Assembly: GCA_047967505.1 (NCBI GenBank)
Contig: CM106538.1
Strand: one strand, 5' to 3'
Origin: Dipteris shenzhenensis
Taxonomy: Eukaryota
Length of the DNA stretch: 64,000 nucleotides
Part shown: one piece after another, positions 1 to 64,000 of the stretch
How positions within the stretch are numbered: the stretch's first letter is position 1
Layout of the letters: each line of letters opens with the position of its first letter
Translations under genes and position numbers: made by a program
Notes under the pieces: generated by a model
Seen by the model: only the letters and a program-made list of their open reading frames with translations
What the model was told of the DNA's origin: nothing
The model's database searches: none

Positions 1-960
1 ACTATTTGCTACTCATCCTCCTTTCAATTCGTCTTGCTCCCTTTCACTGTTCTCCTTTTGATTCCTCTCATGTTGCTCTTGATTTCGCTCCTGCACTTGC
101 TACAGCTTCTTCCTTGCAACTTTTCTTCTTTTGCATCCTCTTGCTTCTTCCATGAGCACACGAGCAGCAAATCTTTGAACAACACTAGTTTTCAATCTTC
201 AATTCAGCTTGCCTCTTTCCTAGGCATCTCTTGATCTTCACAGCAGAGACTCAATGATGGTAGTAGCTGCTTGCTTGCTGATGTGTCACCTCTTCTTTCA
301 CAACAACCATCTTTGTAGCAATAGAAGCTCCTTCTTCTGAAACAACATCCTCCAAGTACATCTTCTATACACAGCAATGTCCTTTGCAGCCAAAAATCCA
401 CATCAGTCTTCTTTTCTCATAGTAGAAAACTTCAATTCAAGCCTGCCTCTTTCATGGGCTACTTCAAATCTAGCAAAGGCATAATCTCACACAAAACTCT
501 CCCTAATGATAGAGTGTTGCCATTATTTTTCTCTATACAAAAGACATGAAAGAAAACACACTAATCTGCCTAAGCTTGTGGACTACCAGCTCTGATACCA
601 TGTTAAGAAACTGAATGAGACCGCCACTAAGCCTAGGGCTACATGAGATCAGTGTAACAATCATGGAGGATTAAACCATACAAGAAAATCCATAATGGAG
701 AGACAACAACGTAGGCAACACTCAACAATGTATTCTAATGCTTGATAAACAATACAATGATAGACCTCTTATATAGAGAGTCTCAAGGCATAAGCCTACT
801 GTGTGGCATCCTCTGATCCACATCCAACTTGTGGTGACCAATGTCCCACATCCATTCATGTAGTCCACATCCTCTTGTGTGGCTACCATAATTCCCACAA
901 ACATACCCCTCTAGGGTACCAACACAATATCCCATCAATTGGACATTGCACATTTCAACA
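1..960 (-). mobile_element. 5' end of an LTR retrotransposon (5' LTR 601-960, PBS 589-600, degenerate internal/gag-like region running off the window)
   Basis: GCTCTGATACCA at 589-600 is the reverse complement of the tRNA-iMet PBS TGGTATCAGAGC and abuts TGTT at 601. The LTR ends ...TTTCAACA at 960, and a TATA-like TATATAAG lies on the - strand near 769-776. Confidence 0.8.
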
Positions 961-1440
961 TTGCATATGTACGTCTTTGCACATATAGGTAGCATCAATC
1001 GATTTTACCTAGGGCTCAGAAGTGATGACTAAGTTCTAGCTGCCCTATGAAAATCCCAACCAAAAAAAAAAAGTATATAGTTAGTCCCTACCTAGCTACT
1101 AGGCCACGTGCACTCACACAATTTCACTTATACACATAGATGATTGCATGAATAATTGTACCACACACTTTCATTCCACACTCTCAAAGCATGTATGAAA
1201 ATAAGATCTCTCTCTCTCTCACACACACATGGAAAGGTCATACCGGCATACCAATCAATTTAATAATCAATGGTACACTACATGCACATGGATGCAGGTT
1301 CAAAAAAGATGCCGCCACTAAAGAGGATGTGAAGAAAGAGCCCATTGCCTCAACCACGAGACCTCCTCCAGAGTTCATAGCCATCTACATCCTCTCAACC
1401 ACGAAGACCACAAGCATTCATGGTCCAAAGCGATAGCTCC
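961..1440 (+). mobile_element. Fragment of the 3' internal region of the Athila/Tat-like gypsy family
   Basis: Visible nucleotide similarity to 46600-47300 (TATAGTTAGTCCCTACCTA, TTTCATTCCA-ACTCTCAAAGCATG, CAAC-CGAGACC...AGCCATCTAC). Confidence 0.7.
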
Positions 1441-1639
1441 AAAGAAGATTCAGTGCATGACCAAGCAGAACAAATGCCACCCCAGTCACAATCGGCCTAC
1501 ATAGCCATTGACAAGGCCCAATCACTAGAACTTGTCTAGCCACCCACATCGACTTATGCTCTTTGCCAAGAAGCAACATCTTACTTAGAGCAATGGGGTC
1601 TAGGCAGTGGAATGGATTTAGGGTTAGGGTTAAACCCTA

Positions 1640-2130
1640 AACTCTTCCTGGGCCATAACTTTCCATGGTTGACTTGGATCGCTCTTCTGTAAAAAGGTGA
1701 AATGTTCAAAATTGCGAGATCTACACATTGGTATCTATTAGCAGATAGCTTGATTTCTTCTTCAAGTAGATTATTTTTAAGAAAAAAATTATTAAGGTAG
1801 TAAGCCAAGGTTGATACTTTTCGCTAGAGTTGGGAAAAAAACACTCTCCTAGCTCCTGAGTAATATGTTTGTGATAGTTTGTGGTAGTTTGTTCTTTACA
1901 CATACTTGTGCATGTTTACTCATTACTTGAGATGCTAGTCTCCCCGATAGCAGCACAAAATGTTGGCTCTTTCCCACGGCTTTCGCTAGAAGAGCAAGGT
2001 ATTCTCAGTATGTAGGGTTTTGAGGCTTTTTGTCACCTACAAATACATCGGTGTTGTCATTTGTAGAGATTAGGACCTTGGGTCATATTTGGATGAGAGA
2101 CATTTGTAGTACAATTGTAGATTAGGACTA
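1640..2130 (-). mobile_element. Athila/Tat-like gypsy: 3' end of 5' LTR (1961-~2130), tRNA-Asp-type PBS (1941-1960) and leader
   Basis: Reverse complement matches ~30410-30900 (GAAAGAGCCAACA | TTTTGTGCTGCTATCGGGGA GACTAGCATCTCAAG). Confidence 0.8.
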
Positions 2131-4208
2131 GGAAGATCCCCCCAAGGCCTGTGTAGGCATCTTACCACACAAGTCAACATGCACCAACTCTAGAGGAGCG
2201 TTTGCTCTATTCTTGCTTTCTTGTGGGAATGCCTTCCTCTATTGCTTGCCCATCATGCAAGCTTCATATGGTTCTTTGATTTTTGCTACTGCAGGTAAGT
2301 GAGCAACCATACCTTGCTTCTACATCTCCTTTAGCACTACAAATCCGATGTGGCTGAATCTTTCGTGCCAAAGTCTGCTTATGCCCACTCTAGCGATGGC
2401 TGTAAGAGCACTTAGCTCATAAAGGTTGTTCCTCCTTACTCTTGTGCCAATAAGATTGCCTGCACTATCTAGAATTTTTGCTCCTATCTTGTTGAACCTC
2501 ATCTCATGGTCAAGGTCAGTCATGGAAGTAACTGATAGTAGATTTCTCTTGATTTGTGGAACATACAGCACATTAGATAGTTTCTTAACATCTCCAAACA
2601 AATGAAACCGTACCTATACCCTCAATAGGGCATTTTACGTTATTTCCAACCATCACAGTGATGGGTTCCTGTAGAGGCTGCATGGAACAAACAATATAGA
2701 CCCTTCTTGCAGGTCATGTGATGGGATGCACCACTATCCAACACCCATGAATCAGTTGTTGATGCTTCTTGAATTGAGGAACACTCTTCTCAATGAGGCC
2801 ACAAATAGATCTAACTCTGCTTCCCTGTGTTAGCTGTCTCTTTCCCCTTATTTGTCTTCTTAAGGGTACCATTTTTTTCATCTACTTTCTTGACCTGCTG
2901 GCAATCTGCAATCACATGGCCCTTCTTCTTGCAGTAGAAGCATTCTCCCTGAAACTTCTTCTGCTGCCCTTCTTCTTTTTGTCACCACTAGTAGAGGATT
3001 CACCTTTGGTGGAGGAACCACCTTTGCCTTTCGCAATGGTAGAGAATGCAGCATCCCCATTGCCGCCTCCATCTCGAGCTTTAAGCCTCAATTCCTCCTT
3101 CATAAGTAAAGCACAGAACTCCTTAAATGACAATGGTTGGGGTGTCACCTGAGTGTTAAGCATTTTTATCAGTCCATCAAACCTTGGTGGACATATCCGG
3201 AGACACCGCCGAGTTAGCTCTTTGCTAGTTTTTTGTATTCGAGCACCAGCCATCTGGTCATGTAGATTTTTTATTCGGGTTATGAACACCTCTACTGTCT
3301 CTCCTTCATTAAACTTCTCAGTGCTACAAGCTGATTCTCTAGGTTCTGGATCCTTATCTAATTCCATGTCTCATACTAACTCTTCAATATGTTCTAGGCC
3401 ACAGTTGCCTTAGATGTATGCTGAATCAAGGTCAAAAACACTATCAGTAGTACTTGTAACTAGGGCACATAGAGCATCTACATTCTTACATTTCCAAGCT
3501 CGTAGAAGGTTGGCATTAGGAGGTATCATACTCCTCGGATTTGTTGGGTCGGGGGTTCCTTGTGGTCCCCTGTATTGTCTCCAGAAGCTCATATGAATCT
3601 AGAATACCAGTAATTTTAAACTTCCACAAAGTGTAGTTCATACCATCTAGCTTGCCTTCAGTGAAGGCTGGTGAGCGAATCCTCAACGCTTGGATTGTTG
3701 GTGTAGCTGATGCAGCTATAGCTACTGAACTTGAGCCGCTTCCTGTTGCCATCACTCCATATGCTATTGAAGCCCTCGCCTCTCTTCTACTCTTCGATCC
3801 TTAGAGCTGCCTGGGCTCTGATACCATGTTAAATTACACGGTGCAGCAGAACAAAAATTGAACAAAGAATAGAGAGTACAAAGAAAACTGAAGACGAACA
3901 AAATTTTCCTTCGATACTAATGTAATACAGATGATGGCTCCATCCACCCATGCGCTCCCATAGTGGAGCATAGATGGCGATCTAGATAGATACTAGGTGA
4001 AGAGCTACTAGCTAGAAGGTCTAATTTGGTCTGAATCGATCTGATACAATGGACTGGGGAAGTCGCCTCTTTATAGCTATGAGGGCGATAGTCGGATCAA
4101 CATAGTCGATGGAACCGACCAGTCAACCTAGTTGGTGAAGTTGACCAGTCAACCTAGTCGGTGGAACCGACTAGTGGTCCATGGAATATTCAGGGAATAT
4201 TTCCTATA
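2130..4208 (-). mobile_element. Truncated Ty1/copia element: LTR (~3827-4208), PBS 3815-3826, gag, protease, GAG-pre-integrase and start of integrase (degenerate)
   Basis: PBS GCTCTGATACCA; gag KLDGMNYTLWKFKI (ORF 3516-3755); protease WVLDSGASHHMT at ~2712-2747; LSNVLYVPQIKRNLLSV and LWHERFSHIG (ORF 2320-2601); PLELVHVDLCG at ~2165-2200. Multiple stops and frameshifts. Confidence 0.9.
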
Positions 4209-4222
4209 CCGTCACCTCGAGG

Positions 4223-5774
4223 GATGGTGATTTGCAAGAAGAGGTCTATATGGAGCAGCCACCAGGTTATGTTCATGTTGTTCATCCTGAGTTTGTTTGC
4301 AGGTTGAAGAAAGCCTTGTATGGCTTGAAGCAAGAACCCAGAGCATGGTCTGACAAGATAGGACAGTATCTTGTCATTATTGGCTTTGAGATTTCCACGG
4401 TAGATTTCTCACTTTATGTGAGAAAAACAAAGAAAGGCATTATGCTACTTGTCATTTATGTTAATGATTTGATCATCACAGGTGATAGTGATGAAGATAT
4501 CCTTCATGTGAAAATGCTATTGAAGCAGAAGTTTGAGATGAAGGATTTGGGAGAGCTACATTATTTCTTGTGCATTGAGTTGATTAGATCCGCAAGTGGG
4601 ATATGGCTCTTACAGAGGCGATATGGATTGGACATGATGTCCAAATATGGGATGATAAGTTGTAACCCTATTTCAGTTCCTTTGGAGCAGAATATGAAGG
4701 TGAGTGCAGATGTAGGTGAGCTTCTGGAAGACCCTACTATGTACAGATTCATAGTAGGAAGTTTGATTTATATGACTATTACCAGGCCAGATTTGAGCTA
4801 TGCTGTTGGGTTGGTAAGTCAGTTTATGCAGGCTCCAAGGAAACTGCATTTGGATGCGGCTAGATGCATATTGAGGTATGTGAAGTCCACATTGCAGTAT
4901 GGACTATTTTATGAGACTGGGGTTCAGATACAATTGCATGGATACACTGATGCTGATTGGAGCTAGTAGTATTTTTGATAGAAGATCTACCATTGGATAT
5001 GTGTTTTCTTTTGGGAGTGCTGCAGTCACTTGGAGTAGCAAGAAATAGCCTACAGTTGCCTTTGTCGAGCATAGACACTGAGTACAGGGGTGTAGCAATG
5101 GTTGCATGTGAGGCAGCTTGGTTGCATAAGCTACTTTATGATATGCATCAGTCTACAGATGGGACAATTGTCATTTATTATGATAACGTGAGCAGTATAC
5201 ACTTGGCAAATAACCCAGTCTATCATGCTAGAACAAAGCACATTGAGGTGCATTATCACTATGTGTGGGAGAAGGTTCTAGTAGGTTTTATTGATCTAGT
5301 TTATGTCAGCATGGAGGATCAGGTAGCTGACATATTCACGAAGGCATTGGGTGCAGAGAAGCTACATAGGTTCAGAGACCTACTTGGTGTGTAGGAATTG
5401 GATTGAGCTGAGGGGGAGTGTTGAGATATCAAGCTCCACTCGTGATATGCCTGGGTGACCGTTGTGCATTTATGTCACCGACTTGTTAGGTGCAGATGCA
5501 GTTGGTACACCACCCATGAATAATAGCTAGTGACAGCTATCTTTATGTACTCTAGTTAGTGGCTTAGTTAGTATGCCACCTAGGTTAGCTGAGTTTGGTT
5601 TGAGACCCACATATAGGGTTCACCTATTCCTTTTGTACTAAGAGAGATTCTTTTGGCTTTTACAACTAAGAAGAGGAAAGCTGTTTTCAGCATCCACCTT
5701 TGTGTGTATTCCCCCATTGTGTATGTGAGAAAGCTACAAGTGAGACTCCTTACTTCTCTCCCACTCTCTTCATA
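4223..5774 (+). mobile_element. 3' half of a Ty1/copia element: RT, RNase H, PPT and 3' LTR (5419-5774)
   Basis: GDLQEEVYMEQP, LYGLKQ, YVNDL, TRPDLSYAV, HARTKHIEVHYH and VADIFTKAL motifs; PPT AGGGGGAG 5411-5418. The LTR matches LTRs 20593-20945 and 23976-24329. Confidence 0.93.
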
Positions 5775-6319
5775 GGAGGAGGAGGAGGGAGGAGGAGAGT
5801 GAGTAGAAGGGGAGAAGAAAGGAGGATTTGGGACGAGGAGAGGGAGAGGAGGGGTTGCAAGGTTAGAGAATAGGGGAGGAGGAGTTGCAAGGTTAGGACA
5901 TGCTTTTGGACATGGAGTGCAAGGAAGCATGGACACTTGGAGACAATTGCTTGGAATACCAAAGTAGAACTCAACACAATGCCCCATAGAGTGTGGGCTT
6001 CATTCCATTATTGGGTATTTATACAAGCTAGAGAGCTTCTCTCTTTGTATGTAGGAATTGTAAGACATTCTCTCTCTACATATAGAACTTGCATCTAGAA
6101 GTTGCATGTAGGAGTTGCAAGTTACATGTAGGAGTTGCATGTAGAACATGCATGTAGGATTTGCATGTAGGAATCACATGTAGAACTTGCATGTAGAACA
6201 TACATTTTGGATTCCTAAGAGAGATTATTCCTAGCCTTATGTAAGTACAAGCAAAGCTTTGCTGCTACTCTACACACACATTCTGTGCTACCTAAGTCCA
6301 TGCTGGCACAGAGACAACA
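5775..6319 (-). mobile_element. 5' part of Athila/Tat-like LTR (same family as 47381-48745)
   Basis: Reverse complement begins TGTTGTCTCTGTGCCA as at 47381 and contains the TACATGCAACTCC minisatellite and the CTC-rich tract. Confidence 0.88.
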
Positions 6320-9202
6320 CTTCTATTTCAACTTCAACCACTATTTGCTTGACCTCTACAGTAGTTTCTTTCGAGCTCATAGGTGTGACTATCATAGTTG
6401 TTAGATTGATTCCACCCCCGAACTCCCACCAGGGGGGCCGCTGGCCCCCCTGGGACCCCCAACCTAGCCTCTAGGTCCCAATAAGAATAAGGAACTCCCA
6501 TATAATCACCTTTCTACCATCAACGGTCTCGTTGATAGACCTCATCTGACATGTAAGTCAGGATCCATCTAGTGTCCTGGGCTCACACATGGCTTCTCCT
6601 CATATGGGGGCCTTACAACTTGAGCACCTTGGACCACTGGTGGATACCAAGAGGGTGGTGCATTGACCATATCTAAGAAGTGAGCACATCTTGCTCTAGA
6701 CCACCCTATGGGGATGATGAAATAATGGGGATGGTAGGAGGGTCCTCTAGAATAGGATTTAGTGTCTAACCATGAAGACAAACGATCAACAAATGAGATT
6801 TTTCTAAGAAACTTAGAATAAGGGAAGATGAAGGCCCTTCTCAAGAACCGGTGACCACAACCTCAGAGTCTTCCATTCTGGAGCTAGTTTCAATTGTTAT
6901 GCTTGGTCATCCTGCTTCCTTTGCTGCTTATTTCTCCACTCTAGTAGCTAAACCACTTGGTGCACAAATAATCAATAGTTACAGAGCTATTCCCTCAAGC
7001 CTGTGAGTTCTTGGCAATCCCACGGCTTTAGACTTCAATCATATCATATCATACACAAGACCTATAGGCCAGGCTTGCAATGAGCTTGGTGTGCCACACA
7101 CACCCTGTTCAGCTACTTATCAAAGGTTTTGGTGAAGATGTCGAGCTAGTTGATTTGAGCTTTTCTTCATAGGCCACTAGTGCCTGGTCCATGAGCTTCT
7201 AGGGAATGTAACTTAGGCTCTTCTTCAACCCAATGTACTCTATCAAAAACCTATAAGATGGTTGGGCATCATCATTATTGGCCTTGCTATGAAGTATCCA
7301 TGTACTAGTGGAATGTATGGTCCTTGATATAGTGGATTGTCATTGCCTATTGCTCCTTATTTGAGTACCTTATTGGCATTATAGCCATCCTAAATATTTT
7401 TTCATAGAGCCATTTGCTGAGGTGGATTCTCCTTGCCAGCATGCTAATGCTATGTGTGTCCACACTTATAGGACTTCAAAGCATCTTGTGTGACCTTGGG
7501 GCTCCACATATTTGCCCATGGCAAGTTTGCCATATCCATAAGCTTCTTCCTCTTTAATATTTTTACTGTGGTCATAGGCTGCTTGATTGTGTAGGGCCCT
7601 TGTGGCTACCCCCACTCAAAAATTCTTTGCAGCTTGCTCACCTCTATTAGATGTGGATGAGGACATGGCTAGAGCAAAAATGGAAAAAACAAGGCAGGGA
7701 TTATGGGATAATTGAGCTTGCTAAGGGAGCTGTGACGGAAGCTGTAGGCATGGAGATGAAGAATGAGTGAGACAAAGGTGACACAGTGTGTGACATTATT
7801 TTTTATCTTATAACTCCTAAGCTCTTTTGTTTTTTGTTGATTTTTGAGCCTTTTAGGCAATTGAATAGCATATAACTATCTGTTTGAAATTTGACTCTAT
7901 TGGATTTATTTTTTCCTCAGGCACTACTTTCAATCCTTTTGTGCTACAAAGCTTTCTTGAATTCCTTGAAGTCAAGTTGATATCCCTTATATTGCATCAC
8001 CTCAATTTTGGTTTCAAACACTTGCATTAGGATTTCTATTATAGGAGGTTCAATCCCTTGGATTCCACCTTCCTACTCATCTTGAGCTACTACTTTCTCC
8101 TCTTCTGACTACTACGATTAGCTTTCTTTTTTATGCTATTGATCGATGCTTTTGTTACCTCATTTTTTAGTAAAAATGACATCCACTGATGTTTGTGACA
8201 AAATGACATAATGTTAAAATTTATGCTAATATTAGCATCGATATTAGTACAAATTTTGAAAGAAAGCATCAATCTTACTAATGATATTAGTGTCACTAAA
8301 GCTTTTGCAAAAATACACCATGTTAAAAAAAGCATTGATAATCAAATTTGAATAATTAATTGATAGTGTGGAGCTTCACCATACACCTTGCAATAATGAA
8401 ATTAAATTCAAATGATTTCCCAGCCAAAAGTATATTGTATCAATGTTTTCCTCCATCCTTCAATCAATCAAAGCCTCAGTGGAATCTTCATTGTGAGATT
8501 GATGCTCATCCTCCCAATCATCCATGTCCTAGCCTTGCACATCTCCATCATGTAGATTGAGGTCTTCAAAATCATTGTCTAAGAAACCCTCTAAGAAAAA
8601 CAAACTATCTTCATGTTCCAAAACTCTTGTAGAAGGGGTATTGGATGTACTAGCTTCTAACCCATCTATTTCTTGATCTTCCATCTTATTCTCTACTTCC
8701 ACATCTTCAAAGACATGTCAGTTTTTAGGTGTAACTTGAATCACAAACAACCATTGGTTCTCCACATGATTGGGTTGAAATACCACCTAAGACAAAAATC
8801 CATGATATGTTCATGCAAGCTTTAATGAAGTTGAAGTGCAAAGGGTCATTGTTTGCTTGGGTGTAGCCAATTGTGGAACTATTTTTTGGGCCATTTTGGG
8901 GCCATGATGTGAAGCACTCTTGGGTGAGATTTTGAATTTGGGGCAGACCCATGCTCTCATCATAATTTTTCTCGACATCATGATGTGACACTGGCATAAT
9001 AATGAGACACAATCTATCATTCTGAACACCATAGATCTCAACACACATCTCTGTCCTACTTCACACAACATAGCCTCTAGCCTACTTTGCACAGCATAGT
9101 CTGACCACTTGTCATCACGCAACCTTTTCCTGTAGCTTTGCCACTTGTCATCGGGTTGCACATGGATGCAGATCATGAAAATTTAAGGTTGTCTAGGAGC
9201 AA

Positions 9203-9866
9203 CCACCGCGTTGGTTCTTGGACTTATGGAGTTACCTATTTTTACTTATTAACCATGAACAAAGGGAAGGACACATGGTAGCTTGAGCCACGTGTCCTCC
9301 TTGGAAGGTTGAATAAACAAATAATGGCAAACAGAAGGCAACCACCGTGCTAGTTCTTGGAGTTATATATATATTAGTGCACCAAGGAAAATGTATCTCC
9401 TTGTGTAAGCAAAGAAACCCCTTTAGGGCAAGGGCCATATCAACATGCATTTTACAATATCCAAGATGCCATTAGACAAACATGGTGACCACCGCGTTGG
9501 TTCTTGGAGTTATGGAGTTACCTATTTTTACTTATTAACCATGAACAAAGGGAAGGACACATGGTAGCTTGAGCCACGTGTCCTCCTTGGAAGGTTGAAT
9601 AAACAAATAACGGCAAACAAAAGGCAACCATCGTGCTGGTTCTTGGAGTTATATATATATTAGTGCACCAAGGAAAATGTATCTCCTTGTGCAAGTACAG
9701 AAAATTCAATTGTCGATATGGCCCTTAAGGGGTCCCCTTTAGGGGTTAGAGCCATATCAACATGCCATGTTTGTCTAATGGCATCTTGGATATTGTAAAA
9801 TGCATGTTGATATGGCCCTTGTCCCTAAAGGGGACCCCTAAAGGGCCATATTGTCAATTGCAATTT
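9203..9866. repeat. Compound direct repeat (~286 bp offset) plus inverted duplication
   Basis: 9203-9415 repeats at ~9489-9700 (duplicate ORFs 9232-9450 and 9518-9709). 9766-9866 is the reverse complement of both 9420-9485 and 9702-9764. Confidence 0.9.
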
Positions 9867-10224
9867 CTAAAAGTTTAATTGTATTTTTCTAGAGTATCTC
9901 CATGCAACCACCACATTGGTTATTGGAGCTATTTTAGCGCTATTTTGGTCCTAAACCAAGGAAAATGCAATCCTACTTTACTAATATTTTAGTCCTTATT
10001 TGCAATAAATCCTAAATGAGAGTAAAAGTATTACGAGCCACCACAGTGACTCGAGGCTCGGTCACGCCATCCAGATAATCATTCAAGCCAAAATTTGAGC
10101 CACCGCGATGCCTGGAGGCATAGTAGTGCCATCCAAATAATCAACTATAATTCATGGCGAGTAAAACTTGATCAAAAGAGATTACATTTACATCCAATAA
10201 CAGTATCTATAAAAATTAGTAACA

Positions 10225-10525
10225 ATTTGTACTGAGAGCCTCATGGAACAAAAGAGATCAAATTTATTAAAACTCAGCAATTGCTGAGAGCCTTAGAGGA
10301 CAAAAGGTTACATCTAGCGAGGATAACCACTCAGCCATTGTTTAGTGGTTTATATAAAAATTAACATTAGTTTATACTAAGAGCCTCATGGATCTAAAAT
10401 TGAATAAAAGAGATTACATTTATAACAACACAGCAATTTTTGAGAGCCTTAGAGGCCAAAAGATTACATCCAACAAGCCAAAAGATTGCTGAGAGCCTTA
10501 GAGGCCAAAAGATTACATCTAGCCA
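10225..10525. repeat. Degenerate short repeats (GAGAGCCTTAGAGGCCAAAAGATTACATC-like)
   Basis: Motif recurs near 10233, 10284, 10379, 10441 and 10490. Confidence 0.7.
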
Positions 10526-11394
10526 TTGTTGAGTGGTTATGAGTCTCGTTGAGCAAGAGGATATTTGTACAACTCAATATTTTCAATTAGTGAAAGCAAA
10601 AGTATATTTGTACAACTCAATATTGCCGATTGTTGATACTCACAGAGACCATCCCAACTTGCTGCATTCGAAATTTTTAGGAGCCAATGGAGGAGACAAT
10701 GGAGAGGCCAAAGACCTTACACATTGCACAGACTGAGAATATGCCCCCTTGTACAATGAGAGAAATTTGCTCTAAAAACCCTTATCCCTTCATCAACATC
10801 TCCAGGGAATCCATAGAGCAAAGCCATATAGAGGCCAAAGGTGTGCATGCCATCCAAGCTAGTGATATCCAGATCTAGGGGGAATTGATCCAGGGAATGA
10901 AGAGATTGCATAAGAGCGAGCATTTCAATTCCTAATGAGTGCAACATAATGACATTATACAAGAAGGCAGACAATATTGGGATCACATTGCATTGAGGGG
11001 TGATAGTGGTAAGAGGCATGGTGATAAAAAGAGTGGGTGAGCATTGGAGTGGATGAGCCCCAGAGTTGATGAGTGGATGAGAGTTGGAGGAGGGAGTATG
11101 AAGCAAAGTAGAGTATGAAGCAAAGTAGAGCAGGGGTGGAAGAGAGATGGAGGAGGGTACATGGAGCAAAGTAGTAGAGCAGGCCAGATGAGAACAAACT
11201 AGCTAAATGCCACAGACATTATATTAATCAAAGTTTTGGCCATCGCGATGACTGGAGGTCTGGAGGGAAAGAGATATGTGTGATGCTAGAATAATCATGA
11301 TCCATCTTAAACTACCACCTTAATTAATCAAAATCCAAGGAGGATGCCACCCCATGTTCCCATCCAAGTAATCATGAGCCATTTTAATTTTAGG

Positions 11395-11830
11395 CCACCA
11401 TGGCAAGAGTGGTAATTAACTGCTAGCCCCGTGGAATCTTAGGTGCCACCACCTTGATAGAATCTTAGCTGCCACCACCTCGGTGGAATCTTAGCCACCA
11501 CCACTTATGGCAGTGGAAATTAATTACCTGCCATTGACGTGGCTTGTAATCATGAAGAAGACGCCATTGACATGGTAATTAGCTAGTAATTAATTGTACT
11601 TTACTGAGCGTTCAAGCCCGATGACTGATAATTTACTACACTCTACTAATCTTGTAAGCCCGGTGGTTGTAGCTGGTAGGTGAGTAATTGCACGCCAATG
11701 TGGTGGCTAGTAATTAACTACCAGCTCGATGGAATCTTAGCCGCCACCACAAATTTGGCTAGTAATCATGAAGGCAGACACCACCACTACTGGAATGTGG
11801 TAGTAATTACCACAAATGTAAATCATGTAG
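11395..11830. repeat. Degenerate minisatellite (GTGGAATCTTAG-GCCACCAC / AGTAATTAAC motifs)
   Basis: GAATCTTAG...CCACCAC at ~11434, 11460, 11486 and 11732; repeated GTAATTA. Confidence 0.65.
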
Positions 11831-12349
11831 CCTAATCACCTCTAATCACTCATTACCATGCAAGGTAGTACTGTTGCCTTGAATTAATCAAAATTTAGAC
11901 CAACCATCACGATGGCTCTCACCTTGATAGTTCCATTCTCTTAAATGTTTCGCCTTATATCCATCTCTCCCATTTCTTTCTCCCGTGCAGTCGAGCTACA
12001 AACATAAACCTTCACTATTCCATTTCCTTCAGTGTTTCATCTTTAATCCCTCTCGATCGTTTCTTTCTCTATTGCACTCAGATTGCAAACTTAAGCCTCC
12101 ACTCTTCCATTTCCTTCAGTGTTCATCTTATATTCCTTTCGACATTTCTCCCTTGCACTCTTCCTGCAACTACTATCCCCTCTCATAATGGATCCCCCTA
12201 GACACACCAAGCTCCAAAATATGTTTGCATAGTTTGAAAGCTCTTCACATAATCTTTCCTCCCTCTTTGCATAGTTCGGGAGCTCCTCACACAATCTTTT
12301 CTTCCCCTCTGCAACATAGTAGATGAATGGCATACAATTCATTCATTTA

Positions 12350-12640
12350 GGATTTATGAATGTGTGGATTAGTTATCGGATTTACTAAAACAAGTGCGAT
12401 GGTTGTTTGGGATATACTAAAAACAAGTGCGGGATTTATCATTTGGGATTTACAAAAACAAATGTGGTGGTTATTTGGGATTTTCTTTTATTGGGATTTT
12501 ACAGTTATGGGATTTATTAAAACAAGTGCGGTAAGATATACTTTAAAAAAGCATGGGATTTATTATTTGGGATTTGTAAAAATAATTATAAAAACAAGCG
12601 TGGTGATGGTTGTTTGGGATTTACTAAAAGAAGTGCAGTC
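12350..12640. repeat. Minisatellite array (GGGATTTAC/ATACTAAAAACAAG...GGTTGTTT), copy 1
   Basis: Repeated TGGGAT(T/A)TAC(T)AAAA units; the same array with the same start recurs at 14050-14465. Confidence 0.85.
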
Positions 12641-12839
12641 TCATATACATTTTCCATTTTTCAAGATAAGTGGAATACTGTTTTCTTGCAATGAGACTAT
12701 ATTTTCTTAGTACTATCTTAGTCGTCCTTGTCGACTACTCAAGACACCCCATGGTGTGCTCATGCGTGTCCAAGTCTAATTTGAAGACACTCTTGTTGTG
12801 GCACAGATTGCATTTGGAACTTAATTTCTCTTACTAGAT

Positions 12840-13370
12840 GAGAGTACACAAAAGTTTAAGGAATCTTTTCCTAATGTTTATCATATGAGATGAAGATGCA
12901 TGGTTGTTGATGTACCAAGGATCCTGATTTGCTTGGTTGACTTGATAACTGCACTCCCCTTCTGAATTGCAATCAATGTCAAGATACACTGTATCAGTCT
13001 TTTGCATCTCCTCGCTTGCAAGAAACATGTTATTAGGTTCATTTGCATAATGACTGTGACTTGAATGTCCACCACGATGATTTCTGTTTTCTCAAAAATT
13101 TCCTTGATTTCTACTAGATTGATTGCATTGGTCGTACTGCTTCTTACAACAATCTCTTTATGTAAGATTTCTCATTTTTTAAATGGATGATTTCTTGATC
13201 TCTTTTGATGACATCCACATGCATATATTCATCATCAGTAAGCAACAAAACTAACTTTTGCAATGAAAATGAAAACTAGAAATGCACTTGCAGAGCCTCT
13301 AGCAGACCTCATAAATACACTGAGCTTGTTGATGAAGTCTAATGCATCTTTAGTACTACATCCCTACAAA
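12840..13370 (-). pseudogene. Highly degenerate copia-like gag/protease fragment
   Basis: ORF 12834-13028 reads MFLASEE...DPWYINNHASSSHM, resembling the copia protease motif WYIDSGASNHM. Confidence 0.4.
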
Positions 13371-14049
13371 GAAATTGAAAGTACATACTATAGTAATAAT
13401 CTTGTCGGTAAAATTGAAACAAGAGTTTAAAATCAAGTGGAAATAATGTTATCTGTATCATTTTGTGTCAATCATGTGAATTTAGACCACTAAGTTTTCC
13501 ATTTGAAGTAAAGGAAACCTTACAGTTATGAATGTATCCAGTGGAGTAGGTCTATCCTAAAGATCTCGGAGATACTTGCTATAGAGAGGTTGATAAGATA
13601 GTTGGGAGTTTGGAATTTCTTTGAGCTACAATAATGTTGTTTTATTATTGAAAAAGTAAAAATCTTGCAAACATTTCTTGGACTTTTGAACTTTCTCAAA
13701 GTGCCATTATCCGTGATCTATGGTGCTCGTAATACCTAATTTTGTATCAACCTACTTCCATGTTAGTACTTAAATGTTGTAAGTGGCCCGGTAATAAATA
13801 GGAGCAAAACTTTCTAATTGAAAACACCAAAGAGAGGGCTTGCTGCTCCATTTATTCATACGGTGGTTGAAATCTGACAGTTAAAGATAACTAGTCTAAA
13901 GGGGATTGTTTTAGTATAGCACTGTGCAATAAATTTTAGGATAGCGCGGCAGTGGTGCAAGATAAGTGGTCACCACAATGTGGTGGTTAGTTGCACTAGG
14001 ATATTAATAGCCACCAGTGCAGTGGTTTGCTTTTATTATTACAAGATGA

Positions 14050-14465
14050 ATGGATTTGTGGATGTGTGGATTCATTATGGGATTTAATAAAACCAGTGCA
14101 GTGGTCGGTTGGGATATACTAAAAACAAGCATGGGATTTATCGTTTGGGATTTACAAAAACCATTTAATAAAACTAGTGCAGTGATTGTTTGGGATATAC
14201 TAAAAACAAGTTATGGGATTTAATAAAACTAGCGTAGTGGTTCTTTGGGATATACTAAAAATAAGCATGGGATTTATCGTTTGGGATTTGCAAAAATAAT
14301 TTAATAAAACCAATGCAGTGGTTGTTTGGGATATACTAAAAGCAACCATGGGATTTATCATTTGGGATTTACAAAAACAAGTGTGGTGGTTAGTTTGGGA
14401 TTTACTAAAAGAAGCGGTGGTTGTTTGGGATATACTAAAAACAAGCATGGGATTTATCATTTAGC
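14050..14465. repeat. Minisatellite array, copy 2 (immediately 3' of the transposase)
   Basis: At least 10 TGGGAT...TAAAA units, homologous to 12350-12640. Confidence 0.85.
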
Positions 14466-14489
14466 AGTTCATAATTACAGCCTCTCTTG

Positions 14490-17400
14490 GATGTTTTTTT
14501 GTACCAAAAAGCTCTGACTACTACATCCCACTTCTCATAGGTTGTTTCCCAATTATCCTTAAATGCTAGCTCAACATTGTGCTTAGGTTTTATGCATTGC
14601 AACAAAAACTATGGGTCATCTTCCTCTTTCTCCTTGAGGTTCTTCCGAGAGGCGATGACAACTACAAAGTTATCCCCCTCATCCAAACAACTAGTGAGGT
14701 CATCATAACTCTCCTCAAACTATGGCGAGTCATTGTTTGTCTCTCCATTGTTTGTCACTCCATCTGAATATAGAGGGAAAACTTGAACTCACTCCCATGT
14801 CTTCATAGTTGCAATGTTCTCACAATCATCACGATCCCCTATGATGCACACACTATAGAAATAAGAAAGTTTCCTTTTTTCAATTAGTTGGTTGTTTGAA
14901 AAGCCCTATATGTTGTGCAAACCACTAACTCCTTTAATTTTCTCACAATCATGCTGGCTTCTCCTTTGCACGTCATCCACTTTCACTTCATGGAACACTC
15001 TATGCACTACACTATTCTTAAGTCTTTGTTTACTGTATGTTGAATGCGTGCTGTGGAGAGGTTGGTTGTAAACCATGTTACAGCATCATGGGCATCATTG
15101 AGTTTTGAAAGGGCATGTTAATTGATGTTTAAATAGAGCTTTCTTAATAACAGCACCACATCCATCATGTTCACCCTTGTCATGGCTAGACCCAAAGAAA
15201 TTCCACATCATGCCTAGACCGGGCAAGGATTTGAACCTTGAGACAAAGTAGAATCCATGGGCTAATGGAAATTGAGAGGAAGCACCATCTGACCACACCC
15301 AATGTTGTCTTATATTTTCTGCATGGGGATTTTCCTTTTTCAGCCATTCCCAATGCAGTAGAAAAGCATGATGCACAAATAAGGTGTCATGTTCCCTATC
15401 ATCTGAAATGTAGAAGTGGTATGTGTGTTGCACTGTCTTGGTATGAGTCATCAAGAAGATTGGCATCAAGTGTAAAAGAACCAGGCAAATCATTGTACAT
15501 AATATGCACATGAATTTTTATCTGCTTGTTGTACCAATGAGCACTGTGTATCTCATCTTGTTCTTGAAATGATTAACTTTTAGCAAAATCTATCACAGAG
15601 ACAATAGCGTCATGGGGAAAATTGACAAGGCACGTCTTGAACTGCTTATCTTGCTAGCTGGCTATGAAATTGTGAAGCACATATTTTGGGATAGATTAAA
15701 CCACATGATCTATAAGCTCCCGTATATGATGATAGTAGCCATCTCTTTTTATCGGATCCTTCAACATTGACATTTTCAAATCTCCTCCATTTTAGAGCAA
15801 CAGGGTTGTCTTCCCTCATTTCATTTGGACAGACATGAAATGCCTTCTTCTTCAACTTCAGACTGCAATGCTTGCATGTTCCACGAATGCATTCAATACG
15901 GTGCCACTCACAGTCTCCCTTTGGACAAACTACTGGCTCCCACAAAGACCTTAGGCTACAAAACCTTCTCTCCCTTGCAACACATGATGAGGATCCAGGT
16001 GGCCTACAAGCTACGCCTTCATCGGGGAGACATGGCCATCGATCCCCATGGAGCAATCTCAAACACAACCAAATCTCAAGTCATTCATAGCTTGCTAGGT
16101 CAAATTCTATGTCTGTTTTGCAACAACAAACATTCATGTCTTTGAGTTTCTTGACATACCAGGGCTTACAATGCTCAAAGCGTTCAGATTCTAATCCATA
16201 AACTTGAGATAAAATTCTGTCTACTGCTACTACTGACCCAACATGTGGGAACAATAGAATAATGATCCCTCTTTTAAATGGAATGACAGTCGCAATTTTA
16301 ACTACTGGCTGGTTTAGGATAGTCACAATTTCAATCGCCGGGCTAGTTTAGGACACATTTAGGACATTCAACCACAGGGATGGTTTAGGACACATTTAGG
16401 ACAGCCACAATTTCAACCACTGAGATGGTTTAGGACACTGTCACAATTTCAACCACCAGGCTGGTTTAGCCTAACGGTCTCAAGTTCACATATTAGACAA
16501 TAACAAGTATATTGCTTTTCATTTTTGAATTTCACAATTAGAAAATAACAAATATTGCTTTTCATTTTTGAATTTCAAATTTCAATCACAATTTTAGTTA
16601 GTAACTGATGTTTGTCTTAAACTAGCACCGGGCTGGTTTAGGACAATCACATTAAGTCCAAGCCATCCCAATCTAGAAATAGTGGTATATGACCCGAATA
16701 GCAAGAAATTAAATTTAACAAATTTAAGTACTAAGAAACACAATAATTTCAACCACCGGGCTGGTCAACAACTAATGTTTGTTCAACCATGCTCATTCAA
16801 GACAATCACATAGCTGGTGATTAAGTTGAAGCAGCCACACAGTTGCATGATGTTCCAACCACCGGGTTGGTTTAGTAAAATAACAATATATTGCTATTCT
16901 ATTGCAAAATATATTGCTGTTAATTTCTACTCAACCATGCCATCAGACTAGACAACAACTAATGTCTATTCAACTACACTAGTTCAGGACAATCACATAC
17001 CTAGCCATTGAGCTGAATCATCCTACGATTGCATGAAGTTCCAACCACCAGGCTGGTTTAGGACAACCACATTTAGTCCAAGCCTCATTTAAGAAATGAA
17101 ACAAGTAAACTATCCCAAAGCTCAATCGCAAAATCGCAAACAAACACTGGGATAGTTTAGGCACCATTGACCTACGTTGTATCAAGCATGTGTATGATGT
17201 GCTCCTCAAACACCTTGCATCCCGTTTGCTTTTTATAGATGTCCTTTCTATTTGGAGAAACTCTCGTATTTTTTGTGCCAAAACGTTGTCAATGTAGCAA
17301 TGACTTTCACACTTAGGTTGTCTCTCCTTTTCTTGCATTCTGTTGAAGCCCATAGACTTCTCGGATCGGGATGATCGTGTATTGCTTCTACTCTACATTC

Positions 17401-17950
17401 AACTATTGGAGCCACATTGGTCCTTCTGATTGACAACATCTTTGACATTGTGTGCCCAAGTTGTTTCTCCTTTGTTTTAGGGGACACCAACATAGCTAAT
17501 GTCGCCCTCTTTACAGCTAGTTGATCTAAGCTATGCACCCTTTCACTTTCTATAGGCCATTTCTCAAGTTAGAGAGCATCTCCTCTTGGGTGTGCATCTC
17601 CCAAGGTATTGGTTGGTAGGGTTGTTACTCTATGAACTTTACGGTGCAAGCTAAAGCTTGTCTTCAAGACTTGAGATTGGTAATCACTTGAATGGCTTGA
17701 TGTTGCTGCCTTGAATGCTCCCACCAATAGTGACACCACAGCTCATGTTCTTCACTCCGATGGTAATGATCGAATGCGTGCATCTGTAAACTACTTCCTG
17801 CTGTTGCTGCTCTATAAGAAGTCCTCTTTCTTCTTGGTGTTTCTCCGTTCGTAGATGTTGCAAAAGTGTCTTCCATTGCCATTTTAATACCATGCCATCA
17901 CTTTCCTTGACCCGTAATCTATTCCTTGTGCCTTGACCAGGCTTTTTCAA
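14490..17950 (-). pseudogene. Degenerate DDD-type DNA transposase (Sola2-like, family tentative)
   Basis: Colinear motifs on the - strand: FEHCKPWYVKKLKDMNVCCC (16120-16180), VVCPK..CIRGTCKHC, QDKQFKTCL..VSVIDFAKS*SFQEQDEIHSAHWY (~15530-15655), HFYISDDREHDT, WVWSDGASSQF, WNFFGSSHDKGEHDGCGAVIK (15145-15210), and C-terminal RKLSYFY..C..DCEN. Stops and frameshifts present. Confidence 0.8.
16295..17165. repeat. Repeat-rich insert/intron inside the transposase (ACCGGGCTGGTTTAGGACA motif, ~10 copies)
   Basis: Motif near 16303, 16337, 16375, 16420, 16455, 16627, 16755, 16861, 17046 and 17147; higher-order ~190 bp duplication of 16768-16875 at 16956-17062. Confidence 0.8.
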
Positions 17951-18429
17951 CTTTCCTATCTCATAGCCTCAGTTTGCTTCTCTTGCAAGCCATGGCGAGC
18001 TACATGTTGCCATTGACACCATGGCCACAATTAGTCGAAAATAGACCCAGAGAAGCTTGTTGGTGAGGCAAGCAAAGAATAGAAAATCACTTACCTGAAA
18101 GAAGACAATGCCAAACCAAAGTTTGCACAAGGTCACATCGAGGTGTGTGTGAGTTGCATGGCATTTGCAAGGCGAGGGCAAGTTGGAGGTACTTAATCTT
18201 CCAAGATTTGATGGGCAGGAGGTGTGCATCACTATAGCACAACATTGGAGGCCCATTAGTCCATGCCTAATGTTCTCATTTAGGTGTGTCTTTGGGTTGA
18301 GGAGAAGCTCACATAGTGTTCTTTTAAATGATTACTTGGTTGCATGTATGTATAGAACAAAATTTTGATATTTTTGAATAAATTGCTATATCCTATAGTC
18401 TTTAGGATACATGCTTCACATGCAACATA

Positions 18430-19490
18430 TCACTTGTAATGCTTTAACAATCTCATTCCAAATCCTTACTCCATAATTTTTTGGTATAATGTTCAAGTTG
18501 GAATGTGTACTACAACTTGAAGACAAAGTCTGCCGAATTCCATTGAGCAATGCATAAGTTATGGGCCATGCAAGATACCTATATATAGAAAATTCCTTGA
18601 ACCTCACCAAAAATGGCTACACCCAAGCAAACAATGACTCTTTTGTGTATATGATTCTATTCTATAGTGCACCTTTGTATAACCACACCCAAATGGATTG
18701 CATTACTTGATGAGGACCTTAATTGATTTGAAGAAACTTTTTGGTATATTTTGTGAGCTTGAGGGATGCATGTGTTAATTCCCACTTTGCAATGTCTTGA
18801 TATGTCAGTCTTGGATTTTGAATGTCTTTTTGAGCCAAAGAAAATCATAGGAAAGTTCAACTCCTCACTATTCTTGTCTTGAAATAGTTCCAGTGGTTTG
18901 TTTTTCTTGCAAGGGGCTACGTAGTTTTGATGTTAGTATCATAATCTATGACTTGCTCAGCTATAATGAGGTTGTGTATTAAAGTGTCTGGTAAGTCTCC
19001 TTAGTGTCATCTACTACAGTTCTAGATTGTTGGCCGTTCACTTCTTCTTCTATATTATATTCCAAATATAGCATTCATTCCAAATGCTCGGTCCATTGCT
19101 AGTTGATTTCTATATTGTTGGATTTGTAAAGTGGCATTTGAATAAGCATGTGTAACACTCGCATTTAGGATTACGAGATACACTTTTTCAAGCAAGCACG
19201 TGCTCTTATATTGTAGTTTTTTTTTAAATTCCAACTATTATTGATGATTTGTTGTTAATAAATTGTAGTAATATGTGTTTCACCTTATTTGTGTTAGCCA
19301 TCATGTTCACAATGCTACCTTGTACCCCATACTATCCACCATGTGATAATTCTCTTATTTGAGTAAATGCTATTCTTGGAGTAACCAACCGTTCTTCAAT
19401 GTCATTGAAGATTGCCATGCTCAACAACTTAGCATTCCACTGTATTTGCTAGGGTATGAAGTATTTTGGGATGTTGTTTGCTTTTATGGC
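18430..19490 (-). pseudogene. Helentron/Helitron2-like RepHel remnant (DUF6570-like Rep-upstream domain; possible helicase tail after an internal deletion)
   Basis: Manual - strand translation: NDIEERLVTPRIAFTQIRELSHGG*YGVQGSIVN...KKLQYK...MPLYKSNNIEIN*QW (19090-19410), then KPLELFQDKNSEELNFPMIFFG (18835-18905) and QDIAKWEL (~18776-18800). Confidence 0.75.
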
Positions 19491-20592
19491 TGTCTTATAT
19501 TCTCTGCAAATACGTTGTTTCTTTCCTTCTAAAGGAAAATCGTGTTGTCTTTTGCCTGGGGGGGATCACTATAGTATAAACCCCATGTATAAACCCCATA
19601 TATCATGTGTGCGTTCGTAAAACCCCTTATCTAGAAATTCATTATGAATAAAAGACACCCTTTTCCTATTCAATCTATGAATATCCCCTTTATATGCTAC
19701 CCTTTTTTATGTGAAAAATGAGTACAAAATGGATTTAAAAATCTCCTTCTATTGAACCCACGTGTTATGCTTACATATTCATGAGTGACCCCCTCGAGTC
19801 TTTTTCTCATTATCCAAGCATGTGTACTTTCCTTCACGTATCCAACGAGTATTCCGTCTATTCTATTTGTCTTCTATCCAACGAGTATTCCTTCTATGAT
19901 TGTGGTCTCACTTTTGCATGGAAAAATTAACATTTTGGGATACTTTATGAGACGAACCACAGTTTTTGTCACTTCTATGTGAGTTGTCATTTTAGAAGGG
20001 CTATTGTTAATTTCACTTTGTGAATGATGTGTTTCGAACTCAAACTTGAATGTTTAGAAGAAAACAAGTTGTAAGAATAAGTCTTCGATGTAGTAGTGGT
20101 AGTTATTATCTAACAATGCTTCCAGGTGCTGGCTAATGCTTCTGAAGTTCAGGTGAAGTTCTTGGAAGAGCTTAGATTTGAAGAATTGTCAACCCCATTC
20201 CTCATGTTGAAAGTCAAACATTTGTGAAAACTTTGTACATTGTAAGTATGATATTTTCTTTAATGCTTCCTATGTGGTGTGGAATTTGGGTCAATGCCTA
20301 TTTCTTTAGAATGGTGTGGCTGCTTATGGTCAAATAGTAGACAACCACATAACACAGTGGTTGTTAAACAATGGTGCTTGTTTGATGAGTAGGACAAAGG
20401 AACTAGGATCTAAGTCTTCTCTAGCCTTATGTGATGCAAACATTATTGTGTCATACATGATAGCAATAGGGGAGAAATATTCGAGCAATGCTGGAACTTT
20501 CGCCTAGTAATTATGGATTCAGAATTCAACTATTTCAACACTAAATGTACTTATAAATATAGGTAGCAAAAGTCCATCCTAAGACATAGGGG

Positions 20593-23500
20593 TGTTGAGA
20601 TATTGAGTTGCACTTGTGATATGCTAGGGTGACTGTTGTGCATTTATGTCACTGACTTGTTAGCTGCAAATGCGGTTGGTACACCGCCCATGAATAATAG
20701 CTGGATGACAGCTATCTTTATATACTTTAGTTAGTGGCTCAGTTAGTATGCCACCTTAGTTAACTGAGTTTGGTTTGAGACCCACATATAGGGTTCACCT
20801 ATTCTTTTGTACTTAGAGTTCTTTTGGCTTTCACGACTAAGAAGAGGAAAACTGTTTTCAGCCTCCACCTTTGTGTCTATGCCCCCATTGTGTATGTAAG
20901 AAAGCTGCAAGTGAGACTCCTTCCTTCTCTCCCACTCTCTTCACATGGTATTAGAGCTCGATTCGTGGTAAGAAGCTCAAGAAAGCAAACCAAGTTTGTG
21001 GTGTCCTAGTAAGAGGATCAGTGTTGCTTTCCTTTTTTTTCGAGTTTGGGAGCAAATCTCTACAGGTAGCATAGCCAAAAAGTGCAAGAGTGCACTGTCT
21101 CAGATTGGGACGCCTTTGCAGTGTGGCTAGAGGAGGGCAGTATATGCTACGGGAAAGGCGAAGTCCTTGGTGAAATTATTTTTTTGATTTGAGGCCATTT
21201 CAGGGCCTGTTTTGGTGGTAGAAGTTTTCCACAAGCACTCAAGAAAGTGCCCTATTTTTACTGTGCGACCACTGTTCTACAGGTTGGTGAAAAGTTATCA
21301 TAGAAATTACATTGTATGCCTATGTGCAAAGATATTGGGAGTGACAAAATCATTCTTATTTCCTGTTGATGCATAATCGTCACTAGGAAGTGACTGTGTG
21401 GTCAAATACCACTCTTGTCAATTTTGCAGCTTTGCCCTTGTAAGGCGGAAGTTGTGGTTTTTGTAGTGACATAATATTTTGCAGTGTTTTGTAATGGCGT
21501 CTGATGCTCTTTCACAGATTGTCACTGAAAAGCTTGACAAGAACGACTTCCAAGCATGGAATTTTAGAATGACGAATTTTGTTAAGGGAAAAGGCTATTG
21601 GGAGTTCATTACTGAACCAGAACCATTTATTCCTAATATTCCCAATCAACAAGAGTTGCAAGGCATTTAAAGGCTGGCATGGAAGAGCCAGAAAAGTTAT
21701 GTACTGGATGTTTATTAGTATTTCAAATTCTATGATTGTGCATATTCAAGATGCAAGCACACCAAAGAGGCATGGGATACTTTGACAAAAATGTATAGCA
21801 TAAATACGCAAGCCAGGAAAATGTAGCTCAAGCAGGAGTTGCATAATGTGCAAAGAGAAAATATGAACATCAATGACTACCACATGAAGGTGAAGAAGAT
21901 TGTAGATGCACCTGCTTCTATTGGGTCGCCAGTGGAAGATGATGATTTAGTTTCTATGACCTTGAATGGTCTAGGAAAGGATTATGCATGATTTCGGACA
22001 TCCATTGCCATTCGTGAGAATTTTCCTGATTTTGAGGAGTTGATTGCTCTTCTAATTTTTGAAGAGCAGAGAAATGATGGTGCATCTTCTTCAGGAGGAA
22101 CTTCAAAAGAAGTTGTCTTCTACTCAAATGCTGGAAGAGGTAGAGGCAGAGGTAGAGCAGGCTGATTTGGAGGCCATGGCAGAAATTAGAATATGTAGCA
22201 AGTTCAAGAAAACTAGTCCTTTGGAGGAGGACGTGGTAACTTTAGAGGCAAGGGGAGCCAAAGGGGTCGTGGTGAATGGCAGAGAGGCCAAAATGCAAAC
22301 AACAATGTTGAATAGTACTACTATGGTAAAATGGGTCATATGGTTAGAGACTGCTATAAAAAGAAGAATGACATCATGATTAGAAAATTGCAACAAGGCA
22401 CTTATGCATCCTCTAGTAGATAGGGTGATGATAGAAATGAGCATCTGTTTATGGTGGAGCACATGACCAATTCTGTGACAAGTGTAGAAGAAAGCAATGA
22501 TGTGTGGTATGTTGACTCAGGTGTGTCAAACCACATGACAGGTCATGCAGAATGGATGCAGGATGCAAGGAAAATGGAAAGACTAGGATTTGTGGAGATT
22601 GGTGATGATACTGCACATCCTATTATGCAGATTGGTAAAATTCCTTTGTCTATGTAGGATGGAAAAAAGAAATACGTGTCTGATGTATTTCATGTCCCGA
22701 ATATCACCAAGAACCTAGTTTTTGTTGGTCAAATGGTTGAGCAAGGCTTGCAGGTCATGGGACCAGTGTAGTTGCAGATATTGATATCTAGCATAAACGC
22801 ATTGGTCATGTTAATGTATAGTGACTTAAATTAATTCAGGCCCAAAATATTGTTGCACGATTGCCTAAGTTCAAGGTTGCAGAAATGCATAAGGTATGTG
22901 AAGCTTGTCAATTTGGAATACAGGCAAGGAAACTATTTCCTAGACATGTTCAAGAGAGTAAGAGGCCATTGGAATTAATCCACTCTCATGTGTGGACTAC
23001 TAAAGCTGCATCTATTGTAGGTTGTCATTATTTTGTCACTTTTATTGATGACTACAACAGAAAAGTTTGGGTGTATTTTATGAAAAAGGAAAGTGAAGTG
23101 TTTGGGCATTTCAAAGCTTTTAAAGGTATGGTTGAAAAGGAAATAGGCCTATAAATAAAATGCCTAAGGTCTGATGGAGGGGGAGAGTACCTCTTAAATG
23201 AGTTTGCAAGTTTCCTACAGGAGCATGGCATAAAGTAGCAATATTCAAGCAGTCATATCCCAGAGCAAAATGGACTTGCAAAAAGGAAAAACAGGCATAT
23301 TAGAGAGGTATCTCGTGCCATGCTCAATGAAAAAAACCTGCCAGATTATTATTGGGCTGAAGCAGTTGCTACAATAGTGTCTACATAATGAATAGGACTC
23401 CCACTGTAACAATACATGGCATGACACCAGAGGAGATGTATACTGGTAGGAAATCAGATATTTCTCATTTGAAAGTTTTTCATTGCATGCTTATGTTCAT

Positions 23501-24329
23501 GTGCCAGATGAGTTGAGATCCAAGTTGGATCCAAAAGCTAAGAAGTGCATCTTTATTAGTTATTCTCTGTAGCAGAAAGGGTATAGATGCTATAACCCTT
23601 CTACTCGTAAGTTGCCTTGTCAAGCACAGAGGCTGAGTATAGGGGTGCAGCAATGGCTGCATGTGAGGCATCTTGGTTGCATAAGCTACTTTATGATATG
23701 CATCAATCTACAGATGGGCCAGTTGTCATTTATTATGACAACATGAGTAGGATACACTTGGCAAATAACCCAGTCTATCATGCTAGAACAAAGCACATTG
23801 AGGTGCATTATCACTATGTGCGAGAGAAGGTTCTAGTAGGTTTTATTGATCTAGTTTATGTCAGCACAGACGACCAGGTAGTTAACAAATTAATGAAAGC
23901 ATTGGGTGTAGAGAAGCTATGCAAGTTCAGAGACATGCTTGGTGTGCAAGAATTGGGATTGAGCTTGAGGGGGAGTGTTGAGATATCGAGCTCCACTTGT
24001 GATATGCCAGGGTGACCGTTGTGCATTAATGTCACTGACTTGTTAGTTGCAGATGCAGTTGGTACACCGCCCATGAATAATAGCTGGATGATAGCTATCT
24101 TTATGTACTCTAGCTAGTGGCTCAGTTAGTATGCCACTTTAGCTAACTGAGTTTGGTTTGAGACCCACATATAGGATTTACCTATTCTTTTGTACTTAAG
24201 AGTTCTTTTATCTTTCACAACTAAGAAGAGGAAAATTGTTTTCACCCTCCACCTTTGCGTATATCCCCCCATTGTGTATGTGAGAAAGATGCAAGTGAGA
24301 CTCCTTCCTTCTCTTCCACTCTCTTCACG
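20593..24329 (+). mobile_element. Ty1/copia element with both LTRs, internally deleted (RT missing)
   Basis: 5' LTR 20593-20945, PBS TGGTATTAGAGC 20946-20957, 3' LTR 23976-24329, TSD AGGGG (20588-20592 / 24330-24334). Gag, WYVDSGVSNHM protease and integrase are present; the sequence then jumps at ~23612 directly to RNase H VALSSTEAEY. Confidence 0.95.
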
Positions 24330-25699
24330 AGGGGGAGGGGGGGCTATGAAGGTTCTTTTACTAGCATACGTCGTATAGCATGATATCAATAGGGGGAGAA
24401 GTATTTGGGCAATGCTAGAACTTTCATCCAGTAATTATAGATTCAGACTTCAACTAATTCAATAGTAAATCTACTTGTAAATATAGGTACCAAAAGTACA
24501 TCTCAAGAGTTAGGGTGAGGGGTGTTATGAAAGTTTTTTTATTAGGGCATGTTATCTTTGTCTCTTACTTTTTATAGGAATGCAGCAGTTCCAAGCGTAG
24601 CAGGTTTAAGTGGATGTAACAAGTATTGAAGATGCTATAGTAGGTAAGTAATGACAGTTGTAACAATGGTGATGTTGTAGCTACCATTGAAGAGTTGCAA
24701 TAATAATGTACGAAGGAAGGTTCATTACTATCTTGTGAGTATGCGTAGTAGTCTCAATTTAAAGTTTTGAATAAAGAGAGTCATGCACTTAATAAGATAA
24801 GAACAAATAGCAACACATAATCAACATTATTCGAATGATCAGAATACATTATGTGTTATGGATGATCACTTATAAACAAAGCAAGGAAAAACTTAATCTC
24901 TTTGTAAATGCAAGGAAGATGTGCTCGTGAAGCAACAAACTTCTATTAGTATGTTTGAAGGATGAGTACTCTCAAAATATAATGGCGTTAATGGGTAATG
25001 ATAGGAATGTGACATGTACTAAATGAACATAGGTTAAGTAAAGTGTGATTACCTTTTTTGAATTAAGAAGTCATGACTTTATACAAGGATAAATTACATA
25101 ATGCAAAATGGGTAGTCACCTAAAAAGGAGATAATATGTACAAGTATTTTCTATGTATAACTTTTTCTTTTTTTTTAATTGTAGGTAAAGCGTATTTATT
25201 GAGGGGGACATTAAGAGATAGGTCTTCCTTACTTAATGATGAAAACAAATTGAAACTATGTAGCAGTAGGGTGCTACTGTGTTACAGAATAAAGAAGCTG
25301 ATAATCTTGTGCTTACAATGGACAAAAACCTCTAGAACTGATGAGCTTGAACTATGAATGAAATGTACAGAAACTAAACAACATCAGGCTACTACTATGC
25401 TACAAATGAATGAAGCTGACAATTTTGCATTGTACAGTGCGGGGACATTAAGAAATTTGATGGCTTTGGACTTTGAAAAACAACAAAAGAGTGACGAACA
25501 ACTACCAACTATGTTGCAGGTTTCACACATGCTCGATCAACTGCTCAAGCAGCATTACCCCTCAAAAGAATGAAGCCTACAACTAGACCATGCATATTAA
25601 CCAGGAACATTCATTCGATCCTCTGATCGAATAATTTTGATTTCAGGAACTGTGTGTTATCTTCAAGAAGTTCTATGAATGGGCGAGGCAAATCTAAGA

Positions 25700-26900
25700 C
25701 CTTGTCCAACCATGTATTCTTTAGTACAACCACTATTCTTGTGCCATCTAAACTTTTGATCACTAATATATCCCTTGACTTTAGAGATATTCTATAGAAT
25801 GGTGATTCGATCGCATGTTAGACGACAAGTTATGATGTTTTCCTTCGAGATCTTTCCCTTTTTGTAAAAAGAGCATAGAGGCTCGTATTGGGTCAAGTTC
25901 AGCCCTGTGATAGTAAGAACACCACTTATCTATAAGCAGAATGTAGCAAGTGTCAACTAAAAATAAAATGTACCTTGTTTTAAAATTAAATCACAGCATT
26001 CTGCAGGCACTGAACGTTACTTGATTTTCATACCCAATTTGCTAGATGTGTTGATGAAAGGCTCGAGCAAGTTTTGTTGAGATCAATGGAACTCGAGCAG
26101 GTGCCAAGATAGTCAATTATAGCATGTTCAATGCAAGTGGCTGACTATTTTTCTTAGCTCCTACATTTCTTAGAATGAAATGGTAGAAGTCAATCATCTT
26201 GTACCTATCCCTGATCTTTACGTAATCTGAGCGCTGATTGTTTGAAAAGTCAACTGCAATGGTGGTATAAGCAAAACTTTCTTACTCTAGTAGCAAAAGG
26301 TTCATTGTAATTGATGTTTCGCATCTCATTCAAGATTTAACAATTCACAATGGCACTTTACCGCCGTTATGAGGTCATCCACATTTTTACCATCGTCAAC
26401 GATTATCTCATCCATTAGGTGCATTGAGCTCCCAAGCTTGATTATTATCACTACGACTATAGTCAATGGCACAAGTAGTTGGCTTGCTCTTTGTTCATTA
26501 GGCCCTTGTAGTCTTCTTTGTACGTGTAAATAGTAATTGTTGGAACAACTATTGGTTTGACTGTAAATGTTTCGGAACATTTGACCCTAGTCGAAGGATT
26601 GAAAACCAAAGTATAATCGGATGTTCCTTTGTCATTTTGGGTGTTTCTGCTACAAACTAAAAAATTTGTAACCTTTATGAAATCTCCGATATTCAATGTC
26701 TTGATCAAGTTTGTAGAATAGATCTTGCCTATTTTGAGAGTAATACAACCATCCCCCTCTCTATTGGTAAAATCTAATTTCAAGGTCTTTGGATACTTGA
26801 CATTTGGTAAGGGCCCAGTCCCATATTTATTCAATACTTATCTCTCAAATATGCCATTCTTAACAGATAAATCTACTTTGTGAATGAGCAAATATCTTTC
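25700..26900 (-). pseudogene. RPA70-like (tandem OB-fold ssDNA-binding) gene remnant, probably Helitron-family cargo
   Basis: ORF 26463-26834 reads LKLDFTNREGDGCITLKI...GDFIKVTNFLV...DKGTSDYTLVFNPSTRV (OB-fold pattern). A second OB-like segment follows (TIVVVIIIKLG...EIIVDDG), then a Cys-containing segment YEPLCSFYKKGK...TCRLTC (~25815-25890) resembling the Zn ribbon of the RPA1 C-terminal domain. Confidence 0.55.
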
Positions 26901-27652
26901 ACCAAGTGAGTACTCGCTCTCAACACTCACTCAATATGAGCACTCTGTGGTCAAGGTGTGGTAAGACCTCTCTTCTTGGGGGAATTCTAGCTTCACCCAT
27001 TTCTCGTCTCTATAAGCTGCTTCATCAAAGAATCTCTTCACAGTTGTCTTCTCAATAGTCGCAAAATTGCACAACTCGATGATTCCATGTTGGAATCATC
27101 AAGGATATGATTGCCTTATCCCGGGTGTAATAATTGCTTGAATATGAAACAATCATATTTATCGTGACAACTTTAGTACATCGCAACAATTATGAAATAT
27201 TGAATGTGGAGTCTACTATAGTTATTTCATTGTGTGCTCTCTTGTTTAGGACTTAAAGAGATATATTTCACATGATGGCATCGTAAATTTAGAACGTGTG
27301 ACAAGCAAATTTGAACGATGAATACAATAGCAAATATCCATTGCACATAATGTTAAGGCTACTCTATAGTAGCTACATCCCATGGCGGGAAGGTAGTAAT
27401 GGTGGTTTGAATGAACACTATGGTCTAAGACCTCTCTAACCTTATGTAGTGCAAAATGGTAATTCCAACATCACCATGTGATTCGAAGAGTGCCGCTACC
27501 CATCCAATAATTCCAGGGGTCAAAAACTTTGCAATAGAATGTAATTCATTAGAACATTTAAGCTTCGATATTTCCACTTCTAGATTAACATGCTATACTT
27601 CTCATAATTTTCCAATGCTCAATTAAACAAAGTAATACTTGATGACTGCAAA

Positions 27653-29384
27653 TGTTACAATATAAGGAAGGTGATAGCAGAAGTGAGAGAGGGAGAGAGA
27701 AAGGAGTGCACATGATATAGCTACCTATACACTAAGTTGTATTGATGAAGATATACATGTGAGCCCCTCAGGGTTAGGGTTAGGGTTTGCCTCTAATGCC
27801 CTAGAGGTATGGTGCGATTTTCACCATCCTCAACACCCCCTCTTATATTGCACTAGGTAAGTAGAGGGTGCATGTACAAGACCTTTTTGTGGATTTTGTT
27901 TGGTGCATATGATAGCATCCAAAACACAAAACAAAACTGAGAAGAAATTGTGCATGTGTGAGCATATTGACTACGTAGCAAAAGCCTGTACAATGAGTAC
28001 AACTTACATGATCCTATACATAACATGGATTTCCCCCTCTTAAGTTGTGGGTCATCCTTTGCCTTTAGGAATGAAACTCAGAAGATAGGCCAAAGGGAAG
28101 AGGAAGGATATATGCAAAAAATAAATTCCACCTGGCTGGTCGATTGAAAGATGACTGCATGGAGTATGTGTGTATGGCTATGTGCTAAACATGTCAAAGC
28201 TGAGCATGTCATGTGTCGCCATGGACTATGAAGCTACTCTGTAGAAGAGGCATCTATCTAGATGTAAATCTAGTCGATGTAGTGATGGAGAAAGAATCCG
28301 ATAGGTTGTGACATGCGAGAGTATCACCAACCCAAAAGAACTGACAACAATCATGTGTGGGGTATGCTGCAATAGAGCAATCTCTTTTGTATGATGTGGG
28401 ATCGAAGAAGACCGGATAGTCAGTGTGGATAGAGTGGTTCAGGGGCTGAAAATATGGGGTTGAAGGTGTAGGTGTGATACTCTGCTCTGCTGAAGAAGAG
28501 GCTCGTAAAACTGACAAGGTATGCTGGCCTATCAAACCTGTGTGTTCAACTATCATGAGCTGAAGGTTGTCTGGTGTGTGCATGGCAAAACATCCATCGA
28601 CATGGGATGTAGCATTTGTGTAAGGCTCAACAAGAAGGAGTTGATAGTAAGAAGGCATGGAAGCCTAAAATATCATTGAAAAAGGATAAGTTATCCCTGA
28701 ATGCTGATGAAGGGATCGATTTGTAGTTGTGGATCCAGCCACTGATCTACATCAAGTATGGACTGTATATGATAACCATAAGTGCATGCTAAAACATTGA
28801 GTATCCCCAGGTTGCACTATGGATGAACCTAATAATGTCCACTACATTGATGCATAAGTATCCTCATGTGTAGGAATGATCTACTAATTGGAGGTGGTGG
28901 TGATCACTAGATCCAAGGATGCAACGTGGCATGACTGAGCCGATGCTGGAATGTCCTGAAGATTGATGTACTGACTTGTACTACTGATGGAAATTGTGCC
29001 CGAAGTATGCTCCACGGTAGAGGAGAAAGCATCAGGGATCGATGCTAGAATGAAATTAGATGAGGACCTGAATGCACTATAGCATGTAGCTCTACATGCG
29101 GCTGGAGAGTGCTTCGTACTGAGGACTTACCTCTATTGAATAACTACATCTCCTATTATGTATCTGCATCTGTGGCAAAGGATGGAGTCGGATCCATACA
29201 TGAAAGTGATGGTTGTACATCATGGGAATCAAGCTGTGCTAATGTAGATGAGACTACCTCATGTTGAGAAAGGTAGATCTGAGATACTCAGCATGTAGAG
29301 CATGATTAGTGATCATCTTTGCTTTTTGGATCACCGTAAAATTCCCCCTGGATCAAAAGGTATGGCTCCCAAAAGCATGGCCAA
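27653..29384 (-). mobile_element. 3' part of a degenerate LTR retrotransposon (short 3' LTR 27653-27835, PPT 27836-27844)
   Basis: TGTTAC...CTCAACA 183-bp LTR followed by CCCCCTCTT (a PPT on the - strand). Further PPT-like tracts lie at ~28031 and ~29342, and there is no recognisable intact ORF. Confidence 0.65.
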
Positions 29385-31461
29385 TTTACATGCAAGTTCT
29401 ACATGCAACTCTTACATGCGAGTTCTACATGTAACTCCTACACGCATGTTCTACATGCAACTCCTACATGCGAGTTCTACATGCAACTCCTACATGCAAG
29501 TTCTACATGCAAGTCCTACATGCAAGTCCTACATGCAAGTTCTACATGTGAGTTCTACCTGCAACTCCTACATGCAACTTGTAACTTCTACATGCAAAGA
29601 GAGAATGTCTTACAATTCCTATATGTAGAGAGAGAAGCTCTCCAACTTGTATAAATACCCCATAATGAAATGAAGCCCACACTCTTTGGGGCATTGTGTT
29701 GAGATTTACTTTGGTATTCCAAGCAATTGTCTCAAGTGTCCATGCTTCCTTGCACTCCACATCCAAAAGCATGTCCTACTCCTCCTCCCCTTCCCTCCAA
29801 CCTTGCAACCTATCCTCTCCCTCTTCTCCTCCCTCCTCCTCCTCCCTTCTCCTCCTCCTCCTCCCTCCTCCTCCCTCCTCCTCCTCCCTCCTCCTCCCTT
29901 CTCCTCCCTCCTCCTCCTCTCTCCTCCTCCCTTCTCCTCCCTCCTCCACCCTCCTTCTCTCTCTTATTTCTCCCATGCTCTTACACCTTCTTCCTCTCCC
30001 ACTCCTATGCTCCCCCTAAACCCTTAGTTCCTTAACCCTTAACCTCCATGATCTATGAGGGAGATGAGTTCTCCACCATGTCCTCTACCCTAAACCTTGG
30101 ATCCTCCTTCTAACCCTAGAACTTCTTCTAAACCTTGGAACCTCCTTCTAAACTCTGGAACCTCCTTTTAAACCTTAGAACCTCCTTTTAAACCTTGGAA
30201 CCTCCTTCTAGACTATGGAACCTCCTTCTAAATCTTGGAATCTCCTTCCAAACCTGGAACCTTCTTCTAAACCCTGAACGTCCCTCTAACCCTTAAAATC
30301 CTCCTAAGCCTTGCAACCCCCAATGAAGGCGAAAGCCTTCATTACCTCAACCATGATGATACACATTCTTTTTACACATGCATCCACTATTTGCTTACCA
30401 CATTTAAGCCTACGTCTCTCACCGGAATACAACTTGAGGTCCTAACCTACACATATATTACAAATGACAACCCCTATATTCATGTAGGTGACAAAAAGCC
30501 CCAGAATCCTATATATTGAGAAAACCTTGCTCTTTCTATAGAAGCCATGGGAAAGAGCCAACATTTAGTGCCGCTGTCGGGGAGACTAGCATCTCAAGTA
30601 ATGAGTAAACATACGCAAGTATGTGTAAAAAACAAACTACTTCAAACTTTCATGAACATATCACTCAAGAGCTAGGAGAGCTAAATTTTTTCCGACTCAA
30701 GTTATAAAAAAAAAGATAATTCCTAGCTGAAACTCTTCATTACCAGTTTAGGAAAATGCATGTTTTCTGAAAAAATAGCACCTTAAGGAATAAATCAGAC
30801 CATGTGATGGTTGTCAAAGTGTAGAGCTTGAAATTCTGAACACGTTTTCTTTTTATGGAAGCACATTCTGACACAACCACCAAAAGTTATGAGCAATCAA
30901 TGATTAAAGGTTCTAAATGCCATGATACAAAAGAAAAATTAAACCCACCTCCCTAGCCAAACGTGGACAAATTCAAAGCTGCACATGTATTTGATTACTC
31001 AAACATAGACAAATTCAAAGGTGCACATGTGTTTGACTAAATCCATAGCTCCCCCTCCTTCCCTATAAAAAGGCACCCATCCCTCTCATACTTTTTCATT
31101 TCCGAGCCCTACGCAAGACACTCCTCCCTCTCCATCAACCACCACCCTACTCCCATCCTCACATGGTGAGGTACTTTGAGCCCATCTCGCAGCGATAACC
31201 TAGCCATCCACCCACCGTCCATTCATCCTCAACAATCCCATTACATCGAGAAAGACTTGGAGAGCATTCAAGTGACCATCTCTTCCTCCCTTTGGATTTT
31301 CGTCAAAGTTTTCCGTCCGTCAAGTTTTTTTCCCCCTCCCCCTCCACCCTCCCTTCCACCACCACCCCCTCCCCCTCCACCATTCCCCCTCCACTACCAT
31401 TCCCTCCACCCCCCACCCCCTCCACCTCCCTCTCTCCACCACCCCCGTCCACCCTCCACCC

Positions 31462-34400
31462 TATTAAGAAAAACAAGAAGAGAGATATAGGAAGCAACCA
31501 GGAGGGAGCAACGGTCTCCTCCACAATCAAATCATATTCACCCCACACAATACAATTGAACACTACTAAGGTCACACCCATACATAGTAGATAAGAACTA
31601 ACTATGGTTGAGTCAGTGTGACTCACCTTATTCACCTACTCACACAACATGAACAATAACAGAGAGCTTGATTCCCAACACTCCCCCTCAAGCTCAAGTA
31701 GGGAGCATAACACCAAGTAGCCCTCTAAAGTATGTAAACTTATCTCTGCCCAATGACTTGGTAAAGATATCTGCAACCTGATCTTCAGTCTTCACATGTA
31801 TGAGATCAATCTTCTTTGATAACACCATCTCTCTGATGAAATGGTAGTGTACCTCAATATGCTTAGTTCTAGCATGATAAACTAGATTACTTGTCAACTG
31901 CACACTACTCATGTTATCACAATAAAATCTGACTGGTTTTTCCACATGCAGTCCCAAATCTTGCAAAAGCTTCTAAAGCCAAGAAATCTCACATGCAGCC
32001 GATGCTACACCTCTGTACTCTGCTTTTGTACTAGACAATGCCACTGTGGGTTGCTTTTTACTACTCCAACTCACCACTGCACTACCAAGGCTGAATGCAT
32101 AACCACTGGTGGGTCTCTTGTCATAGGCACATCCTGCCCAATCTGCATTTGTGTATCCAACCAGTTCTATATCCTTTCCATACTCATAAAAGAGTCTATA
32201 CTGATATGTTTCCTTGACATAGCGCATAATCATTCTCACTACATCCAAGTGCATAATCCTTCTCATTGCATCCAAGTGAGGCTTCCGTGGCTTCTGCATC
32301 AACTGACTAATGAGTCCCATAGCATATATTAAATCAGGCATGGTAATAGGTAGACAAATCAAGCTTCCAACCATCTGCCTATACATGGTAATGTCATCAA
32401 TCTCAACTCCATAATCAGCCATCATCTTCAAGTTTTGATCCAAGGGAATATCCATTGGTTTACAATCCTTCATGCCAAACCTCTCCAACATATTCAAGGC
32501 ATACTACCTCTGCATAAGCCAAATGCCATCAGATGTTCTCAACACCTCTATGCTAAGAAAGAACTTCAAGTCCCCTAGATCCTTCATATCAAACTCCATT
32601 TTCAGCTTGCTCTTAATTTCAGCAATGCCATCATCACTACCAGTCAGATCATCAACATAAATCACAATCACAACATATCTAGCAATTGTCTTCTTTGTCA
32701 ACAGTGAATGATCAGCCTTCCCAACTGCAAAACCAAGCTCCTGCAAGTATCTATTGATCCTTTCATTCCATGCTCTGGGTGCTTTGACATCCATTTGCTG
32801 TAATTTCCAGCCATTTGCAGAAGCCAACGCTATGATAGTTCTCACAGTTGCCATCTTGGCAATAGGGCTGAAAGTTTCCTCATAATCTAGCCCATACTGC
32901 TGTGCATACCCTTTGGCAACCAGCCTTGCTTTATACCTTTCCACTGATCCATTAGACTTGCATTTTACTTTGTAGACCCATTTGCAACCAATAGGATTCT
33001 TGCCTTTAGGCAACTCCACCAAATCCCAAGTCTGATTAGTAGCAAGAGCATCCATCTCCTCATCCATGGCATTTTACCAATGACCATGTTGCACAGCCTC
33101 ACCAAAGATAGTTGGCTCAGTATGTCCCATAACTTTTGTCATATATGCATAATGCCGAGTAGCATAACCACTATAAGTTAACCTGTTAACAGGATACCTG
33201 ACTCTCTGTGACCTTTTCACTAGAGTGCCTGACTCTCCTCGTTCATGAGGAGGTATGTACCTACTTCCCTTGACTCTAGGTGTAGACACAGATGGTATAC
33301 CCAGCTCACTATCCAAACTGTCACTACATGATGAGTCATAGCCACAATTTGATGGCCCAGGGACATCATTTTCAGCTTGCGAAGGCACCTCAACAACCTT
33401 GGCTTTCCCTTTATCTCTCCCCCTCACTAACATAGCAATATTAGTGGAATTGCGTAACCTGCTAGACCAAGGATTCACTGTAGTAGAACCAGTAGATGTA
33501 GGCCCAGATATGGATGTACTAATTTGCTGATTTTTATCATATGCATGACCTGCAGATGCATCATTTGGAACATCCACTTTTAGCTTGCCATACCAAGATT
33601 CTAGCTCATTAAAAACAACATCTTGACTCACCATAGTCTTCTTGGTCGATGGGTTGTAGCATTTGTAACCCTTCCGGTTCTGTGCATAGCCAATAAACAC
33701 ACATCTTTTAGTTTGGAATCCAACTTCTGTCTCTTTTCATCTGGTATATGCACATATGCCAAGCTGCCAAACACTTTTAAATGACTGACATTAGGCTTCT
33801 GTCGATACAATTTCTCATATGGTGTGAGCATATGAATGCCAGCAGTAGGAGTGCGATTCAGCACATACATTGCAATTGCAAGTGCTTCTGCTCAATAATA
33901 ATCACGTAAGTTCTTTTCATTCAACATGGCTCTACCATATGAACCAATCACCCCATTCTTATGTTCAGCCACTCCATTCTGCTGTGGTCTATGTAAAGAA
34001 TAAGGGAGAGAGATAGGAGACTCAAGTTCAGCTTTCTTCACAACACACAAAAGAGAGAGGACACAAGGTTGGAGGGTGAAGCCTTTCTTCACTTTTGCAC
34101 ACAACAACAATACAATAGAAGAGGGAAATACCCTATATGTCAAAACCTAGAATACATGGTTCATATGTGAACCCAAACCAAAAACATACGTGGTAGTCTA
34201 ACTACACCACGAGTACAACTAACATAGGCGGTGACATAAATGATAGTCATCCAGGAGATATATCAGGGGTAGAGCTTGATATCTCAACAGTCTATATGGG
34301 CATGTAAGCTCCCATCTAATCCCATGATAAGCCAAGAAGTCATCAAATTCATTTGACAGATATTCACCTCCATTATTTGATCTCAAGCATGTGATATATG

Positions 34401-37368
34401 ACCCAAACTCCTTTTCAACATGTTGCTTGAAATGCTTGAAGGCAAGCAAGACCTCATCCTTATCTTTTAAAGCTCCAAAGCATTATACTTAAACTTTGGT
34501 AGGCTAACAACAATGCCTTTATGCTGCATATTTTTCAGCTTCTAAATATTAATATGACCAATGCATTTGTGCCAAATTTCCAAATCAGAGACAACACTCG
34601 TACCATGGGTAAACATGGCAGCCTTTAGTTCCGGCATGCTTGCATCTAAAGTTCCCTTTTGCAATCAACTTGCAGCCATTACCAAACTCCTCAATGAAGC
34701 ATCCATCCTTATTAAACCGGACTTGCAAGTTCTGCTCAGCCATTTGTCCAACAAACAATAAGTTCTTGGTGATCGAAGGCACATGCAACACTTCACACAG
34801 CTTCTTGGTCTAACCATCATGCATCACCAGAGGCACAACACCCTTGTGTGTATCATCTCCTGTGCAAACATAACCATGCACACCAGGAGTCATCTCATCA
34901 AACCACTCTCTATGTGGTGTGATGTGATTAGATGCTCGTGAATCAATATACCACATATCATCCAAGCCACCATCAGTAGGCTTATGATACTGCACATGTG
35001 TCATAGCAAATAGCTGATCTGAGGATGTCTCATGCACATGACTAGAAGAGGCAAAATGGCCATGCTGATTTGCCTTTCCTCTTTGATTTGCTTACTTCTT
35101 GAAACAATCTCTGGCAATATGGCCAACCTTGCCACAGTAATGACATGTCTTATCACTATTAGGATTATGCTATTTGTTGCGGTTGTTGCCAAGTACCTCT
35201 CCCCCTACCTCTAAAGGCTCCACCTCCTCTCTGAGGTGACTGACTAGGGGTTTTAGGGATGTGCTTGCCATCACCTCTACCACATAATGAACCTTTGTGT
35301 CATCTACCATGGCCTCTCTAATCAGAGTAGAACACTGCATCACTATTCCTTGAGCTACCGCCATTGGTATTCAGCCCAAGCTTCATTTCCTCATGGCTCA
35401 AAAGAGCAACTAGCTCATTGAAATTCGGCATATTCTACCTCACAGAAATAGAAGTGTCAAATGACTTATATTCGGGACTAAGTCCATTCAGAATGACTAC
35501 AACCATGTCATCATCATCCATAGAAGTATCAATAGAAGCTAATTGATCAGCTATGGTTTTGATTTTAGTCACGTACTCCTGTATTGTTCTACCCCGCCTT
35601 AACATATTGTTGAACTTTTGCTTTAGCTGAATTTCCCTAGCACTTGTAGTTGTGCCATAATATCTTGTCAAGATATCCCATGCATTCTTGGGAGACTTGC
35701 AGTTCAGAATTTGCATAACCATGGCATCTGAAATAGATATTGAAAACCAATGAAGTACCCTCCATGCTCTTTCCAACCAAGCTTTATGATTCTTAACTTG
35801 TTTTGCAGTAGCATTTCTTTCTAGCAAATTAGGCTCTTTCTCATCATCTGTAACCAAATCCCAATATCCTTTTCCAGTCAGGAAATTTTCCATCTGAAAC
35901 TTCCAAATGGCATAATTATTTTGATCCAACTTCTCTCCAACGATCTATGTAACATTGTCACTACCACTAGCATTAGCGATAGTTTCCAACAGCAGATTTT
36001 TGCAACTTTTTGCTATTTTGCACAGTCAATAACTTTTGCACGTTACCTCAGATGCAAAACTATAAACTAAAAAATTGTAGCCAATCCACAGGTCTACAAC
36101 TTTCCAGTTTAGTGTAGGTCCAAATCCTATAAGGTTTCACTGTTATTTGCTGCTAAAGACAGCAGTCTGGAAACTTCCAGTTACTAGTTCAATGGATCAA
36201 CCGGACTCAAAATGCCACTTTGCTACTATCATTGGCAAGGCATAGCATCTCTCAAGCTACTTGACATTAACATCCAACCACTGGGCATCCAAATACCATC
36301 ACATATATTCATGAACATTGCAATATCATGCCTGCAACTGCATTTGACAATTTGACACTGAGTTGTAAACTGAGACTTTTTCTAATTTTCCCAAGCTCGT
36401 AACTTTTAATAATAAATCCAAATGAACTTGCTTCTAAAAGCAAAGTCGGAGCTTGTATACTTGCCTCCAACTTGTCAGTTCAGACTAGTATCCAAATCCA
36501 CACAGTTTGAGAAATAAACACTCCGAAAAATGATAATTTGATCACTTTTGAACAAAAAAACAGCAGTAGCACTTTTTGTGTTTGAACACGGGAGTCCTGG
36601 TAGCTCACAGAGAGACTAAGACTCCACAAAAATGATGTATGAGGATGTAGCAAACCTTTGGGGTGTTGATAGGAGATGTAGGAGAGTTTCTTCAAGCCAC
36701 AAACAACCTCCAGCAGAGAGCTAGACGATGAGGTTTGGAGAGACATTTCACAAACAACCTCTAGAGAGCTAGGCGATGAGGTTTGGAGAGACGTTTTTGC
36801 TTCTTATTGCTGTATATACCTCTTGCTTGGCTCAAATCAAGTAGTAATTGTCCAAAAAAAGAGATCAGCTCCATTCTATCATACCCAAACAGTAAAAACG
36901 AGTTGTGTTTTGTCAAAATACATCTCCCAATAGCAACCTATGGGTAATAGCGATCTCCCCTTAGCAAGAAGACATCAATTGGACAGCTCCCAAGCCAAAC
37001 AGATTGGCTTGAAGCTGGAAATTGCTACTTCGGTCTAAAAAACGAGATCTCTTCTCATCATTTCGAAGCTTCAGAGTAGGAGAAGCACTCCCGCAAGCTT
37101 CCACAAGCACTGGGCAACCAGAAGGCAAGGAACGGCAGCTCTGATACCATATTAAGAAAAACAAGAAGAGAGATATAGGAAGCAACCAGGAGGGAGCAAT
37201 AGTCTCCTCCACAATTAGCTCATATTCACCCCACACAATACAATTGAACACTACTAAGGACACACACATACATAGTAGATAAGAACTAACTACGGTTGAG
37301 TCAGTGTGACTCACCTTATTCACCTACTCACACAATAGGAACAATAACAGAGAGCTTGATTCCCAACA
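31462..37368 (-). mobile_element. Full-length degenerate Ty1/copia element
   Basis: 219-bp LTRs 31462-31680 and 37150-37368 (about 10 differences by eye); PBS 37138-37149; PPT CTCCCCCTC 31681-31689; imperfect TSD CACCC/CACAC. ORF fragments of gag, protease (WYIDSRASNH), integrase, RT (KARLVAKGY, YVDDL) and RNase H. Confidence 0.95.
33992..34289 (-). mobile_element. Solo LTR of the 38687-43981 copia family, inserted in an integrase
   Basis: 298 bp; reverse complement nearly identical to LTR 38687-38984. TSD GTCTA (33987-33991 / 34290-34294); it splits TCPYR|PQQNGVAE. Confidence 0.95.
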
Positions 37369-38686
37369 CACACCCCCTTCCACTACCACCCCCTTCTTCC
37401 CCCCCCTCCACCACCCCCCTCCATCTCCTAGAGAAACATCATGCTATGGGGCATTTTTTCAGCCCATTGCACACCATTTTGGCATCCCTAGCACTCGCTC
37501 ATTCGTGCCCCCATGTGGGCGATGTTTCACACTAATTCGCTCATATCTTTACATCGTGACCTCCGATTGATGATCCGTCTGCACCGATACATTTCCCTAC
37601 ACACGTGGGACAATATTAGGCACATTATAAACATGACCGTACCTACAACACTAACACCACTCTAACCCTCCAAACAAAACATCAACACCCGCACTTGCGG
37701 GCAAAGACACCCTTTGCAACTCTCACCTAATCTACATGCAGCTACGCTCCAGCTAACGCCTCCAACTTTAATGCTTGCCAAATCTGCATATAACTCTGCT
37801 GCAACCACCGCCTCTGACAATCCTCTACTGTGAATCCCCTCTTGAAATTCAAGAAATCCCTTTAACTCCTCCATGCCACAACATGGCTGGATGCCATCAC
37901 AATGATGATGGGGATATTGACCTCGATGCAGAGGTTGACAATTTCTTTAATCACAAAAATAATAACAATCAAGGCAGGTGCCCCTTGGGAAAACTGGAAC
38001 TTCCCAAATATAATGGTAGGGGAGATCCAACCCGATTCCTCCAGCATTTTGATGCCGCATGCCGAGCAGATCAATCCCATGAAACCAAGGTGGCTTGGTT
38101 TCCCATGGCCTTAACTGATGAAGCGTCTGAATGGTACCTAGACCTTCTAGTGGAAGAGCGAGCCATATGGGACCTACTTCAAACATAATTCAAAAGGCGC
38201 TTTCAAATGGAGAGGCTACAAGATGATCCCGCTCTCCAACTAAGCAAGATCGAACAAGGCCGTCGAGAAGATGTATGCACGTACCTGGGTAAGATGAAAA
38301 GATTAATCGCCAAATGTGAACCATGCCCCGATGCAAAGTACCTCACGGCCTAATTTATTGCCGGACTAAGAAACAAAATCTGAAAGGATATGAAAAAGAT
38401 TAGCAGCCATGAAATGTTTAGTGCTGCTCATGTGGTAGCCATTGACATCGAGGATGTCATGACCAACTCTGACACTAGCAATGATGATGGCAGATAAAAT
38501 GCACGAGATAAGCGCTCTAAAAAGGACAAATTCAAGTCCACTGTCGAAACATCAAATGAAGATCGCCTAAAGGCCATGGCCATGAAGCTGAAAGAAGACA
38601 TGATGCAAGTCATGGAACAAAAGCTTTAGTTGTCTCAGCTGCCAACTTAGACTTATCCACGGCGAGAAAATGTCTGATGTCCACAC

Positions 38687-41600
38687 TGTTGAGATATCAA
38701 GCTCTACCCCCGATATATCTCCTGGATGACTATCATTTATGTCACCGCCTATGTTAGTTGTACTCGTGGTGTAGTTAGACTACCACGTATGTTTTTTGGT
38801 TTGGGTTCACATATGAACCACGTATTCTAGGGTTTGACATATAGGGTATTTCCCTCTTCTATTGTATTATTGTTGTGTGCAAAAGTGAAGAAGGCTTCAC
38901 CCTCCAACCTTGTGTCCTCTCTCTTTTGTGTGTTGTGAAGAAAGCTGAACTTGAGTCTCCTATCTCTCTCCCTTATTCTTTACATGGTATCAGAGCCTTG
39001 TTCGTGGTAAGGAGCTCAAGAAAGCAAGCCAAGTTTGTGGTGTCCTGGTAAGAGGACCAATGTTGCTTTCCTATTTCGAGTTTGGGAGCAAATCTCTGCA
39101 GGTAGCACAGCCAAAAGTACAGGAGTGCACTGTTTCAGATTGAGAGGCCCTTCGCGGTGTGGCGAGAGCGCAGTATATGCTGCGGGAGTTGCAGATTCAT
39201 GCCTATTGCCTGTTGATGCAAAATCGTCACTAGGAAGTGACTATGTGGTGAAATACCACTTTCGTCAGTGTTGCAGATCTGCCCTTGTGAGGTTTTTTGC
39301 AGAAGTTTTGCTATTTGCCCTTGTGAGGCATTTGCTGTGTTTACAGGTTGCTGTTGCAATTCGTGATTTGTAAAATGTCTGAGAATCTGTCTACCATTGT
39401 CAGTGAGAAGCTTGACAAGAACAACTTCCAAGCATGGAAGTTCAGGATGACAAACTTCCTTATGGGAAAGGGAGTTTGGGAGTACATCAGTGGTGAAACT
39501 GCAGAACCAGGGTGCTGCTCCCACTCCTGCTGAATTGAAGGCCTTTAAAGAATGGCATGAAAAAGCCAGAAAATGCCTGTATTGGCTGTCTGTTAGCATT
39601 TCAGATTCTATGATTGTGCATATACAGGATGTAGAGACGCCTAAGGAGGCATGGGATACATTGGTGAAGCTGTATAGCACAAATACCAAAGCACGAAAGA
39701 TGCAGCTAAAGCAGGAGTTGCACAATGTGCAAAGGAAAAATCTGAATATAAATGAGTATTTCTTGAAGGTGAAAGGCCTTGCAGATTCTCTTGCCTCCAT
39801 TGGAGCACCTGTTGATGATGAGGACTTAGTGTTCGTGACCTTGAATGGTCTTGGGAAAGATTATGCACAGTTTCGGACATCCATTGGAGTCCGTGAAACA
39901 TTTCCTGATTTTCAGGAACTTATTGCTCTCTTGCTGAGTGAAGAGCAAAGGAATGGTGGTTCAACCACCTCAACTTCTCAAGAGACTGCTTTCTACTCGA
40001 ATACAGGTAGAGGCAGGGGTAGAGGAAGAGGCCGTTTTGGTGGCCGTGTAGGAAATCAGAACCAACAGCAACAACAGGAAAACCAGTCCTATGGAGGAGG
40101 ACGTGGTAGTTCTAGAGGCAGGGGGAGCCAAAGAGGCCGTGGTTCATGGCAAAGGAACCAGCAAGTAAATAGCAGCACAGAATGCTATTATTGTGGAAAG
40201 CCTGGACACAAGGAGAATACATGCTATAAAAAGCAGAATGACATCAAAAGTGGGAAGTTACAGCAAAGCAACTATGCATCATCAAGTGGGCATGGTGACG
40301 ACAGAAATGAGCACCTTTTTGTGATGCAGCATATGGTTAACTCTATGTCAGGAGATGCTGTAGCTTGCAATGATGTTTGGTATGTTGATTCAGGTGCCTC
40401 TAACCACATGACCAGTCATGGTGAGTGGTTTCATGATGTTAGAAATTTGGATAAGCCAGGTTATGTTGAAACAGGTGATGATACTGCGCACCCAATTACG
40501 CAGGTTGGTAAAGTGCCATTGGCTATGCAGGATGGCAAAACGAAGTACTTGGCAGATGTACTTCATGTTCCAAAAATCACTAAGAACCTGGTTTCAGTTG
40601 GCCAGATGGTTGAGCAAGGTCTGCAGGTTAGATTTAATCCTGATGGATGCTTTGTTGAGGACTTGAAAAATAAGTGCCGCTTGGTTGCGAAAGGCAACAA
40701 AAATGGCAGAATGTTCACCTTGGATGTTGATATGCCTGACGTAAAAGCTGCTATGTTTGCGCATGGGAGAGGTGTCATTGCAGATATTGAGATATGGCAC
40801 AAGCGCATTGGGCACGTGAATATACAAAGGCTGAAATCAATGCAAACGAAAAACATTGTTGCAGGTTTGCCTAAATTCAGAGTTGAGGGAATGCAAAAGG
40901 TATGTGAAGCATGCCAAATGGGTAAGCAAGCCAGACATGCATTTCCCAAAAATGCTAAGGTGAGCAGAAGACCTTTGGAAGTGATCCATTCAGATGTTTG
41001 GACAACCAAAACTGCTTCTATTGGTGGATGCCATTATTATGTGACGTTTATTGATGACTACACTAGGAAGGTGTGGATTTATTTTATGAAGCACAAAAGT
41101 GAAGTGTTCAGCCATTTCAAGGCTTTTAAGGCCATGGTTGAAAAAGAGAAAGGTGTGCATATTAAAGTGCTAAGATCTGATGGAGGGGGAGAGTACTTTT
41201 CAGAAGAATTTTGTGAATATCTGAAAGAACAGGGAATTCAAAGGAAGTACTCATGCAGGTCAACCCTTCAGCAGAATGGGGTTGCAGAAAGGAAGAACAT
41301 GCATATTGCAGAAGTAGGACGGGCGATCCTAAATGAGAAAAACATGCCTGATTATTTTTGGGCTGAAGCAGTAGCAACTGCAGTTTATATTATGAACAGA
41401 ACCCCCACTGCAGCTGTCCATGGCATGACGCCTGAAGAAATGTATACAGGCCAAAAACCAGATATTTCTCACTTAAAGGTATTTGGTTGCATAGCTTATG
41501 TTCATGTCCCTCTGATGAGAAGAGAACAAAGCTGGATCCAAAGGCAGAAAAATGCATCTTTATTGGATATGCTCTGCACCAGAAAGGGTATCGCTGTTAT

Positions 41601-43981
41601 AACCCTTCCACCCACAAAATGCAAGTGAGCAGAGATGTTGTTTTTGATGAAATGAGCAGCTGGTATGCACCAACTGTTATGGTAGGAGATGCAGATGCAG
41701 GAAATGGGAATGCTGCAATAAATGCAGAGCAGCAATCTCAAGCCTTGAGTGGACCCAGAGAGTCCTCTACTAGTGGATCTAATGCATGGACAGGGAGATT
41801 GAGATCTAGTGAATCGTCACATGGCAGCCCTGATAGTGTTGTGTAGGTATCACATAAGGGAAAAGAAAAAGTAGACAATGCTCCAGTGTTTGATGTGTCT
41901 GCTGGTAGCTCTCATGTTGATGGAGAGTCAAGCGGCTCTGAAATGAGCCTTGATGAGGAACTTGGGATTCCTTCTGTTATTACACCTGGTGCAAGGAAAA
42001 GCAGGCATGATTTAAAGACTCCTGCAACTGATCCAGTTGTACGGAGGTCCACTCGTATTAAGTATCCAGTTGATAGGCTGAGATATGATGGGTATACAGC
42101 ACATCACTATGCTTATATGGTCAAGGTTCTAGAGGAGCCAGAGCCCACATGTTTTGAGGATGCAGCAGGGCATAAAAATTGGGAAGCAGCTATGGATGAA
42201 GAGATGGCTGCCTTGGATGCAAACCACACTTGGGATTTGATGCCTTTGCCTCATGATAAGAAGGCTATTGGCTGCAAGTGGGTTTACAAAGTAAAGCACA
42301 ATGCTGATGGGTCTGTTAGCAGGTACAAGGCAAGATTGGTTGCCAAAGGTTTTGCGCAGACATATGGAATTGACTATGAGGAAACTTTCAGCCCAGTTGC
42401 AAGGATGGCAACCATAAGAGCAGTAATTGCTATGGCTGCTCCAAAGGGATGGTCTTTGCATCAGATGGATGTGAAAAATGCCTTCTTGCATGGTGATTTG
42501 CAGGAAGAGGTTTATATGATGCAGCCAGAAGGTTATGAGGATAATTCACACCCCGATTTTGTATGCAGGTTGCGCAAAGCCTTGTATGGCTTAAAACAGG
42601 CGCCGAGGGCATGGTCAGACAAGATAGGGCAATATCTTGTCACTATTGGATTTCAGATTTCCAATTCAGATTTTTCACTTTATATGAAAAGGACAAACAG
42701 AGGGATTGTGCTTGTAGTCATCTATGTTGATGACTTGATTATTACAGGTGATAGTGATGCAGACATTAATGAAGTGAAGTTGCTGTTGAAGCAGAAATTT
42801 GAGATGAAGGATTTGGGAGAGCTGCGTTACTTCTTGGGCATTGAGGTTATTAGATCCCCGAGTGGGATATGGCTGTTGCAAAGGCAATACAGTTTGGACA
42901 TGCTGTCCAAATATGGGATGACAGGCTGTAAGCCTATCTCTATTTCATTGGAGCAGAATGTGAAGCTCAATGCAGAGACAGGTGAGCTTCTTGAAGATAT
43001 TACTATGTACAGGCGCATAGTAGGTAGCTTGATTTACATGACTATAACCAGACCAGATTTGAGCTATGCTATGGGGCTAGTGAGTCAATTTATGCAGGCA
43101 CCGAGGAAGCCACATTTGGATGCGGCTAGGCGCATACTGCGGTATGTGAAGTCCACATTGCATTATGGACTGTTTTATGAAGCTGGGTGTGCATTAAAGG
43201 TACATGGTTACACAGATGCTGACTGGGCTAGTAGTGTCTCAGACAGGAGATCTACTAGTGGTTTTATGTTTACCCTTGGGAGTGGTGCCATCAGTTGGAG
43301 CAGCAAGAAGCAGCCAACAGTTGCCTTGTCGAGCACAGAGGCTGAGTACAGGGGTGCAGCAATGGCTGCATGTGAGGTAGCTTGGTTACGGAAGCTACTT
43401 GCAGATATGGGACAGACAATTCATGCAGCAGTTGTCATTCATTGTGACAACATTAGCAGCATCATGCTTGCTAATAACCCAGTTTATCATGCTAGAACGA
43501 AGCACATTGAGGTGCATTATCACTTTTGAGAGAGAAGGTTCTAGCTGGTGAGATTGATCTTGTCTATGTCAGCACTGAGGAGCAGGTGGCTGATATTTTT
43601 ACGAAGGCATTGGGTACCGAGAAGCTTCGCAGATTTAGGAGCTTGCTTGGTGTACGTGAGATGGATTTGAGCTTGAGGGGGAGTGTTGAGATATCAAGCT
43701 CTACCGCCGATATATCTCCTGGATGACTATCATTTATGTCACCGCCTATGTTAGTTGTACTCGTGGTGTAGTTAGACTACCATGTATGTTTTTTGGTTTG
43801 GGTTCACATATGAACCACGTATTCTAGGGTTTGACATATAGGGTATTTCCCTCTTCTATTGTATTATTGTTGTGTGCAAAAAAGAAGAAGGCTTCACCCT
43901 CCAACCTTGTGTCCTCTCTCTTTTGTGTGTTGTGAAGAAAGCTGAACTTGAGTCTCCTATCTCTCTCCCTTATTCTTTACA
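38687..43981 (+). mobile_element. Young full-length Ty1/copia element (gag-PR-IN-RT-RH; few disablements)
   Basis: 298-bp LTRs 38687-38984 and 43684-43981 with 4 differences by eye; TSD CACAC; PBS TGGTATCAGAGC 38985-38996; PPT before 43684. The polyprotein starts at ATG 39375 and is split into ORFs 39490-41628, 41487-41846, 41886-43529 and 43526-43726. Confidence 0.97.
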
Positions 43982-46900
43982 CACACTGCATGGCCAATCA
44001 TACAGCAAATGAGTGCCCAATCCTAAGAGCTAGGATCACTTCACAATCAAATCCACCATCAAGGTCGTGGTGCCATATCTGCATCATCAGCGGCCATGAT
44101 GAAAACAGTTGCATCTTCAACATGCGCAACAACCCTGCCTCGATCTCAACAATACCAACCGGCACCACCCATGCTAGTGTACATGCAACTGGCACTTGCA
44201 CAAGTGCCCCTAGCTCCGAGGCTAAATCCTATTCCCATTCCGACACAAGTCCCACAACTACTCAGGAATCCAAATCCGCGACCATATCCAAGAGCACCAA
44301 ATCTAGCTCCTCAGGTAGTTCCAATACATCAACTGCTGATGCAAGTTGAGGAAGTAGACTCACCATTCGAGTATGAAGCAGAGTACCTAGTGTACTATGT
44401 AGAAGGTGCAGAGGGTCTAATACCAGTTTATGAAAATCAAGTACGTCCCAACACATATCGAGCACCAATCAAGTGCTACGATTGTGGAGAAAATCATCGA
44501 ATCGTAGAGTGCCCTCATCGTGATAGCCCCACTACTTTCCAACCACTCTGCAAAGATTGTGGCATAGGACATGCCTGTATGGATTTTCCCATGAAAAATA
44601 AGGTCCCACAACAGACAGAGATTAAGCATCACGTCTCAATCGGCATCATTGGGGTGGACCATCAAAGTCTGGGTCCAACTAGTGTAATATCACAACTTGT
44701 GAATGTGATTACATGCCAATAGAAAGAGGCCACCAAGGACCCTAACATTCCAATCCAACCAAAACAACTTCTTAAAAAGAAAGCACAAGTGCCTCCACCT
44801 CCGCCAAGCAATGAGCAACCGAGCTTATCCACATTAACTCTCGAGCCTCAAATAAAAGAAGCTCCATACCCAAATGCAGAGGTGGAGAAGGCTCATTTTC
44901 ATGCACATCAACAATGGGTACAAAAGGAACAAGCTCAATTTGAGGCTAAGAAACAAGCTCAAGACACAATCCATGACTTGGCTCCACAAAGTATTGATAC
45001 TGTACTCGAGCCTCTATTCCAATAACAGACTCCACAACATAATGTACCACCATGTCAACTTGAAAGAGCTGCACACTCTAGCATCTTGAGTTGCCCTGTG
45101 TCAATTCCCATCAGAATCCTCCTACGAGATTTTCCCAATCGCTGGGAGAGTTTCAAAGGATGGGTGAGAGAGATGACATACAGAACATTACTGTGCCTTT
45201 GATCCACAAGGCATATAATGAAGTCCAAGCCATAGTGGATGGTGGAGCAGGTGTAAATGTCCTACCAAAGGAGCTCTACGATGAATGGGGTCTCCCACCA
45301 ATGCAAAACGCTAATTTCAACATATGCCTTGCCGATGATTCACGGGCTAAACCCTTGGGAATAGTGAATGGCGTGTCCACAAAGGTCGCAAGAGTTTGCT
45401 TTTCCCTTCAATTCACAATCTTGAGTCTCCCTAGAAAATCCTATCAAATCTTACTACGACGTCCTTGGTTACAGGAAGCATCAGTCCTCCATGACTAGGG
45501 AACTGATAGATTGACAATCTAGAATCGTGACACCGTAGTCAAGGTGAATATGGGGACACGAGCCATAAAACCAATTGTGCCTAGAGCATTGGATGACACA
45601 TCTTCAACGACAATCTCAATAAAATCAGCTCCCCTGCAACAGCATGCCATAGCGGGCGATTCACAAAGCAATAACTGGATACAAACATTGGCAACCATCG
45701 ACAACTACCATTCATTAGACCCCATCTTCTTACTGATAGATGCTAAGATGCTACAAGTAGATCCTCCACTCACACATGAAGAACCAATCGATCTAGAGGT
45801 GCCATTCTTTATGGCTAAAACTGAGACTGAGAATGCTGAAATTAAAGATCAAGTCTTTGATAATGACTTAGCCATTCTGCATGCCCTAATGGCAGTCGAG
45901 CTCCCAAAAGTTAAACCTCCAAAGTTTAATAACAGTAGAAGATCCGTAAGAAAGATGGAGGAAATCGCAAAAAAGCCAAGTCCGAACACTTCAATGAATT
46001 CGAACGAGTCCAAACAAGGATCGTCAAATTGTATCTTGCAAAGCCAGCTCCCTCAAAATCAAAACCACCTCCTCTTGAATGGTCCCTTGAGGGACTAGAA
46101 GGAGTATGTGCGGCAAATGAACCCTTACTTTTGGGAACACCTTACCATTGGAAAAGTTACCCCACAATTCCCAGTGTAAGAAGTTTAGAAAGTATAAGCC
46201 ACATGTGTGTATGAAGATCGATCAAGAGAATTCACCCTCAAAAAAAGAAGAAAAAAAAAATGTCTCCAAGAGCCAAACAAATTGGTTATAATACTATGCC
46301 ACCCCGTACACATGGCACATGTCAGGCAGTTCAACACCATCAAAGGCTAATCTTCAAGAAGTGCGTGAGTACTTCAACAATAACACAAGTGGCAGTGTCC
46401 CCATAGCAATGACAAGACTACTAAAAGAATCTAAAGTTCAAGCTGTGCTGCTAGAAACATTGGACGGAGTCCAATTCAACACAACCATAAACGGGAGCCG
46501 ATTGAAGCGATACAACATCAACACGCAAGCCATCCCCGACAATAATGAAGTTTTGGGAACCCCAAGTCTTCAATAGTTTGCACTAGATTGTTACACATGC
46601 ACTCACTAACATATGCATGTTTTTGCACATATAGTTTGTACTAGATTGTTACACGCACACTCACTCGCATGTGCACGTTTTTGTACATTTAGGAAGACCT
46701 AATCAATTCTGTATTAGGGATGATTGAGTCTTAGTTTCCCTATTAAATCCCACAAATAAGCATATAGTTAGTCCCTACCTAATCGACACATCACATGCAT
46801 TCACACGATTTTGCATAGGCACATAATAGATTGCATCAATAATAGTATCACACCCTTTCATTCCATACTCTCAAAGCATGCAATGAATTCACAAGTAGGA

Positions 46901-47494
46901 CAAGAAGCTATGCCACAACTCAAGATGAATTGGCAAAAGAGTCTACAGCGTTAGCAACAACGAGACCCCCACCAAACATCACAGCCGTCTCCTAAATGTA
47001 AAAATATCAGACTTGCATACAACCTTATCTACAAGCTCAATGATATGGGTGCAATCGCATGCAACATCTATGCAAGATAGCAAGAAATGCCAGCCTCAAC
47101 AACGAGACCCCTGCCAAACCTCTTCCCAAGAAGATTTAATGGCAGAGTCTGTAGCCTCAGCAACGAGATCCCCTCTGAAATTCACAGCCATCTACCCCTC
47201 CTCAAGAGGAGATAAGCTTCCTGACTACATACCATAAATCGTATGGTGCAAAAGCATTACAGCAGGAACGACTCGCATGCCACAAGCTCAACAACCACTG
47301 GGTTATGCACATAGAATCCCAATTCTAAAATCAAAATAAACCATAACCCGAGGACGGGTAATCAAATGGATTTGGGAGTATGTTGTCTCTGTGCCAACAT
47401 GGACTTAGGTAGTACAAAATGTGTGTGTAGAGTAGCGGCAAAGCTTTGCTTGTACTTTCATAAGGCTAAGAATAATTTCTTTTAGAAATCCAAC

Positions 47495-47780
47495 TTGCAT
47501 GTTCTACATGCATGTTCTACATGCGAGTTCTACATGCAACTCCTACATGCAACTTCTACATGCAACTCCTACATGCATGTTCTACATGCAACTCCTACAT
47601 GCAACTCCTACATGCAAGTTCTACATGCAACTCCTACATGTGAGTTTTACATGCAATTCCTACATGCAAGTTCTACATGCAACTCCTACATGTAACATGC
47701 AACTCCTACATGCAACATGCAACTCCTACATGCAACTTGCAACTTCTACATGCAACTTCTATATGTAAGTTCTACATGCA
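47495..47780 (+). repeat. LTR-internal minisatellite (TACATGCAACTCC / TACATGCAAGTTC, 13-14 bp)
   Basis: About 20 tandem units; homologous arrays at 29385-29600 and 6075-6205 (- strand). Confidence 0.9.
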
Positions 47781-48289
47781 GAGAGAGAATGTCTTACAAT
47801 TCCTACATGCAGAGAGAGAAGCTCTCGAACTTGTATAAATACCCCATAATGAAATGAAGCCCTCACTCTTTGGGGCATTGTGTTGAGTTCTACTTTGGTA
47901 TTCCAAGCAATTGTCTCAAGTGTCCATGCTTCCTTGCACTCCATGTGTAAAAGCATGTCCTACCCTTGCAACTCCTCCTCCTCTCCCCTCCAACCTTGCA
48001 ACCCATCATCTCCCTCTTCTCCTCCCTCCTCCTCCTCCCTTCTCCTCCTCCTCCTTCCTCCTCCTCCCTTCTCCTCCCTCCTCCTCCTCCCTCCTCCCTC
48101 CTCCTCCTCCCTCCTCCTCCCTCCTCCTCCCTCCTCCTCTCTCTTCTTTCTCCCATGCTCTTACACCTTCTTCCTCTCCCACTCCTATGCTCCCCTTAAA
48201 CACTTAGTTCCTCAACCCTTAACCTCCATGATCTACGAGGGAGACGAGTTCTCCACCATGTACTCTACCCTAAACCTTGGATCCTCCTT

Positions 48290-48480
48290 CTAACCCTAGA
48301 ACTTCTTCTAAACCTTGGAACCTCCTTCTAAACTCTGGAACCTCCTTCTAGACCTTGGAACCTCCTTCTAAACCTTGGAACCTCCTTCTAAACTCTGGAA
48401 CCTCCTTCTAAACCTTGGAGCCTCCTTCTAAACCTAGAACCTCCTTCTAAACCCTGAACCTCCCTCTAACCCTTAAACTC
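48290..48480 (+). repeat. LTR-internal 20-bp tandem repeat (AAACCTTGGAACCTCCTTCT)
   Basis: About 9 units; homologous array at 30110-30300. Confidence 0.9.
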
Positions 48481-48745
48481 CTCCTAAACCCTGCAACCCC
48501 TAATGAAGGCAAAAGCCTTCATTACCTCAACCATGATGATACATGTTCGTTTTACACATGCATGTACTATTTTTTCTTACCACACTTAAGCCTACGTCTC
48601 TCACCGGAATACGACTCGAGGTCCTAAGCTACACGTATACTACAAACAACAACCCCTATATATCTATAGGTGACAAAAAGCCTTGGAACCCTGCATACTG
48701 AGAATACCCTACTCTTCCTGCGGAAGCTGTGGGAAAGAGCCAACA

Positions 48746-51700
48746 TATGGCTAATAGTTCCTTCTCATACGTGCTATACTTTAATTCAGCACTTTAAAGT
48801 TTTTGACTTTCAAAGGCTATGGGATGTTCCTCTTGTATTAGTATAGCTCCAATGGATGTACCACTAGCATCTCTACATATAACAAAGAAAGGCTTATCAA
48901 AATCTGGCAAAACTAACACAAGGCTAGTCATTAAAGCAACATTCAAATTCTCAAAGGCACTCAAATGTCTATCACGCCAGTGATACATTGATTGCTTCTT
49001 AAGTAGATCAATAAGTGGTGATGCAATCTTAGAGAAATTTTTAGATGAATCTCCTATAATAGCTACATAAACCAAGAAAAGATCTTAGTTCATGTACATT
49101 TGTAGGGACAGGCCATTCCTTTATAGCTTTCGCCTTGGTTGGATCAACCTGAATTCCATGTTCATTGATGACATGGCCTAAATATTATATTTCCTTCTTA
49201 AAGAACTCACTTTTTTAATATTCAGGAAGAGTTGGTTCTCTCGAAGCAATCCCATCACTTGCTTTAGATGTTGCTTGTGTTCTTCTTCATTTTGGCTAAA
49301 AATTAAAATATCATCAAAGAACACAACTACAAACTTGCCTATGTATGGTCGAAGAACTCTTCTCATTAGCCTAGAAAAGGTAGTAGGAGCATTAGTCAAC
49401 CCAAAGGACATAACTACAAATTCAAAATGTCTTGTTTGTATCCTAAAGGCAGTCTTATGCACTTCTTCTTCCCTCATCCTAACTTGATGATATCCCGACT
49501 TTAAATCCAATTTGCTAAATACCCTAGCACCTTTCAAGGAGTCTAACAAGTCATCAACTCTAAGTATAGGAAACCTATTCTTAATTGTCAACTTGTTAAG
49601 GGCTCTATAGTCAATACACATCCTAAAGGTTCCATCGTTCTTCTTTACTAAAAGGACTGGAGCCCCAAAAGGCAAACTACTTGGCCTGATTAGACCTTTC
49701 TCTAACAAGTTCGCAACTTTCTTTTCCACCTCCTCTAGCTCTACCTTATTCATTCGATAGGGAGCTCTACATGGAGGAGAGGATCCTGGAATCAACTCAA
49801 TCGTATGATCTTTAGGTCTAGAGATAGGCAACTCATGCGGATCGTCACTAGCAAATCGATCATCGAATTACTTAAGGAACTCTAAATGTTGACGTTCCCG
49901 ATCACTATGTTCAGCCTTCACTTCCCTAACTTATATCACACTACAACTCATCTCCTTACGCAACTCTCTTTTAGCTCTAGTATGAGATATGAGCAGAATA
50001 TGGGAAATATCTCGCTCACCTTTTAAGGTGATCCTCGTACCTTGGTGTTCAAAGGTACAAGTATGTTTCCTTACATCCATAGATGGTTGGAAATCATATC
50101 TGCAAGACTTGCCTAGGATCATATTGACTTCCTGCAGAGGAGCAACAAGAAAGTCTCTACGATCTTTGTACTTTTGGATCTTGAAGGGCAAGTTCTTGAC
50201 TTTAGAAGTACATTGCTCTTCATTACCTCTAAACGCACCACTAATACTCATATCCCTCAAAGGCCATTTCCTAGCTTTGACTATATTAGCCAACCTATCT
50301 GAGATAATATCATAGTTACTACCATCATCCATGAGGACAATGATATGTTGAACCCTAACATATCCATGTAACTTAAATAAGTCGTGTCGACCAAAGGTGT
50401 AATGCAAACTAGCATTATTTCTCTTTTTATTATTTTCAATATTTTTACAAGAAGGTTCATCCTCTTGCTTAGGGTGAGAAGCCCTAGTTACATTGGCCTT
50501 ACCCATCTTCTTCTTTAACTTTGGACAATCATAGAATCTATGATCTGTCGCCTTTTTGCATCCCAAACATTTTATTTACTTAAACAATTTATCCCTTTCT
50601 TGAGGAGACATGAATGGAGGTTTCACAAGTCCTCCTAGAGTAGGTTTGCCTGTTGGTTTGCTATTAACTGTTCATACTCCCACTCGCCTAGGAAAGTGTC
50701 ATCCATTTCGGTTAGAGTTGGCTGATTGAACAAAGGGTCTACTTTGTGAAGTTGACACCTTATATGTTACTTCTCTCCTTCTAGGATTGACTTTCCTTTC
50801 CACTGCCTCAACCAATCTAATGGCATCCTTTAATTTAGTTGGGCTTAGGAGTTCCAACTCATGTCGTTGGGTCTAAGACTCAAGAGATACTTATATAATT
50901 TCTCCTCTTCCTTCTTCGTTTGTGAACTCTAGAGATAAACGCCAAAATTTTGGAGTGTATTCGCTCACTGTCTCCCTATCAAATTGTCGTAGTTTCTCCC
51001 ATTTAAACATTTGGTCCTCCTTATATTTAAGTAGGAGAAACTCGTCTTTAATTCTTCCAAGAATTTAGACCACTCCTTGATTGGACTACTTTCCGATTGG
51101 CATACGGACCACCAAAGTAACGCATCCTTCTCCAAATGTAGAGTAGCTAGTGCTAACTTCTCATCTTCCTTACGATCAAATTGTACAAAGTACAATTGGA
51201 AATGTCTAATCCAATCGAGAGTTTCTCTGGATGCCTAGCATACTTTGGAAACTCAAGCCGCTCCTTAGGATCAAACCTTCTTTTCTTAATCTTTTCTAAA
51301 GGGTCTGCCTGATCCTCAAATGATTCCCTTTTTAAGGGCATTTACCTTTGAATTGTGTCACTTATGACTGCCGACAATCCTTGAAGAAATTCTTGGATTG
51401 CGTTGTCCGGGTAGTGTGGCAGTGATGGTGTCCTTGGTGGAGGTTTGATATGTAGCTAAGGGTTATCGAATGATGGATCAAATACATTTTCAGATAGGGG
51501 TGTAAGGTGTTGTTCCCATGAGGTTTAATGTGAGTTTAGGAACGTTGTCAGGTGTGAATTCTTGACTATCTACCATGTTTAGGAAATGCAAATGGAACTA
51601 ATCAAGTTTTCAATTAAGCTTCGTGATGAGCTAAGAGTGTGTGAAATATATTTAAGTGTGATACAAAAAGGAATTTGAATGCGAGCGGAAAAAAAATAGT

Positions 51701-53128
51701 GGTACTTCCCCTCGCCCGTTCAAAGAAGTGCCCACTCCACGATCTTGCCCGTGACTCTACGGTGCTTTCACGACCCTCGGAATGTACAAGGGCACCTTCT
51801 CTTTTCTCTCTCTCTTTTAAAAAAATAAAAAATATATATATATATAAATGGCACGGTAAGGGGGGGGGCAAAGAGAAAAAGGAAATGAGAAGACAAATAA
51901 GAAGGGGGGAGGAATTATTGCAACACAAGGGAGGGGGGGTTTCGAAATGCAAGGGGGGGGGCGAGTTTTTTTTCGAAATGCAATGTGAGGGGGGGTTGAA
52001 ATGCAAAGGGGGGGGCAATTGAAAAATGTAATGATGAGAGGGGGGGGGGGGGCTTTAATGTTGACAACGGCAAGGGAGTGGAGGAGGTTGCTGGCGGGCA
52101 GCAGAAACACAAGGTGCAGGGCTAGCAGAGGCGTAGGGTTAGCGGGACTAACATGTGGCGGCGGCTGACAAGACACGAGGCAGAGGGGCAGATAATCTAC
52201 GAGCTGTTGTCAGAGAGGAGATAGGTGCACGGCCAACTGGCTGGGCAGAGTCGACTGTAGCAGAGGCTGGCGCAATTTGCGACGCCGTGCCACGGCCTGC
52301 ATGTCGAGGATGAAGGGGAGCACAAGGCCTTATACAAGACTCAAGAGTCAAATGACTACACGACGGGGGATAGTTTATGAGGCGGGACCACGCGTGGTGA
52401 CTGCTGTAGCTGATGCCCTAAAGACCCATGGTTCACGATGCAGGGTCGGTCCCCTTTTTTTCTTACAAAAAAGAAATTGCCTATCGACTTTACAAAAGAG
52501 ATTGCCTATCGCAAGAAGAGACTGACTTTCAGAGAAGGAAAACGAAGCCCTTTGGTGATTGATGGGTGAGTCTTGCTTCTCTTCGATGACTTCACGCCAA
52601 TGTCATCGACTGTTGCAACTTCCACTTGGCAGGCTCTCACACTCAAAGGATCTTGGCTTTGATACCACTTGTCACGTTCTTCAATGCAAAGATGCACATG
52701 TGTGTAGATGATGCATAAATTGAGAAGCATTGGCCCTCCAAATTGGGTGGAAGGAGTGCCCACATGAGTGTATTTTTGCTAGACTCTTCTCTATATGCTC
52801 CACACAAACCACAATCCATATGCATGCAAATGCCCATACTCACACACCATGAATGACACGAGAGGGTGCAACCCTCATGCCTCTTGGAATCACATCCCTT
52901 AGGCATACCCCATTATTCAACCCTTAGCCTATGACTCTTTATGCCTACCATTAATTAATGCAATACCCATGCACAATGCTACCCTTTCCTAACCATCCTA
53001 GGACCTTATGCATACGTGCATATTTTATTATATTTAATCGGCCAGTTAACAATGTTACGACCATAGGGTAATCACCAGATTCCCCAGAATGATCCATAGG
53101 ATCTAATACAAATAATCATGTCATGACA
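48746..53128 (-). mobile_element. Chromovirus-like Ty3/gypsy element, 5' half (LTR, PBS, gag, protease, RT, start of RNase H)
   Basis: LTR ~52670-53128 (TGTCA...TGACA); PBS GCTTTGATACCA 52656-52667; gag DALLWW; protease VLMDDGSNYDII. RT has CIDYRALNKLTIKNRFP...VVVFFDDILIFS (49178-49831), and RNase H DASGTSIGAIL...YSTYEKELLAI is cut by the Athila-like LTR. Confidence 0.92.
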
Positions 53129-54039
53129 TGAATAATGTAAAGAAAACAGAACTGAAAGATGGCGCGAAAGAATTGTGCATGAAGCTGACAGAGAAGGTGA
53201 AACTTTAATGACATTTCACTAGACAAAAAGAGAGACCACACATTCCACGGGACCACTTTAGAAATGAAAGAAGGAATCACCTCCCACACATTCCACCATG
53301 TCCATCTCATCACAAGCGCTGCCCATGACAGTCAAACCACTTTCTTTCGAACTGTAGATGCTCGAAATACACACACACAATTCCACACCACTATGGTTGA
53401 AACACACAGAGACAAATTCACTGTAGGCATCGTACTTTTATAGAGAAATCAAGACGAATAAAGGACACGAATAGCATATGCTTAAACACTTCATTCTTCC
53501 AGTCACTTCTGCAATCGACTTCACTCGCTCGTCTCTACGTAATGAAGGAAATGCTAGAACTTTTAACACGGTTCACAACAGACCACACAAAGGCAGACAA
53601 CACACGATTGTTGGAAGGCCCTCTGTCTTTACCCTTCGAGACCAACATGCAACAATAGAAAGTTGCTTGTTCGAATCTATCGGGGCCAAGAAATGCCACT
53701 CGAATAGCAACCGCAAAAAAGCAAGAAGCCGACCCAACCTACCCAAGAACAAGTCCCAGCCGAAAGAATTGGACTCCACAGAAGGTACCAAAGCCATCCA
53801 GATGGAATCTCTCCTCCTACCCTGCGGCAGCAAAGAGCATGCAAGGGCAGTACAAACCTGGTGATGCATTTGTGGTGCTGCAGTGATGGCTACGGTTGTT
53901 GCTGCTGCTACAAGACGTACAAAGCTATGTGAGTGTAGATCTGGCGATGCACAATGGGAAGAAGCAAAGGCAATGAAAATGAGGTAGGGAGGCGAGGAGG
54001 CGAGGAGCAGATGGTGGGAAGGAGGAGAGAAAATAGGGG

Positions 54040-54301
54040 CCAACAAACAAGAAAAAGTCCTAAGGACCTAAACCCTAACCACCGAATTAACCATCTACTA
54101 ACCTAACGGTCCCACTAACTCGTGAAAATCGACCACCAACACACAAAGCCCCACCCAAGCTCCAAAAACTCAGCGTGAGCTCTTGTTAGCACTGCCTTCC
54201 TGGCAGCGCTCTAGTTACATTTTTGTTACAAGGTGAATGATCAAAATCATTCATGAGGCCTGCCCTGGAAGCTGAGAGAGAGAAGAAGAAGAAGAAGAAA
54301 A

Positions 54302-54342
<41 letters not shown>

Positions 54343-54851
54343 AAGATCGGGACACAAATAGGAAAAAGATGGGAACACAAATAGCAAGCAAGAAGAAGAA
54401 GAAGAAGAGAGAAAGAGAAAGGGGGACAAAAATAGGGACAAAAATAGCAAGAACGGAGGATAAAAATAGCAACGGTGGATAGCCAATCACTCGTTTGCAC
54501 GCGTCTAAAAATTCACCAAACTACCACTCCAAGGCAACCACCCGGTAAGCCACAATTAGAAGCTTTATCATCTCAAAACAAAGAAAACGGTTACTATAAC
54601 CTTTCCCCTGGGCAGGCCAAAAAAGTGTCCCACTCACTTCGTTGCCACGTGGTCCCCTTCTATTTTGGTTCTTTCTCTCTCACACACACTCACCCACACA
54701 CACTTTCTTTTTTTGGCCTGCCCTTATAGGATAGCCTTAGCAATGGTTCTACTTTGGCAAAGCTAAAATAGGAGAGTTTTTAAATTTCATAAATTCTAGA
54801 TTTTTCTCATTGGCCTTTGTTAGGGGCTATTATGCACAACTAATGATTTTG

Positions 54852-54888
<37 letters not shown>

Positions 54889-55082
54889 TTCCCTCACTCC
54901 ACCACTCGTCCCTAGCCCACCCACCCTTCACCACCCCATTCTCTTTCTTAGCTTCCCTCACTCCACCACTAGTCTCACTCTTTCTCTCTCTTTTAGCTTC
55001 CCTCTAGCCCCCCCTACGCCTCCCCATTTCTTTTGGGCAGGACTATTGAATGACATGTGTCATTCATTTTTCACTTGTTAAG

Positions 55083-55113
<31 letters not shown>

Positions 55114-55115
55114 CC
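54040..55115. promoter_or_regulatory. Promoter-like island (GA/CT microsatellites, telo-box, CCAAT, G-box)
   Basis: AAACCCTAA ~54070, (GA)n 54274-54335, AGCCAATC 54481, GCCACGTGG ~54644, (CT)n 54854-54885 and 55087-55113; located upstream of the PPR gene. Confidence 0.45.
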
Positions 55116-55586
55116 GTTTGCAAATCATTCGAACTTTCCTATACACGAGCTTCCATCAAAGGTGTTGCAAATTAACCATTCATTCATATTGACAATTGTT
55201 TTCCTTTGATAGAACCAATTGAAGAAAGTGCTCTCGAGTACTTGTACTCACTTGTTTATGACGGAATTTGCAATTCACATGATATTAAACCTCGGTTTTC
55301 GGTGAGCACTCCGAGTGGAAGACCATGTCCACCGTCCGGACTCCGATGAGAGGCTCTGATTTCAAGGAAGATCCCATGAGCACCTTCGCAAGTCAACATC
55401 ACTTTGAACGTCTTCGTCAGTTCTGGAAAAAGCTCACACGTGGACAGAAAATGCACAGGACGCTCATGTAGCCTCGCGCCGAGCCTCGACATCTTGGAAA
55501 AGTGCCCAGGGTCAGAATTTCTATCTGGCTCGCTGCTCCGGGGCTCGCCATTTTTAAAGGTCATGTCCCTAGGAGCTTCCGAGGAG

Positions 55587-55628
55587 CGTCTAAGAGGCGG
55601 CATGCAGATCTTTGTGAAGACTTTGACC
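55587..55628 (+). other. Captured 42-nt polyubiquitin junction fragment (RLRGG|MQIFVKTLT)
   Basis: CGTCTAAGAGGCGGCATGCAGATCTTTGTGAAGACTTTGACC translates to the exact head-to-tail ubiquitin junction; the flanks are not ubiquitin. Confidence 0.85.
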
Positions 55629-56292
55629 AAGAATTTCGTCGACGTGAATCGTGATTGCAGAATTGGGCGAGCGAGGACAATGATTTCAACTGGGCACAGG
55701 AGGGGCACAAGCAATGGAATGCTGTTAACTGCGGCAAAATTGCGAGCATAGGGAAGAGCGCGTTTACGAAGTGGCAACCGCGAAATTTCAGGGTGCCAAA
55801 TATCGCACCAAAGCATATTTGTCAAAATGATGCAGAGCTTGCATTCAGGCGTAACATTGGAAGAGCTCTCTCCATTGGGGAAGTGGAGCGATAATCTACT
55901 AGGACAAGGGTTCTTCGATCCTCAAAATTGTGGGGGAGCGCTCTACTCGAAGCACTTCAACAAGTTCGAATTGAGGTACCTTAAACTTCAGTTTCGATTG
56001 GTCGTCCTTCCCAAGCAAAATGCTTGGCCAGCTGCCAAGTATATTGGCTTCTTAGGATTTTAGAGTTTTATAAAACGCCCTGGTGTTGGCGAAGTAAAGA
56101 CACAGCGCTCACGGCAAGAGTATTTTAGGGATTCGTCCAAGTCGAGCAAAGTGATTGCATGGGTAAAAAGCTGTAGAAATACTGCTAGTCTGGCGAGTCT
56201 GTTAAAACAGACAAACCCAACGGATCAAGATAAAATTATCGAGGAGTCTCTATCGATAAGGTGCTGTGCAATCCAAGAAAACGGAGTCTGGA

Positions 56293-58362
56293 ATGCACGG
56301 GGCCATAGCATCCGTTGGTCAGGCCCGGTCAAACTGTGGAGACTGTGGCTTGGTGGAGACTCTGAGCAATTGCAAAGCCAGCGATGGGTGTGCAGTACAG
56401 GTGAATGCACCTAAAGCACAAGAATTGCATGACAAAATTGTCTGGGAAATGCCAAGCTTAGAGGAGGCAATCACCTCTTTAGAACGGACGCCCCAGCTAC
56501 CTTCGATTGACAGCTTTATATGCATTTTGCAAAAGTGTAGAAAAGGAAAAAATCTAGCCTATGCTAAGCGTTTGCATGCCTACATGTGCAAAAGTAAACT
56601 GGAAGCTCATAGATCTCTAGGGAACTACCTTGTCCCCATGCTGGTGGAATGTGGAAGCATATGCGATGCCCAGCAGGTTTTCAACAGGTTGGTTGATGCA
56701 AATGAGCACTCTTGGACGTCTCTCATCATGGGCTATATTGAATGCGGGGAATCACAGCATGCTTTCAACCTCTACGAGAAAATGCAAGGGTATTGGGTAC
56801 GTCCCAGCAAGCATACGTTTGTAGCCCTACTGAAGGCTTGTGCTAGGCTGAAATTTGCAGAAAAAGGTCAAGAAATACACTTTGAGATTGCCAAAAAGGG
56901 GTTGGAAAGTGATCCTTTTGTTGGTGCCACCTTGATTGATATGTATGCCAAATGTCGCTTGCTTGCAGAAGCACAGGACGTGTTTGACAAGCTTCCAATT
57001 CGAGATGTAGTCTCCTGGAGTGCACTGATCACAGGATATGCCGACCACAGGCTTTGTGAGGAAGCACTGAACTGTTTCGAACAGATGCAAATAGAGGGGG
57101 TGTCTCCAGATGCTGTCACTTTTATTTGCATCTTGACAGCATGTTGCAGTGTAGGAAGCATAGACAAGGGTGGGAAGATACACGCAGAGATTGCCAGAAA
57201 GGGGTTGGAAAGTCATCCCTTGGTTGGCACCACCATGGTCAATCTGTATGCCAAATGTGGCTCGCTCGCAAAAGCAGAGGAAGTGTTCTCCAAGATTCCA
57301 GTTCGAGATGTAGTGTCCTGGAATGCACTAATTGCAGGGTATGCCCAAGAGGGTCTTAATGAGGAAGTGCTGAACTGTTTCGAACAGATGCAATTGGAGG
57401 GGTTGTCTCCGATTTCTGTCACATTTGTTTGCGCCTTGAAAGCTTGTGGCAGTATAGGAGCCACAGACAAGGGTGAAGAAATGCATGTCGAGATTGCCAG
57501 AAACGGGTTGGAAAGCAATCCTTTTGTCAGTCCTGCCTTGGTCAATATGTATGCCAAATGTGGTTCGCTTGCAAAAGCAAGGGAAGTTTTTGACAAGCTT
57601 CCAGTTCGAGATGTAGTCTCCTGGAACGCACTAATCACAGGGTATGCCCAACAGGGGCATGGTGAGGAAGCATTGAACTGTTTCGAACAGATGCATTTAG
57701 AGGGAGTGTCTCCGGATGCTGTCACGTTTGTTTGCAGCTTGAAAGCTTGTGGTAGTGTAGGAGCCATAGACAAGGGCCAAGAAATACACACTGAGATAGC
57801 CAGGAAGGGGTTGGAAAGTGATCCTTTCCTTGGTGACACCTTGGTGGATATGTATGCCAAATTTGGCTCGCTTGCAAAAGCACATGAAGTGTTTGACAAG
57901 CTTCCAGCTCGAGAGAAAGTCTCGTGGAGTGCACTACTTGCAGGGTATGCCCAGCTAGGGGAAAGTGATATCGTTTTCCATATGCTCGAGAGAATGCAAG
58001 GAGAAGGCATAATGCCAGACAGAGTCACATTCCTTAGTGTTCTGATTGTCTGCAGTCACTCAGGTCTAGTCGATAAGGGCCAGAAGTACTTTCAGGCCAT
58101 AAGCAAAGACTATGAGATTACTCCAACTATTGAGCACCACAATTGCATGGTTGATCTCCTTGGCCGGGCAGGTCAGTTAGATGAGGCAGTAGCAATTGTG
58201 GAGGAGATGCCTTTCCAACTTGTTCTTGCAGTCTGGCATACTGTGTTGGGTGCTTGTCAAAAGTGGGGTAATGTGGAGGTTGGACAACAGGCCTTTGACC
58301 GTGCACTGCGATTGGATGAAAAGGATGCTGCAACTTATGTCCTGATGTCTAACATCTATTAA
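56293..58362 (+). CDS. PLS-class pentatricopeptide repeat protein (organellar RNA-editing factor type), ending in the E domain
   Basis: Intronless ORF of ~690 aa (ORF track opens at GTG 56266; first ATG 56293; true start uncertain). It has repeated P-L-S motifs (LVDMYAKCGSL..A..VFDKLP.RDVVSWNALI.GY, PDAVTFVC.LKAC), P2-L2-S2 (EHHNCMVDLLGRAG) and E1 (VWHTVLGACQKWGN...YVLMSNIY). Confidence 0.92.
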   Translation: MHGAIASVGQARSNCGDCGLVETLSNCKASDGCAVQVNAPKAQELHDKIVWEMPSLEEAITSLERTPQLPSIDSFICILQKCRKGKNLAYAKRLHAYMCKSKLEAHRSLGNYLVPMLVECGSICDAQQVFNRLVDANEHSWTSLIMGYIECGESQHAFNLYEKMQGYWVRPSKHTFVALLKACARLKFAEKGQEIHFEIAKKGLESDPFVGATLIDMYAKCRLLAEAQDVFDKLPIRDVVSWSALITGYADHRLCEEALNCFEQMQIEGVSPDAVTFICILTACCSVGSIDKGGKIHAEIARKGLESHPLVGTTMVNLYAKCGSLAKAEEVFSKIPVRDVVSWNALIAGYAQEGLNEEVLNCFEQMQLEGLSPISVTFVCALKACGSIGATDKGEEMHVEIARNGLESNPFVSPALVNMYAKCGSLAKAREVFDKLPVRDVVSWNALITGYAQQGHGEEALNCFEQMHLEGVSPDAVTFVCSLKACGSVGAIDKGQEIHTEIARKGLESDPFLGDTLVDMYAKFGSLAKAHEVFDKLPAREKVSWSALLAGYAQLGESDIVFHMLERMQGEGIMPDRVTFLSVLIVCSHSGLVDKGQKYFQAISKDYEITPTIEHHNCMVDLLGRAGQLDEAVAIVEEMPFQLVLAVWHTVLGACQKWGNVEVGQQAFDRALRLDEKDAATYVLMSNIY

Positions 58363-58827
58363 GATGCTTACATGATGGAGGCCAAGAAGAATTTCCAAGC
58401 AATGAACGAAACGACAAGCATGGAAGAAACCAGGACAGAACTGAACTGGAATTCTGCGTAGCTTTGTACTGAGGGACATGGGACATTCCCAAAGCAAGGA
58501 TATAAATGCAAAACTAAAAGAGCATTCCTTCAAATGCGGAAAGAAATGTAGTCCGAGATGTGGATTGTGTTCCATGGGACATGTCCAATAATGTAAAGAA
58601 AGATGGGCGATGTAAAGAAAAGTTGGTTATGTGGGCACATCGAGAAGCTTGCCGTTCGTTGTTAATCTGAATACACCCAAGGGGACACCCGTACTCATTG
58701 TCCAAAGTAATCCAGGTTGTGATGATGCCATGCAGCCACTAATATCAATAGTAGAGCAGCTGTCAAGGATGCAAACCACGGTCATGTCTTCCGAAGGAGG
58801 GAAAGTCCTTGTGGCAACTATGGCTGA
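58363..58827 (+). pseudogene. Decayed E2/DYW cytidine-deaminase tail of the PPR gene
   Basis: Across frameshifts: AWKKPGQN* (58418-58444), SFVLRDMGHSQSKDINAKL, LCGHIEKLA (58627-58653), NTPKGTP..I...CDD, KDANHGHVF and CGNYG* (58810-58827). Confidence 0.85.
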
Positions 58828-59905
58828 TGCTTCTGCTTCTATATAAGCTAGTGTTCCTCTTATGTCAAATATTAATTCTAGAATGATGGAAGCCAACTTG
58901 GAAGAAAAGCTCATGCATGCATGCTGTTTTGAGATCACACATGTGTCTCTCTTCTAAAGGTGATATCATATTAGCACTAACCTTTTGTAATGGACTCCGT
59001 CTCCACATGGAAGCATACCAGTCCTTTTCTCTTCTACAGCTTTCTTCCTGCAGTTTTCTTTAAGTTTTGAAGGAAAACTGCAATTTCTATGCTTTCCATG
59101 CACCTGTCTCTTTGAAAATTGGAGAATTAGTGGCCTAGGGTGTGGAGAATACCCGGGTAGATTTCTGTTGCCAGAATGTTGCTGTTTATAGACCAGCTGC
59201 AAAAGTTTGGGTTTTTGGTCCAAATTTTAAAATTGAAATCACCTTCAAGAGCAGATTATTGATATAAGTACAGGTTGGATGGAATTGGGAGATGATTTAA
59301 TTGTTAGTAGTTAGCGTGGTTCGCCCTCATGGGAGATAGTTGCTGGTAGGGTTGATTTGATTGGCCCATGCAGGCCTCGAAGGTACTATTGGGCAAGGCC
59401 TCTCATGGAGGACACTTGGCAGTCGAGTCTACGAGGTATTGCATGGCGATTCTACTGGCGGTGACCTTTCGACGCTTGGCGATTTTGAAATGAGACGGAA
59501 AATAATGACATTGCCATAGCTTTGATTCATTACTGATTGGTATTGGTTATCACATTGTAATAACAATATAAAGCTTGAAAAAGACACATCGGAATACATA
59601 AGTACTTCCTCATTCGGAATTCCTGAACACGACACATGCATATTTTGCATGAGGAAGAAATAGATATAGTTACTTGGACACACTTCAAAGCAGTTACATG
59701 CAACTTCCCAAAGGTTTATTATATGCCTTCTACGAGTATCAAAAGAGAAATAGTTTATGACTATAGTTTATGTATGTTGATGGAGCATTTGCTTCCACTG
59801 ACAAACCTGGTGGAACATGGATTTTTGGCCAGCAAAAATGACTGAGACCTGAACCCACTCTCAGTTTGGTTGGTCTATGTCATCAGTATCTGCTAACACA
59901 TCTTC

Positions 59906-62900
59906 TGTTGGAAAGGTCACCTCCCCATCTGTAAGCCCCCATATGAGGAGAGCATGGGGGGGGTGGACCTGGCCCCCGAGGGATGGCCACATCAGCAGCA
60001 AGATGGCTGCCATGGGGGCAAAGATCAGAGAGAAAAAGGAAAGTACCTGGACGCATCAAAGTGGCTGCAACACATGGCGTCAAGACCATGGCAGATGGCG
60101 ATGCATACATGGCATAGATTTGGCATGGAAGAGACAGATCTAGAGCAGCACCAAATGGTGGGGTATCCCGGGGTATAGGCGCCTACATGGCGAGCTATCT
60201 GGCGAGCTGTGTGAGTAGGCACATGGCCTGCAACATACCCTAAAGATGGCGCAGGAATATGGCGGGAGAGATCAGCAAACAGGTTGGCCAACAGTAGCGC
60301 TGGTTGGGGCTGGTTGAGCCAGCCAACCAGGCCTTGGTTAGGCTGGTCAAGAGGGCTGGGTCCTTGCCTGGAACAAAGGCTGCAAAGGGCCTAGTAAAGA
60401 CACTTAATAGGGCCCTGGTTGGGCTGGTAGGGGCAGCCAACCAGGTCGGTTTTTAGCCAGCAGACTGAGTCGGCCAAAATAGGGCTGACCAGTCGGCTCT
60501 TTTGACCAGGCCTTGGGACTATAAAAGGAGAGGCCCTGGTCCTCATAATTCATCCACCCATTCAGCAAGAGCAGGAGCAGATAGGAGCAGCCAGAAGACA
60601 CTCCCTTGGGCCTCACACTAGGGGCGAAGGAGAGTGGAAGGTGTGCTGCAGACTGAGTTCCCTAGAGGCTGGACCTTGGCTGTCTTCTAGGGCAGCGAGG
60701 TGTCGTGATCAATATCTTCTGGAGCAGCCATTCACAAGCAGTTTGGAGCACTGGAGCAGCTATCTTGGGGCCTACATTCAGGAGGACCAAGAGGACCTGT
60801 GTGCTGCAGAAAAAGCTTGACAGGGGCTGCCTACCTAGGCTGACACTCAGGGCAGCAAGGTTGAGAAGAACACTCTTGACAGAGAGTCTACATACGCTCG
60901 AGGTGGAGCATGCGGGCTCAGAGATCTAGAAGTGCTTGACATCTAGTAGGAGAACCTTTTGGTATTGTATCATGTCCTACTTTGTGGACGGACGGAAATA
61001 TAAAGTGTTGCTTCTATATTTGTCTCTGAGCATTGTATATTTACTGGCTTGCCATCTATGTACATAAGTTTAAGAAGTTTGTGATTCCACACCCCACACC
61101 ACAGTGTGTGAGCTCCTGGGCAATTCTATCATTCTTCTGCTGTATGTACCCTCTGTTAGGTAATTTCTAACATGGTATTAGAGCCCAAGTAGGAGGCTCA
61201 CAGGTGTGGGAGCCTGAATTCAGGGACCTTGCTAAAGGATGACCCCGATTCAGAAGCTCTTGGGAATCGACTTCCACGACTGGAGGATGGTGCCCTTGCG
61301 AGAAGGAGGTTGACTTAGGTCAATCAGGTGCATTTAGAGTTCGCGGTCCAGGTTATCTGGAGATGTTCTTTTGTTTTGCGGACCTTGCTAAAGGAAGGAC
61401 GGGTTGAAACAGACCCTCAGAGCATGGTGCCTGGAAGACTCCAGGTTGTTCACTCATTATGAGGGGGACAACTAGTAGATCGTGGCGGCTGGATTGCTCG
61501 AGTTTGAAGGCGGGAGCGTGATTGAAGGTGGTGGTGCCAGGAAGTGCTACCACAGATGGACTTGTGTACTAGGATGGTGTGGGGAAGCGGAACCAGACCT
61601 GGTGGAGCAAGAGCCACTGGACGAAAAGCTAGGAAAAGATTTCGACAGCGAAAGCTTCTAGAGGACTACGACCAGGGACTTACTGGAGCATCGTCATCGA
61701 CGTGTTGGCATTGGGCCGAGATGTGTCAGTGAGAGGTGGTGTTGGAAAGTTCACCTCCCCATCTGTAAGCCCCCATATGAGGAAAGCATTGGGAGGGGGG
61801 GGTTGGACCTGGGTCCTGAGGGATGGCCACATGGGCAGCAAGATGGCTGCCATGGGGGCAGCATGGGGTTAGAGATCAGAGAGAAAAAGGAAAGTACCTA
61901 GACGCATCAAAGTGGCTGCAACACATGGCGTCAAGACCATGGTAGATGGCGATGCATACATGGCATAGATCTGGCCTAGAAGAGACAGATTTGGAGCAGC
62001 ACAAGATGGCAGGGTATCCTGGGGTACAAACGCCTACATGGCGAGCTATCTGGCGAGGTGTTTGGGTAGGCACATGGCCTGCAGCATACCCTAAAGATGG
62101 CGCAGGAATATGGCGGGACAGATCAGCAAACAGGTCGGCCAACAGTAGAGCTGGTTGGGGCTGGTTGAGCCAGCCAACCAGGCCTTGGTTAGGCTGGTCA
62201 AGAGGGCTGGGTCCCTGCGTGGAACAAAGGCTGGAAAGGGCCTAGTAAACCCTTATATAGGGCCCTGGTTGGGCTGGTAGGGGCAGCCAACCAGGTCGGT
62301 TTTCAGCCAGCAGACTGAGTCAGCCAAAATAGGGCTGACCAGTCGGCTATTTTGACCAGGCCTTGGGCCTGTAAAAGGAGAGGCCCTGGGCCTCATAATT
62401 CATCCAACCATTCAGCAAGAGCAGGAGAAGACAGGAGCAGCCAGAAGCCACTCCCTTGGGCCTCACACTAGGGGCGAAGGAGAGTGGAAGGTGTGCTGCA
62501 GACTGAGTTCCCTAGAGGCTGGACCTTGGCTGTCTTCTAGGGCAGCGAGGTGTTGTGATCAATATCTTCTGAAGCAGCCATTCAGCTATCTTGGGGCCTA
62601 CATTCAGGAGGACCAAGAGGACCTGTGTGCTGCAGACAAAGCTTGGCAGGGGCTGTTGGAAAGGTCACCTCCCCATCTGTAAGCCCCCATATGAGGAGAG
62701 CATGGGGGAGGGAGACCTAGGGCAGTACCCAACAGAAAAAGAGAGAAAGGGGCTGCCACATAGACAGCATCATGGCTGTCATGTGGGCAGCACATCTAGA
62801 ACTGTTATGTGCAGGACAGAGGGCCAGAAAAGTGCAGAAGCATGGCTGGGACAGATTGCGATGGATCTAGACAGGAGGCGCACTGTCTGCAGTAGGTTTT

Positions 62901-63992
62901 GGGTGGGGCTGGACCCTGTATTTATAGGGCATCTGCCCTTGAAAGGTGGGCCAAGGGCCCTTGTAATGTGTGCCCCAAAAGGGCAGCCCATAGTCCCATA
63001 AATAGGGAGCTGTGGGTCGGTTTTGGTCGGCCAGGGGCAGGTGGCTGAACCGACCAGCAGTCGGCCCTTTCTAGGGCTGCTGGGTCGGTTGGCTGGCCAG
63101 GCCCTTGAGGGCTATATAAGGAGGCCAGTCAGGCCTCATTTCACATCATCTGGAGCAGCAATTCCACCAGCAGAAGGAGCAGCAGCAGGGCTACCTTTGG
63201 GCCTACAGTCAGGAGGAGAAAGAAGTACCTTGTGCTGCAGACTTAGCTTGCAGGAGGCTGCCCACCTAGACTGGTTTCCAGACAGCAAGGTGGAGAAGAT
63301 CATTCTAGACGGAAAGTCTACTCACGCTCGAGGTGGAGCACGCGGACTCTAGTCTAGAGATAGCCAGCAGATAGGAGGAGGACTTTGTGGTAAGATCAGA
63401 GGACCACACCATTGGTGGGACTCTGGATCTGTCTCTCTTGTATTGTGTCCATAGTTGTGGACGGAAATATATTATTTGGTGGTTTCTCTATCTAGTTTGG
63501 TTCATTGTCTATTGATGAGTCTGCACACCTATTGAATGCACATAAGTAAAGAAGTTTGTGATTCCACACCCACACCGCACACTGTGTGAGCTCCTGGGCA
63601 TTATTTCCGCTGCGTGTACCCTCTGTTGGGTCTTTTCTAATAGGGCTGCCTACCTAGGCTGACACTCAGGGCAGCAAGGTTGAGAAGAACACTCTCGACA
63701 GAGAGTCTACATACGCTCGAGGTGGAGCACGTGGGCTCAAAGATCTAGAAGTGCTTGACATCTAGTAGGAGAACCTTTTGGTATTGTATCATGTCCTACT
63801 TTGTGGACGGACGGAAATATAAAGTGTTGCTTCTATATTTGTCTCTGAGCATTGTATATTTACTGGCTTGCACATCTATGCACATAAGTTTAAGAAGTTC
63901 ATGATTCCACACCCCACACCACATTGTGTGAGCTCCTGGGCAATTCTATCAGTCTTCCGCTGTGCGTACCCTCTGGTGGGTAATTTTTAACA
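59906..63992 (+). mobile_element. Complete non-autonomous LTR retroelement (~1.27-kb LTRs, ~570-bp non-coding interior)
   Basis: TSD TCTTC (59901-59905 / 63993-63997); 5' LTR 59906-61172; PBS TGGTATTAGAGC 61173-61184; PPT GAGAGGTGG 61731-61739; 3' LTR 61740-63992 (interrupted). Confidence 0.92.
62654..63642 (+). mobile_element. Solo LTR of a related family inserted in the 3' LTR
   Basis: Begins with the same TGTTGGAAAGGTCACCTCCCCATCTGTAAG, ends ...TTTTCTAATA, and is flanked by (G)GGGC/GGGC. The host LTR resumes at TGCCTACCTAGG as in the uninterrupted 5' LTR (~60828). Confidence 0.85.
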
Positions 63993-64000
63993 TCTTCTTG

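Follow-up and report, generated by a model that had tools for sequence, protein, structure and literature searches.

A 42-nt polyubiquitin-junction piece upstream of an intronless PPR gene, a possible relic of break repair

The PPR gene and its CpG-rich upstream region

The window analyzed here is a 64,000-nt (64-kb) stretch of transposon-rich, CpG-depleted plant nuclear DNA. Over the whole window, CpG observed/expected ranges from 0.11 to 0.63 (2-kb windows), compared with 0.93–1.03 (400-nt windows) across 55201–56000, where the piece described below is located. The stretch thus stands at about 1.0 against 0.1–0.5 elsewhere, and the CpG-retaining setting claimed for this piece in the initial annotation is borne out. 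Such a CpG level is presumably the signature of a stretch held unmethylated in the germline, and an observed/expected ratio of about 1.0 would be consistent with open chromatin. The features of the locus are collected in Table 1. Elsewhere, the window contains two or more elements of the copia type that carry frames for gag, integrase, and RT (ranges noted at 31973–35944, 39451–43529, and 49178–49867); the element at 39451–43529 has long open frames, and a separate RVT_1 reverse-transcriptase frame is also present in the window.

Table 1. Features of the PPR gene and its upstream region (window coordinates).
Feature	Position	Strand	Basis
Repeat-family member, ending where the CpG-rich stretch starts	55125..55255		Contig depth 145 (record 1); 5–22 contigs at 55176–55234
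CpG-island-like stretch, presumably unmethylated in the germline; putative PPR promoter region	55201..56000		CpG observed/expected
221-codon stop-free frame, probably a chance ORF in CpG-rich DNA	55256..55921	-	Nothing in Pfam and PDB
115-codon stop-free frame holding the piece, probably not coding	55404..55751	+	No homologue; flanks not ubiquitin-like
42-nt polyubiquitin-junction piece (5 terminal codons of one unit plus 9 initial codons of the following unit)	55587..55628	+	Translation, PDB phmmer, contigs, blastn
Short piece, probably a lineage-specific repeat fragment	56018..56075	+	Run X1 contig of depth about 383 with both ends loose
TATAAAA, candidate core promoter element	56069..56075	+	Sole TATA[AT]A in 55000–56400
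Intronless PLS-class PPR ORF, from the first ATG to a TAA (58360–58362) inside the E motif	56293..58362	+	Pfam, 709-aa paralogue
Same-frame tail with 8 more stops, read as the decayed E/DYW end of the PPR gene	58363..58827	+	Presumed resemblance

The PPR ORF is recognized by Pfam as PPR (6.3e-73) and PPR_2 (1.4e-72), and a 709-aa paralogue is 50% identical to it. The E_motif scores 24.9 bits in Pfam, under the cut-off of 27.3. All 689 codons before the TAA are intact, and at position 58361 most paralogue contigs of two public runs (X1 and X2) carry C for A, which would make this codon a sense codon. By its likeness to the consensus, the tail behind the TAA may be a decayed E/DYW domain; Pfam searches of four of its between-stop pieces returned nothing. 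Given its intact codons, the gene may persist as a PPR tract of reduced length. No A-run was seen at its 3′ end on inspection by eye. A search of 54000–57000 against Rfam (E of 1 or below) gave one sub-threshold snoRNA-like match at 56301–56361, which scored 20.6 bits where the gathering threshold is 70, and tRNA genes were not found in 53000–60000.

Logan contigs of four public runs (X1, X2, X3, and X5) were aligned to 54000–60000 at a likeness of at least 88%. Contig depth at the level of the PPR paralogues, in the hundreds to thousands, begins only near 56412; the upstream kilobase thus lies outside any unit common to the paralogues at this likeness. Over the unique parts of the upstream region, the depth in X1 and X2 is 2.5–4.5, which corresponds to low copy. 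The contigs covering these parts (55702–55959 and 56045–56454 in X1; 55602–55751 and 55775–55973 in X2) are of low depth and differ from the window by a few percent. No second copy of the upstream kilobase or of the 42-nt piece was found within the 64 kb.

A repeat-family member and a probable repeat fragment lie near the piece. On the 5′ side, the repeat-family member is adjoined by (CT)n microsatellites at about 54850–55115. Pyrimidine and GA tracts are common near plant promoters, and a (GA)n tract (54305–54334) and two (CT)n tracts (54854–54885 and 55087–55113) of opposite polarity lie just upstream of the CpG-rich stretch. On the 3′ side, the 58-nt match at 56018–56075 reaches its high depth in run X1 alone. 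Since X2, X3, and X5 lack such depth, this segment resembles a repeat confined to one lineage more than an abundant RNA that is conserved; no other copy of it occurs within the window. It contains the TATAAAA at 56069, and this repeat fragment may supply the core promoter of the PPR gene. The initial annotation had suggested that the rest of the leader might be a mosaic of captured fragments. This proposal gained no support: nothing else in 55260–56260 aligned at 88% or more in the runs of two distant species, the frames of this region lack homologues, and the sole other capture candidate is the segment at 56018–56075.

Both stop-free frames in the CpG-rich stretch were compared with known proteins. 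The 221-codon frame, which runs antisense to the piece, is the longest frame in the window that belongs to neither a transposon nor the PPR gene; it gave 0 matches in the PDB and no Pfam family. One candidate relative of this frame, the single match among 1.84 billion representatives, was rejected, as it was a 1683-aa repeat protein in which five weak repeats of 28–34% identity were summed. For the 115-codon frame, which is followed by a stop, no Pfam family was found at a meaningful E-value, and none of the 19 candidates among predicted proteins resembled it at E 10 or below; its 62-aa ATG form yielded no candidate among predicted proteins. Pfam matches of the open frames near the piece were noise only (E 0.14–0.26). 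Both frames are probably chance frames in stop-poor, CpG-rich DNA.

A polyubiquitin repeat junction of 42 nt

Inside the 115-codon frame, 14 consecutive codons, CGT CTA AGA GGC GGC followed by ATG CAG ATC TTT GTG AAG ACT TTG ACC, translate to RLRGGMQIFVKTLT (RLRGG|MQIFVKTLT), which is identical in 14/14 residues to the repeat junction of polyubiquitin. The initial annotation had named these codons, and both the translation and a phmmer search against all PDB chain sequences confirm them. In the latter, residues 62–79 alone of the 115-aa frame align, at every polyubiquitin junction, and identity is limited to the 14 residues of the piece. The frame is otherwise not ubiquitin, as had been stated. 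A complete ubiquitin domain (PF00240, about 76 residues, beta-grasp) was not detected in it by Pfam at E up to 10. From the six-frame residue frequencies of the window itself, this 14-mer is expected 1.8e-13 times per window by chance, and any ubiquitin 14-mer about 1.4e-11 times. A chance origin, which the initial annotation had called implausible, is therefore excluded. The piece comprises exactly 14 codons and is in frame with the surrounding open frame, and we take both its length in whole codons and the frame agreement as coincidence.

The extent of the match was examined at the DNA level. High-depth polyubiquitin contigs from all four runs align at 55586/7–55627/8 alone, and slightly shorter in two distant species. 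Outside the piece, the loose ends of these contigs continue as ubiquitin: on the 5′ side ...CAGAAGGAGTCCACCCTCCATCTGGTCCTC (QKESTLHLVL), and on the 3′ side GGTAAGACCATCACTCTGGAAGTTGAGAGT (GKTITLEVES). The exact 42-mer had 0 matches in metagenome contigs; a degenerate pattern retrieved 39 metagenome polyubiquitin loci, which served as stand-in donors. In blastn of 55100–56399 against these loci, the match was confined to 55586–55628. Across 78 junctions in 38 loci, 30–38 of the 42 nt were identical to the piece. The four best junctions were identical at 38/42, and all 4 differences lie in third codon positions. These third-position differences look like donor codon usage rather than decay after insertion, and, because all differences from the closest junctions are synonymous, the piece seems to have changed little since it was inserted.

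In contrast to the piece, its flanks are at random level. The 20-nt flanks matched the ubiquitin flanks of the 78 junctions at 3.7/20 on the left and 7.6/20 on the right, and their translations were no better matched to ubiquitin than shuffles (p 0.91 downstream, 0.72 upstream). The sharp borders, together with the unrelated flanks in contigs, loci, and shuffles, indicate that the part derived from ubiquitin measures 42 nt to within about one base and does not continue as a longer pseudogene. In tblastn, the match could be extended to 55757 (39% over 59 residues, E 0.002), but this extension was rejected as longer decayed ubiquitin, since its score is owed to the 14 identical residues. An off-frame stretch of 23 residues at about 55312–55380 weakly resembles ubiquitin residues 27–51 (score 36, shuffle p 0.003). 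It was likewise rejected as a remnant: 7 of 1328 window tiles, from about three separate loci, score at least 36, and the stretch is not collinear with the piece. No ubiquitin gene was found elsewhere in the 64-kb window by tblastn and word search, and no further ubiquitin words of at least 6 residues occur there. Collectively, phmmer, contigs, and blastn support the earlier view of a tiny, isolated capture from a polyubiquitin junction, which is neither a gene nor a product of chance.

Contig support and position relative to the promoter

Independent contigs cover the piece in part. One X2 contig (record 9, depth 2.46) spans 55602–55751 and so joins 27 letters of the piece to 123 letters of the 3′ flank. 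A bridge over a border was defined by 31 letters on each side; with 27 letters on the side of the piece, this contig is suggestive only. The 5′ border is uncovered by independent contigs among the 32 of 8422 pieces listed. With regard to read support for the 42-mer at this site, on which the initial annotation had made its claim depend, the 3′ part of the piece is thus seen beside its flank in X2, and the 5′ border is not seen among those 32 pieces.

The initial annotation had also placed the piece in the leader of the PPR gene, where its ATG might act as a uORF. The distance it gave, about 670 bp before the PPR ATG, is right: 665 nt separate the end of the piece at 55628 from the ATG at 56293. 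The placement in the leader, however, finds no support. There are 15 ATGs in 55260–56292, the ubiquitin ATG among them; the ATG at 55602 opens a frame of 49 codons and the ATG at 55563 a frame of 62 codons. Since the region holds these 15 ATGs, and the sole TATA[AT]A lies downstream of the piece at 56069, the piece is likelier to be in the promoter than in the mRNA leader. From the TATAAAA, transcription would be predicted to start near 56100, which would leave one 5-codon uORF before the PPR ATG. The piece would then probably lie about 480 nt upstream of the predicted transcription start.

Origin of the piece and comparison with known insertions

The explanation we favor, to which we give an even chance, is that the piece is filler DNA, a templated patch copied from a polyubiquitin gene or mRNA during the repair of a double-strand break, and now a neutral relic. 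We infer a break-repair origin, a promoter position, and neutrality for the piece. In this mechanism, a chromosome break would have occurred in the open, unmethylated region upstream of the PPR gene. About 42 nt of the polyubiquitin junction would then have been copied in, either through a free 3′ end or from a short fragment of cDNA or DNA; the template would have been polyubiquitin mRNA, which is very abundant, or any of the numerous junction copies in the genome. The break would have been sealed by end joining with the patch of about 42 nt retained, and the patch would have no function of its own. As it encodes only 5 + 9 residues of two units, no ubiquitin fold could arise from it. About 41 of 228 possible 42-nt windows of a polyubiquitin array span the unit junction (arithmetic on a 228-nt unit); the junction position of the scrap therefore needs no special reason.

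Break repair by filler, which had been offered as one option in the initial annotation, fits the short piece, its sharp borders, and the absence of both a target-site duplication and a poly(A). Comparison of the two 40-nt flanks reveals no common word of 5 nt or longer, and homopolymers of A or T that reach 6 nt are missing within 60 nt of the piece. Terminal repeats or element ends were not found around it; direct or inverted repeats bracketing it were also not found. As the evidence from four runs and 38 loci shows, together with the lack of a ubiquitin gene in the 64 kb, the piece is a short insert templated from a distant locus, and it has no target-site duplication, poly(A), or element termini, as in filler and in the human class 2 insertions considered below. 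Possible microhomology to the donors amounts to 1 nt at the left border (24/78 donors) and none at the right border (77/78). Points against filler include this scarcity of microhomology, the 0 exact matches of the 42-mer in metagenome contigs, the fit of the piece to 14 whole codons in frame, and a 5′ border uncovered among the contig pieces listed. In addition, copying in cis is commoner in plants, and no ubiquitin gene lies within the window.

Plant filler DNA, as described in PMC7156093, arises when a 3′ end primes on short homology, tens of bases are copied, and the ends are rejoined; copying is mostly in cis and sometimes in trans. The primary sources cited there and in PMC8395108 are Gorbunova & Levy 1997 and Wessler et al. 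1990. As in the filler made by synthesis-dependent end joining that these accounts describe, the insert at this locus is tens of bases long, copied from elsewhere, and sharply bordered; a target-site duplication, poly(A), and element ends are absent in both, and distant donors are documented for filler. In contrast, the known cases are read against the pre-break sequence, whereas this piece is read from the occupied site alone. Moreover, filler in these accounts is mostly copied in cis, while the piece must have been copied in trans, and its microhomology was assessed at 0–1 nt only.

A narrower form of the same explanation, possible though unlikely, is that the patch was copied from polyubiquitin mRNA and not from DNA, when a break in an open promoter was repaired with an RNA template or a cDNA patch. 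Because a polyubiquitin junction contains no intron, mRNA and DNA donors are indistinguishable here. Comparable events have been described in humans as class 2 templated insertions (TSIPs), which lack target-site duplications and poly(A), derive preferentially from transcribed donors, and become fewer when reverse transcriptase is inhibited (PMC5110952). They have been proposed to be reverse-transcribed RNA that patches a germline break (PMC5110952). Similar to these insertions as described there, the piece would be a patch from a distant transcribed locus without a target-site duplication, a poly(A) signal, or a poly(A) tract. The class 2 insertions of that account, however, are human, whereas the piece is in a plant, and the ubiquitin junction has no intron by which an RNA origin could be marked.

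A reverse-transcriptase template switch, the first option put forward in the initial annotation, is unlikely. According to this reading, the enzyme that was retroposing the PPR mRNA, or some other retro-insert, jumped onto polyubiquitin mRNA and off again, which left a chimeric cDNA. Polyubiquitin mRNA is abundant. The piece and the intronless PPR ORF also point in the same direction, the window is rich in genes for reverse transcriptase (copia and others), and chimeric retro-pseudogenes with double jumps are known (PMC2104539). However, two jumps within 42 nt would be needed, because the DNA on both sides of the piece is not ubiquitin. A poly(A) run and a target-site duplication, the hallmarks of such an event, are absent around the piece, which likewise lacks the target-site duplication of at least 5 nt and the 3′ poly(A) that define LINE-mediated (class 1) retro-inserts. 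Furthermore, the piece is 665 nt away from the PPR ATG, and paralogue similarity begins at about 56412, so that the upstream kilobase is outside the shared retroposed unit (at 88% or more); the region resembles a native CpG-island promoter. In the chimeric retro-pseudogenes formed by LINE template jumping, as described in PMC2104539, pieces of different transcripts are joined head to tail in one orientation, as they would be here, but poly(A), target-site duplications, and usually the whole 5′ part of the second template accompany them; all of these are absent at this locus.

Distinctly unlikely is the reading in which the piece is a remnant of a larger unit. That unit would have been a gene fragment transported by a DNA transposon (Pack-MULE, Helitron, or CACTA), or a ubiquitin pseudogene fragment from which deletions left 42 nt. 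Transposon-captured gene fragments are usually hundreds of bases long, unlike the piece. Plant transposons do often bear fragments of host genes (PMC13317346, PMC8903248), pieces of repeat families lie nearby at 55125–55255 and 56018–56075, and the off-frame ubiquitin-like stretch of 23 residues could be counted in favor. This last match, however, does not exceed the best unrelated tiles, and it is out of line with the piece. Terminal inverted repeats and target-site duplications were not found; Pack-type elements and Helitrons have termini and multiple carrier copies, and the locus shows no termini and has no copy in the window. The unique upstream parts are also of low copy in X1 and X2. The uniform decay of a larger ubiquitin fragment would not yield 14 perfect codons between flanks at random level. 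Compared with captures by Pack-type elements, Helitrons, and CACTA elements as described in PMC13317346, PMC8903248, and PMC1947982, the piece is similarly a host coding fragment out of context in non-coding DNA. It differs from them in its lack of termini, its low copy, and a length roughly ten times shorter than usual.

We consider it very improbable that the piece is a functional element, that is, an upstream ATG or uORF, or a stretch of small-RNA or antisense identity that couples the polyubiquitin and PPR genes. The two open frames from the ATGs at 55602 and 55563, the lack of any non-synonymous change in 14 codons, and the X2 contig from a related sample, in which 27 nt or more of the piece adjoin the same flank, would agree with such a role. 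Against it, the ubiquitin ATG is one of 15 in 55260–56292, with the sole TATA[AT]A downstream, and proteins like the uORF products were not found. Ubiquitin is a 76-residue fold, which cannot form from five residues of one unit joined to nine of another, and Pfam does not detect ubiquitin here. Finally, the piece has neither the hairpin nor the nearby inverted copy typical of young small-RNA genes: no stable hairpin was found, and the fold of 55500–55720 has a z of -0.10 relative to shuffles.

The least probable reading is an artefact, in which a bit of ubiquitin DNA or cDNA arrived through a chimeric read or an assembly misjoin. In its favor, the 5′ border is uncovered among the 32 of 8422 contig pieces listed, and no run containing half or more of the words of the stretch was found. 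However, assembly chimeras do not normally measure 42 nt and sit within unique sequence that carries on to left and right, and misassembly is unlikely because the X2 contig over 55602–55751 has 27 nt of the piece followed by the 3′ flank seen here.

Captured ubiquitin sequence has a viral parallel. Genomes of cytopathic pestiviruses carry ubiquitin-coding insertions in which at least one whole unit is kept, and host proteases cut after Gly-Gly. In those genomes, as would be the case here if the donor was an mRNA, sequence has been captured from polyubiquitin mRNA repeatedly. The pestivirus insertions, however, are RNA-virus recombinants with a whole unit, whereas the piece consists of 5 + 9 residues in nuclear DNA.

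As filler, the piece is most likely a further instance of an already known kind of repair scar, and inert. A single inert scar of 42 bases is of little importance by itself. It is nevertheless a clean and readily recognized trans-templated filler that would have been fixed in the plant germline, and it illustrates that a match to an iconic peptide in non-coding DNA need not imply a gene, a uORF, or a cleavage site. If the donor was indeed an mRNA, the piece would be a germline-fixed plant case that corresponds to the class 2 insertions of humans, and donors would be drawn preferentially, genome-wide, from abundant stress-induced transcripts. Scraps of up to 60 nt from highly expressed genes in unmethylated plant promoters would be informative in this respect, as those spanning exon–exon junctions would prove RNA-templated repair.

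A minor observation concerns the DNA between the piece and the TATAAAA. In a 320-nt contig of X2, the first 200 letters match 55775–55973 and the last 120 depart from the window, which hints at a structural difference, such as an indel or an inserted repeat, between the X2 sample and the window just after 55973.
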